64,000 bases of DNA from Candidatus Aenigmatarchaeota archaeon (GTDB taxonomy: Archaea > Aenigmatarchaeota > Aenigmatarchaeia > CG10238-14 > SCSR01). Positions within the stretch are counted from its first letter, which is position 1, and each line of letters starts with the position of its first letter. The notes beneath the pieces were generated by a model. That model was not told the DNA's origin and made no database searches. It saw only the letters and a list, made by a program, of their open reading frames with translations. The DNA is taken from contig JACPJT010000007.1 of assembly GCA_016187415.1 (NCBI GenBank), positions 1,289 to 65,288 of the forward strand. Reading direction: 5' to 3'. Positions 1 through 64,000 of this stretch are shown one piece after another. The translations under genes and the position numbers were made by a program.

Positions 1-175
1 ATTCGTATGTAATAGATGCTTCTTGAGCAGGCCTGAGAGAGTGATGACCTTCAATCGCGAGTCTTATGCAATCATCTGGAAGATGTACAATCACACCGGT
101 GTATTTTTTTCCTTTCGATACATAATATAATACATTACCGATTATTCCGGTACGTATTTCGAAATCTTCCTTCAT
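1..175 (-). CDS. hypothetical protein, N-terminal part only (runs off window edge), directly downstream of the Fic gene
   Basis: Open minus-strand frame from ATG at 175-173 with no stop to position 1 (MKEDFEIRTGIIGNVLYYVSKGKKYTGVIVHLPDD...). No recognisable motif. Confidence 0.35.
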   Translation of the reverse strand, partial: MKEDFEIRTGIIGNVLYYVSKGKKYTGVIVHLPDDCIRLAIEGHHSLRPAQEASITYE

Positions 176-317
176 AAATATGAACAGATTGAATAAACTA
201 TTTAAATCAAATGGTTGTAAAGTTGCTCGCTTGCGATAGCTAGAATAAAGTATACAGGAGATAACATCACACGTAGAAACTGGCATCCCACTGTACAGAG
301 TAATTATAAATTCTATA

Positions 318-881
318 CTATTTTTTCTGTTTTCTATATTCGTCTAGCATATGATAATAACCCAATTTGTCTTTAGAACGTACAATAACAAGATCATCTG
401 GAAAATAGTGCATCCTTACGAAGTTTAGCAATAATCTTCCTGTTCGTCCATTTCCATCCACAAAAGGATGAATAATTTCAAATCGATTGTGAAAATACCA
501 TTCCGTATCTGGCTTATATTCTCCTTTGAGAGAAGCTTCTATATCATCTTGTAGATTTTTCATTAACAATTCCACAATTTGTGGAGGTGGTGGTATATGT
601 GACCCGATTCGAACGCGATGTTTTCTATACTCGCCTATTCTTTCACCATAATCTATTAGAAATCTCTCGCTGTCAACCTCCATTAGTATTCTGTGTAACT
701 CTCTTATCGATATCCTTTTATTATTTTTAATATAGTCGAAAGCGGCTAAATGATGAACAATATACAGGCTTGTTGGATCATCATGTGTTATGTTTTCAAT
801 CCTGTTTGATTCTTTACAAAATCTTAATATGTTTTCTTGTGTTGCTGGAACTACTTCACTAAAAGAATTATAACGTGGCAT
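318..881 (-). CDS. Fic/Doc family protein (AMPylase-like)
   Basis: Canonical Fic motif HPFVDGNGRTGR in the 187-aa ORF. Confidence 0.85.
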   Translation of the reverse strand: MPRYNSFSEVVPATQENILRFCKESNRIENITHDDPTSLYIVHHLAAFDYIKNNKRISIRELHRILMEVDSERFLIDYGERIGEYRKHRVRIGSHIPPPPQIVELLMKNLQDDIEASLKGEYKPDTEWYFHNRFEIIHPFVDGNGRTGRLLLNFVRMHYFPDDLVIVRSKDKLGYYHMLDEYRKQKK

Positions 882-949
882 GATAAAACCAATTGTTATA
901 AACTATTTAAACGTTTCCTCTATATAGATTTAGATGGATGTGGTAGTGA

Positions 950-1321
950 ATGCCGAAATCGTATGTAAAGTTTGAAGTACCAAAAGAATTGAGCGACAAG
1001 ATATTGCAAGTCGTCGAAGCTGCAAAGACGAGCGGCAAGATTAGAAAAGGTACGAATGAAAGCACAAAAGCCATAGAAAAAGGCGATGGCAAACTAGTTG
1101 TTATAGCTGCTGATGTTGACCCAGAAGAAATCGTGATGCATCTTCCTCCGCTATGTGACGAAAAGAAGATACCGTATGTTTATGTGCCAAGCAAAGCAGA
1201 ACTGGGAAGATCGGCAGGACTGGATGTTCAAACTGCTGCCATATGCGTAACAGAAGCCGGCGAAGGCAAAGATTTGCTCAAAGAAGTTGTAGACAGTATC
1301 CAGAAATTGGCAACAAAGTGA
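950..1321 (+). CDS. rpl7ae: ribosomal protein L7Ae (box C/D and H/ACA K-turn binder)
   Basis: 123 aa, L7Ae/L30e pattern ([26 protein letters not shown]). First gene of the L7Ae-S28e-L24e operon. Confidence 0.9.
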
Positions 1322-1322
1322 T

Positions 1323-1535
1323 TTGATGGTACAGGGATCTTTTCCTGCAGAAGTATTGCAATTAATGGGCAGGACTGGTGTCAAGGGTGTCATGCAAATC
1401 AGATGCCGCGTTCTTGATGGTCCTGACAAGGGAAAGATTTTAACAAGAAATGTCATCGGTCCTATAAAAGTCAAGGACGTACTTATGCTTAGAGAGACTG
1501 AAATGGAATCCTCTGGAAGAATGGAAAGTAGGTAA
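1323..1535 (+). CDS. rps28e: ribosomal protein S28e
   Basis: 70 aa, S28e signature [16 protein letters not shown]...[19 protein letters not shown]. Confidence 0.9.
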
Positions 1536-1539
1536 TTCG

Positions 1540-1722
1540 ATGAAGTGCTCTTTTTGCGGTTCTAATATCACCAGAGGCACTGGGAAAATGTTTGTCAGAA
1601 ATACCGGCGAGATATTCTACTGGTGTTCTTCAAAATGCGAAAAGAATTTTAGGATGGGAAGAGAGAGGAAGAAACTAAGATGGATAAAAAGAGAGAAGAA
1701 AAGAACCGTTAAGAAAGAATAA
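1540..1722 (+). CDS. rpl24e: ribosomal protein L24e
   Basis: 60 aa, L24e zinc-binding N-terminus [10 protein letters not shown]...[11 protein letters not shown] and basic tail. Confidence 0.9.
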
Positions 1723-1742
1723 ACTAATTATTATATTATAAT

Positions 1743-1831
1743 GGGCTGGTAGGTCAGTCCGGTAGACCGCGAGCATGGCATAGATACATCACCGAAGCTT
1801 GAAGCCGAGGGTTCAAATCCCTCCCAGTCCA
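1743..1831 (+). tRNA. tRNA-Ala (anticodon GGC) with ~15-nt intron at canonical 37/38 position
   Basis: Acceptor GGGCTGG/CCAGTCC with G3:U70 Ala identity pair. D-arm GGTC..GACC, anticodon stem CGAGC/GCTTG, T-arm GAGGG-TTCAAAT-CCCTC, discriminator A. The 22-nt region between anticodon stem halves implies an intron. Confidence 0.7.
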
Positions 1832-1879
1832 TAAACTTAAAAATATTGTTGTATAAAACTATTCTGGGTTGATTGGCGA

Positions 1880-2233
1880 TTGTACGTAAATGGTTTGTAT
1901 ACTCGTGCCTATGAGTTATGGAATTCTCATAAAGGTTCTTCTGTTAGTATTGAGAGGCATATGAAAACTGGTGAGACATATAAAGTGGTGATTTTTTCTC
2001 AGGAATCCAAACCGGTGGTACGCATTACTGTCATTCGTGGTGATCGAAATATTCAAACGGTATATTCAATAATTCCGTATCAAGAACGTGTACAGAAAAG
2101 ATTCTTTTTCACGGGTAAAGAACTTACTAATGGCGATGGTAAAAAACGCTACGATAATAATGGTAGAAGTGAATGGGAGGAAGCGACTGATGATGAATTA
2201 ACACACTTGAATGGTATAATAAAACTTTTCTAA
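1880..2233 (+). CDS. hypothetical protein (117 aa), tRNA-adjacent
   Basis: ORF only; no recognisable motif. Confidence 0.4.
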   Translation: MYVNGLYTRAYELWNSHKGSSVSIERHMKTGETYKVVIFSQESKPVVRITVIRGDRNIQTVYSIIPYQERVQKRFFFTGKELTNGDGKKRYDNNGRSEWEEATDDELTHLNGIIKLF

Positions 2234-2237
2234 CAAC

Positions 2238-2540
2238 TCAAGAAATTGATATTTTGCCTTCGTCTATTTCTTTAATAACTTCTCTCGGCTTCTTCCCTTC
2301 AACCAATACCCCGTTCATGCTGTTTAACGTACCAAGAACAATTTTAACCGCGCCTTTCAAATCTTTCCCTGAAAGTTTGTCCATTCGTTGCTTTGCAACT
2401 GAAATAACTTTGTCCATCTTCACGTCTGCGATTGACACGACGCCTTTCGCCTTGTCCTCTTCTGTTATTTTCGCGGTATCGATCTTCATTTCTTTCTTGA
2501 TTAATTTCACTGTCTCGCTTCTTGGTTCCTTCTTAGCCAT
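2238..2540 (-). CDS. hypothetical Lys/Glu-rich small protein (100 aa), possibly nucleic-acid binding. It sits where rpl11 normally follows spt5
   Basis: ORF with charged low-complexity N-terminus. It lacks the L11 PPxGPxLG motif, so it is not L11. Confidence 0.4.
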   Translation of the reverse strand: MAKKEPRSETVKLIKKEMKIDTAKITEEDKAKGVVSIADVKMDKVISVAKQRMDKLSGKDLKGAVKIVLGTLNSMNGVLVEGKKPREVIKEIDEGKISIS

Positions 2541-2544
2541 ATAA

Positions 2545-2982
2545 TCACTTTGCCTTGTCTGTAACTCTTATGAATTCAACTGAAACCGTTATAGGGATTG
2601 GTACCGGCGTCTCAGTTGGTTCCATTGTTACTTCCCTTTTTATTTTGTCCCATCTTGTTACCTTGCCTTTCTCGCCTTTGAATGGGCCGCCAATAATTTC
2701 TATTGTATCGCCTATGCTGATTTCGACTTCAACTTTTCTTGGTTGCAGAAATCTTTCTATTGATTTTATGTCGACTTCCTTTTTTATGAATCCGCGCGAA
2801 TGCGGAATTGACTTGGACACCTTCTCAATATCGTCAACATTGCCCTCTACAAAAACATAACCCTTGATTTCCTCGGGATGGACTATGGACTTTATGTCAA
2901 GCCCGTCTGTTTTTGCCTTCGATGCTATGGCATCGAGCACAACATTCTCTCTTCCGACAACCGTCTTTATTGTGTATATCAT
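2545..2982 (-). CDS. spt5: transcription elongation factor Spt5 (NusG homolog)
   Basis: 145 aa, NGN domain N-terminus plus KOW motif GDTIEIIGGPFKGEKGKV. Position downstream of secE. Confidence 0.85.
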   Translation of the reverse strand: MIYTIKTVVGRENVVLDAIASKAKTDGLDIKSIVHPEEIKGYVFVEGNVDDIEKVSKSIPHSRGFIKKEVDIKSIERFLQPRKVEVEISIGDTIEIIGGPFKGEKGKVTRWDKIKREVTMEPTETPVPIPITVSVEFIRVTDKAK

Positions 2983-2983
2983 C

Positions 2984-3154
2984 TTAGAGCACCCCTATGA
3001 AAACAGATGCAAGGTAAAATACAAACCCTATCACTCCGATGACGCCTATGCCCAATCCGCATATCCTTACCGTGTCTCTGAATTCTTCTGCGTCCGCCTT
3101 CTTGGCAATAGACAAAATGCGCACATAGTTTTGTAGTGTTTCTTTTAGACCCAT
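2984..3154 (-). CDS. secE: protein translocase subunit SecE/Sec61-gamma (56 aa; below the ORF-track length cutoff)
   Basis: Hand translation of minus strand: MGLKETLQNYVRILSIAKKADAEEFRDTVRICGLGIGVIGVIGFVFYLASVFIGVL. This is the archaeal SecE pattern with a C-terminal TM helix. Its stop overlaps the spt5 start, and the ftsZ-secE-nusG order is conserved. Confidence 0.75.
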   Translation of the reverse strand: MGLKETLQNYVRILSIAKKADAEEFRDTVRICGLGIGVIGVIGFVFYLASVFIGVL

Positions 3155-3163
3155 AAAATCACT

Positions 3164-4258
3164 CTATTCAACATAGTCAACGCCAAGAATCTTCTCAATA
3201 TCCTTCTTGCGCTGCTTATCAAATGGTCTATCAGAATTAAATATCTGTGGTGACTTGACTCCGGTTATGACCAGCATCGTTTTTATTGTGTCGCCCAGCG
3301 ACTTGTCGACTTGGACGCCCCAAATAATCTTCGCCTCTGCCGACAGTTTTGATGATATGGTATCCGCAATTTGTTGCGCATCCCTTATTGTTATTTCAGG
3401 TCCACCTATGACATTAATCAGTGCGCCGTTAGCACCGTTGATATCTATGGTTAACAATGGGTTGTTTAATGCTCTTTCAACAGATTCGAACGCTTTATTT
3501 TCAGAATTGCTTTCGCCCATACCAATCATTGCCAGGCCGCCTTCTTTCATAATTGTCCTTACATCCGCGAAATCAAGATTGACAAGACCTGGTTTCGTAA
3601 CAAGTTCTGTAAGACCCTTGACAGCGTTGACCAAGATATCGTCTGCGACTTTGAATGCTGTTGTGATACTCACATCCGGGACTATCTCCAAAAGCCTTTC
3701 GTTTGGAATGACTATCAGCGTGTCCACGGCCGTTTCTAAGCTTCTCAAGCCTTCTTTGGCGTTGTTCATTCGGACACGACCTTCCATTGAGAATGGAAGT
3801 GTGACAACTGCTATAGTCAACGCGCCCATTTTCTTTGCAATATCAGCAACGATAGGCGCACTGCCAGTTCCTGTTCCACCGCCAAGGCCCGCTGTGATGA
3901 ATACCATGTCTGCACCCTGCAAAAGTTTCTTGATTTCCTCTTTGCTCTCTTTTGCAGCTTCCATTCCGATACTGGGATTGGCGCCGGCTCCAAGACCTTG
4001 TGTCAGTTCTTTTCCTATAACAAGCTTCTTATCAGCTTCTGTATACAGCAAATCCATTGCGTCTGTGTTGAGTGCTATCGTCTCCGCGCCCGTGATGCCG
4101 ACCTGCACCAATCTCGTTACAGTGTTGCCTCCTCCTCCGCCACAGCCGACAACCTTGATCTGAGTTTTTCTGGCTTCCATCAAAGATCTTATTTCGTTGT
4201 CGAATTCGCTGGATTTTTCTATTCTTATTGTCCTTTCAGACAGTTGCTTTATTCCCAT
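3164..4258 (-). CDS. ftsZ: cell division GTPase FtsZ
   Basis: 364 aa, tubulin signature GGGTGTGSAPIVA and the GCGGGGGN nucleotide-binding loop. Confidence 0.95.
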   Translation of the reverse strand: MGIKQLSERTIRIEKSSEFDNEIRSLMEARKTQIKVVGCGGGGGNTVTRLVQVGITGAETIALNTDAMDLLYTEADKKLVIGKELTQGLGAGANPSIGMEAAKESKEEIKKLLQGADMVFITAGLGGGTGTGSAPIVADIAKKMGALTIAVVTLPFSMEGRVRMNNAKEGLRSLETAVDTLIVIPNERLLEIVPDVSITTAFKVADDILVNAVKGLTELVTKPGLVNLDFADVRTIMKEGGLAMIGMGESNSENKAFESVERALNNPLLTIDINGANGALINVIGGPEITIRDAQQIADTISSKLSAEAKIIWGVQVDKSLGDTIKTMLVITGVKSPQIFNSDRPFDKQRKKDIEKILGVDYVE

Positions 4259-4298
4259 AGAAATCTTATATTAATTTCATAAAGCTAAAGATAAATGC

Positions 4299-4967
4299 TT
4301 AATTTTTCTTTTCGAACACGTCTACAAAACTTACCTTGCTGATCCCGTCGACCCATTTCATTATGGTATCTGAGATGTTTTCTTTTAGCTGCCTTGTCAA
4401 ACCGAATTTTTTGATCATTATTGCTGTCTCGGCGCTGTTGACTGTGACCTCGGAGTCTTCGTATTTTATCCCTGTGAAGTATCTTACGATAGCTTTCACC
4501 TTTTCGCCCGTCTCTGTCACTTCGCCTTTGACTTCGATCTCGTACTGTATGTCTTTTCCTGCAAGCGGATGATTAAAGTCCACTTTCACCCGTCCGCCAT
4601 CGACACTGAGTATCTTTCCCTTGAGGCCGTTGAAGTCCACAATCCTGTCAATTGCCGGTTCAAGGTTGTTCTCTTTGAAAACTGACATCGGAATTATCTT
4701 GACCAGTTCCGCGTTCTTTTCGCCGAACGCCTTTTCAGAAGCCAAATCAATCTTTTTGCTGTCGCCCACATTCATTTCTTTCACGGCATCCTCCATCCCC
4801 GGAAGTATCTGGTTCGCGCCTATGATTATGGGCACCGGACCGTAGTTTGTCTTCGGGCTGTGGATACCCGCAAGCTTTGCCGTCTCCTCATTGGTGGTAT
4901 CGAAAATATCTCCCGTGTCCTTGATTCTTCCGGTAAATTCTATGTTGACTATATCGCCCTGTTTCAT
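4299..4967 (-). CDS. FKBP-type peptidyl-prolyl cis-trans isomerase (long archaeal SlyD-like type)
   Basis: 222 aa, FKBP core (GDIVNIEFTGR...PVPIIIGANQILPGMEDAV) followed by insert-in-flap/C-terminal domain. Confidence 0.8.
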   Translation of the reverse strand: MKQGDIVNIEFTGRIKDTGDIFDTTNEETAKLAGIHSPKTNYGPVPIIIGANQILPGMEDAVKEMNVGDSKKIDLASEKAFGEKNAELVKIIPMSVFKENNLEPAIDRIVDFNGLKGKILSVDGGRVKVDFNHPLAGKDIQYEIEVKGEVTETGEKVKAIVRYFTGIKYEDSEVTVNSAETAIMIKKFGLTRQLKENISDTIMKWVDGISKVSFVDVFEKKN

Positions 4968-5041
4968 TCTTTCTCTTTTGTGGAGAAGATTTAAGAAGTT
5001 TTCTGAAACTGGGTCAAGGATTTAAGCATTAACTCTAATCT

Positions 5042-5398
5042 GTGATTATGGAACTTATTAAAAAGAAAGCAGACTGGAAAGACAATCTCAACGACGAAGA
5101 CAAACCAGTAATGAACCAAATTATTGATTCTACAAAAAAACACAGGTATGCATACACATCAGCAGATGACCCGAAGATTGCACAATTGTGGACTGCGATA
5201 ATCGAATTGAAGAAAGAAATGAACAAGACTCAAGATATGTTAGGGAAACTGAAAGAACCTTGGAGCGCTATCGTTTCTGTCGGCGAGGAAGAGAAAAGAA
5301 GGACCGTTGAAAAATTGGTGCAGGAGATTATCAAGCCTGTTGACGAAACAACACAGGAAGCCACGCAGAAATTGGTTGAAAGCTTGATGAAATTCTAA
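5042..5398 (+). CDS. hypothetical charged/coiled-coil protein (118 aa)
   Basis: ORF only. Confidence 0.4.
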   Translation: MIMELIKKKADWKDNLNDEDKPVMNQIIDSTKKHRYAYTSADDPKIAQLWTAIIELKKEMNKTQDMLGKLKEPWSAIVSVGEEEKRRTVEKLVQEIIKPVDETTQEATQKLVESLMKF

Positions 5399-5409
5399 TT
5401 AAATTTAAT

Positions 5410-6072
5410 TCATATACGACTAATCTTAACAACCTCAAAGGCTTCTACATATTTCCCAACACCAGTAGCGCCGCCACGATACCTGTTCAGCCCTTCAACC
5501 CATTCGTCATATCTTATGTCTCTAATTTGTGATTTATGTTGCCTCAATGCTTCGAGTTTCTTATCCATAAACTGAGTTATATCTTCACTATAATGGACAG
5601 CAGGCAACGGCGCCCATATTTCATATGCTAATACTGTATCAGTCCTCCATGGTTTTCCTTTTGTTTCCTGAAACCATGGTCCGGCTGCCCGAAAAACAGC
5701 TTGCGTTACTAATTGATTTGTAATTCTATGATCTGCATGCGTATCATTACTGGAGTGAGTATAGATGGTGTTGGGTTGTTTTTGTCGAATCAAATTAATT
5801 AATCTTACTAGATTATCTTGGCTATACTGCAAATAACCGTCTGGATTCCGCAAAAATACCAAATCTTTTATCTTTAAGACGTCAGATGCTTTTCTTGCTT
5901 CTTCTTCACGTATTTTTGCCAATTTTTCTTTGGAATAAGTTAAGCTCCCTGCGCCCCCCGATGTCATATAAACAACAGTTATTGAACTGCCATTTGCATA
6001 TTTTGCTAAACTACCGCCGCATCCGATTACGTCATCGTCAGGATGCGCAGCAAATACCATTATGTTTCTCAT
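5410..6072 (-). CDS. PIG-L/LmbE family N-acetylglucosaminyl deacetylase
   Basis: 220 aa, N-terminal AHPDDDVIGCGG motif and HxDH pattern typical of LmbE-like zinc deacetylases. Confidence 0.8.
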   Translation of the reverse strand: MRNIMVFAAHPDDDVIGCGGSLAKYANGSSITVVYMTSGGAGSLTYSKEKLAKIREEEARKASDVLKIKDLVFLRNPDGYLQYSQDNLVRLINLIRQKQPNTIYTHSSNDTHADHRITNQLVTQAVFRAAGPWFQETKGKPWRTDTVLAYEIWAPLPAVHYSEDITQFMDKKLEALRQHKSQIRDIRYDEWVEGLNRYRGGATGVGKYVEAFEVVKISRI

Positions 6073-6136
6073 AGAAAATAAGAAGCGAGATAGATTTTAA
6101 TAACTATATCTCAAATCAATTTCGAATAAAATCGGA

Positions 6137-6261
6137 TGCAGGGGGAGAGATTTGAACTCTCGAAGGGACTAACCCAGCGGATTTCTTATATCATCTTTTG
6201 TTCAAAACTTAAGCTGCATAACTTAAGTCCGCCGCAATTGGCCAGACTATGCGACCCCTGC
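6137..6261 (-). tRNA. tRNA-Leu (anticodon UAA), type II with long variable arm and ~39-nt intron
   Basis: Minus-strand acceptor GCAGGGG/CCCCTGC plus discriminator A, T-arm GAGAG-TTCAAAT-CTCTC, anticodon stem GCGGA/TCCGC, loop C-U-UAA-G then intron, and a 15-nt variable arm. Confidence 0.65.
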
Positions 6262-6288
6262 GTAATTCATTTATGACAGTTCTGTATT

Positions 6289-6849
6289 TTAACCTTTCGT
6301 AACAAAACTCAAAACAGGCAGCAATATATAAAAGACCGCCATGAATGTCCTGATCAGAATCTTCCTTGCATTGACTGGCATCCTGCTCGGCTTGTACAAT
6401 ATCCACGGCACATTCAGCCTGTCAGACATGAACAGCGCGTAAAGAAGAAGGAGCGTTATTGAATACATGACTTCATTTAGCATAGGAACGATGGAAAACA
6501 GGAGCCACACGCCGACTACCGACATTAGCGTATGATGGATCCACACCAAGAATAAGTTCCAGAACTTGAACAGGAATTTCTTATTTTCAACCGAATACGC
6601 CAGATACAAGACCATCAGACCCAGACTGGAAACAATAAACAGGCCTCCTGCGACAAGCTTCAGAATATTCGAACCGAAACCGAGAATGGAAAATAAGGAA
6701 GCCAGCCCGCTTAACAGCACGGCGTGCCCGCTAAACGCATACGCCCACCATACTTTCGATTTGACATATTTCTTATACGGAACGAATGCGAAAAGCAGAG
6801 AAATTAATGAAAATATTAGGACTGCCACGTCCACATTGCCAAGTATCAT
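6289..6849 (-). CDS. hypothetical polytopic membrane protein (186 aa, ~6 TM)
   Basis: Hydrophobic helices throughout; no motif. Confidence 0.5.
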   Translation of the reverse strand: MILGNVDVAVLIFSLISLLFAFVPYKKYVKSKVWWAYAFSGHAVLLSGLASLFSILGFGSNILKLVAGGLFIVSSLGLMVLYLAYSVENKKFLFKFWNLFLVWIHHTLMSVVGVWLLFSIVPMLNEVMYSITLLLLYALFMSDRLNVPWILYKPSRMPVNARKILIRTFMAVFYILLPVLSFVTKG

Positions 6850-6867
6850 ATAAGATTATTTGATTTC

Positions 6868-7562
6868 CTATTTTAATTTCTTTAAAGCCCTGTCGAATTC
6901 CTTTACTTTTTCCTCTAGAATGGTTGCTGAATCCAGAATCACGTCTTCGGTGGCCAGACCTGAAGCCGTTTCGACATTGAAAATGTAACTGTCGTCTATG
7001 GCCTTGAACTCCGAACTTTCTTCATTTAGAAATTTGCACATCAAACAATCCATGGGCTGCGACTTGACGCTCTTTACATCCCTGACATTGTAAAAATGGT
7101 TGCCGCATAATTTTGCTTCGCTGATCCTTGATTTGTGCTCAAACTGGTTTATGTAGCCCACTACAGCGCCCTGCCATTTTGAATGTTCCTTGCCCAACCC
7201 CAACACGGCTATGGCCTCGAATTCCAATTCCTGAGCATCTCGCCGGAATAAACCATAGCTGGTCCCTTCTTTTTCAAAATTAATTTGACTTGGCACAGGC
7301 TGCATCCCTTGCCTTCGCACTTGCAGTCTTTCGTCATGTTGTAAGCCCTTTTGTCAAACTTCAGCGGCACATGACCCATCCTGTTGGCAAGTATCTCATC
7401 GTTCAAAACAGAACCGTTCTTTACATAATCAACCCACTCTATCGCCATTGTTGGTATCTCTCCCATCATTATCCTTCTGAGCTCGTTGGCGAACTGGGGC
7501 TTTATGCCCTCGACTAGAAATTTAACGCTGGAATCCGTTTTGCTGAGTATCTGAATTTTCAT
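6868..7562 (-). CDS. rpoD: DNA-directed RNA polymerase subunit D (Rpo3/Rpb3 homolog) interrupted by a frameshift between N- and C-terminal halves
   Basis: ORF 7209..7562 is the Rpb3 N-terminal dimerisation domain plus 4-Cys cluster (DCKCEGKGCSLCQ). ORF 6868..7320 in another frame carries the conserved C-terminal GLGKEHSKW motif. The two frames overlap over 7209-7320 with an A5 run at 7270-7274. Confidence 0.8.
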
Positions 7563-7682
7563 TTAACCACAATTCACAGTAGACAATTTTGTTTTTGAAC
7601 CAATTTAAACTTTTGCTATTTTACGGCTTTGCACCTTAAATGGATTCTGCGCCCTAAAATCGTTTTCTGGGATTGACATCTA

Positions 7683-8417
7683 TCATCTTAAATTCACAAG
7701 CTGGCTAGCGAACGGCCAAGCAAGTATTTCACGGGATCTGACTACAAAATCAACAAGCATGTGCTGACTTAATTGCCTGTACAAATTTCTAACCTGTTTT
7801 TCTTTCAGACCTTCGTTCTTCTCCATTCTTTCGACTTCGCTCCTCACCCATTTTGGATCAGGATTTTCTGGTCTGGTGAATCTGTATATCGTGTTCACTG
7901 CTTTGGCATCGGAATTTATCATGCCGTTTGCTTGGACATACAATTGCGTCTGCCACAATGTTTCTCCACGTCTGGCGACTTCAGGTTGCACAAAATAATC
8001 GATTCCATGTATTTTTAGGCGACTTTTGCCTTCAACGACGCTACCCAGCAACGAACCCCAATAAGGGTTCGAATCCCAGGGCCCGGCGACCGAAAGCATG
8101 ACCATCATCCTATAGGCCTTGAAGTTCCACCTGAGAGCCCTCAAACCTTCCGCGTCTTCTGGATTAGTATTTCTATTAACGTATGTATTGGGATCCACGT
8201 TCAATAATTGCCGCATCTGTGGAGTTGTAGTGAATCCCCTTGCCACCCAGTCTATGTCTCTCAACGGACCTTTTACTCCCTTCAAATCAATTTGTGGATT
8301 GTCTGCTGTTCCTGCAACCCTGTAATCGACAATATATAATGGGTCGGGCGATGGGTTGTCTAATATGGGAAGCTTCAGTCCTGTTATTCTTGGCGAGTAT
8401 ACTTGCAACGATGCCAT
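7683..8417 (-). CDS. hypothetical protein (244 aa), GC-elevated, inserted inside the conserved r-protein/rpoD operon
   Basis: ORF with no recognisable motif. Composition differs from neighbours. Confidence 0.45.
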   Translation of the reverse strand: MASLQVYSPRITGLKLPILDNPSPDPLYIVDYRVAGTADNPQIDLKGVKGPLRDIDWVARGFTTTPQMRQLLNVDPNTYVNRNTNPEDAEGLRALRWNFKAYRMMVMLSVAGPWDSNPYWGSLLGSVVEGKSRLKIHGIDYFVQPEVARRGETLWQTQLYVQANGMINSDAKAVNTIYRFTRPENPDPKWVRSEVERMEKNEGLKEKQVRNLYRQLSQHMLVDFVVRSREILAWPFASQLVNLR

Positions 8418-8515
8418 AATTAATTAGTAAATAGTAAAGGATTTAAGTTTTGATGACTTTGCAAAGTTCATCCAATACTTGCAGATAAAAGTTATTTTAG
8501 GTGCAAGGCTCTGTT

Positions 8516-8725
8516 TTACTTGAGCAACCTGAGGAAACCGACCACATCTTTCGTTTTACCTATGTTTTTAATTTGGATGAGATAGGATGAAAGGATTATC
8601 AAAGATAATAGTGCCGTAGCCAACGAAAACGCTCTGATCGAGCTGTTTCCGGTAAGTTCGTATGCTACCGCTGAAACGAAACTTATCAATAACCCCATCT
8701 TACCAATATTCTTGTACATTTTCAC
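8516..8725 (-). CDS. hypothetical small membrane protein (69 aa, 2 TM)
   Basis: Two hydrophobic helices. Confidence 0.35.
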   Translation of the reverse strand: MKMYKNIGKMGLLISFVSAVAYELTGNSSIRAFSLATALLSLIILSSYLIQIKNIGKTKDVVGFLRLLK

Positions 8726-8845
8726 CGATCACACCAGCTTAGAACTAGGACTAAGGAGGATATAAAGGTTGCTGTTTTCAAAAAAATGACAATAATTTTA
8801 AAGGCGAAATAACTCTGATTTTTAGTAAAAAAGACTCTAAATGGC

Positions 8846-9265
8846 TTATACACGCCTTCCCAATCTTCCGCCTTTCTTTCTCAACTCGCCGTGGGTTGTA
8901 GGAGTGCAGTCTTCGATTGTACCTATTCTCAAGCCTGCACGGGCCAAACTTCTGATTGCAGGTTGTGCACCCATGCCAGGCGACTTGCTGTATTGGGATC
9001 CCCGAGCCCTTACCCTGATATGTATGCCTGTTACGCCCTTTGCCACAGCCGTTTCCGCGGCTTTTCTTGCCGCCAACATAGCTGGAAACGGCATCCCCTG
9101 TTCCCTGTCCTTGTCGGTCATCATTCCACCGCTGCATCTGGCGAATGTCTCGCTTCCAGTCATATCTGTAATATGGATTATTGTGTTGTTGGCAGTACTA
9201 TAGATGTGAGCCACTCCCCACACTTCTTCCTTCCTAGTTTGCTGTTGTTGGTTCTGTACTGACAT
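8846..9265 (-). CDS. rps11: ribosomal protein S11
   Basis: 139 aa, S11 pattern [19 protein letters not shown]...[28 protein letters not shown]. Confidence 0.9.
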
Positions 9266-9749
9266 TTACATCACTTGCGTTGTTTTTCTTTACCGGGGTT
9301 AACTTTACAACTATCTTGTCCTCTTCGTCAACGGGGACCATATAACTAGGGATTTTTACCGACCTGTTGCCTATTATAACATGCCCGTGAGCGATGAATT
9401 GCCTTGACTGGTGTGGCGTATTGACAAAGCCTTTCTTTAGCAGCACGGTCTGCAATCTTCTATCAAGGAAATTTTCTATCGAAAGCCCTAAAATCGTATC
9501 TACAGTCGCGTCCTTTGTGATTAACCCCAATTTCATTAACCTGTCTTTCAGCACTTTTTCTTTTGCGGCATCGTATTTTGCGATAAGTTCCCTTGCCAAT
9601 CTTCTGTATTTTCTAAGCATTGCCTGCATCTTCCAGATTTCCCTTTTGGACTTTAACCCAAAGTTCTTTACGATAGTCTTTTCGTATTCCAGCCTTTGTT
9701 TGTCCCATGGCCGCGATGGCGTTTGATATCGTTTTCTTTGTCTTTTCAT
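9234..9749 (-). CDS. rps4: ribosomal protein S4
   Basis: 171 aa, S4 N-terminal domain plus S4 RNA-binding fold ([44 protein letters not shown]). Overlaps the rps11 start by 32 nt. Confidence 0.9.
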
Positions 9750-9755
9750 AAATCA

Positions 9756-10421
9756 TCACTTCTTTGCAGGCTTGGCTGCGGCTGGAGCTGCTGTGGTTTT
9801 GTCTGCTTCTGGTTTTGCTATTGTTGGAGATGCTGCTCCCGCTGCGGCTGGAGCTGCACCCGGCTTTTGCAAAACAGCCTTCTTTATCACGCCGACTGTT
9901 CCATCGCCATGTCTGAAAGAGCTTCTTGTTCTCTGCCCTCTTACCGGCTGCCCCAGCATGTGTCTCCATCCACGGTAGGTTTTAAGATCAATGTATCTCA
10001 TAATGTCAAATTTTTTTGCAGTATCCAAATCCGAGCTTGTTAAATGCATATCTGCGCCTGTCGCTGGATCTTTTCTTCGATTTAATATAAATGCTGGCAA
10101 GTTGAATTTTGCCGGGTTCTTAACAGCGCCTTCCAAGTTAGAGATTCCCTCTTCGTTCAACGAACCTAATTTTACATTGGGGTTTATGTTTGCGACACGG
10201 CAGATTGCAAAACTGGTCACGACGCCTATGCCTTTGATTTTTCTCAATGCTCGTACGACTGGTTTTTCGCCATCCAAATCCGTACCGGCAACACGAATAA
10301 TAAGCCTTGGTATGTCGCGCCTTATTTCCGGCTTTTTCTTTTCTTCTTTTTTAGGCTCTTCCTTTTCCTTTCCTTTTCCCTTTGGTTTCTCTTCTTCCTT
10401 GACTCTTTTATTCGAACCCAT
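9756..10421 (-). CDS. rps13: ribosomal protein S13 with unusual N-terminal KE-rich (~35 aa) and C-terminal Ala/Pro-rich (~45 aa) extensions
   Basis: Core IRVAGTDLDGEKPVVRALRKIKGIG...RYIDLKTYRGWRHMLGQPVRGQRT is S13. The flanks are low complexity. Confidence 0.9.
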   Translation of the reverse strand: MGSNKRVKEEEKPKGKGKEKEEPKKEEKKKPEIRRDIPRLIIRVAGTDLDGEKPVVRALRKIKGIGVVTSFAICRVANINPNVKLGSLNEEGISNLEGAVKNPAKFNLPAFILNRRKDPATGADMHLTSSDLDTAKKFDIMRYIDLKTYRGWRHMLGQPVRGQRTRSSFRHGDGTVGVIKKAVLQKPGAAPAAAGAASPTIAKPEADKTTAAPAAAKPAKK

Positions 10422-10603
10422 TCTATCACAGTGATTTAATTCTATATGAATTTAAGCCTTATAAAAATATTGAAAAATAAAAAATGTGCCGACTTCTCCC
10501 ATTGGCCCTTCGTGAACGCCCTTACTTTAGCCCGCGTTAACATTTAAATATATTAAAATCGTAGTTCGTTTGTCCCGTGGACTACTTCGGTAGGAGGGTG
10601 TGC

Positions 10604-11221
10604 GTGTTAGAAGAAATTGAAAAGGCAATAAAAGATTTGAAAGTCAATGGTAAAAGAGGGTTTACGCAGACTGTTGACTTGATGGTTTCTCTCAAAGGAA
10701 TTGATTTGAAAAAGCCTGAAAATAAATTCTCGGACGATGTTTCTTTGCCATATGGCCGTGGAAAGGACGCCAACATTGTTGTTTTTTCTGATAATTTAAA
10801 AGACCTGGATTGCGATATCCTAACATCGCAAGACATTCAAAGATTCACGACCGATAAAAGGGAGGCTAGGAAATTGGCCGTTCAAACTGATTTCTTCTTT
10901 TCGGAAGCGCCGCTTATGCCTTCAATCGGGAAAAGTCTGGGTCAGATATTGGCCCCGCGAGGGAAGATGCCTAAAGTGCTTACCGGCGACGTGAAAAAAC
11001 TTATTGAAACATATAAGAAGAATGTTAGGATTGTCGTCAAAAATGCGCCTGTGATACAATGTCTTGTAGGAAAAGAGGACATGGAAGACAGGAAACTCGC
11101 GGAGAATGTTGAAGCTGTATTGAAATTTTTGGAAATGAAACTTTCACGAGGAAGACAGAATATCGGAAAGGTTATGGTTAAGTTGACTATGGGCAAGCCT
11201 GTAAAGATAGAGGTGAAATAA
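10604..11221 (+). CDS. rpl1: ribosomal protein L1 (probable GTG start at 10604 after a GGAGG Shine-Dalgarno; ORF track begins at 10577)
   Basis: L1 pattern LEEIEKAIKDLK...GFTQTVDLMVSLKGIDLKKPE...PRGKMP. SD GGAGG at 10593-10597. Confidence 0.9.
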   Translation: MLEEIEKAIKDLKVNGKRGFTQTVDLMVSLKGIDLKKPENKFSDDVSLPYGRGKDANIVVFSDNLKDLDCDILTSQDIQRFTTDKREARKLAVQTDFFFSEAPLMPSIGKSLGQILAPRGKMPKVLTGDVKKLIETYKKNVRIVVKNAPVIQCLVGKEDMEDRKLAENVEAVLKFLEMKLSRGRQNIGKVMVKLTMGKPVKIEVK

Positions 11222-11962
11222 ATGCCGCTGGAAGAGAAAAAAACTCAATTGGAAGATTTGAAAAAATTATTCAATCGCTACAAAGTCATTTGCCTAGTTG
11301 ACATGCTTAAGATGCCGACGAAACAAATGCAGATAATCAAAAAATCGCTAGGCGGTAAGGTATTGGTGAAATTCAGCAAGAAATCCCTAGTCGAATTCGC
11401 AATGAAAGAAACCGGGAAGGATCTGATAGGGAATTTGCCTAAGCAGCCCGCACTCATATTTTCGGATTTGGATCCTTTCACACTTTTCAAAGAAATCGAT
11501 AACCTCAGATTCAAAACGTATGCAAAAGAAGGCTATGTGGCCACTGAAAATATAGAAGTAAAGCCTGGACCGACTGAACTTTTGCCCGGGCCCGCTATCA
11601 GCGAATTACAAAAGGTGGGATTGACTGCAGGCGTGGAAGGCGGAAAAATAGCCATTAAAAAACCGTCAACGGTCTTGAAGAAAGGTCAAATTGTAACAAA
11701 GGAACTTTCAGGTGTTTTGAGAAAACTGAAACTTCAAGTTGCAGAAATAACATTGAATGTTGACGCTATTTTTGACGGGATTCTTTACAAAAAAGACACG
11801 CTTGAATTGGTTAAGCAGTACCCAAGCAAGATGAAAGAATATTTTAAACAAGCTTTAAATCTTTCTCTTTCTATTAATTATCCTACAAAGGAAAACATTA
11901 AATATTTGTTAGTTAAAGCATATCAAAGAGTAAAGGCGTTGGAGAAAAAGATTGGTGAATAA
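11222..11962 (+). CDS. rpl10: ribosomal protein L10 (acidic stalk protein P0)
   Basis: 246 aa, P0 N-terminal domain pattern. Position between L1 and L12. Confidence 0.85.
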   Translation: MPLEEKKTQLEDLKKLFNRYKVICLVDMLKMPTKQMQIIKKSLGGKVLVKFSKKSLVEFAMKETGKDLIGNLPKQPALIFSDLDPFTLFKEIDNLRFKTYAKEGYVATENIEVKPGPTELLPGPAISELQKVGLTAGVEGGKIAIKKPSTVLKKGQIVTKELSGVLRKLKLQVAEITLNVDAIFDGILYKKDTLELVKQYPSKMKEYFKQALNLSLSINYPTKENIKYLLVKAYQRVKALEKKIGE

Positions 11963-11964
11963 AA

Positions 11965-12258
11965 ATGCAAGAAGTATACGCTGCACTGATGCTGCATGAG
12001 AGTGGTCAGCAGATTAGTGAAGACAGCGTCAAGAAAGTTTTGTCTAGCGTGGGCGCTAGTGTGGAAGAGGCGAAAATAAAGGCGCTGGTTTCTGCATTGC
12101 AGGGCGTTGATATTGATAATGCTTTGAAGGAAGCTGCTTCTTTTGCTGCACAGCCAGCCGCCGCGGCCCCGACTGAAAAGAAGGAAGAAAAGAAAGAAGA
12201 AGACGAAGGTAAAAAGGCTGAGGAAGCTGCCGCCGGATTGAGTGCATTGTTCGGATAA
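11965..12258 (+). CDS. rpl12: ribosomal stalk protein L12 (P1)
   Basis: 97 aa, N-term MQEVYAALMLHESGQ, Ala-rich hinge, acidic KKEE tail ending GLSALFG. Confidence 0.9.
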   Translation: MQEVYAALMLHESGQQISEDSVKKVLSSVGASVEEAKIKALVSALQGVDIDNALKEAASFAAQPAAAAPTEKKEEKKEEDEGKKAEEAAAGLSALFG

Positions 12259-12261
12259 AAT

Positions 12262-12714
12262 CTACTTTTTCAGAAAAGTTTTAATTGATTTCCTAAGTTT
12301 TTTCCTGAGTTCATCTATATTTTCATAAGTTATTATTTCACATTGCGTAACTTCCTTGAATCCTTGGTAGATAAGTCCTGGAAGGGAGTCCATATCGAAA
12401 TTTTTATTTAAGACGATAATTACCGGCTTCTTGAATGCTTCGGCCATGCCCAATGTTATATTGGGTCCAATACCCTCGTCTGGATGGACTGCCAAAAGTA
12501 TGTCGGCTGTTTGGAATTCCTTGTTCCGCTTGGCGTGGACCGTAATCGGGTTGTATGTTACTTTACCCCAGCGCAGAAGGTCTCTGTAAGTCATGTACGT
12601 GTCAATCTTGAATTCTTTCAGAATTAGATCGATTGAATTTACTAATTTGATTAATTCTTCGGAATTTTCGTTTTTGAAGCTTTGTGCAAGAGGCGCTGAG
12701 ATATAAACCTTCAT
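12262..12714 (-). CDS. nucleoside 2-deoxyribosyltransferase-like (NDT/SLOG-fold) protein, paralog A
   Basis: 150 aa, N-term MKVYISAP. C-terminal GPNITLGMAEAFKKPVIIV resembles the NDT catalytic Glu region. A paralog with the same N-terminus lies at 16730..17188. Confidence 0.55.
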   Translation of the reverse strand: MKVYISAPLAQSFKNENSEELIKLVNSIDLILKEFKIDTYMTYRDLLRWGKVTYNPITVHAKRNKEFQTADILLAVHPDEGIGPNITLGMAEAFKKPVIIVLNKNFDMDSLPGLIYQGFKEVTQCEIITYENIDELRKKLRKSIKTFLKK

Positions 12715-12755
12715 AGTCTTGAATTATAATTTAATAGATTAAAGCAGTTGATAAG

Positions 12756-13853
12756 ATGAACGTTCTTGTAGATGTGACAATCGGACCGGCGATAGAATTT
12801 ATCAGGAAAATTAAAAATGGGAAAGTCGCGATTGTTCATGGGCACGACAATGACAGCATCTGTTCAGCTGCGATAATTTACAGATTGCTGAAGAAAATTC
12901 ATAAAATAGAGCCGAAGCTGGTTGCTTCCGAATTTAATTATGCCATATCGAAAAATGTTCTCAATGAGGTCAAAAAACTTAAAGCTGAATATGTGATAGC
13001 AGTCGATTTGGCCGAAATAAACGTGGATCTTTTAACCGAACTTAGAAATATCTCGCAAGTAATGCTGATAGACCACCATACGCCGCGCGGTTATGTCAAA
13101 ATAACTTACGTGAACCCTAGAAACTACGACAAGTCGATTTACTTGCCAGCAACTTATCTTTGTTACAAAATTTATGAAAAACTGGCAGATGCGAAAGAAA
13201 TCCTATGGATCGCTGGCATTGGGACACTGTCTGACATGGGATTGAAAAATTGTAAGGACTTGTTTGAGGATATAAAATATCATCATAAAGAATTGATTGG
13301 CAATAACGAAAACATAGATGAAATCTTATTTGATAAATCTTTGCTTGGCAAGCTCGCTAAAATTTTTGATAGCGCGAGAGTTGTAAATGGGATTGATGGT
13401 GCCATCGCTGCTTTGGATGTTTTGCTGAAAACTGGGAATTACCAGAATGTCTTAAATGGGGAAGTTTCCGGTAGTAAGAAGCTCTTGGACTGGTATGGGC
13501 TGTCGGAAAAGGAATTCAATCGGCTGCTTAAAGATTTTTCAGTTAAGAAAAAAACGATCAAGAAATTTGTTTTGTATGAAGTGAAATCAAAATATAACAT
13601 GAAATCCGCTTTAGCTACATATTTGTCCAAGAAAATGAGTAGCGAAGTTCTTGTGATATACCAAAAATCTGGCGAGTATACTGATGTTAGTTTCAGGAGG
13701 GGTCCTGTTTCTATCATGGACCTGAATCAACTTGCAATCAATTCAATAATCGGAATGCCAGATTCGAATGGCGGTGGACACATACAAGCCGCCGCATGCA
13801 GATTCCCAACCAGATATTTTAAAAAATTCATGGGAAATTTGAAGTCGATATAA
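12756..13853 (+). CDS. DHH/DHHA1 family phosphoesterase (RecJ-like core or nanoRNase)
   Basis: 365 aa, DHH motifs (IVHGHDNDSICSAA, LIDHHTP) and C-terminal DHHA1 GGGH motif. Confidence 0.8.
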   Translation: MNVLVDVTIGPAIEFIRKIKNGKVAIVHGHDNDSICSAAIIYRLLKKIHKIEPKLVASEFNYAISKNVLNEVKKLKAEYVIAVDLAEINVDLLTELRNISQVMLIDHHTPRGYVKITYVNPRNYDKSIYLPATYLCYKIYEKLADAKEILWIAGIGTLSDMGLKNCKDLFEDIKYHHKELIGNNENIDEILFDKSLLGKLAKIFDSARVVNGIDGAIAALDVLLKTGNYQNVLNGEVSGSKKLLDWYGLSEKEFNRLLKDFSVKKKTIKKFVLYEVKSKYNMKSALATYLSKKMSSEVLVIYQKSGEYTDVSFRRGPVSIMDLNQLAINSIIGMPDSNGGGHIQAAACRFPTRYFKKFMGNLKSI

Positions 13854-13862
13854 TGGTGTTAT

Positions 13863-14720
13863 TTAGTAGTGTTTAATAATAGACATTACTTCATTTTTTG
13901 AGATTTTTCGACTTCTTGCACCGTAAAAAGTTGTTGCTAATGCGCCCATTCCATTAGCAAAGGCACAAACTTCTGGAAGCTCCCATCCTCTAAAATAACC
14001 GTAAATGAAACCAGAAGAAAATGCATCACCTGCACCAACAGTATCTATAGAATTTACTTTTAATCCGTGATACCTTTCATGGTAGTTTCCTTTATAAACT
14101 TCACAACCACCCGCACCATGTGTTATAACAACTAGAGTTTTTCCATTTTCAATTACATCAGTTATGTAATTTTTTTCGACAGTTGCTTCTTCTTTATTTG
14201 AAAATAAAATTTTAATTCTTCTTTTTGAAAGTAAAGGTAGATTTGTGTGTGGCTCTGATAAACCCTGCAAACTTGTAAAGATATATAAACCATTATCGTC
14301 TGCGACTGCAGAAGATTCTTCAAAGAGTGAATGTGTAAGATTTACGTATAAGCTTTTGGATAAGTTCAGGTACTCCACATCTTTGCTTGTTAATTTTCTT
14401 ACTCCAACACCACTGGTTCTTCCTATCCTACGATAAGATTGTGGAGATGTTTGCATTGTCCAAGTTCGAGTATCTCCTTGTAATTTTCTAATTCTTTCTG
14501 TATCAACTCCTTCTTTCCGCAACTCTTCTAGTATAATATGTCCATAATCGTCATCGCCAACAAAACCAATTAGACATGTTTTTAAGCCGAGTCTAGACAA
14601 GTGAACAACAACATTTGCACCACTTCCGCCACCACTTTCTAAAACTGTATTCTCTGGAGTATGAAAAATGTCGATTGCTGGATTTTCAATAGCTATAACA
14701 TCAAAATCTCTGGATGTCAT
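13863..14720 (-). CDS. PfkB-family carbohydrate/nucleoside kinase (ribokinase-like)
   Basis: 285 aa, N-terminal GG motif (ESGGGSGANV) and C-terminal DTVGAGDAF anion-hole motif. Confidence 0.85.
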   Translation of the reverse strand: MTSRDFDVIAIENPAIDIFHTPENTVLESGGGSGANVVVHLSRLGLKTCLIGFVGDDDYGHIILEELRKEGVDTERIRKLQGDTRTWTMQTSPQSYRRIGRTSGVGVRKLTSKDVEYLNLSKSLYVNLTHSLFEESSAVADDNGLYIFTSLQGLSEPHTNLPLLSKRRIKILFSNKEEATVEKNYITDVIENGKTLVVITHGAGGCEVYKGNYHERYHGLKVNSIDTVGAGDAFSSGFIYGYFRGWELPEVCAFANGMGALATTFYGARSRKISKNEVMSIIKHY

Positions 14721-14772
14721 AATTTAGAATTAAAATGCTGTTTTAAAAGTTCGAGAATGTTTAAATCAATGC

Positions 14773-14787
14773 GGTTAATGATTAACC
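14773..14787. promoter_or_regulatory. Perfect palindrome GGTTAAT-G-ATTAACC about 55 bp upstream of the PfkB kinase start; candidate operator
   Basis: Seen directly in sequence (gcGGTTAATgATTAACCccg). Confidence 0.3.
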
Positions 14788-14917
14788 CCGTTGGTTATTT
14801 AAGGAAAAATAGCGGGATTTCCAGCATTAATAAGCTAGTTTAAAGTTGGATTGCCTTAAATTAGGCTTAGATTACCTTCTTTATAGAAGAAGTGGGAAAT
14901 GACCCCCTGCGAAAAGA

Positions 14918-15142
14918 GTGTATAGTTACTTGACCAAATCTATTCTGGTGCGAGACATGAGATGCGTTAGGTGCAGTTCATTTAGGATGATCAAATTCGT
15001 AGACGGGTTTGGTCAAAAAAGAATCTTCTGCAGAGGCTGTTCGGGAAGCTTTCTAGATGGTCCGGTCTTGAGCCAAGAACAAACTAGACTACAGCAATTC
15101 AACACCTATTACAATAGGCGGGCTGTAATAAGACACTTTTAG
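14918..15142 (+). CDS. possible small CxxC..CxxC zinc-ribbon protein (74 aa)
   Basis: CVRC-x17-CRGC spacing. Lies in an otherwise gene-free 600-bp gap. Weak. Confidence 0.25.
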   Translation: MYSYLTKSILVRDMRCVRCSSFRMIKFVDGFGQKRIFCRGCSGSFLDGPVLSQEQTRLQQFNTYYNRRAVIRHF

Positions 15143-15338
15143 GAGGTTAAAACATGGAGGAAATAGCTACGCTCACAAAGACGTTATTGATTGACAGAGG
15201 AAAACGGAAAATCCGTTTCAGCGTCATAAACAAAAATAATATGATGGGATGCATCATCCCATATGACAGATGATTATAAAACTTGCGTTATGAGGATCGA
15301 TGCTCAATTTTATTTTTCTCCTCCTTTTTTATTTTTCT

Positions 15339-16679
15339 TTAATATATAATTCCTTTACTTGAAGCCACGCCTTCTGGTTGGGAACGATCTATTCTAGTTC
15401 CCATTCTAAGTGCCCCACCAAGAACGTAAAATTGTGCTAATTCGGGATTGTCAAAGTGGTGTTTCCCATATGGTATTATACCATTGGTAGGCTCCAGATA
15501 CTCTGAATTTCCTCTTAATATTTCATGCAAAATATCATATGCCGTATTATCAGCAAACGGCATTTGTGTAATATCGGAGGGACCCACATGTAAATAAGCT
15601 TCTAACCCAGCTTTACTAAATATGGGCTCCAAATGATGTAAAGTTGTGCCGTATTTTTTTCTATACTCTTTTGTATGATTGCCGATATAGGAATATCTGT
15701 TACTAATACCGACAATAGCCAATGCCAACATTTTATCGTCTATGTAAAAGGCATTACCAAATCTAACAAGTCTCTGCGGAGACGACTTAACACTTGTAAG
15801 AAAAGCTTGAGCTTCAGCTTCTCCTTCGTCCTCAACTAAATGATGCTTTCCTATGCTACTACCTCTAATTTTATAATCAAACAAAGCACGCCTTGCCATT
15901 ATTCTTTTACCTTCTGAAAAGAGGGCTACATAGCCAGAATCTATAGGTGAAATTAGCTGTATATCAGAATCACCTGTACCGTCAAGATTTAGCTCGACTT
16001 CTATAGCGGCTTCACCGTGTCCAAGCTTTACATTTGCTGTTCTGCGGGCTATCGAATCTCCGCCCAAACCAATTGCTGGACGTGCCTTATACTGACGTAA
16101 CGCATTGCCTTTAGCTTTGTATAGTGCTTCCAATAGATGATGTAAGTCTATCAAACTACCGCCATATGGTACGGATCCCGGAGCTCTAAAGCGTGAAAAG
16201 TGTGCTGATAATGCGTATATATCGGATTGTAAAGTATGCGCCCATTCATCCAGGTTTTCTTTAATCCATCCTTTGGCTCTGTGGGCTAATTGTAAATCAC
16301 GTTCGTCAAATAGATTTTCTGTATCAAGATACAGACGTACTCTCGGGTTTTGTGATTGTTTCAATGCTACCATAGCTACAACCTCACCAAAAGCTATAGC
16401 TGCATATCCCTTACCAAAGATGGGTTCGTTTCTTCTATCTATCTGCCTTTTGAATTCCTGGCTTAATTCTCTGCCGCCCACTCCCCATGCATCCCGCTCA
16501 TCGAAATTATTTAATTCGACAGTTCCGGAAAGACCACCATGCGTCATCGGTTGTTCTATACCAGCATGACCAAGATATAATTTACTATGTTCGCTTTCTC
16601 TTACAGGTTGGGAGTATTCTACGTATGGCCTAGATTTACCATCGAGTTCAGGATCTCTTATAATAATTTCTGTTGGCAT
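15339..16679 (-). CDS. hypothetical protein (446 aa), GC-elevated, distal gene of a 5-gene operon
   Basis: Long ORF with several His-rich candidate metal/ligand motifs (HAGIEQPMTHGG, LIDLHHLL, GKHHL), but no family recognised. Confidence 0.5.
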   Translation of the reverse strand: MPTEIIIRDPELDGKSRPYVEYSQPVRESEHSKLYLGHAGIEQPMTHGGLSGTVELNNFDERDAWGVGGRELSQEFKRQIDRRNEPIFGKGYAAIAFGEVVAMVALKQSQNPRVRLYLDTENLFDERDLQLAHRAKGWIKENLDEWAHTLQSDIYALSAHFSRFRAPGSVPYGGSLIDLHHLLEALYKAKGNALRQYKARPAIGLGGDSIARRTANVKLGHGEAAIEVELNLDGTGDSDIQLISPIDSGYVALFSEGKRIMARRALFDYKIRGSSIGKHHLVEDEGEAEAQAFLTSVKSSPQRLVRFGNAFYIDDKMLALAIVGISNRYSYIGNHTKEYRKKYGTTLHHLEPIFSKAGLEAYLHVGPSDITQMPFADNTAYDILHEILRGNSEYLEPTNGIIPYGKHHFDNPELAQFYVLGGALRMGTRIDRSQPEGVASSKGIIY

Positions 16680-16729
16680 AAAATTCCTTTACTTGAGTTT
16701 TGAAAATAAGAGTTCCTACATTTAAAAAG

Positions 16730-17188
16730 CTATTGTTTAATGCTAGCAAGTTCTTCCCTTAGTTTTGTCCTCAAATCCATTATGTCTCTAAATCTGATTA
16801 TTTTGGAATCTGTTACACCGGTTAATCCTGAATGCATGATACTTGTCCGCTGATTTTCTTTCAATAAAATCAAAACCTTCTTTTTGAAGGCTGAAGCCCA
16901 GCCCAATTCGATGTTTACACCGACACTTTCTTCTGGGTAGGCAATTACCAAATCGGAATTATTCAGTTCTTCGAAAGACTTTCTTCCAACATCTTCTTCT
17001 GAAAGGTTTGATTTACCCCATTCGTGCAAATCTCTATGCGGTAAAAATGTCTGGAAACCTAGAGATTTCACGGCAGACTCTATAGAATCTAAAAAGTTAA
17101 TATAGGAAGCGTCCTTTATCTCGCCATGGATTGAATTGCTTTGTTGAACTGATTTATTGGTATATGGTGCGGATATGTAGACTTTCAT
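16730..17188 (-). CDS. nucleoside 2-deoxyribosyltransferase-like (NDT/SLOG-fold) protein, paralog B
   Basis: 152 aa, same MKVYISAP N-terminus as 12262..12714. C-term VGVNIELGWASAFKKKVLIL matches NDT-like catalytic region. Confidence 0.55.
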   Translation of the reverse strand: MKVYISAPYTNKSVQQSNSIHGEIKDASYINFLDSIESAVKSLGFQTFLPHRDLHEWGKSNLSEEDVGRKSFEELNNSDLVIAYPEESVGVNIELGWASAFKKKVLILLKENQRTSIMHSGLTGVTDSKIIRFRDIMDLRTKLREELASIKQ

Positions 17189-17944
17189 TTATACACCAAT
17201 TAACAAATATTCTAAACTTTTGCTCCAATCTCTTTCAATTCTAGATCTGAATTTAGCAATTGGTGATTCTGGTTTTAAAGATAGTGTTGGGATTTTTTTC
17301 AAGGATTCTGCAACTTCATGTAAATCATCTTCGTTTGGTACAAACAGTTTTGTATAAAATCTTACTGTTGGTCTTCCGTTATCAGACGGAGATGTGGATC
17401 GTGGTGGAGCATAAATTGTAAAAAATGTTGCGCCAAATTCCTTTTCTCTTCTACTAATATCTGGTACCTTATGAGCAAGTTCCTTAAGTTGTTGTGCAGT
17501 TTCTTTTACTGACTTGATTCCTAATAACATTCTGGCAGCTTCATGAGGAGTTTGTATCATAGATACAAGTTTTTCACTATCATCTGAAACTTGTATATTC
17601 GCGTCGACCCAGTAATAGGCCGATGGCACTAATTGTCTCGCTGTAGGATCGTATGACTTGAACCCCGATTTTAGATAGCCTATAACTGGTTCCGGTACTT
17701 TTTGATGTAATTCTTTTAAACGACCTTTTATGGTGTAATTTTTTGGTATTCTATAAATTATTCTACCATTCGCAAGTTCAACACTTGTATCAAATAGTAG
17801 AACTGGATTACCGCCGTTAGATTCTATCTCCAGTTCTTTCTGCACATTATACTGTGCCGATTCCAAATCTGTAGTTTTATCATCAAAAGTATACCTTACC
17901 AAAAATAAAGGAGGTAAATATGGACTAACTTTATCTTCTGTCAC
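17189..17944 (-). CDS. hypothetical protein (251 aa) in 5-gene operon
   Basis: ORF abutting the NDT-like gene with no gap and overlapping the upstream ORF by 14 nt. Confidence 0.45.
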   Translation of the reverse strand: MTEDKVSPYLPPLFLVRYTFDDKTTDLESAQYNVQKELEIESNGGNPVLLFDTSVELANGRIIYRIPKNYTIKGRLKELHQKVPEPVIGYLKSGFKSYDPTARQLVPSAYYWVDANIQVSDDSEKLVSMIQTPHEAARMLLGIKSVKETAQQLKELAHKVPDISRREKEFGATFFTIYAPPRSTSPSDNGRPTVRFYTKLFVPNEDDLHEVAESLKKIPTLSLKPESPIAKFRSRIERDWSKSLEYLLIGV

Positions 17945-18731
17945 CTAAAACACCAACCCTAACCAATGGAGTAGACCATTCATCTGGATGTAGGAAACTA
18001 CCCAAGTCCAATTCTGTTATACGGTTTAAATTACCCATCAAAACATTTTCTAAATGTTCATCCGATAGGTAGAGTCCTGCCTTTCTTAAATAGGTTTCAT
18101 ATTGTCGCAGTCTATCTGGTATAATTCGGCCATTTTTAATGAAGTTCTCAACTTCTTCAGTTGTCCGATTGTTCTGTTGCATTCTTGCAGCAACCTCTAT
18201 TGGTATGGAATTTAACATAACGAATCTTTTTGGGCCCGTATACACCCTACCTTTTGTTTTATAGTCCGAGTGTATTGGAACTGTAGAAACCCCTATTTCA
18301 TCCCATGTCACTATACTCGCAAGTGTAGGTATATCTAAATAATCTGCAAGTCTTAAGAAATCTATCCATTGACCACTATTACTTGTACTAGTAGGTATGA
18401 AAACGCCGTCGACAAGTGTATATTCTTTGGCAGATGTATCAAAAATTATTCCTGAGGTCGCCCCCCTGACCCTAAGTTCATTTGGTCTTTTAAGTATGGG
18501 TCTGTATCCCCCTTCTTCTACTTCATTATCGTCTTGAGGTACAAATACAGGAACCAATCCGTCCAAGTACTCATTAAAAATTTCAGCTACACCACCATGC
18601 CAATCACGATGAGCGCCATGCCCAACAAGATAGACTGCTTTACGCCCTGTTGGTAAGAGTGTATATGCTCTATTAGCAGCAGCTGTTATTTCATATACCG
18701 GTGGTAAATCTACTTTTCTTTCTATTGTCAT
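17931..18731 (-). CDS. hypothetical protein (266 aa) in 5-gene operon
   Basis: ORF with candidate metal-binding stretch LVGHGAHRDWHGG. No family assignment. Confidence 0.45.
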   Translation of the reverse strand: MTIERKVDLPPVYEITAAANRAYTLLPTGRKAVYLVGHGAHRDWHGGVAEIFNEYLDGLVPVFVPQDDNEVEEGGYRPILKRPNELRVRGATSGIIFDTSAKEYTLVDGVFIPTSTSNSGQWIDFLRLADYLDIPTLASIVTWDEIGVSTVPIHSDYKTKGRVYTGPKRFVMLNSIPIEVAARMQQNNRTTEEVENFIKNGRIIPDRLRQYETYLRKAGLYLSDEHLENVLMGNLNRITELDLGSFLHPDEWSTPLVRVGVLGDRR

Positions 18732-18738
18732 AATTACA

Positions 18739-19674
18739 CTATTCCAAAATTTTTATCGAGTCTATTACATCATCGCCATCTGAATCAAATCCTCTAACTA
18801 CCTTTACAATATCATCAAAGCTTTTAATACTTTCCATAAACATGGTACTGTACTTGGTTAATGCTAAAGCGGCGGCCTGCGCTCCTCTTCTACCGATTCC
18901 TCCAATCAACAATATTTTTTTGCTACTATCGAACGGGTTTGTTGTTTTTACGATTATACCTATTCTTGGATCAGAGTAGGTTGTTTTGCTTATCTTAGAA
19001 ATTATAGATTCTTTTCCAGTCTCGTCGAAATGTGCTGGTAATTTCGAGTTTAGCCTTTCTATTACAGAATTTGTTTTATTGTTGCCAATAAGAATAAGGT
19101 TGTTTTTTAGGTCGCTATCTTTAATTTTCACATCTAGTTTTCCAAATGACCCAAGCCCATCAGCAAATCTGCCAAAGAATAAGAGCAGATCTACCATATA
19201 GTTTACTTCGTCTGAACTTTTATCAAATCTTCCATGAGAATAAGTATCTCCTACTACGATAATAGAATTTAACTTGGTATCAAAAACGAGTGGTGAAAGA
19301 AATTCCAAAGATTTACGATCTAATTCAAAGCCAAAACTTTCTTTTATCTCTAAACCTCTGTCATACAATTTAGCAGAAATCACAGGCGATACCACGCTGT
19401 ATATCTTGGCTATCATTCCTTGTCTTCTTTCACTAGAAATAGTATAAATTATACCAGCTTTTTCAAGATTTCTAATGTGATAATAAACCTTTTGTTCATG
19501 CAGCTTTAATTTTCTAGATACATCAATCGCGCTGGCTGGCGATTCTGATAAAGCTTTCACAATCTTTAAGGCGACTTTACTGTTAAGCGCAGAAAATGCT
19601 TTTGGATTATCCAAAATTAAAGAGTCGTATGCTTTCCTGCCGTTTCCGTTATTCTCTATAAGTGTCGCTTGCAT
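18739..19674 (-). CDS. winged-HTH (ArsR/TrmB-like) N-terminal domain fused to an unknown C-terminal domain; first gene of 5-gene operon
   Basis: HTH-like segment ALKIVKALSESPASAIDVSRKLKLHEQKVYYHIRNLEKAGIIYT. The C-terminal 200 aa are unassigned. Confidence 0.5.
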   Translation of the reverse strand: MQATLIENNGNGRKAYDSLILDNPKAFSALNSKVALKIVKALSESPASAIDVSRKLKLHEQKVYYHIRNLEKAGIIYTISSERRQGMIAKIYSVVSPVISAKLYDRGLEIKESFGFELDRKSLEFLSPLVFDTKLNSIIVVGDTYSHGRFDKSSDEVNYMVDLLLFFGRFADGLGSFGKLDVKIKDSDLKNNLILIGNNKTNSVIERLNSKLPAHFDETGKESIISKISKTTYSDPRIGIIVKTTNPFDSSKKILLIGGIGRRGAQAAALALTKYSTMFMESIKSFDDIVKVVRGFDSDGDDVIDSIKILE

Positions 19675-19865
19675 AGCTTCTCTCCTTTTATTAAATCTTT
19701 AATAATAAACCATTAATTACTATGAAAAATTCTATACTTGTATAAACTTTCTTATAATAACATATATATAAAGCTTGTGGAATTTGGGTGTTGCAGCTGA
19801 ATTCTATAAATTCTGTTATAGAAGTGGTTTATAAGCATCCATTCGAATGTCTGTTCAGAGAGAAA

Positions 19866-20042
19866 ATGTACATAAAAAAATTATCAATTCCGTCAGTGCG
19901 GTCATATGAAGTAGAACAGGCAGGACCGAGTGTTGCATTCGAATGCCCCACATGCACAAGAGAAGTAAGCCTGAATGAAATTATAGAGGAGAAAGGAACG
20001 ATAAGATGCGTCAAGTGTAGTCCTTTTGGCCGATCAACCTAG
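19866..20042 (+). CDS. small zinc-ribbon protein, paralog 1 (ORF track start 19788; likely start MYIKK at 19866)
   Basis: C-terminal CPTCTREVSLNEIIEEKGTIRCVKC matches the 20839..20997 paralog. Confidence 0.5.
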   Translation: MYIKKLSIPSVRSYEVEQAGPSVAFECPTCTREVSLNEIIEEKGTIRCVKCSPFGRST

Positions 20043-20092
20043 CTGGAGAACAAACCCCTTGGAGGATTCCACAAAACAAATGTTCTCCAGCT
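20041..20092. terminator. 12-bp perfect inverted repeat (AGCTGGAGAACA ... TGTTCTCCAGCT) with 28-nt loop immediately after the zinc-ribbon ORF; terminator or regulatory hairpin
   Basis: Seen directly in sequence. Confidence 0.35.
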
Positions 20093-20128
20093 TCGCCCCT
20101 TCTTTAAACCAATGTCGCTTGTGATAAC

Positions 20129-20257
20129 ATGAAAATGTGTGCCGTATGCAGGTTGGAATACTCCGATTACTCTAATCAGTGTGTTAAATGCGGTTCCAAG
20201 TTGGAGCTAGGTCGTGAAAAATGGATAAGTCCTGGCGACTATGAAGAGGATTATTGA
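20129..20257 (+). CDS. small zinc-ribbon protein (42 aa; MKMCAVCRLEYSDYSNQCVKCGSKLELGREKWISPGDYEEDY)
   Basis: Hand-translated; CxxC-x10-CxxC. Below ORF-track cutoff. Converges on the Lrp gene end. Confidence 0.35.
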   Translation: MKMCAVCRLEYSDYSNQCVKCGSKLELGREKWISPGDYEEDY

Positions 20258-20775
20258 ATCATCACTCTGAAATCTTCTTTAACGGTGTTTAAGACTATTC
20301 TCGTTTCGCTTCTCTGAATGTCAAGATTGTCGTATAATCCTGAAAGAAATTTCTGCAGTTCGTCGATGCCTTTAAACTTCGCGATTATTATCGCATCTAC
20401 ATCTCCTGTAGTGTGATATATTGCATAAACGTTGGGTGATTCTGTTATCTTTTCCATTGTTTTCAAGAGACTTAATTTTGGCGCGACAAGTTCGATGATC
20501 GCGGATAATTCGTATCCTAATTTTTTCGAATCTAAATTGACAGAATAACCCTTTATTATGCCGCTTGATTTTAATTTTTTGAGATGTTCTATGACTGTTG
20601 TCGTTGAAAGTTTGGACTGCCTCGCTATTTCACGGTAGGAAAGCCTTGCATCCCAGATAAGAAATCGCAATATTTTCTTGTCTATCTCGTCGATGGACGA
20701 ATGTACATTATTGGTTTTAAACGTTTTTAAAGGTGTGTTTACTTTTGTCTTGAATTCACTAGATTTAATTGACAT
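20251..20775 (-). CDS. Lrp/AsnC family transcriptional regulator
   Basis: 174 aa, N-terminal HTH (LDARLSYREIARQSKLSTTTVIEHLKKLKSSGIIKGY) plus C-terminal RAM/ACT-like domain. Confidence 0.85.
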   Translation of the reverse strand: MSIKSSEFKTKVNTPLKTFKTNNVHSSIDEIDKKILRFLIWDARLSYREIARQSKLSTTTVIEHLKKLKSSGIIKGYSVNLDSKKLGYELSAIIELVAPKLSLLKTMEKITESPNVYAIYHTTGDVDAIIIAKFKGIDELQKFLSGLYDNLDIQRSETRIVLNTVKEDFRVMIQ

Positions 20776-20838
20776 ATGTAATAGATTTGGTCAGAAAGGT
20801 ATTTATTTGTTATAATCATGTCTTGAATTGGTGATTAA

Positions 20839-20997
20839 ATGAAAGGTTTCATATTCAGACCGGTTCAGACTGGCGGATTTGGACGATTAGCAATGGAGCA
20901 TGCTCTGGTTATTTGCCCCGCATGCAATACAGAAATTGGAATTAACGATGTTATAGAAATGAAAGGATATGTTGGGTGCGTCAACTGTGCCAGGTGA
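20839..20997 (+). CDS. small zinc-ribbon protein, paralog 2 (52 aa; MKGFIFRPVQTGGFGRLAMEHALVICPACNTEIGINDVIEMKGYVGCVNCAR)
   Basis: Hand-translated; C-terminal motif paralogous to 19866..20042. Confidence 0.45.
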   Translation: MKGFIFRPVQTGGFGRLAMEHALVICPACNTEIGINDVIEMKGYVGCVNCAR

Positions 20998-21055
20998 TTT
21001 CATGAAAAATAAGACTTGGGTCAGGCTGGTGATTGCAAAATTTAAGAAGTCGCAG

Positions 21056-21730
21056 TCATCTCTTTGATTTCATTACAACGAATAGATGGTATTTTTCATA
21101 CGGATCCAACTCGACTTTATCAATGATATCGAAATGTTTCTCGAACTCCTTAATGCATTCTTTGTATATTTCTCTGGGGTTGCGTGTTACATCTATTGAC
21201 TGGCTTTTAATTGCAATGACAGCGTAACCTTTGGGTTTCAGAAACTTCAAACAATTCCTTATCAATATTTCAACCTGGTCATTGCTCGCGACGTCTTCAT
21301 AAACTAAATCAACCTTGCTAAGGACATTATTTTCATAATCTTCCGGCATTCGTGCATTTGCCAATATGGGAATGATGTTGCCTCTTTTTTCGGCGATTGG
21401 CAATAATTCACGGAATGGTCGGCCGCTTATCTCAACTCCATATATCAGACCTTCTTTTCCTATGATATCGGAAAAATGCGATGATGTTGTGCCATTTGCT
21501 ATTCCAAGATAAAGTATGGCCATTCCTTTCTTCAACGGCAGTTCTTTTAAGCCGTTCTTGATGGCGGCTGCAGGCTTGCTTCTCCAAAAATCCCATATTC
21601 TATATTCAACACCTCGGTCCTTTATCAGGTCTTCGCCATATGCCTTCTTCCCTGGGACAAGATTAACCGTGGCTATCCTACCGTCTATCTTGAAAACGCC
21701 ATGAAATTTTGTCTGCTTCATTTCTGCCAT
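21056..21730 (-). CDS. flpA: fibrillarin-like rRNA/tRNA 2'-O-methyltransferase
   Basis: 224 aa, fibrillarin SAM-MTase pattern (ILYLGIANGTTSSHFSDI...VIAIKSQSID). Follows nop5. Confidence 0.9.
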   Translation of the reverse strand: MAEMKQTKFHGVFKIDGRIATVNLVPGKKAYGEDLIKDRGVEYRIWDFWRSKPAAAIKNGLKELPLKKGMAILYLGIANGTTSSHFSDIIGKEGLIYGVEISGRPFRELLPIAEKRGNIIPILANARMPEDYENNVLSKVDLVYEDVASNDQVEILIRNCLKFLKPKGYAVIAIKSQSIDVTRNPREIYKECIKEFEKHFDIIDKVELDPYEKYHLFVVMKSKR

Positions 21731-21733
21731 AAA

Positions 21734-22765
21734 TTACTCTTTTGAGGAAAGTATTTTTTTAACCTTGTTTTCCAAGTCTTTTTTCATTTCATCTGCTTTA
21801 TACTCTTTTGAATAATAGTCGATTCTTGATGCTATTGAAAGTTTGGCTGCTAGAAGACGGGCAACTTTTCCCTGGGTTTCCCTAGGAGAATTTTGAATCA
21901 TGGGATGATTGTAGATCAGTCCGAACTTTGGACTCTTGGATCTTCCTCGAGATTTCAGGAACCTGAACAACGCCTTTTCGCTTCCTAATAATTGTATTGT
22001 GCTTGACGGCATCCTAGACAATCTCTCCAATCCGCCGGCTTTTGCGATTAGCTTTGCTGCAATTGCATCGCCTGCTATAGCTGAGAAATTTGGTGCGACA
22101 TCTTTAACTAATTTGCTCTGATAATCCAACAGGGATTCGCGCAATTGATAAAGTTTTGTTATATCCGATGCGAACAATTTTAGAATGTTAGTGTCATCTT
22201 CTGTAAAATCCATTCCAGAACTCCTGTCCTTCAAATGATTCAGTTTTTTATCGTCTATGTTCTGCCTGTTTCCGAATTTTTCTATTAAAGCCACATAAGT
22301 TTCATGATTTTCGATCATGCGATCCATTTCTGGGAAATGGAAGGAATACCATTCGCGCAAACGTTCGATAAAAACATTTACAGATTTGTCCAACTCTTCA
22401 ATTGCGTTATTTACGTGGATTACAAGTTGGTCTCTCCTTGATGTCTCTTTTATTTTTTGTTTAGCCAACTCCGAATTTACTTTCGTCAACAGTTGGTTAA
22501 ATTCAACTTGATTCTTGACAAAACTGTATTCAATCGCATACTTGAGCAAGTTTTCTTTTACGAAAGCCTCCATTTTCAGGTTGCCTGAAACGAATTCGAA
22601 ATTCTTAAATTCTGTTCTGATCTGTTGTATCTCACTGGGCGAATCTTCCGATAATTTCATGGCGATTTGCGAAGGGTCCTTAGAGAAGGGTTTGAATGAA
22701 ATTACTCTTCTATTCTCATCGAGAGAGAATACGCCTATTAAAGTCTTTACCAAGTAAGCATACAT
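21734..22765 (-). CDS. nop5: box C/D snoRNP protein Nop5 (Nop56/58 family)
   Basis: 343 aa, Nop domain C-terminus (GLIYNHPMIQNSPRETQGKVARLLAAKLSIASRIDYYS) and coiled-coil middle. Confidence 0.9.
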   Translation of the reverse strand: MYAYLVKTLIGVFSLDENRRVISFKPFSKDPSQIAMKLSEDSPSEIQQIRTEFKNFEFVSGNLKMEAFVKENLLKYAIEYSFVKNQVEFNQLLTKVNSELAKQKIKETSRRDQLVIHVNNAIEELDKSVNVFIERLREWYSFHFPEMDRMIENHETYVALIEKFGNRQNIDDKKLNHLKDRSSGMDFTEDDTNILKLFASDITKLYQLRESLLDYQSKLVKDVAPNFSAIAGDAIAAKLIAKAGGLERLSRMPSSTIQLLGSEKALFRFLKSRGRSKSPKFGLIYNHPMIQNSPRETQGKVARLLAAKLSIASRIDYYSKEYKADEMKKDLENKVKKILSSKE

Positions 22766-22800
22766 AGTTCTTAATTTTAAATAACAACCTTTATTAGATT

Positions 22801-23688
22801 ATGAGATACGCCGAAAAGACTGTATTGAAGGACGTTTACAAAAAGAGGCAACCGTGGGTTCATAAGGGCCAGTTTGGCAAACTTGTTATAATATCTGGAA
22901 GTAAAATCCACACCGGTTCTCCGATATTCGCTGGTATGGCTGCATATAGGGCTGGTTGTGATATGGTATATCTGGTTGGCCCTAGAAGAGCCATGGATGT
23001 TGCCGCCAATCACTCCCCGACACTGATGACGAAACCTCTTGACGGAGATTACTTGGAAGAAAAGGATTTGGACAGAATTTTGTCGCTGATAGAAATTAGC
23101 GGAGCCACCGCAGTTGTAATAGGACCTGGATTGGGAAGGGTTGACAACACAAGAAGAGCAATAAACGTTCTCATCGAGAAAATTGATATACCCATGGTGA
23201 TAGATGCCGACGCTATAAGAGCCGTTAGCACGATAAAAGAAAAATTGAAAAACAAAAAGATACTATTAACACCTCATGCAAATGAGTTCTTTGAATTGAG
23301 CGGAAATAAGGTTTCGGAAAACATTAAGGAAAGGATAACTATGACGAGAAAGGAAGCCTATAATCTAAATTGCGGTGGTAATGGTACTTGCCCGTTATAT
23401 CCGCCGATAACAATTGTTCTGAAAGGCAATGTTGACGTGATATCCGACGGGAAGGAAATTATGCTTAATGATACTGGCACGCCTTTCATGACCAAAGGCG
23501 GATGTGGCGACACACTTACTGGTATTGCTGGTGCTCTGATTGCTCGTAAACTTGACACATTCGCTGCAGGCTGCGCAGCATCATACATAAACGGCAAGGC
23601 CGGCGAGCTTGCTGCGAAAAATTATGGTGAAGGCATGCTGGCCACGGATCTTATAGAAGAAATACCCAACGCGATCAAAAGCGGTTAA
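22801..23688 (+). CDS. nnr: ADP-dependent NAD(P)H-hydrate dehydratase (YjeF C-terminal domain, Nnr)
   Basis: 295 aa, YjeF_C pattern (QFGKLVIISGS...GPGLG...KGGCGDTLTGIAGAL). Confidence 0.8.
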   Translation: MRYAEKTVLKDVYKKRQPWVHKGQFGKLVIISGSKIHTGSPIFAGMAAYRAGCDMVYLVGPRRAMDVAANHSPTLMTKPLDGDYLEEKDLDRILSLIEISGATAVVIGPGLGRVDNTRRAINVLIEKIDIPMVIDADAIRAVSTIKEKLKNKKILLTPHANEFFELSGNKVSENIKERITMTRKEAYNLNCGGNGTCPLYPPITIVLKGNVDVISDGKEIMLNDTGTPFMTKGGCGDTLTGIAGALIARKLDTFAAGCAASYINGKAGELAAKNYGEGMLATDLIEEIPNAIKSG

Positions 23689-23723
23689 TAACATTTAAAA
23701 ACTAGAGCATATAGTTAGAAAAT

Positions 23724-24563
23724 ATGTCATACTTAAGAACGGCATTATTGCTTGGTTTACTGACAGGGCTGCTCTTGGCCATAGGCTACATATGGTCTGG
23801 CATTTCTGGTATGACTATTTTCCTTCTGATTGCATTTGTAATGAACTTTTTGGCGTACTGGTTTTCTGATAAGATTGTTTTGGCTATGTATGGTGCGAAA
23901 CAAATCCAAAAATCCGACCAGCCGAAGCTCCATGAGATTGTTGAGAAGCTGGCGAAGAAAATGAATATACCCAAGCCGAAAGTCTATCTTGTAAATCTTC
24001 CTGTTCTAAACGCATTTGCCACTGGGAGGGATTATAAGCATGCTGTGATTGCTGTAACATCCGGATTAATGAAGAACTTGAACTGGTCGGAAATCGAAGG
24101 TGTCGTATCACATGAACTTTCACATGTTGTGAATCATGATACTCTGACATCAGCCATGGCTGCAACGATAGCTGGCGCCATCGCTTACATAGCCCAGATT
24201 GCATGGTATGGATTGTTCTTAGGCGACAATAGGCGCCAAGGAGGAAGCTTGATATTTCTACCTCTTGTTTTACTTGCTCCTATAGCAGCGACCTTAATAC
24301 AACTGGCCATTTCAAGAAACAGAGAATATGCCGCCGATAGGACTGGAGCTATAATATCTGGAAAACCTCTTGACCTCGCATCGGCTTTGGAGAAGATTGC
24401 GAATGTTGCCAAAAATTATCCACTGAGAGGCAATGCCGCCACATCGCATTTGTTCATTGTTAATCCTTTCAAGGGAGATGCTTTGCTGAGTCTGTTTTCA
24501 ACCCACCCGCCAGTCGGCGCAAGAATACAAAAACTAAAAGAATTGGCAAAAGAACTTAAATGA
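23724..24563 (+). CDS. htpX: membrane zinc metalloprotease HtpX (M48)
   Basis: 279 aa, N-terminal TM helices and HELSHV zinc motif. Confidence 0.85.
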   Translation: MSYLRTALLLGLLTGLLLAIGYIWSGISGMTIFLLIAFVMNFLAYWFSDKIVLAMYGAKQIQKSDQPKLHEIVEKLAKKMNIPKPKVYLVNLPVLNAFATGRDYKHAVIAVTSGLMKNLNWSEIEGVVSHELSHVVNHDTLTSAMAATIAGAIAYIAQIAWYGLFLGDNRRQGGSLIFLPLVLLAPIAATLIQLAISRNREYAADRTGAIISGKPLDLASALEKIANVAKNYPLRGNAATSHLFIVNPFKGDALLSLFSTHPPVGARIQKLKELAKELK

Positions 24564-24564
24564 T

Positions 24565-25317
24565 ATGAAACTCAGATTGGATGACAGGGTTCTGCTATTC
24601 GGGAAGGACGAATCTTATCTTGTAACAGTTTCCAGAAGAAAATTCAATGTAAAGAGCGGGATTATAAATCTCGGTAATTTAATTGGTAAATCTTATGGTT
24701 CCAAGATAAAAACGCACATTGGAAAGGAATTCTGCCTTGTCAAACCGACTGTTATTGATTATTTCAGCAAATTGTTCACAAGAGGTGCACAGGTCATATT
24801 GCCGAAGGACATCAGTCTCATTCTTGCTTATACCGGTATATCCCCTGACAGTTTTGTTGTGGATGCGGGCACTGGTTCGGGGTATTTGACGATATTTCTG
24901 GCGCATTATCTTTCTGGCGGAAAGGTTGTCACATACGAGAAGGATAAAAGATTCGTCAGGGTTGCTAAAGAGAACATAAAGTCATCCGGATTGAAGAACA
25001 TAAGGCTGAAGAAGAAGGATATATCCAAATGTATAGATGAAAGGAATGTTGACATGATTACATTGGACTTGCAGCATCCGGGAAAGATAATCAAAAATGC
25101 TTACAAATCTCTAGCTGTCGGAGGATGGCTGGTTGTCTATTCTCCTACCGTTGATGAGATGTTCGAAGCTGGGAAGAAAATGAAGAAATATTTTTCTGAT
25201 GTGAAGATTGTGGAAAATATTGTGAGGGAATGGCAGTCTGAGAGGACGCTGAGACCGAAAACGATGGGATTAATGCATACGGGATGGTTGATGTTTGGAA
25301 GGAAAGTTTCTAGTTAG
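24565..25317 (+). CDS. trmI: tRNA (adenine57/58-N1)-methyltransferase TrmI (Gcd14 family)
   Basis: 250 aa, SAM motif VVDAGTGSGYLT; TrmI-type architecture. Confidence 0.75.
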   Translation: MKLRLDDRVLLFGKDESYLVTVSRRKFNVKSGIINLGNLIGKSYGSKIKTHIGKEFCLVKPTVIDYFSKLFTRGAQVILPKDISLILAYTGISPDSFVVDAGTGSGYLTIFLAHYLSGGKVVTYEKDKRFVRVAKENIKSSGLKNIRLKKKDISKCIDERNVDMITLDLQHPGKIIKNAYKSLAVGGWLVVYSPTVDEMFEAGKKMKKYFSDVKIVENIVREWQSERTLRPKTMGLMHTGWLMFGRKVSS

Positions 25318-25421
25318 AATTTTTATGAATAAATTAAATTACTAAAAAAATGTGTCTAACTTATTAAATTCCCTCATTCAATTTTATAATATATAATCAG
25401 GGAAAATAATTATGTGGTAAA

Positions 25422-25748
25422 TTGTTTGAATACATGATATGGCTATCACTTTTTGTTTGGCTGACAACATTAGTCTTGTGGACATTTAATTTTAACGTTT
25501 TGAAACATTACAAGAAGACCTTATTGCTGTGCATATTTTTTGCCTTGGTTTTCAGCATTCCTTGGGACTATCTGGCATTAAAAACTGGTATGTGGAACTT
25601 CCCTAAAGAAAACAACATAGGTATTTTGTTGGCTGGGCTGCCTTTAGAAGAATTTCTTTTCATAATTTTTGTTACATTAGAAGTTAGTACAATCACATTA
25701 GTCCTGAAAAAGAGAGTCAAGAGCTTAATAAATGGTGGAACAAAATGA
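25422..25748 (+). CDS. small membrane protein, lycopene-cyclase-domain-like (PxEE motif), pair member 1
   Basis: 108 aa, 3 TM, GLPLEEFLF motif. Confidence 0.4.
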   Translation: MFEYMIWLSLFVWLTTLVLWTFNFNVLKHYKKTLLLCIFFALVFSIPWDYLALKTGMWNFPKENNIGILLAGLPLEEFLFIIFVTLEVSTITLVLKKRVKSLINGGTK

Positions 25749-26110
25749 TTTTAGGTGTCTTTTCTTATCTGTTTACAATAATTGTTTTCGCCGGCATTGC
25801 GATTTTAATTGAATGGAAATTATTTCCTGCGATACTGAAGAAGTACGCGAAGATCATCGGTATTGTTCTGATAGTTGGTATCATATCTACCTTAATCGGA
25901 GAACCGATAGCATTACAACTAGGTATTTGGAGTTACTCGTCTGAAAAGACTTTTGGCATATACGTCTTCGGGGCTGAGCTAGAAACACTAATTTATGCAA
26001 TGTTTGTTTTTGTGGCAATAGCTTCGGCTACAATCATCGGAAGTCAATATGAAGACGCTAGGAAGTTAACTGTAAGAGAATTTAAAAGTAAAATTGGAAT
26101 ATTTCACTGA
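25745..26110 (+). CDS. small membrane protein, lycopene-cyclase-domain-like, pair member 2
   Basis: 121 aa, 3-4 TM, GAELETLIY motif. Overlaps its partner by 4 nt. Confidence 0.4.
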   Translation: MILGVFSYLFTIIVFAGIAILIEWKLFPAILKKYAKIIGIVLIVGIISTLIGEPIALQLGIWSYSSEKTFGIYVFGAELETLIYAMFVFVAIASATIIGSQYEDARKLTVREFKSKIGIFH

Positions 26111-26112
26111 CT

Positions 26113-26185
26113 GGGGTCGTCGGCTAGCTTGGTAGGCTTCGAGCTTCGGGTGCTTGAGACCTGGGTTCAAATCCCAGCGACCCCA
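26113..26185 (+). tRNA. tRNA-Pro (anticodon CGG), intron-less
   Basis: Acceptor GGGGTCG/CGACCCC, anticodon stem CGAGC/GCTTG with loop TTCGGGT, T-arm CTGGG-TTCAAAT-CCCAG, discriminator A. Confidence 0.75.
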
Positions 26186-26208
26186 TTGACGAAATGTTTA
26201 AATAGTTT

Positions 26209-26652
26209 ATGTCGAATGTTGTTTCAGATAGTATGAATGAGAATAAACTTGTGGGAAGATTGTATGGAGTAAAGGGATTTGCTAATGAAATTGGTAGTGA
26301 TGTGACGCATTGGGCTATAAGAGTTGGTGCTGTTCTTGTAGCAGATGGTTTAATTCCTTTACCAAGCGATTATTTTCAGTTAACGAATGGGCTTGGTATG
26401 GCACCTGGATTTGATTTGGCTGTGGGATCTGGGCTTGTAAATACAAGCGAGGAACGAGCATGGACTGGTATTTTGGGACTAGGATTAGCGATGACATCAG
26501 AATTGGTGGAATTTGCAAAGGGTGGTGATTATGGGATGCTATCCACTAGAGCGCTGCTTAAAGTCGGTGCATATGGATTATCAAGTATAGCTACTATAGG
26601 GGCAAAACATGTGTATGATCATTATCGAAGTGCTCATGCAAAAACTAGATGA
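26209..26652 (+). CDS. hypothetical Gly/Ala-rich protein (147 aa), GC-elevated, tRNA-adjacent
   Basis: ORF only. Confidence 0.4.
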   Translation: MSNVVSDSMNENKLVGRLYGVKGFANEIGSDVTHWAIRVGAVLVADGLIPLPSDYFQLTNGLGMAPGFDLAVGSGLVNTSEERAWTGILGLGLAMTSELVEFAKGGDYGMLSTRALLKVGAYGLSSIATIGAKHVYDHYRSAHAKTR

Positions 26653-27481
26653 TTTTTCTGATTATGCTTCCTGAAAATATCAATTTCACAAACTGGTACA
26701 TGACATAAATTTCTAAAGCAAATGGACCGTAAGCTAGAAATCCTAAAACGGGTATTTCGAATATTTTTATGTTTTCTAGTATCGGAATTGTATAATACCA
26801 TTTGGAGTACGCCCAATAATTCCAAAACTCCCATAAAAATCCGCAGATATAACCTGCTACGAGTAGAGATAAGATAATGCTGAATTTTCTATTTTCCAAC
26901 TGATACAATAGAGATTTCTCATTGTGAAAAGTGTAAAGTATTGGATCTAATAACAAGATGAAACCTGTCCAGACAAAAGCCCATATCCATGGTGTTGTAA
27001 TAACAAATGGTAATAAAATGAATATCATTCCCAAAGCGAACATCAGATAACCAATATGGCTGTTGAGTGGCATTTTTAGTTTGGATTTGATGTTCGAAAA
27101 TAAATGGAGGCACCCTACTAAATCTGATGTCTCCAAGACAGCCGGTATGATAGTTCCGAACGTCAATACTCTTCTGATGAAAGTTATTATATCTGCATCC
27201 GGTATGCTGTAAAACCAGCCGTGAAAATTGGAGAATTTATTAATTATCTCGAATATGAGCCAAAAATTAATTGAAGTCAGGTACATCAAGAGAAACTTTG
27301 AGCGTTTGTTCATTAGATAAGAATTATTTTTTAACATGTAGATGAGACAATCGACTAATAGGATGTATCCTGTCCAAACTATTAACATAAAAAACGTGGC
27401 AAAAGGTTGAATCCTAAAAATATTTGCTACCTCGCCGAATAGAATCAAAAAAATACCAAGTGTGCCATACCATTTGAACAT
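26645..27481 (-). CDS. hypothetical polytopic membrane protein (278 aa)
   Basis: About 8 hydrophobic helices, rich in W/Y/F. Confidence 0.5.
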   Translation of the reverse strand: MFKWYGTLGIFLILFGEVANIFRIQPFATFFMLIVWTGYILLVDCLIYMLKNNSYLMNKRSKFLLMYLTSINFWLIFEIINKFSNFHGWFYSIPDADIITFIRRVLTFGTIIPAVLETSDLVGCLHLFSNIKSKLKMPLNSHIGYLMFALGMIFILLPFVITTPWIWAFVWTGFILLLDPILYTFHNEKSLLYQLENRKFSIILSLLVAGYICGFLWEFWNYWAYSKWYYTIPILENIKIFEIPVLGFLAYGPFALEIYVMYQFVKLIFSGSIIRKII

Positions 27482-27496
27482 AATAATAAATTGCGG

Positions 27497-29713
27497 TTAA
27501 TGCTTAATAGTTTTCAACGTAGATTGTGACTCGCTTGCATTTTTAACGTCTTCACCCAGCTGTTTTTTAATTTCATACGCTGCTTTAATTCCAATAATCC
27601 CTATTAGCATTTCAGTCGGTGTGCTTCTTAATTTATCGAGTGTATCAAACCCAGCATTAAATAACCTTCGTGACCTTACTCTGCCTATCCCCTTCAACTT
27701 TACTAGCGGTACTAATTCCTCTTTGATGCCGTACTTCAATCTTATACGCAACTTTTTTAGAGGATTCAACAGTCCCTTTTCTCCGTTTAAAACCGCCAAT
27801 TCGTATAAGCCATATACTAGCCAATCGAGTATCCTAAGTTTACTATATAATTCACCAGGCGCGATTTTGAATTTTGTTAGCAGTTGGTCTTCTGAAGACT
27901 CGCTTATCCACCCATCGAACATCAGTGCTGTTTTGACTGATTTAAGAAATTCGTCATATTCGAGATCATACTCTTCTGGTATTTCTGCCAATAGTTGGTT
28001 ACCATGTCTTATAATTAGTTCTTCCGTATCGGAAATCTCATCTGACCTTACTGATACAAGCGGTCTTATTTCTAGTGAGTTTGAAGCAAGTTGCAGAAAA
28101 CTGAACTCTGTCAAATGTCTTTCTTTACATAATTTCAATCCTTCGAGAAAATAATGCGCAGTTAGTGGGTCGATATACAAATCTGAGATTCTTTTTCCGA
28201 TGGGTGTGGTTGTTATAACATTTTTTTGAATTCTAATCATAGACCATTCTTCAAGCTGCTTCAATATGTCATATAATTTTTCTTTTAGGATATCTATGTC
28301 ATTGTAATGAAACGCGTAAAATGTTCTGTTGAAAAACCCGATAATCGATTCCCTAGAATTACAGAACCCGCTCGAAATCAAAGCTAGTATATGCGCCCTA
28401 AGAATCGGCTCTAGCGCGAGTTTGGATGTTATATCCTCTGGCTGACCAAGAATAAAATGTTGTATCATAGACCTGGCGTCGCCTTCTGATTTTGCCAATA
28501 ATATCGATTCACCGAAAGTATCGTAAGTTGGTCTTCCAGCTCTGCCAACAAACTGCTTGTAATCCATTACAGGTATGTAAGTTGAACCGATTCCATCGTA
28601 ATATCGTTTCGCATCCCGTATAATAACTCTGAACGCTGGCAGATTAACTCCCATTGCCAATGTTGGCGTGGCGACAATTGCTTTTATCAAGCCATTTCTG
28701 AAATTGCTTTCAATCAGTCTTTTTTGTTCGCCTAATAAACCGGCGTGATGAAAGGCTGTGCCGAACTTTACACATTGTGCTAGTTTTCTGCACTGTTGTG
28801 TGGGTATTTCAATAACGCTCTCGATATCTTTGCTCAATTTGGTTAATTTCAACCGCGTATCACTATCCAATTTCTGGCTGGTTGTTTTACATAATTTTTC
28901 CGCAAGACTTTCAGCATTTCTCCTGGTGGAAGTGAAAACTAGCGCTTGTTTTTTTAGGTTCAACGTATTGTCGATGATTGAATTTTCTATTTCTAAAGTG
29001 TCGTTCAGTTCGTATCCTTCTCTGTCTTCAAAGTGTATTTTAGAATCGAATGCCACACCTTCATACAATTTTACAGGCCTGAAGTCGCTCGTGATTGGTG
29101 TTGCATTTAACCATTTTGATAATTCCTCGGCGTTGTTGATGGTGGCCGACAGCCCTAGAATCTGGGCGCTTGGAATAATAGACATCAACTTCGTTAACAT
29201 GATTTCCAATGTTGGACCACGCGAAGAATCGTTCATTGTGTGAATTTCATCAACTATTATAAGATCTACGTTTTGCACCCATCCAACATTATGCCTTAAC
29301 AGACTATCGAATTTTTCTGTAGTTAAACATACAACATCGTAATCCGCTAGCCACGAATCAGCAGAATCGAAATCACCGACACTTATTGCAACTTTAAAAT
29401 CACCGTCGAGAAATTTCTTGAAGTACTCATATTTTTCATTCGCCAGTGCTACCAACGGCGCAATATACACTACCTTAACACCCCTCTTATCTAAGAGTTT
29501 ATGCAGCATGCAAATTGCCGCGATTAATGTTTTCCCACTGGCTGTTGGCAAGGTCCCACTGGCTGTTGGCAAGGACAACACAAGATTCCTTTTGAATAGC
29601 CCTTCCTTAATCACATCTGCCTGAGGTTTGTATAACTCTTTTATGTTATCCTTTTCCAGCCTTTGGACGTATTTCTCAGGTATTCCATAACCGACTAACT
29701 CTCCGACTTTCAT
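27497..29713 (-). CDS. hel308: Hel308/Hjm (Ski2-like) DNA helicase with an in-frame 7-aa tandem duplication at the Walker A motif
   Basis: 738 aa. Walker A LPTASGKT duplicated as LPTASGTLPTASGKT, DEIH box (IIVDEIHTM), SAT motif (LSATI), motif VI (QFVGRAGR), winged-helix, ratchet and C-terminal HhH domain (LKGIGRVRSRRL). Confidence 0.9.
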   Translation of the reverse strand: MKVGELVGYGIPEKYVQRLEKDNIKELYKPQADVIKEGLFKRNLVLSLPTASGTLPTASGKTLIAAICMLHKLLDKRGVKVVYIAPLVALANEKYEYFKKFLDGDFKVAISVGDFDSADSWLADYDVVCLTTEKFDSLLRHNVGWVQNVDLIIVDEIHTMNDSSRGPTLEIMLTKLMSIIPSAQILGLSATINNAEELSKWLNATPITSDFRPVKLYEGVAFDSKIHFEDREGYELNDTLEIENSIIDNTLNLKKQALVFTSTRRNAESLAEKLCKTTSQKLDSDTRLKLTKLSKDIESVIEIPTQQCRKLAQCVKFGTAFHHAGLLGEQKRLIESNFRNGLIKAIVATPTLAMGVNLPAFRVIIRDAKRYYDGIGSTYIPVMDYKQFVGRAGRPTYDTFGESILLAKSEGDARSMIQHFILGQPEDITSKLALEPILRAHILALISSGFCNSRESIIGFFNRTFYAFHYNDIDILKEKLYDILKQLEEWSMIRIQKNVITTTPIGKRISDLYIDPLTAHYFLEGLKLCKERHLTEFSFLQLASNSLEIRPLVSVRSDEISDTEELIIRHGNQLLAEIPEEYDLEYDEFLKSVKTALMFDGWISESSEDQLLTKFKIAPGELYSKLRILDWLVYGLYELAVLNGEKGLLNPLKKLRIRLKYGIKEELVPLVKLKGIGRVRSRRLFNAGFDTLDKLRSTPTEMLIGIIGIKAAYEIKKQLGEDVKNASESQSTLKTIKH

Positions 29714-29761
29714 GTATAGAATGTCTATTTATAATATTTCTGTTTTATTCATAGTGATAGT

Positions 29762-30745
29762 ATGATAGTTTTAGGTATAGAATCGACCGCACATACATTC
29801 GGAGTTGGTATAATAAATGGAAAGGGCGATGTGCTATCTTCGAATAGAGACATGTACAAACCTAAATTGGGCGAAGGTTTCACACCATTTGATCTCGCTG
29901 AACACCATTATAATGGTTGCCTTAAGACACTAAAATCTGCTCTAAGCGGTTCGGAATTAAAGTTGCGTGATATTGATGTGATAGCCTTTTCGCAGGGTAT
30001 GGGCATCCCAAACTCATTGAAGGTTGGCGCTGTACTGGCACGATACCTAGCATTAAAATTCAATAAGCCACTTGTCGGCGTTAATCATGGGATAGCACAT
30101 ATAGAAATTGGGAAGTTTAAAACATGCGCTAAGGATCCTGTTATCGTATATCTTTCTGGCGGAAACTCGCAAATATTGGCATATATCGATAGTAGATACA
30201 GAATTTTTGGGGAAACTTTGGATATACCGATAGGTAATGCGTTTGATGTATTGGCTAGAGAAATGGATTTGCAAATGCCTGGCGGACCAGAGATAGAGAA
30301 ATCTGCAAATGGGGGGAAGTTTGTCGAATTGCCGTATGTTGTAAAAGGCATGGATATGTCGTTTACAGGTATAATGACTGCTGCCATGGAGAAATTTAGA
30401 GACGGGGTTGATAAAAAAACCGTATCTTACTCTATGCAAGAGACTTGTTTTTCGATGTTAGTTGAAGTCACAGAACGTGCACTGGCGCACACAAACAAAA
30501 AGGAGGTTTTGCTTGTTGGTGGTGTGGCGGCCAATAAAAGGTTGCAAGAAATGATGAGCATAATGTGTAGAGATAGAAAAGCCGAATTCTATGTGGTTCC
30601 TATGGAATTTTCTGGTGATAATCCTGTAATGATAGCATATACCGGATTTCTGGCATTTACCAGTGGTCAAAAACTGAAAATTTCTGATAGCTCTGTTAGA
30701 CAGAATTGGCGTACAGACGAGGTCGAAATAAGCTGGATTATATAA
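29762..30745 (+). CDS. kae1: tRNA N6-adenosine threonylcarbamoyltransferase Kae1 (stand-alone, not Bud32-fused)
   Basis: 327 aa, Kae1/TsaD N-terminus MIVLGIESTAHTFGVGII and ASKHA fold motifs. Confidence 0.9.
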   Translation: MIVLGIESTAHTFGVGIINGKGDVLSSNRDMYKPKLGEGFTPFDLAEHHYNGCLKTLKSALSGSELKLRDIDVIAFSQGMGIPNSLKVGAVLARYLALKFNKPLVGVNHGIAHIEIGKFKTCAKDPVIVYLSGGNSQILAYIDSRYRIFGETLDIPIGNAFDVLAREMDLQMPGGPEIEKSANGGKFVELPYVVKGMDMSFTGIMTAAMEKFRDGVDKKTVSYSMQETCFSMLVEVTERALAHTNKKEVLLVGGVAANKRLQEMMSIMCRDRKAEFYVVPMEFSGDNPVMIAYTGFLAFTSGQKLKISDSSVRQNWRTDEVEISWII

Positions 30746-31001
30746 GTTCGTTTTCGCTCACTATAACGAAATCGCCTATCGATTTGACAGAACTAAACGG
30801 CACTAACATCCTACCCTTATCATCGGCTTTTACGTTCAATTCGGTAAGGTGTTTTGTCGGTTGATCGACTATAAGGTTCATAAGTTCTCCACTCTCTGTA
30901 ACAAACTCTATGTTAGTTACAATACCAAATTTTCGGCCGGTCTCTTCACTGATTATAGCTTTACCTACAACATCACCTGCGCGAACCTTTGCCTCTACCA
31001 T
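30738..31001 (-). CDS. PRC-barrel domain protein
   Basis: 87 aa, PRC-barrel-like pattern (GKAIISEETGRKFGIVTNIEF..). Confidence 0.5.
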   Translation of the reverse strand: MVEAKVRAGDVVGKAIISEETGRKFGIVTNIEFVTESGELMNLIVDQPTKHLTELNVKADDKGRMLVPFSSVKSIGDFVIVSENELI

Positions 31002-31044
31002 AAAACCAACTGAGTATAATTAGGTTATTAATTTAATAAAGATT

Positions 31045-31587
31045 ATGGTAAGGTGTTTTGTCGGTGTTTTTCTTCCCGATGAAATCGTGAAGAAGATCGT
31101 AGAATTTCAGAAACGGTTGGTTTCATTGCCGATAAAAGCGAAATTTGTTGAAACAGAGAATCTTCATATAAGCCTGTCTTTTCTTGGTGAACTAGATGAA
31201 AATCAAATAGAAAACATCAAACTCAAATTAGATGAAATTTCAAAACGGTTTCAAAAATTTGAAGTTATTTTACAGGGTATAGTTTTAATACCAAATGAAA
31301 AGTTTGTACGCGTAATCGGATTGGAAATAACAGATAAAAAACTCGAATATTTAAGAGGAATTATCCACCAGAGTATTGATGGTAAGACAAATCCTTCTCA
31401 TATAACACTTTGCAGAGTGAACTCAGTCTTCAATGAGAAGAAATTTATAAAAGAAATCCACGCTATGGAATTTGGCCCATTCATAATGAATGTCGATGGA
31501 ATATATCTTATAAAGAGTGTTCTGGATAAAAGGGGTCCAACATATTCTGTTTTATATAAAACGTGTCTTAATGGACAAAAGAGTTAA
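31045..31587 (+). CDS. ligT: RNA 2',3'-cyclic phosphodiesterase / 2'-5' RNA ligase LigT (2H phosphoesterase)
   Basis: 180 aa, two H-x-T/S-x motifs (HISLSF and HITLCR). Confidence 0.8.
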   Translation: MVRCFVGVFLPDEIVKKIVEFQKRLVSLPIKAKFVETENLHISLSFLGELDENQIENIKLKLDEISKRFQKFEVILQGIVLIPNEKFVRVIGLEITDKKLEYLRGIIHQSIDGKTNPSHITLCRVNSVFNEKKFIKEIHAMEFGPFIMNVDGIYLIKSVLDKRGPTYSVLYKTCLNGQKS

Positions 31588-32372
31588 AGTAATTCTATTA
31601 TATCGCGCTCAGTGATGATGCCTTTTAGGCGACTTCCTTCGTCGATGACAGGAATTCCTCCGATCTTGTTGTCATTCATTAATTTTATAGCGTTTGAAAC
31701 ATCATCGTGTTCGTTTATATACATAATTGGTGATGTCATTATACTTTCTACATTCTCGTCCAGAAGTGATGTATTATAATTAACTTCATTGAGATATCGC
31801 AGAACATCATGACCAGTAACTATACCTATCACCATTCTATCATTAACGATAGGTAATCTTCTATAATGTGTGTTCACCATTGTCTTTATACAATTCTTTA
31901 TCGATGTGTTGGGTGTTATGTAAAACGGTTTGTGAGACATGACCTCAACTACCGGTATACCGAAATATTTACTTGTTAATAGTTTAACAAAGTCGTGCTC
32001 GGTAACCATACCGAGGAGTTTTTTATTTTTTACGACTGGCAGACAGTCTCGTCTCGAAATTTTTATTTTTTGCAATGCCTGACCTATGCTGTCTGTATCT
32101 TCTGTTAACACCATGTCACGCGTCATAAAATCTGATATACGTATATTTCTGGATACTCCTCTGAGTAATGCATTTAGTATGTCCATGTAGCTTATTATTC
32201 CGACTATTTCTTGTGATTTTGATACTATAGGTATAGTCCTATGTTCAGAAGATATTATGGTTTTCACCACAGATGTTAAACTGTCAAACTCAAACGAATA
32301 AGATGGCGTCAAATTGGCTAGATGTTTAATATTATCGGATTTATTGATACCAATATCCTCTAATCTGATCAT
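31584..32372 (-). CDS. CBS-domain protein (four CBS repeats)
   Basis: 262 aa, repeated CBS pattern (GIPVxD.....GIITxxDI). Confidence 0.8.
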   Translation of the reverse strand: MIRLEDIGINKSDNIKHLANLTPSYSFEFDSLTSVVKTIISSEHRTIPIVSKSQEIVGIISYMDILNALLRGVSRNIRISDFMTRDMVLTEDTDSIGQALQKIKISRRDCLPVVKNKKLLGMVTEHDFVKLLTSKYFGIPVVEVMSHKPFYITPNTSIKNCIKTMVNTHYRRLPIVNDRMVIGIVTGHDVLRYLNEVNYNTSLLDENVESIMTSPIMYINEHDDVSNAIKLMNDNKIGGIPVIDEGSRLKGIITERDIIELL

Positions 32373-32911
32373 GATTCTCTTTCTTCTCTACAACTCTCAC
32401 ACAACCATTCATTGCCAGCATTCTCCAAGTCCTCTGAATAGTTATCACAAGAATCGCAGATACCAAGTGCAATTTTCTCTTTGATTTCAAGCGGCTTTTC
32501 CTTCATTTTTAATCTATATTCAAGCAAATCCAGCATCTCTGGTGATGTTCGTGCTATATCGGTTAAAGATATAACACCAACAACTTTTCCATTTGATACA
32601 ACAGGTAATCTGTGTATATTATTTTCTTTCATTTTCCTAGATGCGGCAAGAATATCGTCTTCAGGATCTATTGCTACAACAGGTTCCTTCATCATTTTTT
32701 CAATCTTAATTCCGCTTGCCTTGAAATTTTTAGAAACAATTTGCTCGATTAAATCGCTTTCAGAAATTACACCAACCGGGTTGTTTTTTTCAACAACTAC
32801 AAGAAATCCTTTCCTATGCTTTCGCATCAATTTTCCAGCGTCTTGAGATGTCTTCTTTGAATCTATCGTCAGTACTGGAGATGACATTACATCTTTAACT
32901 AGTATAACCAC
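32369..32911 (-). CDS. CBS-pair protein with C-terminal CxxC..CxxC zinc ribbon
   Basis: 180 aa, two CBS motifs plus CDSCDNY...CESCREE. Confidence 0.75.
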   Translation of the reverse strand: MVILVKDVMSSPVLTIDSKKTSQDAGKLMRKHRKGFLVVVEKNNPVGVISESDLIEQIVSKNFKASGIKIEKMMKEPVVAIDPEDDILAASRKMKENNIHRLPVVSNGKVVGVISLTDIARTSPEMLDLLEYRLKMKEKPLEIKEKIALGICDSCDNYSEDLENAGNEWLCESCREERES

Positions 32912-32941
32912 ACTACCACAATTAAGATTGGTTATTTTATA

Positions 32942-33268
32942 TTAATAAGATTCTATGAATTTTTCCAACGGCTCACCATCTGAGGTGGTAACCTTCCCTT
33001 TTGGGGGGAGTATTCGAATTTTACTGTATCCGAAGTCGACAATTAGGAAGAATGGAAAGCCTTCGAATTCTGGAAGGTTATAGCCATAATAATAAAATGC
33101 TTTTTTGTTTGTTGATTTGACCTGCAAGAGAATGCATTTTTGATTTTTTAAACAAACCAAATCTGCCTCTCCAAGACTTGCACCTGCCCGTATGACAGTC
33201 CAACCGAACTTTTGGAAAAAAAGTCTGATTTTTCTCTCTATTCTATATCCTTTTCTCTTTGTATGCAT
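32942..33268 (-). CDS. hjc: Holliday junction resolvase Hjc-like PD-(D/E)xK nuclease
   Basis: 108 aa, RKGYRIERKI...GWTVIRAGAS..GEADLVCL...ILLQVKST matches the Hjc E..D..EXK arrangement. Confidence 0.65.
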   Translation of the reverse strand: MHTKRKGYRIERKIRLFFQKFGWTVIRAGASLGEADLVCLKNQKCILLQVKSTNKKAFYYYGYNLPEFEGFPFFLIVDFGYSKIRILPPKGKVTTSDGEPLEKFIESY

Positions 33269-33300
33269 TATTTATTATTTGTATATAGGATAAAATTGAT

Positions 33301-33981
33301 ATGGTAAACATAGCTATCGTCAGTTGCATACATGGTGATATGGAAAACTTAATGAAGTTTGTTGATAAAATATCTCTTCTAAATATAGATTTCGTAATCT
33401 GTCCTGGAGATTTCACAGATTTCGCTATACCAAAGGGATTTACTAGACGCGATATAGGAAAACTGATCATAGAGGAGTTAAAGGGATTGGGAAAACCGTT
33501 GATGGCTGTACCTGGTAGTTGGGATAAAGAAATTATAGACCTTCTAAAGAAGGAGAAGGTGAGTGTCCACGGAGAGGGAAAGGTGATTGGTGGTATTGGT
33601 TTCTATGGGTATGGCGGGGCCAAAACTCCCTTTAACACACCATTCGAGCCGAGTGAGGGTGAAATAGAATTGGGGCTGGAAAAGTCATATAATGAAATTA
33701 AGAGTGCCGGTGTAAAAATTCAGGTCACACATGCACCGCCAAATAGAACAAAAATGGATATGATAGCAAGTGGTGCTCATGTTGGTTCTGATGCTGTGAG
33801 AGAATTTATAGAAAAAAAACAGCCTAATGTGGCAATTTGCGCACATATACACGAAAGTAGAGGTGTCGACGAGCTTGGAAAAACTAAACTTATTAATTCG
33901 GGGAGATTCCCTGAAGGGTATGTTGGGATAATCGAGATTAACGATTCAGAGATGACAACAAAAGTAATCAATCTGATATGA
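33301..33981 (+). CDS. metallophosphoesterase (MJ0936/YfcE-like calcineurin-fold phosphodiesterase)
   Basis: 226 aa, motifs D-x-H (CIHGD), GDFTD, THAPP, AHIHESRG. Confidence 0.75.
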   Translation: MVNIAIVSCIHGDMENLMKFVDKISLLNIDFVICPGDFTDFAIPKGFTRRDIGKLIIEELKGLGKPLMAVPGSWDKEIIDLLKKEKVSVHGEGKVIGGIGFYGYGGAKTPFNTPFEPSEGEIELGLEKSYNEIKSAGVKIQVTHAPPNRTKMDMIASGAHVGSDAVREFIEKKQPNVAICAHIHESRGVDELGKTKLINSGRFPEGYVGIIEINDSEMTTKVINLI

Positions 33982-34051
33982 TGTATGTAGAATATAAAAC
34001 GACTTTAAAGGGGGCGTGTTAATGTTATATCCGCAAACTGTGGGGTAAAAA

Positions 34052-34444
34052 ATGACGGAGACTGTTTTAACTCAATTAAACGAGATACAACCTAGAGATA
34101 ATATAAATATTGATTTCGAACACGCCATTGCACTTGCGGAACGTTTAGACTTCTTGGATGTCCAACTTTTGAGAAAGTTTTACATGAGCGGGAAGGAGCA
34201 ACCGTTTGATTTGCAACCGTATTGTTTTCCGATGCTCTATGGTGAGATGAAAATAACACATAAAATCAAGATAGGAAGAGAAGCTCTAAGGAAGCGCTTA
34301 GATAATCTTGTCTTAAACGGGTTGTTAGAGAAGGTTAAAAGATCCAGTCCAGCGAACTATTCTCCTTATACTGAGAAAGTAAGTTTCATACGTGCAATTA
34401 TCACAAAGTTTTTTGTTATTAATGGGCTAACTAAATTTTTATGA
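34052..34444 (+). CDS. hypothetical protein with probable winged-helix (130 aa)
   Basis: C-terminal REALRKRLDNLVLNGLLEKVKRSSPANYSPY looks wHTH-like. Confidence 0.4.
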   Translation: MTETVLTQLNEIQPRDNINIDFEHAIALAERLDFLDVQLLRKFYMSGKEQPFDLQPYCFPMLYGEMKITHKIKIGREALRKRLDNLVLNGLLEKVKRSSPANYSPYTEKVSFIRAIITKFFVINGLTKFL

Positions 34445-34760
34445 GATTTCCTAACCTTTTTTACGAGCATTCTGTCTTATTTTTCTGATATTCCCAACGG
34501 ATATTTCTGCGCTTTCCTCGACAAACCAATAAAACTTCAGAATGTAGTAGATATAGTAGGTGGGTGCTTTACGGTTCTGTATCTGTAAACTAAAAACATA
34601 TCTATTATATATATTATAACTATGTTATTATGTATAATAATATTTATTTTCTTATGTACAGACGACAAGGACATACATCGACTATTACAACTTCGAACTG
34701 AAATCTAACAAATTCTTTTAGAATCTTTATAAAAATCATTTTACAAATAATAACGTTTAT
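34445..34760. other. 316-bp AT-rich non-coding region (alternating TATATA runs) between two wH genes, directly upstream of the DP1-like/PolB module
   Basis: Seen in sequence; largest AT-rich gap in the window. Confidence 0.5.
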
Positions 34761-35018
34761 ATGAAACGTGGAAGACCCAACATACGTCACATGGTCCAGA
34801 AGGAGATAATTACATTATTAACCAGTTTAAGCACACCAGTAACAACCTCATCGATCTTAAAGGAGATTTCAAAAACTGTGAACAGGCGTATAAGTTGGAA
34901 CACCATACAAAAATACATACAAGAATTGGTTGAAAGCGGTAAGATTCAAGTGATTCAACTGCCGCATTCGAAGATAGATAACAAACCAGGTCTCATAGTA
35001 TATACCTTAAAAAAGTAG
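34761..35018 (+). CDS. small winged-helix DNA-binding protein (85 aa)
   Basis: HTH (TSSILKEISKTVNRRISWNTIQKYIQELVESGKI) plus wing (PGLIVYTL). Abuts the DP1-like ORF with a 1-nt gap. Confidence 0.55.
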   Translation: MKRGRPNIRHMVQKEIITLLTSLSTPVTTSSILKEISKTVNRRISWNTIQKYIQELVESGKIQVIQLPHSKIDNKPGLIVYTLKK

Positions 35019-35019
35019 A

Positions 35020-36129
35020 ATGATTCTACCATATATGAATAAAACAGAGATATTAAATTATTTCCTAAGAAAGGGTGCACAGATAAATAAAGAGGCGTTG
35101 GAGGAACTTGAAAATAACCAATATCTCCAAGAGGTAATATTAAAATCAACAGAAATGAGATTACCTCCAGTAATCACAGACGATTTCCTAAAACAATATA
35201 AAAATACGTCGTCCGTAAAAGAAAAGATACCAGTTAAAAATTTATCTCAGATACTAGATTATAGATACAATTTCATAAAAAACATTCTGATAAACAACCC
35301 ACAATTAACGAATTTAATTTCAATTAATAGAATTGGGGACAAAATTAAACAGTTCTCAGTTATCGGTGTAGTCACCGAACATAACAATAAGAAGTTAGTC
35401 ATAGAAGACACAACAGGAGAAAGTCTATTTGAGATAAGTGAAGAACTAGGAAAATATATCATAGAAGACGAGGTGATAGGACTTGCCTGTGAGCGGCAAC
35501 AACAAACCAACAATGTAACAAATATAGTATATCCAGATATACCGTTAAAGAGGGACGCTAGTAAAACTAAAACACCCAAATCATGTATCTTCATTTCGGA
35601 TATGCACATGGATTCGCCTGCATTCAACGAAAAATATTATAAAAATTTCATCTCCTGGCTTAAGGAGCAAAAAGACCTAGATGTTTTTATATTCGGTGAG
35701 GTGTCGACTAAAATAGAACAAATTGAAAGATTGCGGAATGATATATCCCAAACCTCAGTCACACTCGAAAAGCTTAACGTTAACGATTCAGTGAGAGTGA
35801 AAACCGAAAATATAGAAATAATGTTATCACGAGGGTGGTTTCTCGACCAATATATGAAATTATGGAAATCCGCACCCGATTTAACTCTAGTAAATTTGTT
35901 CCGAAAGCGAAACCTCAACCCGAAACTGACACCACAATATTATAACAATACATTTTTCCTCGATACAATACCAGATATAATATCACTGTCTGACATCGGA
36001 CAACCAGCTATAACAAACTACAAAGGTACTACAATATTGACCAACGGCAGCTTTTTGAAGGAACCTATATATTGGGTAATAAATTTACAAACACGCGAAA
36101 CATTTAAAATTGACTTTTCTATTACTTAA
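35020..36129 (+). CDS. DP1-like / eukaryotic-B-subunit-like DNA polymerase small subunit homolog with degenerate phosphodiesterase motifs
   Basis: 369 aa. OB-fold signature SVIGVVTEHNNKKLVIEDTTGESLFEI. Retained motif I CIFISDMHMDS...F..WL. Motif II degenerate (FIFGEVS instead of GDxxD). No GNHE or GHxH. Stop is 3 nt before the polB start. Confidence 0.6.
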   Translation: MILPYMNKTEILNYFLRKGAQINKEALEELENNQYLQEVILKSTEMRLPPVITDDFLKQYKNTSSVKEKIPVKNLSQILDYRYNFIKNILINNPQLTNLISINRIGDKIKQFSVIGVVTEHNNKKLVIEDTTGESLFEISEELGKYIIEDEVIGLACERQQQTNNVTNIVYPDIPLKRDASKTKTPKSCIFISDMHMDSPAFNEKYYKNFISWLKEQKDLDVFIFGEVSTKIEQIERLRNDISQTSVTLEKLNVNDSVRVKTENIEIMLSRGWFLDQYMKLWKSAPDLTLVNLFRKRNLNPKLTPQYYNNTFFLDTIPDIISLSDIGQPAITNYKGTTILTNGSFLKEPIYWVINLQTRETFKIDFSIT

Positions 36130-36132
36130 CGT

Positions 36133-38853
36133 ATGGAACTAGATTTTCAGCTTCTCGACTGCGATTATATAAACTTAGGTAATAAGCCAGTTGTGAGGCT
36201 CTTCGGAAAAACTAAAGATGGTAAATCAGTATGCGTATTTTTCAGGAATTACAGCCCATATTTTTATGTGTTACCAAAAAACAACTTTGAAAAAATAGAA
36301 GAGATGATAACAAAAAAATTCACTGGTCTCGTGACAAAAATAGAGAATGTTCAAAAGTTCCTCCCTAAAGGGTATCAAGTACAGAAGCAATCTATTTTGA
36401 AAATAACATTGAACGACCCATCAAGAGTACCGGAAGTACGGGATTCACTGCAGTCAGAAAAACTAGTGGAAGGCGTTTACGAGGCCGACATACTCTTCAA
36501 ATATAGGTTTATGGCAGATTTTAACATATCTGGCTTCAACTGGATAAGAGCTACAGGTATACAAACACGGACATCCACAGTGAAAGTTGATATTGTTGTA
36601 GAGGCGACAGAACTTAAAGAAATCGACAATTTCAGAAATGTTGACTTGAAATACATGTCTTTTGATATAGAAACAATTTCAGAGGAGGGTGCACCGGATC
36701 CCAGAAAAGATATAATCGGAATGATTAGCATATCGTTTTCACCACATTACAATTCACAAACATCTCTTGTTATAGTATCGAAAATCTCCCCTAAACTAAA
36801 CAAAAACATTAAAGTTTTTCAAAACGAAAAGGAAATGTTACAAGAGTTCCTACAAATTTTGGAAAATTATGACCCAGATGTATTGGTCGGTTATAACATA
36901 AACAATTTCGACTTACCATACATACTTTCTAGACTAAAGGAAAATAATTTACATCAGATGCTCGGCAGATGCAAGCAAAAACCTATGATATCCCGAAAGA
37001 TTGGTGTGCAATACAGAAATGTTGCAGTCGGCAGAATAATCGTGGATGCATACGAATTGATCAAGGAATCTATCAGGAAAGGAAATCTCAGACTTAAAAG
37101 GCTTGGCTTGGGTGATGTATCAAAAGAATTGTTAAACGACACAAAAATGGATATTTCACACAGCGAAATATTCGGCCATTGGCATGGAGAGAGTGAGCAA
37201 GTAGCAAAACTTATCGAGTATGCACGAAAAGACTCAGATCTCGCGCTAAGGTTAGTCCTAGAGAAAGGATTTCTTGACAAGTTTTTCGAACTAGGAAAGG
37301 TTTCAGGGCTTGTTTTACAAGATTGTTTGGATGGTGGCGAGGCACAGAGAGTTGAAAACATCTTGTTGAAAGAATTTGACAAAAATGAGTATGTTCTACC
37401 ATGTAAACCGCGCGAAGAGATGCTGGAAACAGAGGAAATGCAAGAACTTAAGGGTGCACTTGTCTTAGAACCGAAGATCGGTTTGCATACAGATCCGATT
37501 GTATATCTTGACTTCAAGTCAATGTACCCGTCAATTTTTATTGCATACAACATTTGTCCGACAACTCTAATGACGAACGAGAATATGAATGTGGAATCAA
37601 TAACAACGCCTTACGGTACAAAATTTGTTTCCAAATCTGTGAAAACAGGAATCATGCCAACAATACTCAAAAAATTAATCGACGAAAGGGATAAAGTACG
37701 TGCAGAAGAGAAAAAAAGTACTGAAAAAGAAGTCAAACGCCTGCTTGAGGCAAAACAGATAGCGCTAAAAATAATGACCAATGCATTTTACGGATATACG
37801 GGTTATTTGCGTGCTAGGTTATACATTCCAGCTATAGCCAACACAATAACAGGTTGTGGTAGATTTCTAATAAACAAAACAAAACACATCATTGAAGAGA
37901 AGACAGGTTATGAAGTTGTTTATGGCGACACCGATTCTATAATGGTAAAGATTAAAACCGATGCAATAGAAACAGCGTTCGATATAGGTAAAAATTTGGA
38001 GTCCCTGGTAAATACGGAATTGACAGGAATAATACAAATGAAGATTGAAAAAATATTCAAATCACTCCTGATTCTTTCAAAAAAACGTTATACCGGGTTA
38101 GCTTACGAAAAATCAAACGGCGAATGGAAAGAAGATTTGGTAATGAAAGGTATTGAAACTGTTAGAAGAGATTGGTGCAACGCGGCTACAAAAACACTTT
38201 TTGAAGTTTTGAATATTTTATTGCGTGAACAAAACCCCAAAAAAGCATTCATATACATCAAAGACTATGTATCAAAACTTGAAAGAAATGAAATACCAAT
38301 AGACGATCTAATCATAACAAAAAGTATTTCCAAATCACTTTCGGCATACAAGGGTATGCAGCCTCATGTAGAGCTTGTTAAAAAAATGAAAAAGAGGAAT
38401 GGCACGGCTCCAGGTGTAGGTGATAGAGTGGGTTTTGTTATTGTGAAAGGAATGCAACTATTATCACAACGATCGGAAGATCCAGAGTTCGTAACTGCTA
38501 ACAAAATACCACTAGATTCAAAATATTATCTCGAAAGCCAAATATTACCACCCTTGGAAAGGGTGTTTGAAGTTATAGGAATTAGCAAATCTGAACTGAT
38601 GGGCATCGGGAGGCAAACTTTGTTGAAAGAACTTTTTGGAAATAATCATCGTGTTAACGGCACAACAAATGATGTTAAGGAATCCATAGACAGTTTCGAC
38701 GGGTTCGTCTGCAGTAAATGTAATAAATTCTATCGTAGGATACCACTTATAGGAAAGTGTCTTGAATGTCAAGGTGAGATTTTATTTTCTTCGCCCCAGG
38801 GCAAATCACGGAATCTAATGGCCTATACATATGGTAACAATTTAAAGGTTTAA
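36133..38853 (+). CDS. polB: family B DNA polymerase with intact exo and pol motifs and a C-terminal CxxC-x12-CxxC zinc finger
   Basis: 906 aa. Exo I FDIET, Exo II YNINNFDLPY, Exo III YARKDSD. Pol motif A DFKSMYPSI, motif B KIMTNAFYGYTGY, motif C VYGDTDS. C-terminal CSKCNKFYRRIPLIGKCLEC. Confidence 0.95.
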   Translation: MELDFQLLDCDYINLGNKPVVRLFGKTKDGKSVCVFFRNYSPYFYVLPKNNFEKIEEMITKKFTGLVTKIENVQKFLPKGYQVQKQSILKITLNDPSRVPEVRDSLQSEKLVEGVYEADILFKYRFMADFNISGFNWIRATGIQTRTSTVKVDIVVEATELKEIDNFRNVDLKYMSFDIETISEEGAPDPRKDIIGMISISFSPHYNSQTSLVIVSKISPKLNKNIKVFQNEKEMLQEFLQILENYDPDVLVGYNINNFDLPYILSRLKENNLHQMLGRCKQKPMISRKIGVQYRNVAVGRIIVDAYELIKESIRKGNLRLKRLGLGDVSKELLNDTKMDISHSEIFGHWHGESEQVAKLIEYARKDSDLALRLVLEKGFLDKFFELGKVSGLVLQDCLDGGEAQRVENILLKEFDKNEYVLPCKPREEMLETEEMQELKGALVLEPKIGLHTDPIVYLDFKSMYPSIFIAYNICPTTLMTNENMNVESITTPYGTKFVSKSVKTGIMPTILKKLIDERDKVRAEEKKSTEKEVKRLLEAKQIALKIMTNAFYGYTGYLRARLYIPAIANTITGCGRFLINKTKHIIEEKTGYEVVYGDTDSIMVKIKTDAIETAFDIGKNLESLVNTELTGIIQMKIEKIFKSLLILSKKRYTGLAYEKSNGEWKEDLVMKGIETVRRDWCNAATKTLFEVLNILLREQNPKKAFIYIKDYVSKLERNEIPIDDLIITKSISKSLSAYKGMQPHVELVKKMKKRNGTAPGVGDRVGFVIVKGMQLLSQRSEDPEFVTANKIPLDSKYYLESQILPPLERVFEVIGISKSELMGIGRQTLLKELFGNNHRVNGTTNDVKESIDSFDGFVCSKCNKFYRRIPLIGKCLECQGEILFSSPQGKSRNLMAYTYGNNLKV

Positions 38854-38876
38854 CTACACCCTTATTTAGGGATTAT

Positions 38877-39416
38877 ATGGAACAAATTATCGATACACCA
38901 ATTGAAGGATTGAAAATAAAATTAGGCAAAGTAGTCCCCGATGAAAGGGGGTTCTTAGCAGAATTATCACCAACAGGTATTCAACATACATTCTTCAGCG
39001 CCGGTATAAAGAACATATACATATCAACTTCTACAGGCAAACATATTCACAGAGCAGAACATATTCACAAAAGGAATACAGAAAATTTCTATACCATATC
39101 AGGAACAGCATTATGGGTTTTTGTCGATTTTAGAAAAGATTCCCCAACATTCAACAAAGTTTATTCCGTTGTTTTGGGGTCAAACGTGCCGCAATTTAAT
39201 ACTAATGACGATGTTTACACAATAGACAAAGGAAAAATGGCTCAGTTGCTCGTTCCGAAAGGCGTCTTTCATATTTATTGGCAATTGACAGATGATGCGG
39301 TAAGAGTTCTCGCGTTGGCATCAGAACCTTATGATAAAGACGATTATGAAAGAATTGATTTCAAAACAATACCCGAAATAGTTAAAAAGCTGAATGAGTA
39401 TGGAATAATGGTTTAA
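38877..39416 (+). CDS. rmlC: dTDP-4-dehydrorhamnose 3,5-epimerase-like cupin (RmlC family)
   Basis: 179 aa, RmlC-like N-terminus (IEGLKIKLGKVVPDERGFLAEL). Confidence 0.7.
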   Translation: MEQIIDTPIEGLKIKLGKVVPDERGFLAELSPTGIQHTFFSAGIKNIYISTSTGKHIHRAEHIHKRNTENFYTISGTALWVFVDFRKDSPTFNKVYSVVLGSNVPQFNTNDDVYTIDKGKMAQLLVPKGVFHIYWQLTDDAVRVLALASEPYDKDDYERIDFKTIPEIVKKLNEYGIMV

Positions 39417-40375
39417 TGAACTCTAAGAAAATTCTGATCACAGGCGGTTGTGGATTTATAGGAACAAATTTTACCCATCACATCGTAGAAAAATATCCCG
39501 ACTATGAAGTAATAGTCTTGGATAAATTGACATATGCTGGCAAAAAGGAAAACCTCGATGATATCATAAATAAAATAACATTTATACACGGTGATATCTG
39601 CAATAAATCAGATGTTGAAAAAGCCACAAAGGATGTTGACATGATTGTTAATTTCGCGGCAGAAAGTCATGTCGATAAGAGCATAGTAGATTCGGAACCA
39701 TTTATTTTGACAGAGGTCTTGGGTGTTAATAGGCTTCTTGAAGCTGTTAAAAAATTTAATGTTGAAAAGTTTGTCCAAATATCTACAGACGAAGTTTATG
39801 GGACTATAGAATCCGGTTCTTTCAAAGAAACAGATCCATTGGATCCAAGGAATCCTTATGCAGCATGTAAAGCATCTCAAGAATTATTAACAAGAAGTTA
39901 TTTCGAGACATTTAATTTACCGATTCTCATTACAAGAACGACAAATAATTACGGGTCATTTCAAAATTCCGAAAAGTTTATTCCAAAAATTATAAGTAAT
40001 GCATTGCAGAATGTACCCATTCCATTGTATGGTGATGGACAACAAGTCAGGGATTGGATATACGTTATGGATAATTGTGAGGCAATTGATTTGGTATTAC
40101 ACAAAGGAAAACTTGGTAAAGTGTATAACATACGTGGAAATAACGAAAAAAGAAATATAGATGTGGCTAAAATAATTCTAAAGATTCTAGATAAACCAGA
40201 AAGTCTGATAACTTTTGTTGCTGACAGACTCGGGCATGACAGACGATATTCTCTGGATGGTTCAAAAATCAAAAAGGAGCTGTCTTGGGAGTCCAGTACA
40301 AAATTCGAAGATGGCATAAGAAAAACAATAGAATGGTACAGGAATAACACATCGTGGTGGCTATCTAAAAACTAG
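39416..40375 (+). CDS. rmlB: dTDP-glucose 4,6-dehydratase (RmlB)
   Basis: 319 aa, TGGCGFIG Rossmann, YAACKASQE catalytic YxxxK, RmlB-like C-terminus. Confidence 0.85.
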   Translation: MNSKKILITGGCGFIGTNFTHHIVEKYPDYEVIVLDKLTYAGKKENLDDIINKITFIHGDICNKSDVEKATKDVDMIVNFAAESHVDKSIVDSEPFILTEVLGVNRLLEAVKKFNVEKFVQISTDEVYGTIESGSFKETDPLDPRNPYAACKASQELLTRSYFETFNLPILITRTTNNYGSFQNSEKFIPKIISNALQNVPIPLYGDGQQVRDWIYVMDNCEAIDLVLHKGKLGKVYNIRGNNEKRNIDVAKIILKILDKPESLITFVADRLGHDRRYSLDGSKIKKELSWESSTKFEDGIRKTIEWYRNNTSWWLSKN

Positions 40376-40418
40376 TTATATAATATCTTTAAGAATCTTC
40401 TTGGCATAGATTGTTGAT

Positions 40419-41624
40419 ATGGAGACAATAACTATTGTGGGATTGGGATATGTAGGATTGCCTTTAGCATTGGCGTTATCATCAAAGGGATTCAAAGTAT
40501 ACGGGTATGACATATCAGAGTCGAGGATTACAGCCATAAATAATGGCAATTACGGAAATGTCGATACAAGTTTTACAGGTCAAAAAATAACTGCTACTAC
40601 AGATCCTAAAGAATGCATACCAGTCTCCGATTTCGTAATTGTTTGTGTACCAACGCCACTTAATGATAAAAAGGAGCCAAATATGAGTTTTGTAATAGAT
40701 GCTATTGGTAAAGTGAGTGAGAATTTAAAGGATGGAGCAACAGTCATCCTTGAAAGCACAACATACCCAGGCACCACTGAAGAATTGATAAAACCGATGT
40801 TGGATAAATCTAATAAGAAATTTTATCTTGGATACTCGCCAGAAAGGATAAGTCCTGGTGAGAAAGACCATCCTTTAGAAAAAATAACAAAAATCATATC
40901 TGGTATAAATGATGAAAGCCTGAGGAAAGTTGAATATCTCTATTCTCATATCATAGAAAAATTGATTAGAGTCAAGTCACCAAAGACCGCAGAAGCAGCA
41001 AAGCTTCTGGAGAATGTTTTCAGGGCAGTTAATATATCATTAGTAAATGAGTTGGCCATAATTTTTGAGAAAATTGGAATAAACATATACGAAGTTATTG
41101 ACGCGGCTAAAACAAAACCCATGGGATTTATGCCATTCTACCCAGGTCCTGGTGTCGGTGGTGACTGTATACCAGTCAGTCCGATGTATTTAGCATGGAA
41201 AGCCAAACAAGTTGGCATGGAAAGCAGTTTTATTTCCCTTGTCAATGAAACAAACGCTAAAATAGCGGATCATGTAATCAGTAAAATAAAAAACAATATG
41301 AAAGACGGCTCCAAAATTTTGGTCTTAGGCGTTTCCTATAAGAAAGGAGTCGGAGATATAAGAAATACACCAGCTGAGCAAATAATTAAAAAAATAGATT
41401 CGAAGGTTGATTTTTACGATCCGTATATCGATACGTTTTTAGGCATAAAACGAGTAGACAATCCAATTATTGGAAACTATGATTGTATAGTGATTTTGAC
41501 TGACCATGACGAATTCAAAAATATTAATTTTTCGGATTTCAAAGGGGTAGTAATCGATACAAGGAATTTCTTCAAAGAAAGATATCCCGTGAATTATATC
41601 GGTCTAGGTAAGGGCACTATATAA
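40419..41624 (+). CDS. UDP-sugar 6-dehydrogenase family (UDP-glucose / UDP-ManNAc dehydrogenase)
   Basis: 401 aa, N-terminal GLGYVGLP NAD motif and catalytic Cys region (GGDCIP). Confidence 0.85.
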   Translation: METITIVGLGYVGLPLALALSSKGFKVYGYDISESRITAINNGNYGNVDTSFTGQKITATTDPKECIPVSDFVIVCVPTPLNDKKEPNMSFVIDAIGKVSENLKDGATVILESTTYPGTTEELIKPMLDKSNKKFYLGYSPERISPGEKDHPLEKITKIISGINDESLRKVEYLYSHIIEKLIRVKSPKTAEAAKLLENVFRAVNISLVNELAIIFEKIGINIYEVIDAAKTKPMGFMPFYPGPGVGGDCIPVSPMYLAWKAKQVGMESSFISLVNETNAKIADHVISKIKNNMKDGSKILVLGVSYKKGVGDIRNTPAEQIIKKIDSKVDFYDPYIDTFLGIKRVDNPIIGNYDCIVILTDHDEFKNINFSDFKGVVIDTRNFFKERYPVNYIGLGKGTI

Positions 41625-41626
41625 TA

Positions 41627-42553
41627 TCAGACAACAATCTCCTCAAAATATCTCACAATTGTAATCTCCTTAATTCTTGGCATATCTAGTTTTTTCGAAT
41701 CTAAAAGATCCAGCGTCATTTCAGGGATATTTGCCCCAGCCAATGTAGAGAATATAGAACCGCCGCCAAACCTAGGATTCAATTCTAATATTCTAGGCAC
41801 ACCATTTCCATCTTCTTTCATTTGTATACAAGCAGGTCCAATAATTCCAAGATGATTTAGCAAATCCTCAGATAATTTTTGTATGTTTTTATCCAAAACG
41901 ATTCTACCTTTTGTGGATATGCCCGCTTTCGTTTCCAACCGTATTCTAGGTACAGTTACCAATGATTTACCATCAAGATTGGACAACGTGTCAATGGTAT
42001 ACTCTCTTCCCGGTAACAATTCTTGGAAAATCATTTCGCTAAATTTAGAATTTACATATTTGATATCATTCTTTGTATTACATACGATAACATCTCTTCC
42101 ACCTTTTCCATGTAGTGGTTTTGCTATGCATGGCAACACAATGTCTGCATGATTTTTTGATGTCCTAGGCATGTCAAATTTATTTTCAAGTTCCTCGAAG
42201 AATTTCAATTTGTCTGTACATTTTTCTATTACGTCGTAGTTGTTCACAACTATCGATACGCCCATTTTTGATATATCATCCTTATGCTTGCTATACGGAA
42301 AAATATCAAATCCAGATGTAGGTAAAATTGTATCAATATTTTCTTTTTTTATTATTTTTTTGGCGGCATCTATGAATTTTGGATCTTTTGCTTCAGGTAC
42401 CGTATAACCTCTGTTAGTGAGAAAAAATCCAGCCGACAACTCATTAGAGTCAGTCGAAATAATTTTCCCACGAAATCCACACAGCTTCAAGGATTTTATA
42501 ACTGAAATTGCCGCCGGTCCGCCAGCTCCGGGTATTAAAATCGTTCTGTCCAA
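41627..42553 (-). CDS. ATP-grasp domain ligase
   Basis: 308 aa, ATP-grasp pattern (CIAKPLHGKGGRDV ... ILELNPRFGGG). Confidence 0.7.
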   Translation of the reverse strand: MDRTILIPGAGGPAAISVIKSLKLCGFRGKIISTDSNELSAGFFLTNRGYTVPEAKDPKFIDAAKKIIKKENIDTILPTSGFDIFPYSKHKDDISKMGVSIVVNNYDVIEKCTDKLKFFEELENKFDMPRTSKNHADIVLPCIAKPLHGKGGRDVIVCNTKNDIKYVNSKFSEMIFQELLPGREYTIDTLSNLDGKSLVTVPRIRLETKAGISTKGRIVLDKNIQKLSEDLLNHLGIIGPACIQMKEDGNGVPRILELNPRFGGGSIFSTLAGANIPEMTLDLLDSKKLDMPRIKEITIVRYFEEIVV

Positions 42554-42557
42554 GTCA

Positions 42558-43187
42558 TCACCATTTCTTGATTCTTATTATCTCGAAAACTTCCGCATAT
42601 TTCTTGCCTATAAAATATCCATTATATGCCGCTCTACCGCGTAATGCTTCTATCAATTTATCACCATATTTTTTTACTTGGGAGAAATGCATATTCAGCG
42701 CCTTTATTTTATCTTCGAATTGCCCAGTTACATCAACAAACAATTGAGCTTTAAATGAAGCATTTGTTATAGTCCCAGGTATTGTCCTTTCATACATCAA
42801 AATGTCCATGTCATTGTTTCTTGATGCAGATATTACCGACTGCGTTAATTTAATATGGTCTTGATGAGAATCTCCTAACCAGTGCGTAAAAACGGTATCT
42901 GGTTTTATCCTAACCATTATTTCATCAATCTTACCTATTAGTTTCCTATTGAAATCCAATTGATGTGGATCATCAACTAGTATAATTGGTTTATTTTTGG
43001 AAAAACATCTCGCAGATTCTTCAGCTTCTTTCAATCTCGTTTCAACTGTGCTCGCATCACCTGGCACAGTGCCTATAACAGGGTATATATCATAATTCTC
43101 TTCGTGCAACTTTACTAGAGTACCCCCCGCACCGATTTCCATATCATCAGGATGTGCACCAAATACCAATATAGTACCCTTTACCAT
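42558..43187 (-). CDS. PIG-L/LmbE family deacetylase (second copy)
   Basis: 209 aa, GAHPDDMEIGAGG and HQDH motifs. Confidence 0.8.
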   Translation of the reverse strand: MVKGTILVFGAHPDDMEIGAGGTLVKLHEENYDIYPVIGTVPGDASTVETRLKEAEESARCFSKNKPIILVDDPHQLDFNRKLIGKIDEIMVRIKPDTVFTHWLGDSHQDHIKLTQSVISASRNNDMDILMYERTIPGTITNASFKAQLFVDVTGQFEDKIKALNMHFSQVKKYGDKLIEALRGRAAYNGYFIGKKYAEVFEIIRIKKW

Positions 43188-43274
43188 ACTTTAAATCTGG
43201 TCTGGCAAGCTTTAAAAGCATTCAACAATTATATAGGATTAAGATCTGGAAATGAGCTAAATGTTGGTGAAATC

Positions 43275-44273
43275 ATGAATATTGAAGTAGTCGATTCGGT
43301 TGATGAGGTTGAATGGAACAATGCATTAAAAAAATATAATTTTTCTATGCTCCAATCGCACGAATTTTCTAAATTTGTCAGCGACTCATCAAAATACATT
43401 GTAGCACGCGATAATAGCGGAGAGATTGTTGGTGGGCTGACTTACCATATTGTAAATTTCATCTTTACTAATGTAGCTCAGACTCACGCCCCGCCATTCG
43501 GCATCAATGACGAAATTAAAACACAGGTGCTCAAAGAGTTCAAAAAGTTGCATTATAAAATAAAAATTGTCAACACGTCCTTTTTCGACGAAAAAGAAAA
43601 CATAAAAATATTCACAGATTCTGGGTTTTTACCCACTGAAAAAGGCACTGTAGTTGTAGATTTGAAGAGGGATTTAGATCAGTTATGGAAGAATATTGAT
43701 AAAAAGCGTCGGTATGATATAAAACAGTCAGAGAAATTGGGAGTAAAAATCAGCGAACAGACAGCCAATCCGTTGGCATGGAAAGATTTTTGTAAAATCT
43801 ATTTCAATGCAAGTAAGGAGTGGAATGGTGTACCATTAGAAGAAAGCTACTTCTCCCAGTTCCAAAAATATTTAGTACCTAGTGGATTAGCAAAACTTTT
43901 TCTAGCTGAATATAATAATCAGTTCGTATCGGGCGCTATTGTTACAATTTCTGGCAACATATTAACATTTTTGATTAATGCAACTGATCCTTCCATGAAA
44001 AATACAAAAGCCAATAGTCTTCTAGTGTGGGAACTGATAAAATACGGAAAATGTGAAAATTTCACTTATTTTGACCTATGCGGTTATGATTTACATGCCA
44101 AGAAAGGTGAGAAACAATTTAGTATAAGTATGTTTAAGGCGAGTTTCGGCGGTGTAATTAAACGGTATAATAAATTTTCAAGTTCCAAGTTGTTTATTAT
44201 ACTTAGAAAATTCTACAATAAACTGCGAATAATAAATAAACTTTATTCTTTTTTCAAAAAATCTAGAGTATAA
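43275..44273 (+). CDS. FemAB-family/GNAT-fold aminoacyl- or acyltransferase-like protein (start taken at MNIEVV; ORF track begins 43152)
   Basis: Two-GNAT-lobe architecture typical of FemABX-like transferases. Upstream ORF-track start overlaps the convergent deacetylase. Confidence 0.5.
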   Translation: MNIEVVDSVDEVEWNNALKKYNFSMLQSHEFSKFVSDSSKYIVARDNSGEIVGGLTYHIVNFIFTNVAQTHAPPFGINDEIKTQVLKEFKKLHYKIKIVNTSFFDEKENIKIFTDSGFLPTEKGTVVVDLKRDLDQLWKNIDKKRRYDIKQSEKLGVKISEQTANPLAWKDFCKIYFNASKEWNGVPLEESYFSQFQKYLVPSGLAKLFLAEYNNQFVSGAIVTISGNILTFLINATDPSMKNTKANSLLVWELIKYGKCENFTYFDLCGYDLHAKKGEKQFSISMFKASFGGVIKRYNKFSSSKLFIILRKFYNKLRIINKLYSFFKKSRV

Positions 44274-44275
44274 AA

Positions 44276-45190
44276 TTATTTTGTATTTTGTCGATACCAA
44301 TCTATTGTTAGTTTAAGAGCGTCTTTGAATGGAACCTTAGGTTTCCAATTCAATTCTTTTCGTATTTTAGAATTATCGCAAAACAACCTCATCGATCCTA
44401 TTACTTCTTTGTTCAATACATTTAAGCGTACACCCAATTTACTTGCGATTTCCTGTGCTATATCACCCACTCTCAGCTCTACGCCAGACCCTACATTCAA
44501 AGGTCCGCCAACAAAGTCGGATTCGGCCGCTTTTATGAAAGCATCCACAGTATCTTCTACGAAAGTAAAATCCCTAGTTGGTTTATCGTTCCAAATTTCT
44601 ATTTGTTTGGTTTTTAATGCTTGTAAAATCACTGTTGGTAAGAAATATTCAGGCTCTTGGCGTGGGCCAAAACAATTAAACAACCTGAAATAGACTACTG
44701 GTAAATTAAATCTTCTGATGAACAGTTCACACAAATCCTCGTCTATTTTTTTAGTAATGTTGTAAACAGAGTTGAGTTCCACAGGATGGTCTTCATTTAC
44801 AGGAAGATATTTCGGATATTTCCCGTACAAAAGTGCAGATGACGGAAAAATAACTTTCGATGCATGTGATTCCACAGCAAATCTAAGAACATTGTAAGTT
44901 CCTTGAACATTGGTTCTGAATGCAACATCAGGGTTTTCTTCGCATGATTTCGGTGCTGCGCATGCGGCTAAATGGAATATAAGATCGAACTTACCCAAAT
45001 CTTTAAATCGTGTCCAATCACTTATGTCGATAGTAATTGTTGATATACTTTTATTATTCTCTGTTTCTTTTGGGTGTTTAATATCAGCAACAGTGACATT
45101 ACACCCGATCTCCACCAGATTCTTTACCAAATGATAACCGATGAAACCTGAGCCGCCTGTCACCAAAACTTTACTATTTTCTAATTTCAT
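44276..45190 (-). CDS. NAD-dependent sugar epimerase/dehydratase (SDR)
   Basis: 304 aa, TGGSGFIG, YNITK catalytic YxxxK. Confidence 0.85.
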   Translation of the reverse strand: MKLENSKVLVTGGSGFIGYHLVKNLVEIGCNVTVADIKHPKETENNKSISTITIDISDWTRFKDLGKFDLIFHLAACAAPKSCEENPDVAFRTNVQGTYNVLRFAVESHASKVIFPSSALLYGKYPKYLPVNEDHPVELNSVYNITKKIDEDLCELFIRRFNLPVVYFRLFNCFGPRQEPEYFLPTVILQALKTKQIEIWNDKPTRDFTFVEDTVDAFIKAAESDFVGGPLNVGSGVELRVGDIAQEIASKLGVRLNVLNKEVIGSMRLFCDNSKIRKELNWKPKVPFKDALKLTIDWYRQNTK

Positions 45191-46464
45191 TAAACCATCT
45201 TAAGTTTCATGAATTCTTCTATAGAATTTGCAACATGTTCTCTTTCCTCTTTACCTATGTTTTGATGGTTACCGAAAAAGAATGAATTGTTCATTACAAG
45301 GTGAGAATTAGCTAGGTCACCAGCAACACGGTAATCAAGAACCTGTGACACGGGTTGTTCAACTATATTACCAGCCATTACTGGTCTAGTCTCAATTTTT
45401 TTATTTTCAAGAAATTCCATCATTTCCTTTCTTGTAAATGGAGCATTTGGTTTTATTGTTATGGGATAACAGAAACGGGAATGCCTTATACCACGTCTTT
45501 CTTGAGGTAGAGTCAAATAATCAGAAAATTTCTCAAAACTCTTATTCCAAAAATCAGCGTTTTCTCTTCTGATTTTTATAAATTCTTCTATTTTTGCCAT
45601 TTGGTGAATACCGAAACCTCCCTGCAGCTCCGTAGGTCTCAAATTATAACCCATACTAATAAACAAGAACCTGGGATCGATGTTGGGGTAACTTTTACTT
45701 ATTTCTTCTTTGTTTTTTAAATCCCTTATCCAACCAAATGTTCTCGCCTGTTTAGCAAACTCAAACAATTCTTCATCGTTTGTATTAACCATGCCACCTT
45801 CAATAGTTGTTATATGATGTGATATGAAAAAACTTGAAGTAGACAAGTTGCCAAAACTACCCGCTTTCTTGCCATCAACTTCAGCGCCGTAAGATTCGCA
45901 GTTGTCTTCTACAACAAAAAGATTATGATTTTGCGCAATTTCCATTATAGTTTTGATATCACATGGATTGCCCATCATGTGAACCGGCATTATGGCTTTC
46001 GTTTTGTCTGTTATCGCAGATTCTATTTTATTGACATCGATATCATAATCAGTTCCAACATCAACAAAAACAGGTTTCAAACCCACATTTAATATAGGGT
46101 ATACCGTAGTAGCCCATGTAATGGCAGGTGTTATAACTTCACTCCCTTTAGGGATTCGGTTCCTGAAAAGTGGGTTTGTTAGAATAGTCAGAGCTACCAG
46201 ATTAGCCGACGATCCAGAGTTAACCATAAGCCCATATTTTACACCAATGTAATCAGCAAAAATTCTTTCGAATTGCCCGACTTTTTTACCCATTGTCACC
46301 CATGTAGAAAGTAAGGACTCAATAGCTTCTATGACTTCTTTGTGACCGTAACTGGGGTATTGTAAAGGTACCTTTGTCACACCGGGTATGAACTCTGGTT
46401 TTTGCGATGAGAAATAAACTTCCACTATCTCGCTTATTTTAGATAAAGCCTCGTCTTTTTGCAT
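45190..46464 (-). CDS. DegT/DnrJ/EryC1/StrS-fold enzyme with His in place of the PLP lysine; ColD/E1-like sugar 3-dehydratase candidate
   Basis: 424 aa, SSFFISHHITTIEGG where aminotransferases carry SFxxxKxxxxGxGG. Confidence 0.7.
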   Translation of the reverse strand: MQKDEALSKISEIVEVYFSSQKPEFIPGVTKVPLQYPSYGHKEVIEAIESLLSTWVTMGKKVGQFERIFADYIGVKYGLMVNSGSSANLVALTILTNPLFRNRIPKGSEVITPAITWATTVYPILNVGLKPVFVDVGTDYDIDVNKIESAITDKTKAIMPVHMMGNPCDIKTIMEIAQNHNLFVVEDNCESYGAEVDGKKAGSFGNLSTSSFFISHHITTIEGGMVNTNDEELFEFAKQARTFGWIRDLKNKEEISKSYPNIDPRFLFISMGYNLRPTELQGGFGIHQMAKIEEFIKIRRENADFWNKSFEKFSDYLTLPQERRGIRHSRFCYPITIKPNAPFTRKEMMEFLENKKIETRPVMAGNIVEQPVSQVLDYRVAGDLANSHLVMNNSFFFGNHQNIGKEEREHVANSIEEFMKLKMV

Positions 46465-46514
46465 AGAACTATAATATACACTAAAAACTTAAACTTTATA
46501 CTGCATCTTAATTT

Positions 46515-47501
46515 ATGCCGCATGACAAATCATTCTGGGACGGAAAACGCGTCTTAATAACTGGTGTAACCGGTTTTGCAGGATCGTGGCTGGCTGAAAA
46601 ACTGTTAGAAATAGCGGAAGACATCAAGATATTCGGACTAAAAAGGGAAAACTCGTCTCTAGAAAAGATATCACATATTAAAGATCGGATAACGCTTTCC
46701 AATGCGGATATGCTCGATAAAACCTCATTAGTGGGAATTCTAAAAAAATTGGAACCGAATATAATTTTTCATCTAGCGGCGCAAGCGTCTGTTGTTAAGG
46801 GATATGAAATCCCATTCGGGACATTCGAGAGTAATTTTGTAGGTACAATGAATTTAGTCGACTCAATAAGAAAATCCGATATAAACATCGAGAAGATGCA
46901 ATTCGCCAGTTCTTCAAATGTATACGGTAAAGTAAAAGCAGAAGAAATACCTATAAAAGAAACGCAGGAACTGAGACCGAATGAGGTCTATGGGGTTTCA
47001 AAAGCAGCGGCAGACCACCTTTGTCATTCATATGCCACCATATACGACATTCCAATAGTTGTTACAAGAGCTTTCCACCACGAAGGTTTGAGGTGTAGTG
47101 AAAATGTTGTGGGTTCACAAATCGCACAACAGATAGCGGCCATAATAAATGGTAGACTTGGATTATTGAAACTGGGAAATATTGAATTGGTTAGAGATTT
47201 TAGTGATGTCAGAGACATTGTAATTGGTTATTTGTCTAGTGTTGAAAATGGCAAGTCTGCAGAAGCTTACAATTTATGCAGCGGAAAAGGATATAAGATA
47301 AAAGATCTTATAAATAATATTTTAACAAAGTTTAATATCAAAAATGTTAAAATAGAAAAGGACCCATTAAAAATTAGGTCGGATGAAGCACCTGTAATTG
47401 TCGGCGATAACACAAAAGCAAGAAAGGAGCTGTCTTGGGATCCCAGTACAAAATTCGAAGATACTTTAACAGAATTAATAAATTATTATAAAAGTAAATA
47501 A
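46515..47501 (+). CDS. NAD-dependent sugar 4,6-dehydratase-like SDR (GDP-mannose/CDP-glucose 4,6-dehydratase-like)
   Basis: 328 aa, TGVTGFAGSWLAEKLL Rossmann, YGVSKAAAD catalytic YxxxK. Confidence 0.75.
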   Translation: MPHDKSFWDGKRVLITGVTGFAGSWLAEKLLEIAEDIKIFGLKRENSSLEKISHIKDRITLSNADMLDKTSLVGILKKLEPNIIFHLAAQASVVKGYEIPFGTFESNFVGTMNLVDSIRKSDINIEKMQFASSSNVYGKVKAEEIPIKETQELRPNEVYGVSKAAADHLCHSYATIYDIPIVVTRAFHHEGLRCSENVVGSQIAQQIAAIINGRLGLLKLGNIELVRDFSDVRDIVIGYLSSVENGKSAEAYNLCSGKGYKIKDLINNILTKFNIKNVKIEKDPLKIRSDEAPVIVGDNTKARKELSWDPSTKFEDTLTELINYYKSK

Positions 47502-47509
47502 ATGATTAG

Positions 47510-48463
47510 ATGACATTCTGGAAAAATAAAAAAGTATTGGTAACCGGTGCAAGCGGATTTACAGGTTCGCATTTATGTAGAAAATTGGTCAATTCTGGCG
47601 CCGTTGTCAGAGCATATGTTAGAAGAGGCGGCAGTAAGAATAGAATAAAGGACATTCTTACCAAAGTCCAAATTGTCGAAGGCGATTTGATTGATATAAC
47701 CAGTTTAATAAATGCCACAAAGGATATCGATTATGTTTTTCATACCGGTGCTATAGTACCCGTATCAGAAGCACGAATGGTACCTTACAGTTCGGTTCAG
47801 GTTAATGCCGTTGGCGTGTTTAATACCGTCTGGGCTGCGAAAGAAAATAATGTAAAAAAATTATTGTATACAAGCACTTGCCACGTTTACGGCAATCAAC
47901 ATATGGATAAGTTGCCCCTGAAGGAAAATACACAACCAAATCCAATTGATATTTATTCTGCCGCAAAATTTGCGGGTGAAATATTCCTAAAGCCATTTAC
48001 ATTAGAAGATTCAGGTACAGATTTCATTATAACTCGCGCATTTAACAAATTTGGTCCAGATCAGATTGGTGACTGGCTGATACCTAGGACAATCAGACAG
48101 GTGTTGAATAAAATAAATCCCAAAGTCGGGAACCCTGATTCGACTAGAGATTATTCGTACATATCTGATATTGTTGACGGGTATATGTTGGCACTGGAAT
48201 ATGGTAAGAATGGCGACTTATTCAATCTAGGTTCTGGAAAAGAAACATCTGTGAAAGAATGTGTAGACAAAATAATAGAATTCAGTGGCTCTAAAGTTAT
48301 TCCAGTTTGGGATACAGGATACAGAAAGAATGATGTACTAAGATCTGTTGGAGACTCGTCAAAAGCCAAAAAAGAACTTGGTTGGGAACCAAAAGTAAGT
48401 TTTGACGATGGAATGAAATTAACATTAGATTGGTGGAAGACACATCCAGAATTACTTTCCTAA
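47510..48463 (+). CDS. NAD-dependent sugar epimerase/reductase (SDR)
   Basis: 317 aa, TGASGFTGSHL, YSAAKFAGE. Confidence 0.8.
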   Translation: MTFWKNKKVLVTGASGFTGSHLCRKLVNSGAVVRAYVRRGGSKNRIKDILTKVQIVEGDLIDITSLINATKDIDYVFHTGAIVPVSEARMVPYSSVQVNAVGVFNTVWAAKENNVKKLLYTSTCHVYGNQHMDKLPLKENTQPNPIDIYSAAKFAGEIFLKPFTLEDSGTDFIITRAFNKFGPDQIGDWLIPRTIRQVLNKINPKVGNPDSTRDYSYISDIVDGYMLALEYGKNGDLFNLGSGKETSVKECVDKIIEFSGSKVIPVWDTGYRKNDVLRSVGDSSKAKKELGWEPKVSFDDGMKLTLDWWKTHPELLS

Positions 48464-49441
48464 AGTGTTTTCGATTATTTCTTTCCAAGTTTTTTCAAAT
48501 CGTTTGATTGTAAACCTTTTTGCATATTTATATCCTGTAGAAGACATTTTTTTGCTTTTTTCAAGCGCCTTATCGACAAGTTTATTCAAGTCCTTGAAAT
48601 CGTTGCAAATTATCTGCCCGCCTCCCGACAATAACTCTGGCAAAGCTCCCATATTAGAACCTATAACCGGTCTTTTCAGTAGCATAGCTTCGTGTAAGGT
48701 GATGCTCCACCCCGTATTAAATTTATCCATACCTATCACTATGTCAGCAGACTTCAACAACTTAAGGTAATCTCTGTACGATAATTCAAAATTTCTGGCA
48801 GGTAAATTCACCTTTCGTTTCCCACTTGTTACCAAAGTGAAGTCTCGGTTTTTGAGCTGGTTATAGATTTCTACAACACCCTTATTTTTTTGGCAGTTTC
48901 CCATGTAAATTATTGGTTTGTCGCCTAGACCATTTTCTTCTTTAAACTCTTCAACTTCACCGTCGGAAATATCATAGTTCTTCAAATCAAACCCACAATA
49001 TGCTATGTCAATATTTTTAAATCCAAGTTTATTGAAATGTCCTTTCCAATATTTCGAAATAACGACGATTTCATCAAGCAGTCTAAGGTTTCTGTAGAAA
49101 AACTTGTTAAGTATATTATTGAACATCGGTGATCTAGTTGCGGATGGATCCAAATGGTAAAATAATAATAGATTTTTACCTTCTGTTCTATCTATATCGA
49201 GAGTAATTGTCGAATAAATACCCCTAATAAATAAATCTTTTTTTGAAGAAATTCGTGCAAGCTTGTAAAGTTGTGAAATTCTGTTTAAAACTATATTATT
49301 TGGTAATTTTTTCGGGAATATATCTTCTACATTATAATACTTTTCCAAGAAAGCTATGAGTTGTGCATCATACCGACTACCACCAAACAATGAATTTTTT
49401 TCAACGAAAGCTTTTAGCCAGCCAATGTCAACAGATTTCAT
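48452..49441 (-). CDS. glycosyltransferase, GT-B (GT4-like)
   Basis: 329 aa, C-terminal GT4 nucleotide-sugar binding pattern (GWSITLHEAMLLKRPVIGSNMGALPE). Confidence 0.7.
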   Translation of the reverse strand: MKSVDIGWLKAFVEKNSLFGGSRYDAQLIAFLEKYYNVEDIFPKKLPNNIVLNRISQLYKLARISSKKDLFIRGIYSTITLDIDRTEGKNLLLFYHLDPSATRSPMFNNILNKFFYRNLRLLDEIVVISKYWKGHFNKLGFKNIDIAYCGFDLKNYDISDGEVEEFKEENGLGDKPIIYMGNCQKNKGVVEIYNQLKNRDFTLVTSGKRKVNLPARNFELSYRDYLKLLKSADIVIGMDKFNTGWSITLHEAMLLKRPVIGSNMGALPELLSGGGQIICNDFKDLNKLVDKALEKSKKMSSTGYKYAKRFTIKRFEKTWKEIIENTLGK

Positions 49442-50550
49442 ACATTATCACACGCCATCGAATAAATTTCCTTCAGTTTTTTATTTCGCTCTTTTATCGA
49501 GAACTTACCACACTCTATAACTTTATAGCAATTCCTTCTTATTCTGTTTTGAATTTTCTTATTTGTTATCAAATTTTCAACACTTTCGGCAAACTCTTCA
49601 ACGAACTCAGGGAAGTGTGTCTTTTTAAGAATTTCATTAAAATCATTAAAAGTCTTCCATTTGCTGATGAAACCTTCACCATAAAGCGATATGGGAGAAT
49701 GTACATTCAAACCAGTTTTATTATCCTCTATTATTTCCGGTATATCAAAAACGTCTGTAGTTACAACTGGAACTTGATATGCCAGAGCTTCCAAATATAC
49801 ACCAAAGCTCGCCTGAAATAACGGAAATATGAATGCATCAGACGTTCTGTACAATGTCTCAAGTTCATCCCAAGGAATATCATGTAAAAAGTGAATGTTT
49901 TGATAGGAAGAATATTTTTGTATATATTCTGGTGGCGTTTCGGATACAAAGAATAGTTCCACATCATATTTTTTATTTAGTTTTTCGAAAACTTCTAGCG
50001 CTTCTTTACCACCTTTCGCATGGAATTTAGTACCCACAAAGAGTAATTTAATTTTTTCCTTGTTTACAATCCTGATTTTCCCTACACTATGATGGGCTGG
50101 ATAAACTACTTCTAATTTATTTTCAAGTTCCTTGTCATGGAAGTATTTCTGAAATTCTTTTTTGGCCGATTCTGTGAACGGCAGAATAAATTTACATTTT
50201 TCTTTCTTCAGTTGCATTGTTATAAAATTTCTAACACCAGAATTTACAAGAAATCTATAATCACGTTGATTGGGGGTAAGAATTATCGGGTGTTCCAGAT
50301 CAACGACGTAGTTTACATTGTTTAAAACTATCCTTCCTACACTATGCACCAAATCGGCTCTTTTAAATATATGACATACACGACCTTTATTTTTATAAAA
50401 TGAAACATTAATGGACTTGTTAACTACCCTGAATATCGGATTGTTATAAGAAAAATCCGTAACGTATTTCACAGGCGGGTATTTGTATAATTCCTGATAT
50501 ATTTTGTGAGAGTCTTTCTTAACATCTAATAATATTTTCATTTGCTTCAC
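49438..50550 (-). CDS. glycosyltransferase family 4 (GT-B)
   Basis: 370 aa, FIFPLFQASFGVYLEALAYQVPVVTTDVFDIPEII motif. Confidence 0.8.
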   Translation of the reverse strand: MKQMKILLDVKKDSHKIYQELYKYPPVKYVTDFSYNNPIFRVVNKSINVSFYKNKGRVCHIFKRADLVHSVGRIVLNNVNYVVDLEHPIILTPNQRDYRFLVNSGVRNFITMQLKKEKCKFILPFTESAKKEFQKYFHDKELENKLEVVYPAHHSVGKIRIVNKEKIKLLFVGTKFHAKGGKEALEVFEKLNKKYDVELFFVSETPPEYIQKYSSYQNIHFLHDIPWDELETLYRTSDAFIFPLFQASFGVYLEALAYQVPVVTTDVFDIPEIIEDNKTGLNVHSPISLYGEGFISKWKTFNDFNEILKKTHFPEFVEEFAESVENLITNKKIQNRIRRNCYKVIECGKFSIKERNKKLKEIYSMACDNV

Positions 50551-50553
50551 GAT

Positions 50554-51006
50554 TTAGGCTCTTATGCTTGAATCCAAAAATTTCTTTATGTCTTCAGCAA
50601 TAGTACATTTCGGTTGTTTGTAGACCTTATATTTTCTATTGTTTTTAATGTATGATTCTAATTCTTCCAGATTTCCACACATTGTAATATAATTTTCTCT
50701 CGCCAATTCTTCAACCAAATCCAATTGATGTTGACCAGATGAACCAAAATTTGGTACAGCGATAACACGTTTACCTAATTTGAGGCATTCAAATAATGTG
50801 CCAGAACCCCCGTGGCTTATTATCAAATCTCCCATCTTGTAATACCTTTTCATCTCAGATGAGAATCTGAACCATTTACAGTTTTTTGGGATATAATTTC
50901 CCCTACCAATTTGAACCACGACATTCTCTTTTAATTTGGGTGCTATTTCATCTATTTTTTTTACAAGCAATTCGAATTTGTCAGAACCAACTGTAACAAA
51001 AATCAT
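50554..51006 (-). CDS. Alg13-like glycosyltransferase catalytic subunit (GT28 C-terminal domain)
   Basis: 150 aa, ISHGGSGTLFECL motif; paired with Alg14-like upstream. Confidence 0.7.
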   Translation of the reverse strand: MIFVTVGSDKFELLVKKIDEIAPKLKENVVVQIGRGNYIPKNCKWFRFSSEMKRYYKMGDLIISHGGSGTLFECLKLGKRVIAVPNFGSSGQHQLDLVEELARENYITMCGNLEELESYIKNNRKYKVYKQPKCTIAEDIKKFLDSSIRA

Positions 51007-51010
51007 TTAA

Positions 51011-51496
51011 TCACGTTAAAATACCCGCATAAATCGATTTTGGATAATATCTCTTTAGAGAGGACCATTGCACGAAAAACAGGTCCGCTATTTTATATGC
51101 CAATTTTCCTGCTCTCGATGGTCTGGTGATTCTCGCTCTCGTTTCGATGTAAATTACTTTCATTCCTAGTAATTTGGCTATGTAACAAAACGGTAGAGCT
51201 ACATCGGAGCCACACGTTATAATAGCTTGTGGATTTTCTCTTAAAAGAATTACCAATGCTTGTAACGGTAGCAGAATAAAATTTATTAGGTTAGTTAAAA
51301 AGAAGGATTTCAAAACTAGACTATCCAAACCTACCATAAAATCAAATCTATAGTTTTTTGTATACTGTGTGACAACTTCATTCCTTAATGTAGCAAATGA
51401 CAGATCATATTTATACGCTTTTAACTGATTTGCCAATATCAAACACTGTTTTAGGTGCCCCCCAGTACTAGTCGGAATCAGAATTTTCATATTCAA
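51011..51496 (-). CDS. Alg14-like glycosyltransferase membrane-anchor subunit
   Basis: 161 aa; N-terminal TGGHL(x)Q motif region and adjacency to Alg13-like. Confidence 0.6.
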   Translation of the reverse strand: MNMKILIPTSTGGHLKQCLILANQLKAYKYDLSFATLRNEVVTQYTKNYRFDFMVGLDSLVLKSFFLTNLINFILLPLQALVILLRENPQAIITCGSDVALPFCYIAKLLGMKVIYIETRARITRPSRAGKLAYKIADLFFVQWSSLKRYYPKSIYAGILT

Positions 51497-51499
51497 ACC

Positions 51500-52516
51500 C
51501 TATAAAAAGTGTTTGCCAAATTTAGATTTGAAGAATATTTTGAGTGTGTCAATGAATCCCGTCATCATATATTTTGATTTACCAGTTCTTTTATAGTTTG
51601 CCGTATACCGTTTCTTAATAACCCAAGGCAAATTCGATACTGGCCATATCAGGCCTTTAATTGTTGATTTAGCTGCTATAAACTTGCCCCTAATTAGAAA
51701 TAGAAAAGCCAGTGTAGACCACGAAACAAAATATAGTGGGACCATCCACAACAGATCCATCGTAGTGGCATTTTTTATTATTGTCAACAAGCCGTTCCTT
51801 GTATTATAAAAGTAGAACAGATTGCTGTAACTTTTCTTCCCAAGACCTTTCAGCGCAGCACTCCCTAAGTGATAAACAATAGACTTTGGAGCCAAACATA
51901 CTTTGTAACCGTTGTCCCAAATTCTCCAACCAATATCGGGGTCTTCACAATAAAGAAAATAATCATCGTCGAATTTTCCTAAACTCAAATAAAGCTCCTT
52001 TTTCATTATCATAGAACAGCCAGTTGGGTAGAAAGTATATACTGTATCATCATACTTGTCTTGGCTGTCCATTTCTCCTATGGAACCAGATACGCCAAGT
52101 ACGCTCCAAAAACCACCTATTGTGTTTATTTTACTTTTGTCTGCGTAATACAGAACTTTAGAGGAGCATGCCCCTATACCACTGTCGCTGATTATATGTT
52201 TCACAAGTTCTTTCAGCCAATTTTTGTCAACCTCCGTATCGGGGTTCAAAATTACTAAATATTCCCCCTTCGCATTTTCAACACCAACATTATTCCCACC
52301 TGCATAACCAAGGTTTTTACCCGTTTCAATGAACTTTGCCCAAGGTGTATATTTTTTGATAACCTCCACAGATTTATCCGTTGAAGCATTGTCGACTACA
52401 ATAACCTCAAAACGATCATTATCATAATCTATGTTTTTTAAAGATTCCAAACAGTCTTTAATAAAACGCTCTCCATTGTAGTTCAATACGACTACTGAAA
52501 CAAATGGTAATACCAC
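51500..52516 (-). CDS. glycosyltransferase family 2 (GT-A) with C-terminal TM helices
   Basis: 338 aa, VSVVVLNYNG...VVDNASTD and DxD region. Confidence 0.85.
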   Translation of the reverse strand: MVLPFVSVVVLNYNGERFIKDCLESLKNIDYDNDRFEVIVVDNASTDKSVEVIKKYTPWAKFIETGKNLGYAGGNNVGVENAKGEYLVILNPDTEVDKNWLKELVKHIISDSGIGACSSKVLYYADKSKINTIGGFWSVLGVSGSIGEMDSQDKYDDTVYTFYPTGCSMIMKKELYLSLGKFDDDYFLYCEDPDIGWRIWDNGYKVCLAPKSIVYHLGSAALKGLGKKSYSNLFYFYNTRNGLLTIIKNATTMDLLWMVPLYFVSWSTLAFLFLIRGKFIAAKSTIKGLIWPVSNLPWVIKKRYTANYKRTGKSKYMMTGFIDTLKIFFKSKFGKHFL

Positions 52517-52567
52517 ACAACCACAATATAATCTGAATACAATAAAGATTTAAAGCAACCCCCATAA

Positions 52568-54124
52568 TTGATAAATTCGACAGCAAAGAATGATTTGATG
52601 AAAACAAAAGGTTCGTTAAGGTCTAAGCTTGTTTCTAATGTATTTTACGTAGCTCTTGAGTGGGTGTCAAACTTCGCTCTTTCTCTTCTTTATTGGTTTT
52701 TGGTCGGAAAAACGCTCGTGCCAGCTGATTATGGCGTTGTATATATATTTCTTAATCTGACAGTTTTACTCTCAGGGTTTTTACCATTGGGTACATCATA
52801 CGCACTGACAAAGCTAATACCAGAATACATAGGCCGTAATGAATTAGGAAAAATAACATCCGCAATACGATTCACATTAAACATTATTTTATTAATGTTC
52901 GGAATATTGGCAATTACATTCCTTATTTTTTCGAATAATATAGCGGCAATACTCAAGGTGCCCATTTATATAATCTGGTTAATACCGATAAGCGCTCTTT
53001 TCTACACATTGTTTTATCATCAGACATCGATAATAATAGGATTCCAACATATGAGGATTCTAGCTACAACGGCTTCTATAGGATATGTATTGAAAGTCGT
53101 GATTTCTGGAATTCTTATAATTCTTGGTTTCAAATTCTTTGGTCCAGTTATAGGTTTTATACTTAGTTCTCTTTTCATAGTCTTGGCGCGTATAAAATAT
53201 CTGTTGTACAACGAAAAATCTATAAAAATAGACGGAAAGTCAATCCTTCTCACCTTTGGTATGCCAGCCCTATTAACGAGAATGGCTTATATGGTGTTCA
53301 CTAACACGGAATCTTTACTGCTGGCATTTTTCCATAGCGCAAGCGTTGTAGGAATTTTTGGTATAGGCATGCTCCTTTCTAACCAAATGAGTGTAATATC
53401 GAACATATTCTCTGTTGCTCTGTTCCCAATAACATCTTTACTTTCTGCAGGTCAAAATACAGAAAAAAAACGGTCTAGATTGATCAATCTAATTGTCAGA
53501 TATACACTGCTTGTAACATTGCCATTAATAATATTCATAATATTGTTTGCGAGTAAGTTGATTTTATTGTTTTCTCAAGCGTCTTATTTACCAGCGGTTT
53601 CAATAATACCTATACTAGCTGTAGGGTCTTTACTTTTCGGATTGGCCGGCATATTTACAGACAGTTTGTACGCTATAGGAAAACCTAATGTTCAGAGAAA
53701 TTTGATGATAATAGCTACTATTATATACGCCATTTTATCAGTACCGTTAACATATCTGTTTTCGGTGTCTGGCATTTCCATAACATATACTATTTCAGGT
53801 CTGGTTTTATTCGTCGGAAGTCTGATTTATCTTAGAAAATTCCTACACTTCTCACCGCATTTGTTAAGCATAGGAAAGTTGCTTCTCGCTAACATCATTT
53901 CTTTTTCCATCTTGTTTGTTTTATCCATGTTTGCTCCAAATATTGTAATCGCAATACTATTTGCCATTATAACAGGTCTGATTTATTTGGTAGTCCTGAT
54001 GTTTCTAAAGTTTTATACCAAAGAAGATGTTAACATTTTAGAAATAGCGCACAACTATTTGCCTTTCGGGAAGGGGATCTTTAAAACCATTACAAGAACT
54101 GTTTCGAAATTCACTAGCGACTAG
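52568..54124 (+). CDS. oligosaccharide flippase (Wzx/MOP superfamily polysaccharide biosynthesis protein)
   Basis: 518 aa, ~12-14 TM helices, position in glycan cluster. Confidence 0.75.
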   Translation: MINSTAKNDLMKTKGSLRSKLVSNVFYVALEWVSNFALSLLYWFLVGKTLVPADYGVVYIFLNLTVLLSGFLPLGTSYALTKLIPEYIGRNELGKITSAIRFTLNIILLMFGILAITFLIFSNNIAAILKVPIYIIWLIPISALFYTLFYHQTSIIIGFQHMRILATTASIGYVLKVVISGILIILGFKFFGPVIGFILSSLFIVLARIKYLLYNEKSIKIDGKSILLTFGMPALLTRMAYMVFTNTESLLLAFFHSASVVGIFGIGMLLSNQMSVISNIFSVALFPITSLLSAGQNTEKKRSRLINLIVRYTLLVTLPLIIFIILFASKLILLFSQASYLPAVSIIPILAVGSLLFGLAGIFTDSLYAIGKPNVQRNLMIIATIIYAILSVPLTYLFSVSGISITYTISGLVLFVGSLIYLRKFLHFSPHLLSIGKLLLANIISFSILFVLSMFAPNIVIAILFAIITGLIYLVVLMFLKFYTKEDVNILEIAHNYLPFGKGIFKTITRTVSKFTSD

Positions 54125-54180
54125 GTATGAAGACGAATAGGATTTAAATATTTAACACTGGCAAACAATAGATTAAAAAT

Positions 54181-55161
54181 ATGGCATTGAATAAAGACAA
54201 TTGGGACGGCAAAAGAGTTCTAGTAACAGGTGCAGACGGTTTTGTAGGATCGCATCTAACAGAAAGGTTATTGTCTCTAGGCGCAAAAGTATCTGTCTTT
54301 GTCAGAGGCACATCTCACAGCGGAACCACCAAGTATACTTTTCAGAACATACGTCACATTCAAGACAAATTGGCAGAAATTATTACAGGCGATATAGGCA
54401 GCAGTGACACAATAAGCCTTATCAAAAAGAATAAGCCCGAGACGATATTTCATTTGGCCGCTGAAGCTTATGTACCAAGGTCCTTTGATCAGCCACTAGA
54501 GATAACACAAACAAATCTGATAGGAACTCTACACGTTTTACATGCGGCAATGGGAATTGAAAATATTGAAAGAGTGGTATGCACTTCCTCGAGTGAGATT
54601 TATGGGACGCCCAACTATGTGCCCATAGACGAAGATCATCCATTAAACCCCGCACATCCGTATGGCGCGTCTAAAGTCGCCGCCGACAGATACGCATTTG
54701 CTTACTATAACACATATCAATTACCAATTTCCATTATCAGGCCGTTCAATATGTACGGGCCACGACACACATACGATGTGTTGCCAAAATTTATTAAACT
54801 CGCCCTAGAGAACAAGCCACTTACGGTACATGGCGACGGAAAACAAACTAGAGATTTCTTATACGTTGACGATGCCGTGAATGCATTTTTGATAATGGGA
54901 CAGGATAAAAAGGCTATAGGACAAGCTGTTAATTTCGGTACTGGTAAGGAGACTACTATAAAAGAACTCGCCGAAAAGATAAAGAAATTGAGCAATAGCA
55001 AGTCAGAAATTGTTTATACAAAAGAAAGGACAGCCCAGGTTAAAAGATTGTGTTGCGATTTCTCAAAAGCACTGAAATTGTTCGGATGGTCACCAAAAGT
55101 TACTTTGGATGAAGGTTTGAAGATAAACATTGAATGGGAACGCAAAAATATGCGTATATAG
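54181..55161 (+). CDS. NAD-dependent sugar epimerase/dehydratase (UDP-glucuronate decarboxylase / 4,6-dehydratase-like SDR)
   Basis: 326 aa, TGADGFVGSHL, YGASKVAADRY. Confidence 0.8.
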   Translation: MALNKDNWDGKRVLVTGADGFVGSHLTERLLSLGAKVSVFVRGTSHSGTTKYTFQNIRHIQDKLAEIITGDIGSSDTISLIKKNKPETIFHLAAEAYVPRSFDQPLEITQTNLIGTLHVLHAAMGIENIERVVCTSSSEIYGTPNYVPIDEDHPLNPAHPYGASKVAADRYAFAYYNTYQLPISIIRPFNMYGPRHTYDVLPKFIKLALENKPLTVHGDGKQTRDFLYVDDAVNAFLIMGQDKKAIGQAVNFGTGKETTIKELAEKIKKLSNSKSEIVYTKERTAQVKRLCCDFSKALKLFGWSPKVTLDEGLKINIEWERKNMRI

Positions 55162-56341
55162 AGTATTGATTCAAATGCAAGATGAGTTACGGTCTATTTC
55201 TCTTGTGGAAAATTGGATGTTAAATTCTGGTATACAAAACATATCCGAAAACAAACTTTTTAGAGGCGGCTTTAATTCCTGGTTTGACACAGAAAAAAAA
55301 TATTATCCGTTCATCTATTCCGAGATAACAGGTTATGGGATTACAACTTTACTGTTTTTGAACTCTATGTATAAAAAATCTGTTCTCGTCTCGCGAGCAA
55401 AACTTGCCGCAGACTGGATTATAGCCAACGCTCTCAACGAAAGCGGCGGCGTGAAAACAAGACTTTATTATGATTCAGGGAATGAAGATAAACAATATTC
55501 TTTCAACAATGGCATGATTTATGCATTCGATTCAGGAATGATATTGACTGGTTTAGTTAATCTGTATAATGAAACAAGGGATTCTAAGTACCTTGAAGCC
55601 TCTAAGAGGATAGCCGATTTCCTAGTGGATTGTATGATTTCAAAAGAGGGGCATATATTTCCTATGTACAATCCGTCTGAAAAGACGACTGCTGTAACTT
55701 ATGATAAATGGTCGACCCAATTTGGCAGTTTCCATTCTAAAATATTCATAGGCCTGTTGAAGCTGTCAGAAGCAATTAAGAGCGATAAATATGCAGACGC
55801 AGTAAGCAAATCCTTAAAAAATATTTTTGATTTTCAGAGAAATGACGGCAGATTCATAACGGACACTAAGACAGGAAAGACCCATCTGCACCCACATCTT
55901 TACTCTGCAGAAGGGCTGCTTTATGCAGGAATAAAGACGAATGACCAAAAACTAATAGATAAATCAGCAAACGCAATAAAGTGGTTAATGGATAACCAAC
56001 CACATGATTTTTCTATACCGCAAGTCTTTCTGAAGGACGGTTTCATAAAATACGAGAGATACGATGTCGTATCGCAATTTGTTAGATTAGGATCATTTTT
56101 CATTCAGAATAATTACATTGATATAGATTACCAGAAAAACATTGATACAGCCGCTAAGAAATTATTGTCGATGCAAAATACAAACGGTCAACAAAATGGC
56201 GGATTTTTCTATGGTTTTGACGAGACTGGCAAAATGTTACAGCACCTCAACTCTTGGTGTACGATGTTTGCTGTTCAGGCGATGGACTTCTACCACAAGT
56301 TGAAAAATAATAAGACTATAAAAATCGATTTTCTTATCTAG
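55130..56341 (+). CDS. hypothetical protein (403 aa), possibly alpha/alpha-toroid (AGE/six-hairpin-like) fold
   Basis: Repeated aromatic-Gly motifs. Family not assigned. True start probably downstream of 55130. Confidence 0.4.
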   Translation: MNGNAKICVYRVLIQMQDELRSISLVENWMLNSGIQNISENKLFRGGFNSWFDTEKKYYPFIYSEITGYGITTLLFLNSMYKKSVLVSRAKLAADWIIANALNESGGVKTRLYYDSGNEDKQYSFNNGMIYAFDSGMILTGLVNLYNETRDSKYLEASKRIADFLVDCMISKEGHIFPMYNPSEKTTAVTYDKWSTQFGSFHSKIFIGLLKLSEAIKSDKYADAVSKSLKNIFDFQRNDGRFITDTKTGKTHLHPHLYSAEGLLYAGIKTNDQKLIDKSANAIKWLMDNQPHDFSIPQVFLKDGFIKYERYDVVSQFVRLGSFFIQNNYIDIDYQKNIDTAAKKLLSMQNTNGQQNGGFFYGFDETGKMLQHLNSWCTMFAVQAMDFYHKLKNNKTIKIDFLI

Positions 56342-56349
56342 GTGTTTAT

Positions 56350-57531
56350 ATGAAATTCTCAATAATCTCCTACAATTTTATAGGCGGAAGCACAGGATAC
56401 TACCACTTTGGAAAAGACATTCTGATTGGTGGTGGTGAAGTATACTTATACTATCTTGTGAAATTCTTGTCGAAGGAAGGCCATGATGTACATATCATAC
56501 AAACAGATTCAAAAGAAATCTCAACAAATCTGGACAATGTTACAATTCACGGCGTGAAAATGCCATTTAATCTGAGTGGCGATAAAGGCTTGATAAACCG
56601 TTACGTGTTTTTCAATTTATTGTGGAAAAAAGCAGATGCTTGGAAGAATTCAGATAGAATACATTTTCATGATTATTTGAATGCATTTCCGCATGGCGAT
56701 AATAGGATGACAGGAATGTCAATGGCGATCAACTGGGATGATCCACGATATGCTGTATTAGATTCTCTCGGATTGAAAATGAGATTTTATAGAGATTATG
56801 TCAGATTTCTGGCAAAATACGCCATCAAGAACCTGAAGAAAGTAGTTTCTATTGACAGGTTTTTCTTCAGATTTGTCCAGTCTGAGATGCCGGAGTACAG
56901 AGACAAAATAGAAGTCATATTGAATTTTGTTGATACAGATTTGTTCAACTCTAGAAACAATGGGCGTAGTCTAAGGAGCCAGTACGGTAATGACAGAACA
57001 GTGATTTTGTTCCCAAGAAATTTCGGTTTGGGAAGAGGGGGTTTAGAACTAATAAAAGCTGTTTCAATTCTGGTTAAGAAGTACCCCGACGTTTTACTCC
57101 TTATGACTGGTGAAGGTCCTGAAAAGCCACTGGCAGAGAAGATTGTGAAAGAAAACAGACTGGCCAACAATGTAAAATTCATTGGTCATGTCGATCATTT
57201 CAAGGATATGCCAAAACTTTTTGCCGCCGCTGATATAGTGGTTGTCCCGACGCTTTCGTCCGAAGCTACTTCATTGGCTTGTTTGGAAGCAATGGCAACA
57301 AAGAAACCAGTTGTGGTCACGAATGTGGGAGGTCTACCAGATATTGTTACAGATGGATTCAATGGATTGGTTGCGAAGCCACATTCAAAATATCTAGCTG
57401 AAAAATTAGAATCGTATATTCTTGATAAAAAACTACGGCAAACACTTGCAAACACCGGTTACAAATGGGTTAAGAAATACCATAATTACAAGTTATGGTG
57501 CAACCAGTACAAACAATTTTTTGATATCTAA
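56350..57531 (+). CDS. glycosyltransferase family 4 (GT-B)
   Basis: 393 aa, EATSLACLEAMATKKPVVVTNVGGLPDIV. Confidence 0.85.
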   Translation: MKFSIISYNFIGGSTGYYHFGKDILIGGGEVYLYYLVKFLSKEGHDVHIIQTDSKEISTNLDNVTIHGVKMPFNLSGDKGLINRYVFFNLLWKKADAWKNSDRIHFHDYLNAFPHGDNRMTGMSMAINWDDPRYAVLDSLGLKMRFYRDYVRFLAKYAIKNLKKVVSIDRFFFRFVQSEMPEYRDKIEVILNFVDTDLFNSRNNGRSLRSQYGNDRTVILFPRNFGLGRGGLELIKAVSILVKKYPDVLLLMTGEGPEKPLAEKIVKENRLANNVKFIGHVDHFKDMPKLFAAADIVVVPTLSSEATSLACLEAMATKKPVVVTNVGGLPDIVTDGFNGLVAKPHSKYLAEKLESYILDKKLRQTLANTGYKWVKKYHNYKLWCNQYKQFFDI

Positions 57532-57532
57532 T

Positions 57533-58102
57533 TTATTCTTCAAAACGTTTTTTAATTACTTTAGCAGGCACACCTACAGCTATACTATGCGGTGGCACAT
57601 CCTTAGTCACTACAGCTCCAGCACCTATGACAGAACCCCTTCCTATCTTCACACCTTTAAGGATTTTAACCCCCATCCCAATCCATACATCGTCTTCTAT
57701 TATAATTGGTGCGTACGTGTGTCCGGCTTTCCATATAGGCTGAGTTTTGTCCGTAAATATGTGGTCGTTGGTGACCATCAAAGTGCTGTTGGCTATCATT
57801 ACATCATTCCCAATTTGGATATAACCGTCATCATGATCACTTGCGAAAAGTACACAAAATTCGTTTATATCAACATTCCTACCTATGGAAATTTTATTCG
57901 GATGAAACATGAAAACCGCCGGTTTTATCACAACACTTCTTCCAATATTTTTTAAAAGTGTAGAGTAAAAGAAATATCGAAACACCCATCCCAGTTGAGT
58001 ATCCATATATCTTGTTAAATGAACGCCAAACCAAGCCACGAATCGCGGTATTATTTTAGCAATCCCCCTTAGAATGTCTTGTGCTGTATCTTTGAAAGTC
58101 AT
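57533..58102 (-). CDS. hexapeptide-repeat (left-handed beta-helix) sugar O/N-acetyltransferase
   Basis: 189 aa, LbH repeats (IGRGSVIGAGAVVTKDVPPHSIAVGVPAKVI). Confidence 0.8.
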   Translation of the reverse strand: MTFKDTAQDILRGIAKIIPRFVAWFGVHLTRYMDTQLGWVFRYFFYSTLLKNIGRSVVIKPAVFMFHPNKISIGRNVDINEFCVLFASDHDDGYIQIGNDVMIANSTLMVTNDHIFTDKTQPIWKAGHTYAPIIIEDDVWIGMGVKILKGVKIGRGSVIGAGAVVTKDVPPHSIAVGVPAKVIKKRFEE

Positions 58103-58109
58103 CTTAACA

Positions 58110-59219
58110 CTACAATTTTCTTAATATAATATTCTTTATAAAAGTTATCTTGAGCAGGTTTATCGCTATCCTTTTTGCAGAATCGTAAATGAAACTGTAC
58201 AGTTTAAATAACGAATAATATAAACCACTTGAATAAATTGTAACGCTATAGTTTTCATATACATCGCACCCCCAATCAAGCTTGTAAGGTGAATCACCTC
58301 TCCCGAAATCGAAGTATTTCAGACCCATTTTAATGGCTTCTTCTATAGCATGCGATATCAAAATTCTTCCTACGGAATATTTTTTATATTCAGGCAACAA
58401 TCCTATGTTCAAAAAATAACGTGTATCATCCAAATCAATATACATCAACGATGCAACTACATTATCATCTAATTTCAAATTGAATAAACCCGCGTTTTTC
58501 CCGAATGCCGATAGCATGTCGGTGTAGTATTTCTGGAAGTTTTCAAATTCCAATAAGCTTAGGTCGTTTTTACTTTCCATTGACGATTTGTGCAACTTGA
58601 AGAAAAGTTTTATATCTTCAGAATTATCTGATTTGTAAAAAACTATTTTAAAACCGTCCCCCAACTTTTTATAATAATATTTTAAATTCTTCCTGAATTT
58701 ACTGCCTAATGTGGATAAAAAGTCTTCCCATTTATTTTTCAGAATTAATTTATACAAATGTTCTTTACTCACAGTTTTTTTTGAGCTCATATTCATAGAC
58801 GACGACATAATTTTTAAATGTCCTGAGAATTCTTTCCCCACATTGTCTAATAAGACAATGGAACGTCCTTTAACGATGTATCTAAAAACATTTCCTAGAA
58901 ATCTTTCCATCGTATTTTCATCCAAATCCCCAACAGGCTCCAGATCAAATCCAAAATTATAGCATATAAGATGATATAATCTATTTAATCCGAAGTCAGA
59001 ATATCTGAAAGGTAAAATAGATTTAATCACACCCTCATCCGTTTTCAAAACAAATATCAATATATTTTTCCCCACCACATTCTTGACATAAGATTTCACA
59101 GATTGAAAACTCAGATAAAGCGAGGCGTTTTTTTGAAGTTTTTCCCACTCGTTTCCCAAGTCATCCAAACTTTCATACTTACAGATTGTAAATGAGTCAT
59201 CCTCAAAGATAGTTTCCAT
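58110..59219 (-). CDS. GNAT-fold FemAB/CelD-like acyl- or aminoacyl-transferase
   Basis: 369 aa. C-terminal half resembles the acetyltransf_6/FemAB lobe. Weak. Confidence 0.45.
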   Translation of the reverse strand: METIFEDDSFTICKYESLDDLGNEWEKLQKNASLYLSFQSVKSYVKNVVGKNILIFVLKTDEGVIKSILPFRYSDFGLNRLYHLICYNFGFDLEPVGDLDENTMERFLGNVFRYIVKGRSIVLLDNVGKEFSGHLKIMSSSMNMSSKKTVSKEHLYKLILKNKWEDFLSTLGSKFRKNLKYYYKKLGDGFKIVFYKSDNSEDIKLFFKLHKSSMESKNDLSLLEFENFQKYYTDMLSAFGKNAGLFNLKLDDNVVASLMYIDLDDTRYFLNIGLLPEYKKYSVGRILISHAIEEAIKMGLKYFDFGRGDSPYKLDWGCDVYENYSVTIYSSGLYYSLFKLYSFIYDSAKRIAINLLKITFIKNIILRKL

Positions 59220-59221
59220 TA

Positions 59222-60361
59222 CTATACCACCATTTTGTAAATCTTTCTGAAATTTTCAGCTATGTATTCTATATCGTCAGTTTTCATGTAAGTAGGGTCG
59301 ATTTTGATTTGTAGTATGTCAGAAAATATTCTTTTAGAATTTTGTAAATTTTTATTATTTGACTGAACACCCAAATGATAAGGCCATGGTAAGCTAGCGA
59401 ATATACCTTTATTTTCCAGTAATGATTTTATTCTGTCCCTATTTTTCACAAGTAAATTAACAGAAAAGAAATTAGAGTTGCCTTTTGATACCAAGATTTT
59501 TATTTTCTTCAAGTCTTTTATTTTTTCCACGAAAAGCTCCCACAAAATTTTACTCTTACTTTTTAGTTTTTCCATTTTTGTGAATTGTTTATATGCAAAC
59601 TTTTTGGATATAGTGGGCATTGCATAATTTAGGCCGTTTATATCGCTCTGGAAAACGGCCCCTGTATTTCGGTTCTCGCCGAATAATGATATTTTAATTT
59701 TTCTCAGAATTTTATAAAAACATCTATTGCTTATTACTTTCCAAGTTGCATATTCAAAAAACAGACACATTTCTGTAAACAAATCAGGTCTTGTAAGATT
59801 TACACTCCTTACAAAGTTATCATACTTTTTATTGTTCACTACTACAGCTCCACCGCCACTAGTAGAAAATTCCTTGCCTTTCCCGAAACTATACAGAGTA
59901 AAATCTGCATATCTCGACGGTTGCATAAAGTAGGACGCATTATCTTCTATGATTATAGCGCCGTTTTTTAGAAGTTCTTCAGAAGGTTCCGACTTCAAAT
60001 CAAAGTAATTGACCCACAGTATCGCATCGTTTTTGTCAGCTACAATATGTTTGGAATCAATTCCCAATGTCTCTAAATTATTATCGACAAAGACCAGTTG
60101 TAGCCCGGTTTTTTTGATGGCGTGGACAGCTTCCTTGCAGATGTAGCTTGGAATCAGGATTCTTTTAATCCCGTAGTTGCTTTTCAGGTAAATTAACAAG
60201 TGGTACAACCCAGTTCTTGCCATGTACGTGTACAATACCTTTTTCCATTTCACCCACTGGTTAAAAGCAGCTTCAAACTTACTAGGGGAAACTGAAAGAA
60301 GACTCAAAAAATCCCATACGGTGTGAAAACACCTTAAAGGTGGGTAAACATGCAAATCCAT
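59222..60361 (-). CDS. DegT/DnrJ/EryC1/StrS family PLP-dependent sugar aminotransferase-like
   Basis: 379 aa, YSFGKGKEFSTSGGG lysine region. Confidence 0.65.
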   Translation of the reverse strand: MDLHVYPPLRCFHTVWDFLSLLSVSPSKFEAAFNQWVKWKKVLYTYMARTGLYHLLIYLKSNYGIKRILIPSYICKEAVHAIKKTGLQLVFVDNNLETLGIDSKHIVADKNDAILWVNYFDLKSEPSEELLKNGAIIIEDNASYFMQPSRYADFTLYSFGKGKEFSTSGGGAVVVNNKKYDNFVRSVNLTRPDLFTEMCLFFEYATWKVISNRCFYKILRKIKISLFGENRNTGAVFQSDINGLNYAMPTISKKFAYKQFTKMEKLKSKSKILWELFVEKIKDLKKIKILVSKGNSNFFSVNLLVKNRDRIKSLLENKGIFASLPWPYHLGVQSNNKNLQNSKRIFSDILQIKIDPTYMKTDDIEYIAENFRKIYKMVV

Positions 60362-60413
60362 AAAACTAATAAAACTGACAAATTTATAAGCTATTTAAAG
60401 CTTTTTCACACTC

Positions 60414-61514
60414 TTGAAATATATGATATCCACAATAATCGGTACAAGACCTGAAATTATCAAGATGTCTAGGTTGATTCCACTTCTAGATAAGAATTTT
60501 GACCACAGGTTCGTTTTCTCAGGCCAACACTATTCAAAGGAAATGGTAGACATATTCTTTGAACAACTGAAAGTAAGGCAACCCAATCATGTTCTAACAC
60601 CAGGCAAACTAGAACACAAGCCAATGGCGAGTTCTGATTACACTTATCTTCTGCCAGCTATCTCTAATGAAATTAGAGAAAACAACCCCGATTATGTCAT
60701 TGTTTACGGTGATACAAATTCCACTCTGGCAGCTGCATTAGCAGCACAAAAATTCGGTAAAAAAATTATCCATATAGAAGCCGGATTAAGAAGTTTTGAC
60801 GAAAGAATGTCAGAAGAGCTTGTAAGAATATTGGTAGATCACATGAGCGAGTTGTTATTTGTACCTACAGATTTGGAATCGATGTTTTTGGAAAAAGAGG
60901 GGATTAAGAACAACAAATTTGTAGTTGGAAATACTGTAGTCGATGCGTGCCTGTATTACTCGGATATAGCTGACAAGGAAAGTAGAATTCTAGAGAACAT
61001 TGGTTTGCAGAAAGACGAATATGCATTTGCAACAATACACCGAGCAGAGAATGTTGATTCGCCTGAAAAATTAATCAAAATTTTGCGTGCGCTTGCCACA
61101 TTGGACAAGCAAGTTGTTATACCAATGCATCCAAGGCATAAAAAACGGCTTAACGAATTCGGGTACAATGTACCGTCTAATATCAAAACCATAGAACCGT
61201 TGGGTTACATTGATGCACTGAAAATTATGAAAAATGCCGCTTATGTCCTTACGGATTCAGGCGGTGTGCAGGAAGAAGCCATAACACTTAAAGTGCCATG
61301 CATAACATTGAGAGAAACAACAGAAAGATGGGAAACAGTGTCTGCGGGTGCGAATTTCCTTACAGGGATTGATCCAAGATTGATTAACTACAAGGCAAAG
61401 ATGATTCTAGGCACCGATGTTAAGACAAAAATCCAAAATATACCTAATCCGTATGGCGACGGCAAAACAAGCGAAAGAATTACAAACATACTTTTGGATA
61501 AGCTTAAAAAATGA
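60414..61514 (+). CDS. wecB: UDP-N-acetylglucosamine 2-epimerase (non-hydrolysing)
   Basis: 366 aa, WecB pattern (IIGTRPEIIKMSRLI ... GDTNSTLA ... HIEAGLRS ... DSGGVQEEA). Confidence 0.9.
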   Translation: MKYMISTIIGTRPEIIKMSRLIPLLDKNFDHRFVFSGQHYSKEMVDIFFEQLKVRQPNHVLTPGKLEHKPMASSDYTYLLPAISNEIRENNPDYVIVYGDTNSTLAAALAAQKFGKKIIHIEAGLRSFDERMSEELVRILVDHMSELLFVPTDLESMFLEKEGIKNNKFVVGNTVVDACLYYSDIADKESRILENIGLQKDEYAFATIHRAENVDSPEKLIKILRALATLDKQVVIPMHPRHKKRLNEFGYNVPSNIKTIEPLGYIDALKIMKNAAYVLTDSGGVQEEAITLKVPCITLRETTERWETVSAGANFLTGIDPRLINYKAKMILGTDVKTKIQNIPNPYGDGKTSERITNILLDKLKK

Positions 61515-61532
61515 CAAGCTGATAGAAAATAC

Positions 61533-62675
61533 ATGCGCATACTAATAATTTCCGATTTAGCGCCACCGGTAGTCATGGGTGGTATAGAGAACTATATCAT
61601 AAATCTGTCGAAAGGCCTCATCAAGAAGGGCAATGAGATTCATTGGCTTACATCAAAACTGCCAAATACAAAATCCGAAGAAGATTATGAAGGAATAAAG
61701 ATTCATAGAGTTTACATTCCCTTCTCTCGAAGCTACATGTTTCCTGGTCGACAAATGTTCTTTTTAACGTCCTTAATCAAGGGTGTTGAACTTGCAAAAA
61801 AAGTGGACATCGTTCTCGTTAATACACTTGTGCCGGGATTTATCGGCTGGTTGATAGCAAAACTTGCCGGTAAACCGTCTGTATTGTTTTGCCATGAGTT
61901 TTACGGTGGTTTGTGGCGTTCTTTAGGTCAAAATCTTTTTGAAAAAATATCGTACCCAGCCTTCGAAAAGTTTACAGCCATGGGACTATACGATGCATTT
62001 CTGTGTCCGTCAGAATATTCCAAGAAAACGCTTATGAAATATGGCGTAAAAGAAAATAAAATTCAAGTAATTCCACATGGAACAGAGTTCTCTGAAACAG
62101 CAGGAAAAATCGATTACAGAAAAGAATTCAAACTCGAAAACTATTTTCTAATAGGTTATATAGGAAGGTTGGGTCAGAAAGGTACAGGGCAGGCCAAAAA
62201 TATCAAAGGTTTACTTGAAGCCGTGAAATATGTGATAGAAAAACTACCAAATTCCAAACTTTTTTTGGCAGGTACGAAATTCGATGAGCTGGAACCTTAT
62301 ATAGAAGAATTAGGTCTCGTTGAAAACGTAGTTTACGCAGGCAAAATCCCCGACGAAGAAAAATACAACTTTTTAACTGCGTGTGATGTAGTGGTGTGCC
62401 CAGCCATCTCAGATGGATTTTGTTTTCTGTTGGCAGAAGCAATTGCCGCCGGTGTCAAAGTTGTCGGCACAAATTGTGGATCACACCCAGAAAGAATTGA
62501 AAATTATGCAGACGGAATCTTGACACAACCCGATTCAAGGTCCCTAGCAGATGGTATAGTAAAAGTTCTTGGAAACAAAACAAAATCTCACATTAAAGTT
62601 AATAGAAAACCCCAAACATGGTCAGATTCTGTGAATAAGCATCTTGAACTGTTTGAAAAGTTAGTTAAGGCTTGA
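61533..62675 (+). CDS. glycosyltransferase family 4 (GT-B)
   Basis: 380 aa, GGIENYIINL N-terminus and C-terminal EAIAAGVKVVGTNCGS. Confidence 0.8.
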   Translation: MRILIISDLAPPVVMGGIENYIINLSKGLIKKGNEIHWLTSKLPNTKSEEDYEGIKIHRVYIPFSRSYMFPGRQMFFLTSLIKGVELAKKVDIVLVNTLVPGFIGWLIAKLAGKPSVLFCHEFYGGLWRSLGQNLFEKISYPAFEKFTAMGLYDAFLCPSEYSKKTLMKYGVKENKIQVIPHGTEFSETAGKIDYRKEFKLENYFLIGYIGRLGQKGTGQAKNIKGLLEAVKYVIEKLPNSKLFLAGTKFDELEPYIEELGLVENVVYAGKIPDEEKYNFLTACDVVVCPAISDGFCFLLAEAIAAGVKVVGTNCGSHPERIENYADGILTQPDSRSLADGIVKVLGNKTKSHIKVNRKPQTWSDSVNKHLELFEKLVKA

Positions 62676-63792
62676 AACCTTTTACGACATCAACTATTTT
62701 ATCCAAATCTTCTTTAGTCATTCCTGGATATACGGGTAATGTGATTATTTCTTTCCATATGCGGTCAGTTATAGGCACATTAGCAGGTTTCATCTCTCCC
62801 CTCTTTATCATATTTGCAAAAAGCGGCTGCAAATGAAGCGGCAGATAATGTACACCGGCCGATACACCGTTTTTAGACATGTGTTCTACGAGTCCGTCTC
62901 TATTTTTCACTTTAGGCACGAACATATGCCACGAACTTTTAACATAAGATTTTTCTACAGGCAGTTTCATCCAATCCAAGCCCGCGAATTCTTTCATGTA
63001 TCTCTGGGAAATCTTCTTTCTGAGTTCATTTGCCTTATCAAGCTTTTTCAACTGAGCCAATCCGATAGCGGCCGTTATGTCATTCATATGATATTTGTAA
63101 CCCAAACCATCTATCTCGTAGTACCACGAATACGATTTGACTTCGGCTCTCTCAAATGTTGATTTGTTGATGCAAAACCATCGCATTTTTTTAACAGCGT
63201 TATAAATCTTCTCATCGTTGGTAGTTACCATCCCGCCGTCGCCCGTAGCCAAGTTCTTAACAGGATGAAAACTGAAGCACGTAATGTCGGCAATCGAACC
63301 TATTTTCTTTCCTTTATATTCGGATCCTGAAGCATGCGCAGCATCTTCTATTACTGGCAGTCCTTTAGATTTGGCAAACGCAAGTATCTCATCCATATCA
63401 CATGGATGACCGCCGTAGTGAACTGGTATAACAGTCTTGATATTTTTGTTGAATTTTCTCTTAATGTCATCAAGACTTATGCAATTTGTGCCAGTATCAA
63501 CATCAACAAACACAGGTTTCGCATTGCTGTATAGCGCAACAATCGCAGTAGACGCAAATGTAAGCGACGGTACAAGTATTTCACCGGAATTTATGCCCAG
63601 AGCTTTCACCGCCAGATCAAGCGCGGCAGTACCCGAATTTACAGCCACCGCATAATCAGAGCCGACATATTTCGCGAATTTTTCTTCAAATTCCTGGGTT
63701 TTCGGACCCATCCCAAGCCAGCCAGAATTGATAACTTTGGCTACAGCGTCGATTTCTTCCTTTCCCACCCATGGTCTGAATAGAGGTATCAT
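62665..63792 (-). CDS. DegT/DnrJ/EryC1/StrS PLP-dependent sugar aminotransferase
   Basis: 375 aa, FSFHPVKNLATGDGG with catalytic Lys. Confidence 0.9.
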   Translation of the reverse strand: MIPLFRPWVGKEEIDAVAKVINSGWLGMGPKTQEFEEKFAKYVGSDYAVAVNSGTAALDLAVKALGINSGEILVPSLTFASTAIVALYSNAKPVFVDVDTGTNCISLDDIKRKFNKNIKTVIPVHYGGHPCDMDEILAFAKSKGLPVIEDAAHASGSEYKGKKIGSIADITCFSFHPVKNLATGDGGMVTTNDEKIYNAVKKMRWFCINKSTFERAEVKSYSWYYEIDGLGYKYHMNDITAAIGLAQLKKLDKANELRKKISQRYMKEFAGLDWMKLPVEKSYVKSSWHMFVPKVKNRDGLVEHMSKNGVSAGVHYLPLHLQPLFANMIKRGEMKPANVPITDRIWKEIITLPVYPGMTKEDLDKIVDVVKGFKP

Positions 63793-63859
63793 TGGGTCAC
63801 CAATTAACTTTAATAAATTAACTCTTATATCTTAAGTGTAAATTTAAGTGGTTTTCGAC

Positions 63860-64000
63860 ATGAAAGGATTGATTTTAGCAGGCGGGCACGGTACCAGGTT
63901 ACGACCTATAACACATACAAGCAACAAGCACTTGATTCCTCTGGCAAACAAACCAATGCTCTATTATGCGATAGAAACTTTGAGAAATGCCGGCATTAAA
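63860..64000 (+). CDS. rmlA: glucose-1-phosphate thymidylyltransferase (RmlA), N-terminal fragment at window edge
   Basis: MKGLILAGGHGTRLRPITHTSNKHLIPLANKPMLYYAIE is the RmlA signature. Confidence 0.85.
   Translation, partial: MKGLILAGGHGTRLRPITHTSNKHLIPLANKPMLYYAIETLRNAGIK

Follow-up and report, generated by a model that had tools for sequence, protein, structure and literature searches.

Why should the gene for an essential subunit of RNA polymerase lie in two pieces and in two reading frames? The question is raised by the rpoD (Rpo3) locus of a metagenome-assembled Aenigmarchaeota (DPANN) genome, within the stretch of 64,000 nt that has been analysed here as a whole and is referred to as the window. 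An earlier note on this DNA had described the N- and C-terminal halves of the subunit as two overlapping ORFs. It had proposed either an assembly or sequencing indel, with a homopolymer of five adenines (A5) in the overlap as its site, or a programmed frameshift, on the premise that an essential single-copy polymerase subunit should not be a pseudogene. The premise is borne out, as the same strain possesses an intact gene. The identity of the two pieces, the exact position and nature of the break, the state of the gene in other assemblies of the same strain, and the explanations that these data leave standing are considered in turn below.

Two pieces of one rpoD gene

The two ORFs, the cysteine cluster, the GLGKEHSKW motif, the overlap (112 nt, 7209-7320) and the A5 run of the earlier note are all present (Table 1), and the RpoD/Rpo3 identity of both ORFs is confirmed by matches to NF001988, PF01193 and PF01000. 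The NCBIfam model NF001988, an equivalog model of RpoD with a curated cutoff of 153 bits, is matched by the N-terminal ORF over profile positions 2-111 (135.3 bits) and by the C-terminal ORF over positions 131-263 (63 bits). Both scores are below the cutoff, and neither ORF alone gives a full-length family match. The Rpb3/Rpb11 dimerisation domain is recovered from N- and C-terminal segments: PF01193 is matched over profile positions 1-31 in the N-terminal ORF (33.5 bits, above the 24-bit cutoff) and over 34-73 in the C-terminal ORF (19.3 bits, on its own below that cutoff). The insert domain PF01000 is incomplete, with 18.5 bits against a cutoff of 33.9 for the N-terminal ORF and positions 6-61 of 119 covered.

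Table 1. Coordinates of the rpoD pieces, of the break and of the second lesion (window positions).
Feature	Position	Strand	Remarks
rpoD N-terminal ORF, 117 aa	7562..7209	-	carries DCKCEGKGCSLCQ
rpoD C-terminal ORF, 150 aa, another frame	7320..6868	-	carries GLGKEHSKW
rpoD 5' part	7240..7562	-	nt 1-323 of the intact 759-nt gene (codons 1-107 plus 2 nt)
rpoD 3' part	6868..7239	-	nt 388-759 of the intact gene, DAQELEFEAIAVLGLGKEHSKW... to stop
Deletion junction	7239..7240	-	64 nt (TTTGAAATCAAAGGCCAAGGACGTGGTTCCCGTTTTCGACAACATACCGATAGTGGAATTATTT) absent relative to same-strain assemblies; blunt join (blastn, junction analysis)
A5 run	7270..7274	-	not the lesion; in-frame coding (LKKKG); identical in the intact allele
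Premature TAG ending the 5' ORF	7209..7211	-	after 8 out-of-frame codons, LRNWNSRP
Exact 21-nt tandem duplication (TCCCACTGGCTGTTGGCAAGG x2)	29533..29574		TRF; in helicase ORF 27497..29713

The architecture is that of archaeal Rpo3 (in eukaryotes Rpb3/AC40, in bacteria the alpha N-terminal domain), in which the dimerisation domain is split around an insert domain. Like these proteins, the window gene has the Cys cluster and the GxGKEHxKW motif, and it is found in the S13-S4-S11-rpoD operon order expected of RpoD/Rpo3, an order also observed in the related loci L001-L005 and in most of the other related loci that reach far enough upstream. It is closest, at 65-69% identity, to RpoD proteins of 252 aa from Aenigmarchaeota. 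Unlike them, it lacks 64 nt, corresponding to profile positions 112-130 of NF001988, and its remainder is out of frame.

The break is a deletion at 7239/7240

Alignment to RpoD orthologues, which the earlier note had recommended, places the break between 7239 and 7240 and not at the A5 run, and protein alignment, tblastn and DNA alignment agree on this position. Homology in frame A, that of the 5' part, continues for about 30 nt beyond the A5 run (...LKKKGPAMVYSG; KKGPAMVYSG), to about position 7240, and homology in frame B begins at 7239 (DAQELEFEAIAVLGLGKEH...). Between the two, about 20 codons common to every orthologue (DLKS.AKDV.PVFD..PIVELF) are absent, and a gap of 64 columns is found at the matching place in the orthologue DNA alignment. 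Pyrococcus furiosus Rpo3 (8cro_D) aligns to both window halves but leaves its residues 108-128 unmatched. Together with the loss of about 20 codons, this identifies the lesion as a deletion of about 64 nt rather than a one-base homopolymer shift. At the junction, ...TTATTCCGGCGA is joined directly to GATGCTCAGGAA....

What the 5' part encodes is one half, the first, of the dimerisation domain, together with the CxCx4CxxC cluster and the beginning of the insert domain, as far as ...PAMVYSG; the 3' part reads in the -1 frame with respect to it. The deletion takes from the Rpo3 insert domain 21 codons that are strongly conserved, and it displaces the frame by one base, hence the two overlapping ORFs and the premature TAG. 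Both halves are otherwise free of lesions and are 73-77% identical to orthologues (tblastn).

The intact gene in same-strain assemblies

Per-run Logan contigs of the same strain were found through exact-protein look-ups of the neighbours S11 and ORF244. Two of them span the break: L028, from run SRR12113384, and L031, from run SRR12113383. The 5' side of 7239/7240 is 100% identical over 3334 nt in L028 and 2022 nt in L031. The former contig is 100.000% identical to the window over 10573..7240 and 99.9% over 7239..6161, and L031 likewise shows 99.9% on the 3' side, with one SNP. Within the gene, the 5' part is 100% identical to L028 3012-3334 and to L031, and the 3' part runs colinear with both contigs (L028 3399-3770), with 0 mismatches. 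Both contigs hold the 64 extra nt between 7240 and 7239 and encode an uninterrupted 252-aa RpoD whose product carries PF01000. Independently assembled sequence of this strain thus lacks the lesion, as expected of an artefact.

The intact L028 protein passes NF001988 with 245.1 bits (cutoff 153) over profile positions 2-263 and aligns in a single stretch to residues 5-259 of P. furiosus Rpo3 (8cro_D). Its restored segment, DLKSKAKDVVPVFDNIPIVELF, aligns to a 22-residue Pyrococcus stretch and is among the best conserved parts of the protein. The 117-aa truncated product has no record in any assembly of the collection searched. Same-species sequence was not found among the contigs of GTDB genomes and JGI metagenomes, where the best matches are 65-75% identical. 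The real gene of this organism is a normal, intact rpoD encoding 252 aa, in a conserved S13-S4-S11-rpoD operon.

These data bear directly on the proposal that programmed -1 ribosomal frameshifting, or a 1-nt sequencing indel at the A5 run, joins the ORFs into a functional protein. The proposal draws on the extent of the overlap, on the sequence G AAA AAG within it, and on the -1 shift that passage from frame A to frame B does require. Archaeal programmed -1 frameshifting, for which Sulfolobus fucA1 may serve as an example, likewise involves two ORFs that overlap in the 0 and -1 frames and an A-rich run where they do so. The resemblance does not extend further. As frame A is homologous 30 nt beyond the A5 run, the switch has to fall within 7241..7234 (gagatgct), where no slippery heptamer (X XXY YYZ) is present; the arrangement is shared by no relative, a frame break in rpoD being absent from every related locus that spans the region and from the same-strain contigs; and coding sequence, 21 codons of it, is missing rather than recoded. 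Folding of the intact alleles as DNA predicts no significant structure around the site. The A5 run itself is unchanged in the intact allele, L028 3295-3334 reading TTTTGAAAAAGAAGGG as does the window. Nor does the one-base repair envisaged by the earlier note restore the native protein: a 1-nt fix yields 231 aa without the conserved segment, versus 252 aa for native RpoD, and any such repair still lacks NF001988 profile positions 112-130. The intact same-strain allele refutes both forms of the proposal, to which a negligible probability is assigned. What survives of the indel hypothesis is its spirit, that of an artefact; its detail does not, the lesion being a blunt 64-nt deletion at 7239/7240 and not an indel in the A5 run.

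Split genes are a known trait of DPANN archaea, and a genuine split as in Nanoarchaeum, with N- and C-terminal halves made as two polypeptides that reassemble, would have at its disposal an in-frame ATG (7305) upstream of the C-terminal homology. The halves do not sum to a whole, however: 21 conserved residues within one β-rich domain are absent, and 19-21 conserved positions are found in neither part nor elsewhere in the window, where tblastn searches for the missing peptide, with an orthologue or the 27-aa middle segment as query, returned only noise. The C-terminal piece would moreover bear 22 out-of-frame residues, and neither the same strain nor any relative has the split. A split gene is thus very unlikely.

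A second lesion in the window

Sixteen Logan contigs from 6 runs cover 28,219 nt of the window (6147-22992, 26164-32638 and 42400-47297). They differ from it by one SNP (6637), the 64-nt deletion and a 21-nt tandem duplication, and by nothing else; across about 24 kb of other window sequence, 0 SNPs are observed. These contigs are of the window's own strain, with virtually no point divergence and two structural oddities private to the window.

The exact 21-nt duplication adds 7 aa in frame to a helicase. In three same-strain Logan contigs (L036, L039 and L040) the repeat is present once, and the remaining sequence is 100% identical; only L036 spans the whole helicase gene, which there encodes 731 aa versus 738 aa in the window. 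The duplication is probably a second error at an assembly join, easily missed as it is in frame, and the fact that it is private to this assembly supports the mis-join explanation.

The window as a whole holds about 80 tightly packed ORFs and zero Ns. A generally error-ridden or decaying genome was rejected, as an inspection of adjacent ORF pairs by Pfam revealed no other broken gene. Ribosomal protein L11 (2238-2540, minus strand) is only 100 aa long and matches only the C-terminal RNA-binding domain PF00298. In the relatives L001-L004, too, residue 1 is already part of the match and no sequence of an N-terminal domain precedes it, which makes the short L11 a trait of the lineage and not an error.

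The same pair of lesion types in a sister MAG

The related locus L001 belongs to a deposited MAG from Northern California groundwater (GCA_016181005.1, JACPAE010000001.1, NC_groundwater_223_Ag_S-0.2um_43_16, project PRJNA640378). Its rpoD shows a blunt 69-nt deletion between 6305 and 6306 relative to Logan contigs of its own strain (L033, L034 and L035), and its S11 gene is frameshifted by an exact 23-nt tandem duplication at 5371-5416 that is absent from the same three contigs. Its RpoD (P0030, 229 aa) is annotated as 'hypothetical protein HYT70_01110'. A lineage-specific short form of RpoD was rejected as an explanation, the protein of the same strain in Logan (P0029) being identical over the 229 aligned residues and having 23 aa in addition. 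The two MAGs thus share a pair of lesion types, a blunt loss of 64-69 nt and an exact tandem duplication of 21-23 nt.

In project PRJNA640378, assembly was performed with MEGAHIT, and contigs were then joined with the scaffolding function of IDBA-UD (PMC7906910). Runs SRR12113383 and SRR12113420 carry both the window's strain and that of L001, an association from which the window presumably stems from the same project.

The two losses overlap within rpoD, spanning gene nt 324-387 in the window and 306-374 in L001, in MAGs of two species. Two other assemblies have contigs that end in rpoD, at gene nt 306 (L009) and 318 (L022). In a MAG of the same project, rpoD is split between the end of L009 and the start of L010 (JACRAE01 contigs 1 and 7), the ends of which overlap by about 140 nt; the end of L009 is within 1 nt of the left boundary of the L001 deletion. 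A crude estimate gives 3-15% for chance alone to produce two MAGs with overlapping rpoD losses. A search revealed neither a boundary motif shared by the two deletions nor any secondary structure. The edge of a conserved block is an unconvincing cause of the shared break site: a peak of nucleotide conservation at rpoD nt 286-315 is only modest, and the longest exact matches between species are located elsewhere. Plausibly, conserved ribosomal-protein and RNA polymerase operons fragment in the low-coverage graphs of communities rich in related species and so go through more scaffold joins.

A real deletion allele, carried by a subpopulation or by some of the chromosome copies of a polyploid cell and followed by the assembler, would inactivate rpoD by the 64-nt loss. 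The overlapping deletion in the MAG of a second species fits such an allele, the contig ends at gene nt 306 and 318 hint at heterogeneity, and the private SNP nearby (6637) means that the window is not literally the Logan consensus. An allele of this kind is nonetheless improbable. RpoD/Rpo3 is an essential assembly-platform subunit, intact in every relative; the segment lost belongs to the most conserved parts of the protein; the second rpoD copy that the earlier note had proposed to look for is not found in the window by tblastn; and the rest of the compared sequence is free of SNPs. The blunt junction lacks microhomology, unlike deletions due to slippage or mediated by microhomology, and both the window assembly and the sister MAG carry exact tandem duplications that are absent from read-level assemblies, one of which breaks the essential S11. 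Less likely still are deletions that are both real and recurrent, with a fraction of the genomes in at least two co-occurring Aenigmarchaeota species carrying a 64-69-nt loss within gene nt 306-387. If this is true, polyploid or host-dependent cells could be tolerating defective copies, and such heterogeneity would also explain the contig breaks at this spot of rpoD elsewhere.

A probable error at a sequence join

The split rpoD is very probably a local assembly error, in which 64 nt were lost at a sequence join. Neither the window junction nor that of L001 slides by even 1 nt, microhomology being absent from both; around the deletion site of the window, no repeat of at least 8 nt is found; and when the surroundings of the site in the intact alleles are folded as DNA, the result does not improve on shuffled sequence (z-scores -0.2 to +0.3), with no indication of a hairpin. 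Blunt junctions of this kind are unlike the usual products of slippage or microhomology-mediated repair. Hairpin-mediated polymerase jumping was rejected on the basis of the folds, and microhomology or replication slippage on the basis of the blunt junctions and of the lack of repeats at the window site.

A de Bruijn assembler alone should not yield a repeat-free deletion of 64 nt, from which we infer that the joining or scaffolding step must be the source. A scaffold join that sets two contigs end to end and omits the bases between them would leave a blunt deletion. The converse error, in which overlapping contig ends are both kept, would leave an exact tandem duplication, as may have happened in the 21-nt case. 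As in MAG mis-assemblies at contig or scaffold joins, the window lesions are blunt, private to the MAG and absent from read-level assemblies; both types of error, loss and exact duplication, are present; and MEGAHIT contigs were scaffolded with IDBA-UD in the project to which L001, and presumably the window, belongs. What departs from a model of random mis-assembly is that rpoD was hit in overlapping parts in two MAGs, at what are presumed to be joins.

Gene content around rpoD

Between a small conserved ORF (8516..8725) and rpoD, the window has an ORF of 244 aa (7683-8417, minus strand), for which no significant Pfam or NCBIfam match was found, one Pfam hit being below threshold. It is absent at this position in the relatives L002-L004 and present in the same-strain Logan contigs. 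ARAGORN predicts a 96-nt tRNA-Cys at 8426-8521 (plus strand), for which Rfam support is absent even at E<=1; the call is likely a false positive, and the idea of a tRNA-Cys beside ORF244 as an integration site was rejected on the same ground. Conversely, Rfam detects an 89-nt tRNA at 1743-1831 (plus strand), probably intron-containing, that ARAGORN missed.

On the other side of rpoD, a gene for a PIG-L family deacetylase (5410-6072, minus strand) is extra to the synteny of the relatives, which is rpoD, membrane protein, orf118, FKBP and FtsZ. No exact product of this gene is on record, which suggests strain-variable content around it; L028 and L031 stop at 6161 and 6147, just before the gene. 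The FtsZ proteins also differ. That of the window (3164-4258) is intein-free and 364 aa long, whereas that of L001 (9201-11402) has 733 aa and an intein with a LAGLIDADG endonuclease. A free-standing LAGLIDADG-like ORF is located just downstream of rpoD in L001 (6931-7719).

Implications

The split of rpoD is almost certainly not a real feature: an ordinary archaeal RpoD/Rpo3 gene has been affected by a known class of local MAG mis-assembly. Its biological import is nil, as the organism has an ordinary intact RpoD. The import is one of quality control, the MAG sequence misreporting an essential gene as broken. The class of error recurs in the sister MAG, a deposited genome with damage to both S11 and RpoD, the latter annotated as a hypothetical protein. 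In such DPANN MAGs, short blunt deletions and exact duplications can mimic pseudogenisation, gene splitting or recoding, readings that are tempting in this group because of its genome reduction.

Follow-up and report, generated by a model that had tools for sequence, protein, structure and literature searches.

The 244-aa ORF situated between rps11 and rpoD in the 64,000-nt stretch of DNA analysed in this study (hereafter, the window) probably encodes a circularly permuted, ligand-binding protein with the C-type lectin (CLec) fold, which is derived from a diversity-generating retroelement (DGR), was inserted into the operon as a segment of ~900 nt, and is now an orphan with a fixed sequence. 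The window comes from a Candidatus Aenigmarchaeota MAG with HYW23_ locus tags, as found by an exact protein match, and the ORF (7683..8417, minus strand) is HYW23_03395. In this way an ORFan in a highly conserved archaeal operon would gain an identity and, by homology, a fold, as a DGR-derived insertion and not as a new ribosomal or polymerase factor.

Gene order around the 244-aa ORF

The genes of the operon lie on the minus strand in the order rps13 (9756-10421), rps4 (9234-9749), rps11 (8846..9265; Pfam Ribosomal_S11, E 2.8e-34), a 69-aa ORF (orf69, 8516..8725; 67 aa if counted from the ATG at 8719), the 244-aa ORF and rpoD (Rpo3, 6868..7562), the last of which is preceded by a conserved promoter block at ~7563-7613. 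These positions and this order agree with the initial annotation, which had also reported that a membrane protein and a tRNA-Leu follow rpoD instead of rpl18e, rpl13 and rps9. Indeed, a hydrophobic ORF of 186 aa (6289-6849, minus strand) and tRNA-Leu(UAA) (6137..6261, minus strand) were found there, and Pfam detected no L18e, L13 or S9 in the 7 kb downstream, where PIG-L, FKBP, FtsZ, Spt5 and L11 are present. The tRNA gene carries a 39-nt intron after position 37, because of which it was missed by ARAGORN in default mode and by Rfam; it was recovered once introns were permitted in ARAGORN, and with the spliced sequence. A tRNA-Cys proposed by ARAGORN at 8426-8521 on the plus strand was rejected as probably false, being AT-rich and without Rfam support even at E<=5. 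The 244-aa gene had also been described as noticeably higher in GC; its value is 0.48 (7900-8350) against ~0.40 in the flanks, but this is a weak indication, as rps11 itself reaches 0.50-0.51.

The rpoD gene of the window consists of two overlapping frames (7209-7562 and 6868-7320), which match the Pfam domains RNA_pol_L and RNA_pol_A_bac, one per fragment. When rpoD was aligned with its counterparts from the five closest genomes (L011-L015), a gap of 64 columns appeared in the window between 7240 and 7239. Two independent assemblies of the same population (L096 and L097) have an extra 64 nt but otherwise match the window at 100% identity, and encode an intact RpoD of 252 aa. The split in the window gene is thus best read as a 64-nt gap in the MAG assembly, which lacks the 64 nt kept in both of these contigs, and a programmed frameshift, a split gene and a pseudogene were all rejected, since both independent assemblies are intact.

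The insertion site between orf69 and rpoD

We collected the rps11 neighbourhoods of 80 Aenigmatarchaeota genomes and mapped the window proteins onto all of them. In most of these genomes rps11 is followed directly by rpoD, and in none of the 80, the five closest included, does the 244-aa gene lie between the two, which bears out the earlier suggestion that it was inserted into the operon and marks the insertion as lineage-specific, indeed as peculiar to this genome among those compared. In two of the closest genomes (L013 and L015) the stop codon of orf69 is only ~10 nt away from the rpoD promoter block, CTTTAAATTGATTGAAAA. By comparison with these two, the inserted segment extends over ~900 nt at 7614..8515 (minus strand), from the orf69 stop codon to the rpoD promoter block.

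The spot between orf69 and rpoD is generally variable among the relatives. The other three closest genomes (L011, L012 and L014) have a different insert there, of 250-280 nt, with a Cys-rich mini-ORF of ~28-30 codons. Three further genomes (L017, L057 and L088) carry at this spot a gene on the opposite strand, of which remnants are present in L063; by reading, its product has HTH repeats and, at the C-terminus, a motif resembling PD-(D/E)XK.

No direct repeat that could represent the target-site duplication looked for around the insert was found at its borders, and no transposase was found at the insert. An imperfect 16-nt inverted repeat has its left arm at the insert border (8494..8509) and its right arm at 7626..7641; the arms are complementary at 14/16 positions, and repeats of similar quality are so frequent in these AT-rich loci that we give it little weight. 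Terminal inverted repeats as a family-wide signature of mobility were not found at six further loci of the family and of its reverse transcriptase (RT) clade (L001, L003, L004, L005, L093 and L095).

The 69-aa ORF had been considered foreign as well, which is contradicted by its distribution: homologues lie between rps11 and rpoD in seven related genomes, comprising the five closest (rps11 85-90% identical, orf69 55-61% identical) and the more distant L017 and L018. In the alignment of these proteins the motifs AYELTG and FLRLLK and two hydrophobic stretches are conserved, and no match was found in Pfam. Since it occupies the same position in seven relatives, orf69 appears to be a conserved gene of an Aenigmatarchaeota subclade, encoding an ordinary small membrane protein with two predicted helices and lying outside the insertion. 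Conservation at this position among relatives, named in the initial annotation as the observation that would speak against an insertion, was found for orf69 within its subclade, and in 0 of the 80 genomes for the 244-aa gene.

A small protein family with two permuted layouts

Relatives of the 244-aa protein are few: nine matches were obtained among 5.8 billion proteins, and an exhaustive HMM search of a library of 1.84 billion yielded 59 representatives of the family. A search with a family profile (alignment A1) recovered only three metagenome loci, and no relative among the GTDB representative genomes or 2.9 million viral contigs. The 244-aa protein itself has no sequence match in Pfam or the PDB, and a Pfam search with 27 family members yielded nothing above threshold; one member weakly matched RHH_1 and RHH_3 in its C-terminal tail (E ~0.01). 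The sole match of the profile search against PDB sequences, oncomodulin (E 0.07), was judged to be due to chance. The initial annotation had stated that the protein has no recognisable motif; this holds for the Pfam and PDB libraries, but comparative analysis identifies it as a paralogue of DGR variable proteins. All invariant and nearly invariant residues of the family are kept in it (alignment A2).

When the protein was divided into two halves (A and B) and an HMM was made of each, the halves were found in the order B-A in 44 members and in the order A-B in ~14, the latter including the window protein and P0003. The variable region (VR) is near the C-terminus in B-A members and mid-protein in A-B members. 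By these HMMs, the window protein is recognised as a circular permutant of the commoner B-A layout, with the VR-bearing half placed first. In the A-B proteins the old termini are joined through a few residues (GSLLGSVVEG-KSRLKI). The N and C termini of a CLec domain are adjacent, which makes such a joining plausible.

The fold was addressed by modelling. The AlphaFold2 (AF2) model of P0007, a B-A member, was built with 44 homologues and reached a pLDDT of 93.5 and a pTM of 0.84, and Foldseek ranked TaqVP first; the modelled fold of the family is thus CLec, like that of known DGR variable proteins. For the window protein, AF2 with an alignment of five sequences gave a pLDDT of 35, and we infer its CLec fold from homology to the modelled, permuted relative. 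The comparison with HK97-type capsids and encapsulins suggested earlier found no support, the modelled fold being CLec and no relative occurring among the viral contigs. No description of permuted DGR variable proteins was found in the literature searched. The family is unannotated, and we regard its mid-protein VR and circular permutation as variants on a known theme.

Association of the family with diversity-generating retroelements

Two members of the family, P0007 (locus L004; E 1e-26) and P0009 (locus L005; E 3e-15), are each followed downstream by an intergenic template repeat (TR) of part of the gene and then by an RVT_1 reverse transcriptase gene. TR and VR were compared after allowing for intervening sequences present only in the TR. 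Under this condition, changes between TR and VR were found at 17/25 adenines and 0/73 other positions in L004, and at 17/25 adenines and 0/82 other positions in L005. At both loci, TR and VR thus diverge only where the TR has an adenine, a pattern that is the hallmark of a DGR. The P0007 cluster comprises seven variants, the differences among which are located only in the VR. Judged by these repeats, the members of the family are the variable proteins of DGRs of an Aenigmarchaeota lineage.

The VR-equivalent stretch and the upstream region of the window gene

To the hypervariable stretch of the homologues corresponds aa 94-126 of the window protein, ALRWNFKAYRMMVMLSVAGPWDSNPYWGSLLGS (8040..8138, minus strand), which lies between the conserved motifs EGLRAL.W.F and GSLLG and ends in the IMH-like sequence CTGGGTAGC. 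The stretch was also compared in a codon alignment of seven VRs (window, L001, L003, L004, L005, L006 and L009). The flanks of the stretch, GAAGGTTTGAGGGCTCTC and GGTTCGTTGCTGGGTAGCGTC, are the same in the window and in L001 at the DNA level, though the two proteins are only 45% identical. The variable codons of the window VR are of the xxC type, with the C of the third position kept and the first and second positions varying, which is expected of template codons of the AAC type. The window gene thus shows the codon signature of a VR, that is, variable positions 1-2, a constant position 3 and DNA-identical flanks.

Upstream of the gene, a block of ~31 nt, ACTTAAATCCTTTACTATTTACTAATTAATT (8418..8448, minus strand), contains a TATA-like TTAAAT ~30 nt before the ATG. 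This TATA/leader block is conserved 5' of all five aligned A-B-type genes (window, L001, L003, L009 and L100), and the homology among their upstream regions ends ~40 nt upstream. We consider it a putative promoter and leader.

An active DGR and a probable orphan paralogue in the same genome

A search with the RT of L004 identified a further RT in the same MAG, HYW23_02415 (P0121). It adjoins HYW23_02420 (P0003), a protein of 280 aa and A-B type that is 46% identical to the window protein (E 2e-52). Among the run-level contigs, L091 carries the RT and the TR and L100 the target gene, and the two overlap. Once two intervening sequences are taken out, the TR of L091 and the VR of the population variant P0185 (encoded on L100) differ by 15-16 changes, all at adenines, and at 0/~70 positions elsewhere. 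P0003 and P0185 differ in 10 residues, all within aa 104-128. From the adenine-only changes and the confinement of the protein differences to this segment, it follows that the HYW23_02415/HYW23_02420 DGR is to be regarded as active.

The window copy presents a different picture. No RT was detected in the 64-kb window by tblastn with two RTs of the family (best E 0.45), and no TR by blastn with a word size of 7. The TR of L091 is the one TR found in the genome, of which the window and one other contig region were examined; the VR of the window gene does not match it at adenines only, but has 23/70 non-adenine mismatches to it, or 14 if gaps are free. The mismatches affect 19/29 adenines (66%) versus 23/70 non-adenines (33%), an enrichment that fits past diversification but would also fit a diverged cognate TR.

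Neither was hypervariation of the VR observed. Four independent run-level assemblies (SRR12113383, SRR12113384, SRR12113385 and SRR12113424), the first two of which also carry the variant paralogue P0185, encode exactly the same window protein (P0001), which is alone in its 90%-identity cluster; these are consensus assemblies, in which low-frequency variants would be invisible. With no cognate TR, cis RT or VR hypervariation found, the locus does not behave as a DGR target in the operational sense, and is best described as a derived member of the family, most likely a paralogue of a DGR variable protein that has been orphaned and fixed. The genome would then most likely hold both this fixed copy and an active target. 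A similar situation is seen at L010, whose protein is the nearest relative of the window protein in the C-terminal half. RT and TR are both missing there, but a pre-TR leader homologous to that of L100 has been kept, from which we conclude that targets can outlive their TR and RT.

Proposed origin and alternative explanations

In the family, the RT would copy the TR RNA with misincorporation opposite adenines, and the cDNA would replace the VR of ~100 nt that forms the binding surface. The window copy probably came as the ~900-nt segment, with a TATA-type promoter of its own, and lodged between orf69 and the rpoD promoter. Its origin could be a duplication of the target gene alone, or the insertion of a whole cassette of target, TR and RT from which the TR and RT were lost afterwards. 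With the RT and TR gone in cis and the active TR no longer matched, its sequence would have become fixed in the population. The product is most likely a binding protein with one hard-wired specificity, presumably functional and no longer diversified, and by reading, with no signal peptide or membrane helix recognised, cytoplasmic. Its own promoter, read-through from the ribosomal-protein operon, or both could drive its expression.

Alternatively, the window gene could be an active remote target, the VR of which is rewritten in trans by a second TR, or by the known RT through another TR at some other place in the genome. Wu et al. (2018, PMC5758913) document DGRs that have more than one target, with some targets lying far away, and survey remote or orphan targets and degenerate cassettes; the window gene is likewise a paralogue located away from RT and TR. 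In addition, its VR retains the IMH-like end and the scaffold codons of the family, adenine positions are over-represented among its mismatches to the known TR, and the searches for a TR took in the 64-kb window and one other contig region of the MAG. However, bona fide remote targets match their TR except at adenines, whereas the window copy has 14-23 non-adenine differences from the only TR found in the genome, and no TR-like copy is present in the 64 kb. Moreover, the window sequence is the same in four independent run assemblies while the consensus VR of the paralogue differs between assemblies, and only one HYW23 RT is found among the 120 best RT relatives. We consider rewriting in trans unlikely.

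The gene could also be what is left of a degraded DGR cassette, without function and in decay, which seems to us at least as improbable. The TR and RT are missing, and the window VR departs from its closest A-B relatives at positions where these do not vary; furthermore, degraded cassettes do occur in the family, as the RT of L005 is without its N-terminal ~140 residues and the gene at L009 is interrupted. Against decay speak the intact ORF of 244 codons, the retention of every invariant and nearly invariant residue, the intact conserved promoter/leader block and the fixation of the sequence in four assemblies.

Finally, a lineage-specific accessory protein of the ribosome or the RNA polymerase, or a structural protein of a virus or mobile element such as a capsid or encapsulin, is hardly credible and largely refuted, for although the gene lies inside the rps13-rps4-rps11-rpoD operon and members of the family recur beside ribosomal-protein genes, it is absent at this position in 80 relatives, the family has a modelled CLec and not an HK97 fold and no relative in 2.9 million viral contigs, its members are flanked by RT and TR and not by virion or ribosome genes, and the hypervariation of the paralogue is incompatible with a conserved ribosomal role.

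Comparison with known DGR variable proteins

The nearest known counterpart is AvpA (PDB 5IOO), the variable protein of a Nanoarchaeota DGR, which like the present family is a small DPANN DGR target with its VR within a CLec fold. The IMH/IMH* pair of the TGGGT/TGAAT type, as in archaeal DGRs (Paul et al. 2015, PMC4372165), is a further likeness with AvpA. Nevertheless, the two proteins share only 12% sequence identity, with no match at the sequence level, and the VR is C-terminal in AvpA but mid-chain in the circularly permuted window protein; the window copy also differs in being without a cognate TR or RT.

TaqVP (PDB 5VF4), TvpA (2Y3C) and Mtd-type proteins are bacterial or phage proteins with signatures of the FGE-sulfatase/DUF1566 type, which are absent from this family. 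In their systems the TRs are contiguous and an Avd accessory gene is present, whereas no Avd was recognised in the Aenigmarchaeota family. Like the window protein, the VR classes UVR1-6 and 45 ungrouped VRs of CPR/DPANN DGRs (Wu et al. 2018) have no domain assignable by sequence; our family was compared with them by description only, and a fold is assigned to it here, by modelling.

What emerges is a family of variable proteins of DPANN DGRs that had no annotation, in which the CLec fold appears to tolerate circular permutation, so that the VR need not be C-terminal. Pipelines for finding DGRs that assume C-terminal VRs or colinearity of TR and VR could miss such systems. The presence of an active target together with an orphan copy of fixed sequence in so small a genome would, moreover, provide a natural case of a diversified specificity becoming hard-wired.

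Interrupted template repeats and cassette contexts in the RT clade

The RT clade comprises ~8000 relatives at E<=1e-20. In all six of its DGRs that were examined (L004, L005, L091/L100, L093, L094 and L095), the TR aligns to the VR only after removal of two to three TR-specific intervening sequences, which are 14-39 nt long and absent from the VR. Three of these six DGRs have unrelated target families. After the removal, non-adenine changes between TR and VR amount to 0/73, 0/82, 1/78, 1/86, 0/85 and 0/~70 in the six systems. L094 and L095 share homologous intervening sequences, with conserved ends and with hairpins in which pairing is kept through compensatory changes. Bulge-helix-bulge introns were considered as a source of the interruptions and rejected, as no consistent 3-4-3 motif was found at 16 junction sets.

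Since the intervening sequences are in the TR and not in the VR, they would have to be spliced from the TR RNA or skipped by the RT before replacement of the VR. Differences in length between TR and VR have been reported for 7% of DGRs, mostly as small indels next to AAC (Wu et al. 2018), and the literature covered here, which does not extend to the main CPR/DPANN DGR survey, describes no regular, structured interruptions of TRs. If confirmed, and if not already described, the interrupted TRs would mean that mutagenic retrohoming includes a further step, of processing or of template jumping. It is possible, though we would not call it probable, that the window gene branched off, hard-wired, from a DGR lineage that works unlike all those described, characterised by discontinuous TRs, by repeated lodging in ribosomal-protein operons and by a CLec protein in two permuted forms.

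As a separate observation, the cassettes and targets of this lineage sit within information-processing operons. The cassette of L005 lies between rps4 and rps11, that of L093 between S5 and L30, that of L094 just upstream of S5, and that of L095 between L37e and LSm; the cassette or target of L006 lies between L34e-L14e-like genes and Cbf5, and the target copy of the window between orf69 and rpoD. The cassette of L004 is located in a pyruvate:ferredoxin oxidoreductase operon.

Diversity-generating retroelements in conserved operons

Cassettes or targets of the diversity-generating retroelement (DGR) reverse transcriptase (RT) clade related to the window were found recurrently in conserved operons. 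Among the loci fetched for comparison, they occupied the rps4/rps11 junction (L005, 2302-6039), the S5/L30 junction (L093, 2923-8618), the region upstream of S5 (L094, 1-3525), the L37e-LSm interval (L095, 3944-8931), the L34e-L14e-like/Cbf5 junction (L006, 472-3498) and the POR operon (L004, 763-6925); the target copy in the window (7614-8515) was counted among these operon-embedded loci. Ribosomal-protein genes adjoined the DGR in roughly 6 of 12 independent loci of the clade, which is far more than expected by chance for a genome of ~1 Mb. The odd DGR target 'ribosomal protein S3', listed by Wu et al. 2018 (PMC5758913), may reflect the same habit of lodging in operons. The conserved operons with DGRs also house other kinds of selfish elements, namely an intein in the POR alpha subunit adjoining the L004 DGR (L004 1650-3578; matches to Hint, Intein_splicing and LAGLIDADG) and a free-standing LAGLIDADG gene within the spc ribosomal operon of L093 (10106-11176).

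Interrupted template repeats

In all six Aenigmarchaeota DGRs examined, the template repeat (TR) was broken up by two to three intervening sequences of 14-39 nt each, which were missing from the variable region (VR). These TRs were located at L004 4870-5014, L005 4776-4924, L093 5810-5966, L094 915-1114, L095 5776-5973 and, in the window's own MAG, at L091 102-236. When the intervening sequences were taken out, the changes between TR and VR fell nearly all at adenines, with 0-1 non-adenine change per 70-86 positions in the six DGRs. The intervening sequences of L094 and L095 had conserved ends in common, as well as hairpins with compensatory changes. A bulge-helix-bulge motif was sought in the intervening sequences and none was found. 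They could possibly drop out by splicing of the TR RNA or by template jumping of the RT. No description of interrupted TRs was found in the literature searched.

The RT of L005 (4976-5611) aligned only with the C-terminal ~205 residues of its relatives and the N-terminal motifs were absent; despite this, the differences between TR and VR were still purely adenine-specific. This looks like a DGR that was disabled recently. We also noticed that short-read contigs with genes of the family tended to end just 5ʹ of the gene (130-254 nt upstream in L001, L002 and L003) or at the TR (within or close to it in L091, L092, L100 and L101), a pattern that would fit either breakage of the assembly at the TR/VR repeat or a heterogeneous population.

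The rps11-rpoD junction and the rpoD reading frame

Among Aenigmatarchaeota, the rps11-rpoD junction is a hot spot for insertions. In three related genomes it carried an opposite-strand gene of 314-421 aa (L017 6409-7862, L057 6361-7725 and L088 6343-8142), in which HTH repeats and, at the C-terminus, a PD-(D/E)XK-like motif were recognized by reading, and in a fourth only remnants of this gene (L063 6358-7250). Three others (L011 6749-7012, L012 6787-7039 and L014 6746-7022) had a Cys-rich, zinc-ribbon-like mini-ORF of ~28-30 codons, followed by a T-rich terminator-like stretch.

The rpoD gene of the window (6868-7562) was split into two overlapping frames because 64 nt were missing at 7239/7240. 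Five relatives had these 64 nt, as did two independent run-level assemblies from the window's own population; outside the 64 nt both assemblies were 100% identical to the window, and they encoded an intact RpoD of 252 aa. This intact protein rules out a pseudogene or a programmed frameshift; the window either was misassembled here or carries a minor deletion allele.

tRNA calls and ribosomal-protein genes in the window

The 96-nt tRNA-Cys called by ARAGORN between the two ORFs of the junction (8426-8521, plus strand) is probably spurious, since it was AT-rich and had no Rfam support. A tRNA-Leu(UAA) with a 39-nt intron (6137-6261, minus strand) escaped default ARAGORN and Rfam at the gathering threshold, and a weak 'Plastid-psbl-rps4' match on the opposite strand was its sole trace in these default scans.

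The L11 ORF (2238-2540, minus strand) comprised only 100 aa, and its match was confined to the C-terminal RNA-binding domain; this may be a further problem of assembly or annotation. The rps13 product (9756-10421, minus strand) was unusually long (221 aa), with a Lys/Glu-rich N-terminal and an Ala/Pro/Lys-rich C-terminal extension.

Follow-up and report, generated by a model that had tools for sequence, protein, structure and literature searches.

A compact, lineage-specific gene cluster with a tandem IGPD-like protein and an N-glycosidase-like protein in Candidatus Aenigmarchaeota

Canonical IGPD/HisB enzymes (PF00475, EC 4.2.1.19) consist of one ~200-aa domain, and a survey of 535 IGPDs found two HHxxE motifs in every one of them (PMC7284861). 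In A. thaliana IGPD2, the Mn1 ligands are H47, H74, H169 and E173, the Mn2 ligands are H73, E77, H145 and H170, and the phosphate ligands are Q51A, H55A, K177A and R99C (Bisson et al., 2015; PMC4509728); in canonical IGPD, one chain contributes E21 together with H47 and E173. MilB/BlsM-type enzymes, a branch of PF05014 that includes CMP N-glycosidase, belong to pathways for nucleoside antibiotics in Streptomyces and Clostridium. Effectors of the NDT-like and PRTase + wHTH kinds are known from retrons (PMC7736814, PMC12746101). Three genes form the conserved core of the archaeal cluster reported here; they encode a wHTH protein of the ArsR/TrmB type, a nucleoside-monophosphate N-glycosidase of the MilB/BlsM type and an enzyme derived from IGPD (HisB). 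We tentatively read it, with a probability of about 45%, as a lineage-specific small-molecule pathway operon of phosphoribosyl/imidazole-type chemistry in a ribosome/rRNA-processing neighborhood, and assign it no particular substrate.

The window (the whole stretch of 64,000 nt that was analyzed) is from a metagenome-assembled genome of Ca. Aenigmarchaeota (DPANN), tiny symbiotic archaea. ORF calling placed five minus-strand ORFs at 15339-19674, exactly where the preliminary description had them: a 311-aa wHTH fusion (18739-19674), a 266-aa protein of type g2A (17931-18731), a 251-aa protein of type g3A with a GTG start (17189-17944), a 152-aa NDT-superfamily protein (16730-17188) and a 446-aa tandem IGPD-like protein (15339-16679). 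In gene order, 7 nt separate the first two genes, the next two overlap by 14 nt, the stop codon of the 251-aa ORF directly precedes the NDT start codon (0-nt gap), and 50 nt lie between the last two; the overlap becomes a 28-nt gap with the later start called in P0006. The five genes form a compact cluster that is probably co-transcribed. Reading the minus strand, we noted an AT-rich region upstream of the first gene (19675-19790) that contains a TATA-like element, TTTATATATA, and, 8 nt 5′ of the wHTH ATG, a Shine-Dalgarno-like AGGAGA; the region probably represents the operon promoter and 5′ UTR. The spacer 5′ of the IGPD-like gene (16680-16729) contains TTTTTAAAT, which is TATA-like, and AAGGA, which resembles a ribosome-binding element, and may be an internal promoter. 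The transcript probably ends at 15229-15266, ~75 nt past the 446-aa stop codon, where a T-run comes after an inverted repeat (ATGGGATG..CATCCCAT).

The 446-aa protein had been described as lacking a recognizable family. This was wrong: PF00475 matches aa 262-344 with 32.7 bits (cutoff 27) and 17 IGPD chains were matched in the PDB, IGPDs being the only proteins to which it is significantly similar in sequence. It is a tandem duplication of IGPD/HisB, with an N-domain at ~aa 1-205 and a C-domain at ~aa 206-446, where canonical IGPD has a single domain. PDB IGPDs align to aa 211-405; in the N-half, their HHxxE helices are the only part matched. Each domain contains one HHxxE motif, compared with two in the surveyed IGPDs. 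Most of the Mn- and phosphate-binding residues of A. thaliana IGPD2 are present, as is the essential C-terminal S/T-x-K-G loop. The distribution of these residues, in an alignment anchored on canonical IGPDs, is complementary, neither domain carrying the set of the other. Equivalents of H47, H55, H169, H170, E173 and K177 are kept in all seven N-domains and that of Q51 (Q43) is invariant there, while all six C-domains have E21, H73, H74, E77, D78 and R99, and five of the six have R121 and the S/T-x-K C-loop. The His-rich stretches pointed out earlier in this protein are thus real metal- and phosphate-site motifs, HAGIEQPMTHGG containing the H47, Q51 and H55 equivalents and LIDLHHLLE being the HHxxE motif. 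Family members with no more than 19-24% identity share the complementary pattern, which points to purifying selection acting on one composite site, and the two domains appear to share a single di-Mn active site, which would reduce the active sites per domain to at most half the usual number. The proposed N/C-domain interface is drawn from residue conservation, the AF2 model of this protein having a pLDDT of 29. The E21 equivalent fits a simple split-site model poorly, as it is invariant in the C-domain but kept in the N-domain, alongside H47 and E173 as in the canonical chain, only in the window's own subgroup. The H145 equivalent (H364, in 'YLHVG') is likewise confined to the window's subgroup. 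About five tandem-IGPD clusters were found among 1.84 billion representatives, and a doubled IGPD with a split site is apparently undescribed so far.

The assignments given earlier to the 152-aa and 311-aa proteins held. The former matches PF05014 with 32.4 bits (gathering cutoff 28.8), and its best PDB matches, spanning nearly its full length, are BlsM (5vto, E = 8e-10), CMP N-glycosidase (4jen, 2e-9) and MilB (4jem, 5e-9). Both the aligned 'S-x-G-x-x-I-E-L-G-W-A-S-A' block, to which the catalytic Glu (E94) belongs, and an 'HR(D/R)..WG' segment are conserved, and the protein is probably a MilB/BlsM-type nucleoside 5′-monophosphate N-glycosidase. It differs from those enzymes in being a conserved DPANN archaeal gene with a paralogue nearby. 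The latter has an N-terminal ArsR/TrmB-type winged helix (HTH_20, 35.6 bits, cutoff 27; HTH_5, 31.9, cutoff 22; TrmB, 26.1, cutoff 25.6) followed by a ~200-aa C-terminal domain. Among PDB entries, PH1932 (1uly, E = 1e-4, aa 20-154) matches it best, and there is a weak, below-cutoff match to S_layer_C (E = 3e-4).

The two middle genes behave differently from this core. The 266-aa protein has no Pfam match, but a low-confidence model gives its N-terminal alpha/beta domain a type I phosphoribosyltransferase (PRT)-like fold, and it may be PRT-like on that basis. It differs from type I PRTs (HGPRT-like, PF00156) in its degenerate PRPP loop, IIFDTSAKEYT, which is without the second acidic residue and the TG.T element, and in an extra, poorly conserved helical C-terminal half. 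A metal site had been proposed in its His-rich stretch; only H38 of that stretch is left in P0005, a 47% identical homologue. In L020 and L012 the equivalent position is taken by 155-160-aa proteins that are PRT-like by sequence and keep the 'VDD...T..T' PRPP-loop motif of type I PRTs, so that at least two versions of the variable genes are PRT-like. No PRT signal was obtained for gene 2 of L001/L010 or gene 3 of L007/L008/L019 in PDB profile searches, nor for the 251-aa protein in a single-sequence PDB search. The 251-aa protein is an orphan without detectable family: family and profile searches and the PDB search gave no family match, it was its own only match among 5.8e9 proteins, and neither BLAST nor hhalign detected similarity to the same-slot proteins of L001/L010 and L007/L008/L019. 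The best segment from hhalign, not significant, pairs its 'LLFDTS' with 'IIFDTS' in the 266-aa protein.

Sequences between the wHTH and glycosidase genes turn over fast. Close relatives have unrelated-looking sequences or one PRT-like gene in place of the window's pair, so that middle genes number two or one, and the types recombine (A+A, A+C, B+B, C+C). Such turnover may indicate that the variable and IGPD-like genes are relics without coherent function, decaying as selection relaxes in the reduced genome of a symbiont, with only the NDT and wHTH genes functional. The IGPD-like protein indeed diverges very fast (49% and 24% identity to the window's protein where core genes have 68-77% and 54-64%), and the 446-aa protein was not folded by AF2. 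However, every lineage has intact, full-length ORFs, the active-site residues stay (nearly) invariant among the 19-24% identical homologues while the remainder diverges, residue loss is complementary rather than random, and the 0-8-nt coupling of gene 3 to the NDT gene is retained whatever sequence type fills the slot. We therefore regard decay as very unlikely.

We next consider inheritance, as the preliminary description had proposed horizontal acquisition from a GC content of 45-50% in the 446-aa gene. Neither point was borne out. The gene has 40.3% GC (mean of 55 long window ORFs 37.9%, sd 3.9; z = +0.61), its 500-nt segments peak at 44% and those of the whole window at 48%, and its GC3 of 0.28 is below the mean of 0.36. 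Moreover, relatives have the cluster in the same genomic place. The order Nop5-fibrillarin-Lrp-wHTH-[variable]-NDT-IGPD-like-DHH is kept in L001/L002/L003/L004 and L020/L021, with wHTH as cluster gene 1 in the window, L001, L002, L020 and L021, and NDT-IGPD adjacency is also seen in L005, L008, L009 and L023. Core identities to L001 and L020 are 68/54% for Nop5, 77/62% for fibrillarin and 73/64% for Lrp; those of the NDT protein (72/57%) are on par with these, indicating a housekeeping rate, and those of the wHTH protein (55/47%) only slightly lower. This synteny, holding to about 54-64% core-protein identity (Nop5 ~54%), argues for vertical inheritance of an operon specific to one Ca. Aenigmarchaeota clade. 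Conservation in unrelated genomes had been suggested as a check on the five-gene neighborhood: wHTH, NDT and IGPD-like genes do co-occur across lineages, but both middle genes are replaced and all instances found belong to one narrow archaeal clade. In L022 the tandem IGPD is alone, adjoined by neither NDT nor wHTH gene; thus the linkage is not obligatory.

Alternatively, the tandem IGPD may be an odd, fast-evolving HisB serving a his pathway, complete or partial, encoded elsewhere, and the NDT, PRT-like and wHTH genes next to it may be ordinary nucleotide-salvage and regulatory genes with no functional tie to it. The composite form keeps nearly all canonical IGPD catalytic residues, with the H145 exception noted above, the spacer box could give the gene its own promoter, and the lone L022 copy would fit. 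The NDT homologue of L011, more distant at 53% identity, adjoins a hisC-like aminotransferase (TIGR01141, 274 bits; cutoff 276.6). L009, a sister lineage of L001 (identities of 77% for DHH, 88% for HD and 81% for NDT), has at the same position a near-canonical IGPD with a single domain and 35-40% identity to ordinary HisB. This in situ displacement implies that the slot needs IGPD-type chemistry; at the same time, NDT-IGPD adjacency survived both the replacement and deep divergence, which speaks against this alternative. The partners of the 446-aa gene are NMP N-glycosidase and PRT-like genes instead of his genes, none of which was found in the window ORFs checked, ~8 kb past the 3′ end or ~1 kb past the 5′ end. 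NCBIfam HisB equivalog models score far under cutoff (≤49 bits; cutoffs 189-443), and a DPANN survey reported near-complete histidine pathways only in Altiarchaeota, Diapherotrites and Micrarchaeota, with none in Aenigmarchaeota (PMC8407392). We consider this explanation unlikely, although less so than decay.

The cluster had also been linked to nucleotide-based defense. In such a module, depletion of nucleotides or NAD would be the effector role of the NDT-like protein, with the PRT-like and wHTH proteins as partners, and the hypervariable middle genes would be sensors or immunity determinants in an arms race against viruses or hosts. The low GC3 of the variable genes is compatible with this, as is their replacement, with recombining types, between relatives whose wHTH (83%, to the L019 fragment, which begins inside that gene) and NDT (74-80%) proteins are so similar. 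The three protein kinds that co-occur here, wHTH, PRT-like fold and NDT-like fold, are also listed for retron effector sets of types II and III (PMC7736814). Unlike retrons, the cluster is archaeal, fixed in a housekeeping neighborhood and includes an IGPD-derived enzyme; no reverse transcriptase or ncRNA was found at the locus. PADLOC gave only generic wHTH matches and none for the NDT, 266-aa, 251-aa or IGPD-like proteins, and no relatives were on viral contigs. A housekeeping rate for NDT, a slightly faster one for wHTH and strict synteny of both are unlike mobile defense cargo, and ribosomal and rRNA-processing genes rather than a defense island surround the locus. To our knowledge, no defense system uses an IGPD. 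There is no positive evidence for defense, which we judge highly improbable. A nucleotide-related small-molecule pathway still stands as the best general reading; no confident housekeeping-pathway assignment, the outcome named beforehand as speaking against a nucleotide-derived system, was reached, and the evidence leans to metabolism.

Under the pathway reading, the glycosidase would convert a nucleoside 5′-monophosphate to base and ribose-5-phosphate, and the PRT-like proteins could bind PRPP, nucleotide or base as accessory or specificity subunits, not as classical PRTases. The N-domain of the tandem IGPD would act as IGPD 'chain A' (H47, Q51, H55, H169, H170, E173, K177) and the C-domain as 'chain A-prime/C' (H73, H74, E77, R99, C-loop), forming one di-manganese site per polypeptide at their interface. 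This site may still act as a Mn-dependent dehydratase of the IGPD type, on imidazoleglycerol phosphate or a closely similar imidazole-polyol phosphate, with the wHTH protein as presumptive regulator of the unit. The DPANN survey result for histidine pathways counts against this reading, as it points to no evident source of an IGP-like substrate. The cluster lies between an Lrp/fibrillarin/Nop5 side and a DHH/ribosomal gene side. Nucleotide-metabolism genes nearby include the second NDT paralogue and a DHH/DHHA1 phosphoesterase, and the top matches of a nearby PfkB kinase are ribose-1-phosphate kinases.

An ORF scan reproduced the five minus-strand genes of the preliminary description, whose observations were confirmed only in part and whose interpretation is likewise supported in part. 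In gene order they encode a wHTH protein of 311 aa (18739-19674), proteins of 266 aa (17931-18731) and 251 aa (17189-17944; GTG start, with a 237-aa version having a later start also called), a 152-aa protein of the nucleoside 2-deoxyribosyltransferase (NDT) superfamily (16730-17188) and a 446-aa protein resembling imidazoleglycerol-phosphate dehydratase (IGPD, HisB; 15339-16679). The first two genes are 7 nt apart, the second and third overlap by 14 nt, the third and fourth abut with no gap, and the last is set off by 50 nt. AT-rich DNA holding TTTATATATA and an AGGAGA element lies 5′ of the first gene, TTTTTAAAT is found inside the 50-nt spacer before the 446-aa gene, and an inverted repeat followed by a T-run lies 3′ of the last gene. 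The GC shift formerly attributed to the 446-aa gene is absent: its GC content is 40.3% vs. a mean of 37.9% (sd 3.9, 55 long ORFs; z = +0.6), its third-position GC (GC3) of 0.28 is below the window mean of 0.36, and 44% GC is attained by about 5% of all 500-nt windows. Low GC3 was seen in all of the lineage-variable genes between 13863 and 18731 (PfkB kinase, 0.19; 251-aa gene, 0.21; 266-aa gene, 0.26; 446-aa gene, as above), unlike the conserved NDT genes (0.37-0.44).

The operon is embedded among housekeeping genes, with ribosomal proteins P1, L10 and L1, a DHH/DHHA1 phosphoesterase, a second NDT-like paralogue and a PfkB kinase on one flank and Lrp/AsnC, fibrillarin, Nop5 and a carbohydrate-kinase-domain (PF01256) protein on the other. 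The order Nop5-fibrillarin-Lrp-wHTH-[variable]-NDT-IGPD-like recurs on the Aenigmarchaeota contig JACOWB010000007 (loci L001-L004 and L006) and in L020/L021, a lineage far more distantly related, and the NDT-IGPD adjacency is found additionally in L005, L008, L009 and L023. In L001-L004 the DHH gene comes after the IGPD-like gene, whereas in the window a PfkB gene and a small ORF intervene; the L020 and L021 contigs stop short of this position. Amino acid identities of the window proteins to those of L001 and L020, respectively, were 68% and 54% for Nop5, 77% and 62% for fibrillarin, 73% and 64% for Lrp, 72% and 57% for NDT, 55% and 47% for wHTH, and 49% and 24% for the IGPD-like protein. As its identities are near those of the core genes, the NDT gene appears housekeeping-like, and the wHTH gene evolves at a rate little above this. 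Inheritance of the cluster is vertical, the opposite of the horizontal acquisition proposed earlier, which we reject given this inheritance and the ordinary GC content. The intervening PfkB-family kinase gene, at 13863-14720 (-), is not found at that spot in L001; its GC3 is the lowest of the region (z -2.3), and its best NCBIfam matches are ATP-/ADP-dependent ribose-1-phosphate kinases, with scores far under the cutoffs.

A textbook enzyme that is also targeted by herbicides, IGPD has active sites formed between identical subunits of a 24-mer. The 446-aa protein matched PF00475 with 32.7 bits (gathering cutoff 27), over aa 262-344 only, and NCBIfam HisB models at 1e-13 with at best 49.2 bits, well short of the equivalog cutoffs of 189-443. 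IGPDs in the PDB cover aa 211-405, and the sole PDB similarity of the N-terminal half is to the HHxxE helix of IGPDs. Neither of the two domains carries the two (D/N)xHHxxE motifs per ~200 aa that are present in 535 of 535 canonical IGPDs surveyed (PMC7284861). Instead, the N-domain has only the second HHxxE motif (H180, H181, E184) and the C-domain only the first (H279, H280, E283). Comparison of the two halves with each other and with the IGPD of L009 by hhalign was collinear but not significant with so few sequences. In its place, the N- and C-terminal halves of every family member were aligned to 41 canonical IGPDs and examined at the columns invariant among the latter, with residue roles taken from A. 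thaliana IGPD2 (PMC4509728). In that enzyme, Mn1 is bound by H47, H74, H169 and E173, Mn2 by H73, E77, H145 and H170, and phosphate by Q51A, H55A, K177A and R99C; E21A and E173A are catalytic, the C-loop is essential, and the metal ligands are said to come from chains A and A-prime, with no finer assignment (PMC4509728).

The two domains proved to have lost complementary sets of these residues. The N-domain retains H47, H55, H169, H170, E173 and K177 in all seven sequences, with Q51 also invariant, and has lost H73, H74, E77 and R99. The C-domain retains E21, H73, H74, E77, D78 and R99 in 6/6 sequences and R121 and the S/T-x-K C-loop in five of the six; H47, H55 and K177 are lost in all members, as is the HH pair of the second HHxxE motif, of which one His and the Glu remain in some members. 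The conserved E21 equivalent lies in the “wrong” (C) domain, a point against the simple split-site model. Together, the two domains of the window protein contain equivalents of all Mn ligands and phosphate binders, including an H145 equivalent (H364) found only in its subgroup and missing in the distant proteins P0007-P0009. We infer that the N-domain corresponds to the “chain A” set and the C-domain to the “chain A-prime/C” set, since H47, H55 and K177 are near chain-A residues in sequence and H169 and H170 lie on the helix of E173A. That a complementary residue pattern is seen across members only 19-24% identical argues for selection on one predicted composite di-Mn site per polypeptide. The alternative that these proteins are decaying relics seems to us very improbable. 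An AF2 model of the 446-aa protein from a 3-sequence alignment had a pLDDT of 29, too low to use. No description of a tandem IGPD was found in the literature searched, and the complementarily degenerated protein predicted here is an apparently undescribed member of an established enzyme family. Its two copies would each have only a complementary half-site, as would result from duplication and subfunctionalization within one active site.

The position downstream of NDT is also occupied in a sister lineage that lacks the tandem protein. A tree of flanking genes placed L001 with L009, the window next and L020 outside. The tandem protein is present in L001, the window and L020, while in L009 this position is taken by a single-domain IGPD, which shares 35-40% identity with ordinary HisB proteins and scored 147 bits against NF002116; another divergent IGPD start, resembling the N-domain, is found in L008. 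This in situ replacement of the tandem by a single-domain enzyme means that IGPD-type chemistry is always found in the slot after NDT. Such slot constancy is the best comparative evidence that NDT and IGPD may function jointly and that the tandem protein probably retains an IGPD-like reaction. Alternatively, the genes may be adjacent with unrelated functions, the tandem protein being a plain HisB, which we consider doubtful. The L009 IGPD itself (582-1208, +) is not fully canonical, as its score is to be compared with a HisB cutoff of 269; it has F/Y in place of the canonical Mn2 ligand H145.

The tandem IGPD family is very narrow. A word-indexed search gave three clusters, and exhaustive HMMER searching of 1.84 billion representatives returned as “double” proteins only P0001, P0007, P0008 and P0009 plus the fragment P0084; the remaining matches were ordinary ~200-aa IGPDs or IGPD fusions aligning to residues ~180-365 only, that is, to the C-domain with or without the end of the N-domain. 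The 446-aa protein matches a hypothetical protein from a Ca. Aenigmarchaeota groundwater MAG at 100% identity, and scanning GTDB genomes with the IGPD-like alignment matched only the JACOWB01 contig. In lineage L022 the tandem IGPD is solitary. The operon as a whole is uncharacterized and restricted to a small archaeal clade. No his genes were seen among the ORFs checked in the 64 kb and in ~8 kb past one end and ~1 kb past the other, where SAM synthetase, STT3, glycosyltransferase and ribosomal protein genes lie, and a survey reported no near-complete histidine pathway for Aenigmarchaeota (PMC8407392).

The 152-aa protein scored above the PF05014 cutoff (32.4 bits; cutoff 28.8), and among solved structures it is closest to BlsM, MilB and a clostridial CMP N-glycosidase (E 8e-10 to 5e-9). 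Its catalytic-Glu block “E-(I/L)-G-W-A” and S-x-G phosphate-binding segment place E94 and S88-V-G90 in register with the residues of BlsM and 4jen, and both are invariant in three orthologues. It is thus most likely a nucleoside-5′-monophosphate N-glycosidase, as predicted from these matches. The second NDT-like paralogue (150 aa, 12262-12714, -) is 35% identical to it and has no Pfam match; it is kept in L001 (60% identity) and missing from the equivalent place in L009. More distant homologues have other neighbors. In L011 one with 53% identity (54-539, +) is convergent with a hisC-like aminotransferase gene (534-1640, -; TIGR01141, 274 bits, just below the cutoff of 276.6), and in L014, L015 and L016, higher-GC (~0.5) soil or sediment contigs, homologues of ~40% identity have a different conserved context, flanked by class II aldolase/epimerase-like and Zn-dependent threonine-dehydrogenase-like genes.

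The two genes between wHTH and NDT turn over very fast, which is unusual inside an otherwise housekeeping-like operon. Family searches with the 266-aa and 251-aa proteins were empty and there are almost no homologues; the L001 proteins at the same positions (290 and 210 aa) resemble them in neither BLAST nor profile comparisons. Each slot has at least three sequence types, combined variously among loci: A+A in the window, A+C in L019 (whose wHTH is nonetheless 83% identical to that of the window), B+B in L001 and L010, and C+C in L007, with a single 155-aa gene in L020 and L021 (a 42-aa ORF was also called in L020). In every case the end of the third gene precedes the NDT start codon by 0-8 nt. 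The 155-aa protein of L020 is homologous to one encoded 5′ of the NDT homologue of L012 (E 4e-13); both share a “VDD...T..T” loop of phosphoribosyltransferase (PRT) type, at which their best PDB match is HPRT. Searches of all types against PHROG, PADLOC, Pfam and NCBIfam gave nothing but PF00156 for L012, below cutoff (E 7.5e-4), the remaining types, where tested, gave no PRT signal in PDB searches, and hhalign comparisons, both within each set of three types and with the PRT-like pair, found no significant similarity. For the 266-aa protein, PF00156 had no match at E <= 0.1, nor did a PDB profile search find one. Its loop, IIFDTSAKEYT (LIFDTSSKEFT in P0005), departs from the PRPP motif of two acidic residues followed by T-G-x-T, agreeing only in one Asp and the last Thr, and the “His-rich” motif noted in it previously is not conserved. 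PRPP loops picked by eye in l290/L010 (“LLIVVEDIANPYRT”) and in L007/L008/L019 (“VDIH”) were unsupported by PDB profile searches. Residues 189-212 of the 251-aa protein, “PTVRFYTKLFVPNEDD”, resemble the E2/UBC “HPN” core motif (Ubc13 chains, E ~0.13), probably by chance, as it is not followed by a catalytic Cys and the other types lack the motif.

Hypervariable middle genes, together with an analogy to retron NDT and PRTase+wHTH effectors, are what would suggest a conflict or defense module. We judge this explanation highly unlikely. The core genes are housekeeping-like in rate and fixed among housekeeping genes across lineages, PADLOC matches were limited to a generic wHTH (Csa3/CasR HTH) for the 311-aa protein with none for the other four, and viral-contig scans with the wHTH and NDT proteins were empty. 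The distribution is not patchy or mobile, and neither an island or viral context nor an RT or ncRNA partner was found; an Rfam scan of the window returned tRNA as the sole family, with no match near the operon.

We instead favor, at a probability of about 0.45, a clade-specific metabolic operon in which cleavage of nucleotide N-glycosidic bonds by NDT would be coupled to IGPD-type dehydration, the PRT-like proteins would be binding partners in the pathway and the wHTH protein would be the regulator. The last exceeded the cutoffs of HTH_20 (35.6; cutoff 27), HTH_5 (31.9; 22) and TrmB (26.1; 25.6), with PH1932 as its best PDB match. Its aa 1-25, MQATLIEN.(G/E)NGR.AYDSLIL, are almost invariant between lineages that are 47-55% identical overall, which suggests a function for this N-terminal tail preceding the winged helix. 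In a more speculative extension, which we think improbable, the orphan tandem IGPD, the NMP N-glycosidase and the PRT-like proteins would form an undescribed pathway in DPANN lacking histidine/purine biosynthesis, with swapped PRT-like/orphan subunits tuning it to the supply of each symbiont's host. It might, for example, salvage or make an imidazole-type compound such as host-derived imidazole-glycerol, an AICA(R)-like base/nucleotide or a histidine precursor. If so, the tandem IGPD would be a natural case of an obligate homo-oligomer become a fused pseudo-heteromer, its active sites halved in number. A HisB-derived enzyme apparently under selection and tied to an N-glycosidase and PRT-like proteins, where no near-complete histidine pathway has been reported, may point to unrecognized metabolism in DPANN symbionts, and the operon offers both a lead into that metabolism and a neat case of enzyme evolution.

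Elsewhere in the window, a Fic-domain protein gene (318-881, -) adjoins the ribosomal protein genes L7Ae, S28e and L24e. Two long tRNA genes, probably intron-containing, were each found by one tool, at 1743-1831 (89 nt, Rfam) and 8426-8521 (96 nt, ARAGORN, as tRNA-Cys). A large surface-polysaccharide biosynthesis cluster at 39400-63800 encodes NDP-sugar dehydratases/epimerases, UDP-glucose dehydrogenase, DegT-type aminotransferases, FemAB-like acyltransferases and a flippase, with STT3 and SAM synthetase just outside the window.

What the first reader, a model, noticed from the sequence alone, without database searches (positions are those of the whole stretch)
29534..29575. Perfect 21-bp tandem duplication inside the Walker A (P-loop) of the Hel308 helicase
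cccactggctgttggcaaggt / cccactggctgttggcaagga are adjacent direct repeats. On the coding strand they give LPTASG-TLPTASG-KT, inserting seven extra residues immediately N-terminal to an intact PTASGKT P-loop. This could be a replication-slippage polymorphism that tunes or impairs ATP binding, or an assembly artefact.
Basis: seen in the sequence. Interest (0 to 1): 0.5.

Follow-up and report, generated by a model that had tools for sequence, protein, structure and literature searches.

The report
Seven-residue duplication allele in Hel308 helicase
A perfect 21-base tandem duplication really sits next to the ATP-binding loop of an archaeal Hel308 repair helicase, but other assemblies of the same clonal population carry one copy, so it is a strain-level variant, probably damaging and less likely an assembly error, not a designed feature.

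Summary
It lies inside a 738-aa minus-strand Hel308/Hjm helicase gene (27497-29713) and gives LVLS-LPTASGT-LPTASGKT. The intact Walker A is the second copy.

The duplication is not conserved: 0 of 116 homologues and no solved Hel308 structure has residues there.

The window protein is NCBI MBI2547491.1, from an Aenigmarchaeota MAG. Thirteen independent Logan contigs of the same population, from five sequencing runs, match the window with 0 mismatches over 65,392 aligned bases. The only difference is this 21-nt indel:
- Three runs carry one copy.
- One contig (SRR12113422) starts exactly at 29554, the break a k=31 graph makes only when both alleles are in the reads.
- One run (SRR12113424) has an unexplained gap over the site.

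AlphaFold confidence at the loop falls from about 91 for the one-copy protein to about 37 for the two-copy protein.

Best reading (confidence 0.7): a recent in-frame duplication allele segregating in the population, probably weakening or abolishing ATPase activity. Main rival (about 0.18): an assembly or scaffolding artefact, since 21 is a common assembler k. Nothing supports adaptive tuning. This is ordinary, and interest is low.

The parts
29533..29553 (.). Tandem repeat unit 1 (TCCCACTGGCTGTTGGCAAGG). On the coding strand it is the promoter-distal unit, which together with the following AA ACA encodes the intact Walker A.
29554..29574 (.). Tandem repeat unit 2, identical to unit 1. On the coding strand it is the promoter-proximal unit, encoding (S)LPTASG and the first base of the junction codon ACC. 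This is the 21 nt absent from the single-copy allele; the gap can be placed equally on either unit.
27497..29713 (-). hel308/hjm gene, 738 aa (731 aa in the single-copy allele). Pfam domains DEAD, Helicase_C, Helicase_dom4_arc and HHH_5. Identical to NCBI MBI2547491.1.
29528..29548 (-). Intact Walker A / motif I, P56-T-A-S-G-K61-T62. P, T, A, G, K and T are invariant in 117/117 aligned sequences.
   Evidence: the Hjm Walker A (Thr48-Thr53, Lys52) wraps the triphosphate (PMC2636818)
29552..29569 (-). Degenerate extra copy P49-T-A-S-G-T54, with Thr in place of the Walker lysine. With L55 it forms the 7-residue insert. AlphaFold pLDDT is below 50 for residues 50-59.
29573..29584 (-). Strand beta-1 of RecA domain 1 (L44-V-L-S47). 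It normally runs straight into the P-loop and is here separated from it by the insert.
   Evidence: DSSP on both AlphaFold models, E44-47
29762..30745 (+). Divergently transcribed kae1/tsaD gene (context only). It was used as the exact-protein handle to recover independent contigs of the same population.

Best explanation
The duplication is a recent in-frame 21-bp tandem-duplication allele of the hel308 gene. It segregates in an otherwise clonal Aenigmarchaeota population whose ancestral and more commonly assembled allele has a single copy. The allele puts seven extra residues (LPTASGT) between strand beta-1 of RecA domain 1 and the Walker A loop. Only the second copy keeps the GKT that binds the ATP phosphates. 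Beta-1 normally leads directly into the P-loop and no relative tolerates an insertion there, so the two-copy protein is most likely a weakened or dead ATPase: a mildly to strongly deleterious, evolutionarily transient variant, not a regulatory device. Shown here: the repeat exists, the single-copy allele exists in the same population, the insertion has no counterpart in homologues, and model confidence is lost at the loop. Inferred: that reads contain the two-copy junction, that the duplication arose by replication slippage or unequal sister-strand exchange, and that function is lost.
For: (1) P0001 (731 aa, Logan assembly of SRR12113383) is identical to the window protein apart from the 7 residues. 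Its 4.8-kb contig matches the window with 0 mismatches and one 21-nt gap. (2) Contigs from SRR12113385 and SRR12113384 also span the site with one copy and 0 mismatches. (3) Thirteen Logan contigs from five runs give 65,392 aligned nt covering 30,332 window bases, with 0 mismatches; the only gaps are at this site. The two alleles therefore sit on the same clonal background and the change is very recent. (4) Contig L021 (SRR12113422) begins exactly at 29554, the first base of the second unit. A k=31 de Bruijn simulation shows that one-copy-only or two-copy-only input is linear through the site, whereas a mixture breaks the flanks at 29553/29554. By chance, an end at that exact base is expected roughly once per contig length, about 1 in 3,000. 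(5) 0 of 116 homologues (54-70% identical) have any residue in the 7 insert columns, and Walker A is invariant. HMMER places a 7-residue gap there against Hjm 2zj2 and Hel308 2p6r. (6) AlphaFold2 with the same alignment depth gives mean pLDDT 92 and 91 for residues 41-50 and 51-60 of the one-copy protein, against 79 and 37 for the two-copy protein; the rest of the fold is unchanged. (7) If the MAG comes from the MEGAHIT-based pipeline (unverified), every junction k-mer of a de Bruijn contig must occur in reads (inference; methods in PMC7906910).
Against: No reads could be examined, so the two-copy junction has been seen directly only in the one NCBI MAG (1 contig). No Logan contig carries the two-copy allele across the site. 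The unit length equals 21, the default smallest k of MEGAHIT and metaSPAdes, and there is no microhomology at the junction; both facts fit a k-mer-overlap artefact at least as well as slippage. The gap in SRR12113424 (contig ends at 29514 and 29584) is not what the simple two-allele model predicts. AlphaFold confidence is not a measure of activity.
Confidence: 0.7

Rival explanations
1. Assembly or scaffolding artefact. Two contigs that shared a 21-nt end (a k=21 graph overlap, or the flanks of an unresolved bubble) were joined without trimming the overlap. This created a duplication that no DNA molecule carries, or that only a negligible minority carries.
For: The unit is exactly 21 nt with exactly 2.0 copies and no microhomology. 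Every independent assembly that spans the site has one copy. The two-copy form is on record in only one contig. It is the sole difference from 65 kb of independent contigs. The pipeline of the study that probably produced the MAG adds an IDBA-UD scaffolding step after MEGAHIT (PMC7906910; the link to this MAG is unverified).
Against: One-copy reads alone give a linear graph with no reason to break at this site. Yet an independent k=31 assembly of SRR12113422 breaks exactly at the unit boundary 29554, and SRR12113424, which has the longest contigs for this population, also fails to cross the site. Both point to real heterogeneity in reads. The window has no Ns and no other duplication of k-mer length.
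Confidence: 0.18
2. Functional or adaptive insertion. The two-copy protein is active with altered ATP binding ('tuning'), or the unstable duplication acts as a reversible on/off switch of Hel308 in the population.
For: The duplication is in frame and leaves one complete Walker A and the whole downstream protein intact. Both alleles appear to coexist. Tandem duplications can revert by the reverse event (general knowledge).
Against: No homologue among 116 and no solved Hel308 has an insertion there. There are only two copies, with no sign of a longer or variable array. No special DNA structure is present at the site: fold z-scores are +0.5 to +1.6, worse than shuffles. The model loses confidence at the P-loop. 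In-frame length is uninformative because 21 is a multiple of 3 in any case.
Confidence: 0.05
3. Footprint of a mobile element or homing endonuclease. Inteins occur in Hel308 of related Aenigmarchaeota, and imprecise repair of an endonuclease cut could leave a short duplication.
For: Four homologues (P0019, P0065, P0067, P0091) carry intein and LAGLIDADG domains.
Against: Their inteins sit near residue 346 (motif V) or around residues 382-400 (motif VI), about 300 residues from the P-loop. No mobile-element sequence adjoins the repeat.
Confidence: 0.02

Closest known systems
Archaeal Hel308/Hjm (Ski2-like SF2 DNA helicase; PDB 2zj2, 2p6r, 2va8)
   Same: Full-length match to P. furiosus Hjm (E 2.5e-152, residues 11-729) and A. 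fulgidus Hel308 (E 1e-137). It has the same five-domain layout: two RecA domains, a winged helix, the ratchet 'Helicase_dom4_arc' domain and a C-terminal HhH domain. Walker A PTASGKT, DEIH and SAT motifs are all present.
   Different: Seven extra residues lie between beta-1 and Walker A. They are absent from every solved structure and every homologue examined.
Short in-frame tandem duplications (microindels) arising by replication slippage or unequal exchange in prokaryotic populations
   Same: Perfect head-to-tail copy, length a multiple of three, on an otherwise identical clonal background, with the unduplicated allele coexisting.
   Different: No flanking microhomology, which slippage usually uses. 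The location is one of the least tolerant sites of the protein.
k-mer-overlap duplications in de Bruijn-graph assemblies, such as untrimmed k-length overlaps at contig joins
   Same: Exact length of 21 (a common k), exactly two copies, and absence from other assemblies.
   Different: The repeat is internal to a 212-kb contig with no Ns. An independent assembler breaks at the unit boundary, as expected if the junction is in reads.
Contingency loci / phase-variable simple-sequence repeats
   Same: A repeat whose copy number changes the protein product.
   Different: Only two copies of a long, complex 21-nt unit; changes are in frame; there is no array and no conservation in relatives. This does not meet the definition.

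Membership tests
Hel308/Hjm (archaeal Ski2-like SF2 helicase) | Two RecA-like helicase domains with SF2 motifs (Q, I/Walker A, II DEIH, III SAT, VI) | tested here: met
   Pfam DEAD 7.6e-31 and Helicase_C 1.7e-11. Q31, PTAxGKT, D155-E156-x-H158, S189-A190 and the motif VI residues Q387, G390-R391, G393-R394 are invariant in the 117-sequence alignment.
Hel308/Hjm (archaeal Ski2-like SF2 helicase) | Winged-helix, ratchet (domain 4) and C-terminal helix-hairpin-helix domains | tested here: met
   PF21280 Helicase_dom4_arc 1.9e-26 (residues 538-662) and HHH_5 7.6e-05, which is below Pfam's own cut-off. Alignment to 2zj2 runs to residue 729. The AlphaFold model has pTM 0.87-0.88.
Hel308/Hjm (archaeal Ski2-like SF2 helicase) | Canonical beta-1 to P-loop to alpha-1 geometry of the nucleotide site | tested here: inconclusive
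   The one-copy allele is modelled confidently (pLDDT about 91). The two-copy allele has pLDDT below 50 for residues 50-59. No experimental structure or activity data exist.
Hel308/Hjm (archaeal Ski2-like SF2 helicase) | ssDNA-dependent ATPase and 3'-5' translocase activity | not testable with these tools
   Needs biochemistry; the activities of the family are described in PMC13623763.
Real population polymorphism (as opposed to artefact) | Alternative allele present on the same genetic background in independent data | tested here: met
   The one-copy allele occurs in three Logan assemblies with 0 mismatches elsewhere.
Real population polymorphism (as opposed to artefact) | Reads that span the unit-unit junction | tested here: inconclusive
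   Indirect evidence only: the contig break at 29554 in SRR12113422 matches the two-allele simulation.
Phase-variable / contingency repeat locus | Multi-copy array with variable copy number, recurring in relatives | tested here: not met
   Exactly 2.0 copies. 0 of 116 homologues have any extra copy.

The most novel reading that the evidence does not exclude
The 7-residue Walker-A-adjacent duplication is a genuine, recurrently gained and lost allele that switches Hel308 ATPase activity off and on within a clonal DPANN population. For example, it might relax the restraint Hel308 places on recombination. Alternatively, the duplicated-loop enzyme is active with altered nucleotide handling, which would show that the beta-1/P-loop junction of an SF2 helicase tolerates a 7-residue insertion.
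Probability: 0.04. Interest if true: 0.5.

Novelty: new member of a known kind. Interest (0 to 1): 0.12.

Why it matters
It matters mainly as a caution. The deposited protein MBI2547491.1 carries a 7-residue insertion at its ATP-binding loop that is not representative of the population, so it should not be used as the reference Hel308 for this lineage or in motif alignments. If reads confirm the allele, it is a small natural example of a probably disabling in-frame duplication segregating in a DNA-repair helicase of a reduced-genome archaeon. That is of modest interest for population genetics of DPANN archaea, but not a new mechanism.

Tried and rejected
- **Exact-protein look-up of the 738-aa product in the assembly index:** nothing found. 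It is nevertheless in the protein collection as NCBI MBI2547491.1.
- **Look-up of the 684-aa partial product** expected for a contig ending at 29553: none found. The control look-up of the 671-aa partial product did recover L024, so the negative result is meaningful.
- **JGI metagenome scan** with a pattern accepting either allele: 0 hits.
- **GTDB genome scan with the protein:** the source genome is not there. Only relatives with at most 59% identity were found, Aenigmatarchaeota plus some Omnitrophota-labelled MAGs.
- **Literature and supplement searches** for the SRR run numbers and the protein accession: no hits. The attribution of the MAG to PRJNA640378 (He et al. 2021) therefore stays unverified. 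An attempt to confirm it through ribosomal-protein peptides failed because the window lacks that operon.
- **Hairpin or secondary-structure origin:** rejected, because the region folds worse than shuffled sequence.
- **Intein or homing-endonuclease footprint:** rejected, because the inteins in homologues sit in motifs V and VI.
- **Three-copy allele, simple deletion allele, or flanking SNPs** as the cause of the SRR12113424 gap: none reproduces the ends at 29514 and 29584 (and base-by-base reasoning). This is left unexplained.

Full report
**Observation**

The window contains TCCCACTGGCTGTTGGCAAGG twice in direct succession at 29533-29553 and 29554-29574.
- Tandem Repeats Finder scores it 84 (period 21, 2.0 copies, 100% identity), the best tandem repeat in the 64-kb window.
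- None of 100 shuffles produced the 21-mer even with three mismatches.
- A scan for all perfect tandem duplications with units of 8-199 nt found only this one and a 9-bp repeat at 49634.
- There is no partial third copy and no microhomology between the unit ends and the flanks.

**The gene**

The repeat lies in a 738-codon minus-strand ORF, 27497-29713.
- Pfam finds DEAD, Helicase_C, the archaeal helicase domain 4 and an HhH domain.
- The protein aligns end to end with P. furiosus Hjm (2zj2, E 2.5e-152) and A. fulgidus Hel308 (2p6r, E 1e-137).
- It is therefore a Hel308/Hjm-type Ski2-like DNA helicase, and the best homologues are named Aenigmarchaeota/Aenigmatarchaeota.
- The coding strand reads ...RNLVLS-LPTASGT-LPTASGKT-LIAA. 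The junction creates a new Thr54, the first copy lacks the Walker lysine, and the second copy (P56-T62) is the intact Walker A.
- In Hjm the equivalent Thr48-Thr53 loop wraps the triphosphate, with Lys52 invariant (PMC2636818).

**Conservation**

In an alignment of the window protein with 116 homologues (54-70% identical, plus one that is identical apart from the insert), the seven insert columns are empty in all 116. P, T, A, G, K and T of Walker A are invariant. HMMER opens a 7-residue gap at the same place against both solved structures.

**Independent assemblies of the same population**

The best homologue, P0001 (731 aa), comes from a Logan assembly of run SRR12113383. It is identical to the window protein except that it lacks the seven residues. 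Its 4,842-bp contig matches window 31022-26164 with 0 mismatches and a single 21-nt gap.

The exact 738-aa sequence is NCBI MBI2547491.1, 'MAG: DEAD/DEAH box helicase [Candidatus Aenigmarchaeota archaeon]', on one 212,430-bp contig.

Exact-protein look-ups of neighbouring genes gave more contigs from runs SRR12113384, -85, -422 and -424. Thirteen contigs in all give 65,392 aligned bases covering 30,332 window positions, with no mismatch. The only gaps are the 21 nt at this site, seen in three runs. The population is effectively clonal, and the duplication is the only difference between the deposited MAG and these assemblies.

**Is the two-copy form real?**

| Run | Contig(s) | Result at the repeat |
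|---|---|---|
| SRR12113383 | L001 | spans the site, one copy |
| SRR12113385 | L022 | spans the site, one copy |
| SRR12113384 | L023 | spans the site, one copy |
| SRR12113422 | L021 | starts exactly at 29554, the first base of the second unit |
| SRR12113424 | L024, L020 | does not cross: ends at 29514, restarts at 29584 |

- I simulated the k=31 de Bruijn graph that the Logan pipeline uses (the k value is my own knowledge of that pipeline). One-copy-only or two-copy-only input is linear through the region. A mixture of the two breaks the flanking unitigs at 29553 and 29554, with allele-specific arms spanning 29524-29583.
- The start of L021 is exactly the predicted base, which chance would give roughly once per contig length. 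This is indirect evidence that reads of SRR12113422 contain both junctions.
- The ends in SRR12113424 are 39 and 30 nt short of the prediction, and I could not explain them.
- A look-up for the partial gene product expected from a left-hand contig ending at 29553 found nothing. The equivalent control look-up worked.
- I could not reach reads, so the junction itself is documented only in the one MAG.

**The artefact rival**

Twenty-one is the default smallest k of MEGAHIT and metaSPAdes (my own knowledge), and the repeat is exactly 2.0 copies without microhomology. That pattern is what an untrimmed k-mer overlap would give.

The MAG plausibly belongs to the groundwater study PRJNA640378, which used MEGAHIT with default parameters followed by the IDBA-UD scaffolder (PMC7906910). 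One MAG in that study has a matching GC content (Aenigmarchaeota_37_102). I could not verify the link.

Against the artefact: one-copy reads alone give no graph break at this site, and an independent assembler breaks at the unit boundary. I put the artefact at about 0.18.

**Effect on the protein**

AlphaFold2 was run with equivalent alignments for both alleles.

| Model | Overall pLDDT | pTM | Residues 41-50 | Residues 51-60 |
|---|---|---|---|---|
| One copy (731 aa) | 91.4 | 0.88 | 92 | 91 |
| Two copies (738 aa) | 89.4 | 0.87 | 79 | 37 |

- The one-copy model has beta-1 at 44-47 and alpha-1 starting at K54.
- The two-copy model keeps beta-1 at 44-47 and the same global fold, but residues 50-59 fall below pLDDT 50.
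- The insert sits where beta-1 normally runs directly into the phosphate-binding loop. Together with the complete lack of insertions there in relatives, I infer a hypomorphic or null ATPase. This is inference, not measurement.

**Other ideas tested**

- The region has no unusual DNA secondary structure; fold z-scores are +0.5 to +1.6.
- Inteins exist in four related Hel308 proteins, but they are inserted in motifs V and VI, not at the P-loop. An endonuclease footprint is therefore unlikely.
- Nothing suggests a contingency-type array.

**Verdict**

The duplication is a strain-level allele of an otherwise ordinary Hel308: most likely a recent, probably deleterious in-frame duplication that coexists with the wild-type allele (0.7), less likely an assembly artefact (0.18). 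It is not a conserved or evidently functional feature. Interest is low. The practical message is that the deposited protein should not be taken as the representative sequence.

Noticed in passing
window 1743-1831, 8426-8521, 26112-26186: The two tRNA finders disagree. ARAGORN calls a 96-nt tRNA-Cys at 8426-8521 and a tRNA-Pro at 26112-26186. Rfam calls an 89-nt tRNA at 1743-1831, which ARAGORN misses, and the tRNA-Pro, but nothing at 8426. The long lengths suggest intron-containing archaeal tRNAs.
   Followed up: no
window 29514-29584 (Logan contigs L024 and L020, run SRR12113424): The run with the longest contigs for this population has no contig across the repeat. Its contig ends at 29514 and 29584 do not match the simple one-copy plus two-copy graph model (predicted 29553/29554). 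A third allele, a shared conserved stretch with another genome, or pipeline trimming are all possible.
   Followed up: partly
window 10572-44066 (13 Logan contigs, L001 and L020-L031): Contigs from five sequencing runs (SRR12113383/84/85/422/424) are 100% identical to the window over 30,332 covered bases. The population is remarkably clonal across samples.
   Followed up: yes
window 26156-26164: Logan contigs from three runs all end inside the tRNA-Pro gene. The likely cause is k-mers shared with other genomes at a conserved tRNA.
   Followed up: no
homologues P0019, P0065, P0067, P0091 (not in the window): Four Aenigmarchaeota-like Hel308 proteins of 1118-1251 aa carry inteins with LAGLIDADG or Hom_end domains. 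The inteins are inserted near residue 346 (motif V, TPTLA) or around residues 382-400 (motif VI).
   Followed up: partly
loci L007-L010 (genome contigs): Hel308-type genes 39-45% identical to this archaeal protein occur on contigs labelled Candidatus Omnitrophota/Omnitrophica (bacteria). This could be horizontal transfer or mis-binned contigs.
   Followed up: no
window about 32.9-33.3 kb and 36133-38853: A replication and repair neighbourhood lies downstream of hel308: a weak Hjc (Holliday junction resolvase) Pfam hit and a 906-aa family-B DNA polymerase (gene list of L026, whose base 1 aligns to window 32617).
   Followed up: no
window 49536-49578 and 49634-49651: An imperfect 20-bp tandem repeat (2.2 copies, 83% identity) and a perfect 9-bp tandem repeat lie within the span of the ORF at 49438-50550.
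   Followed up: no
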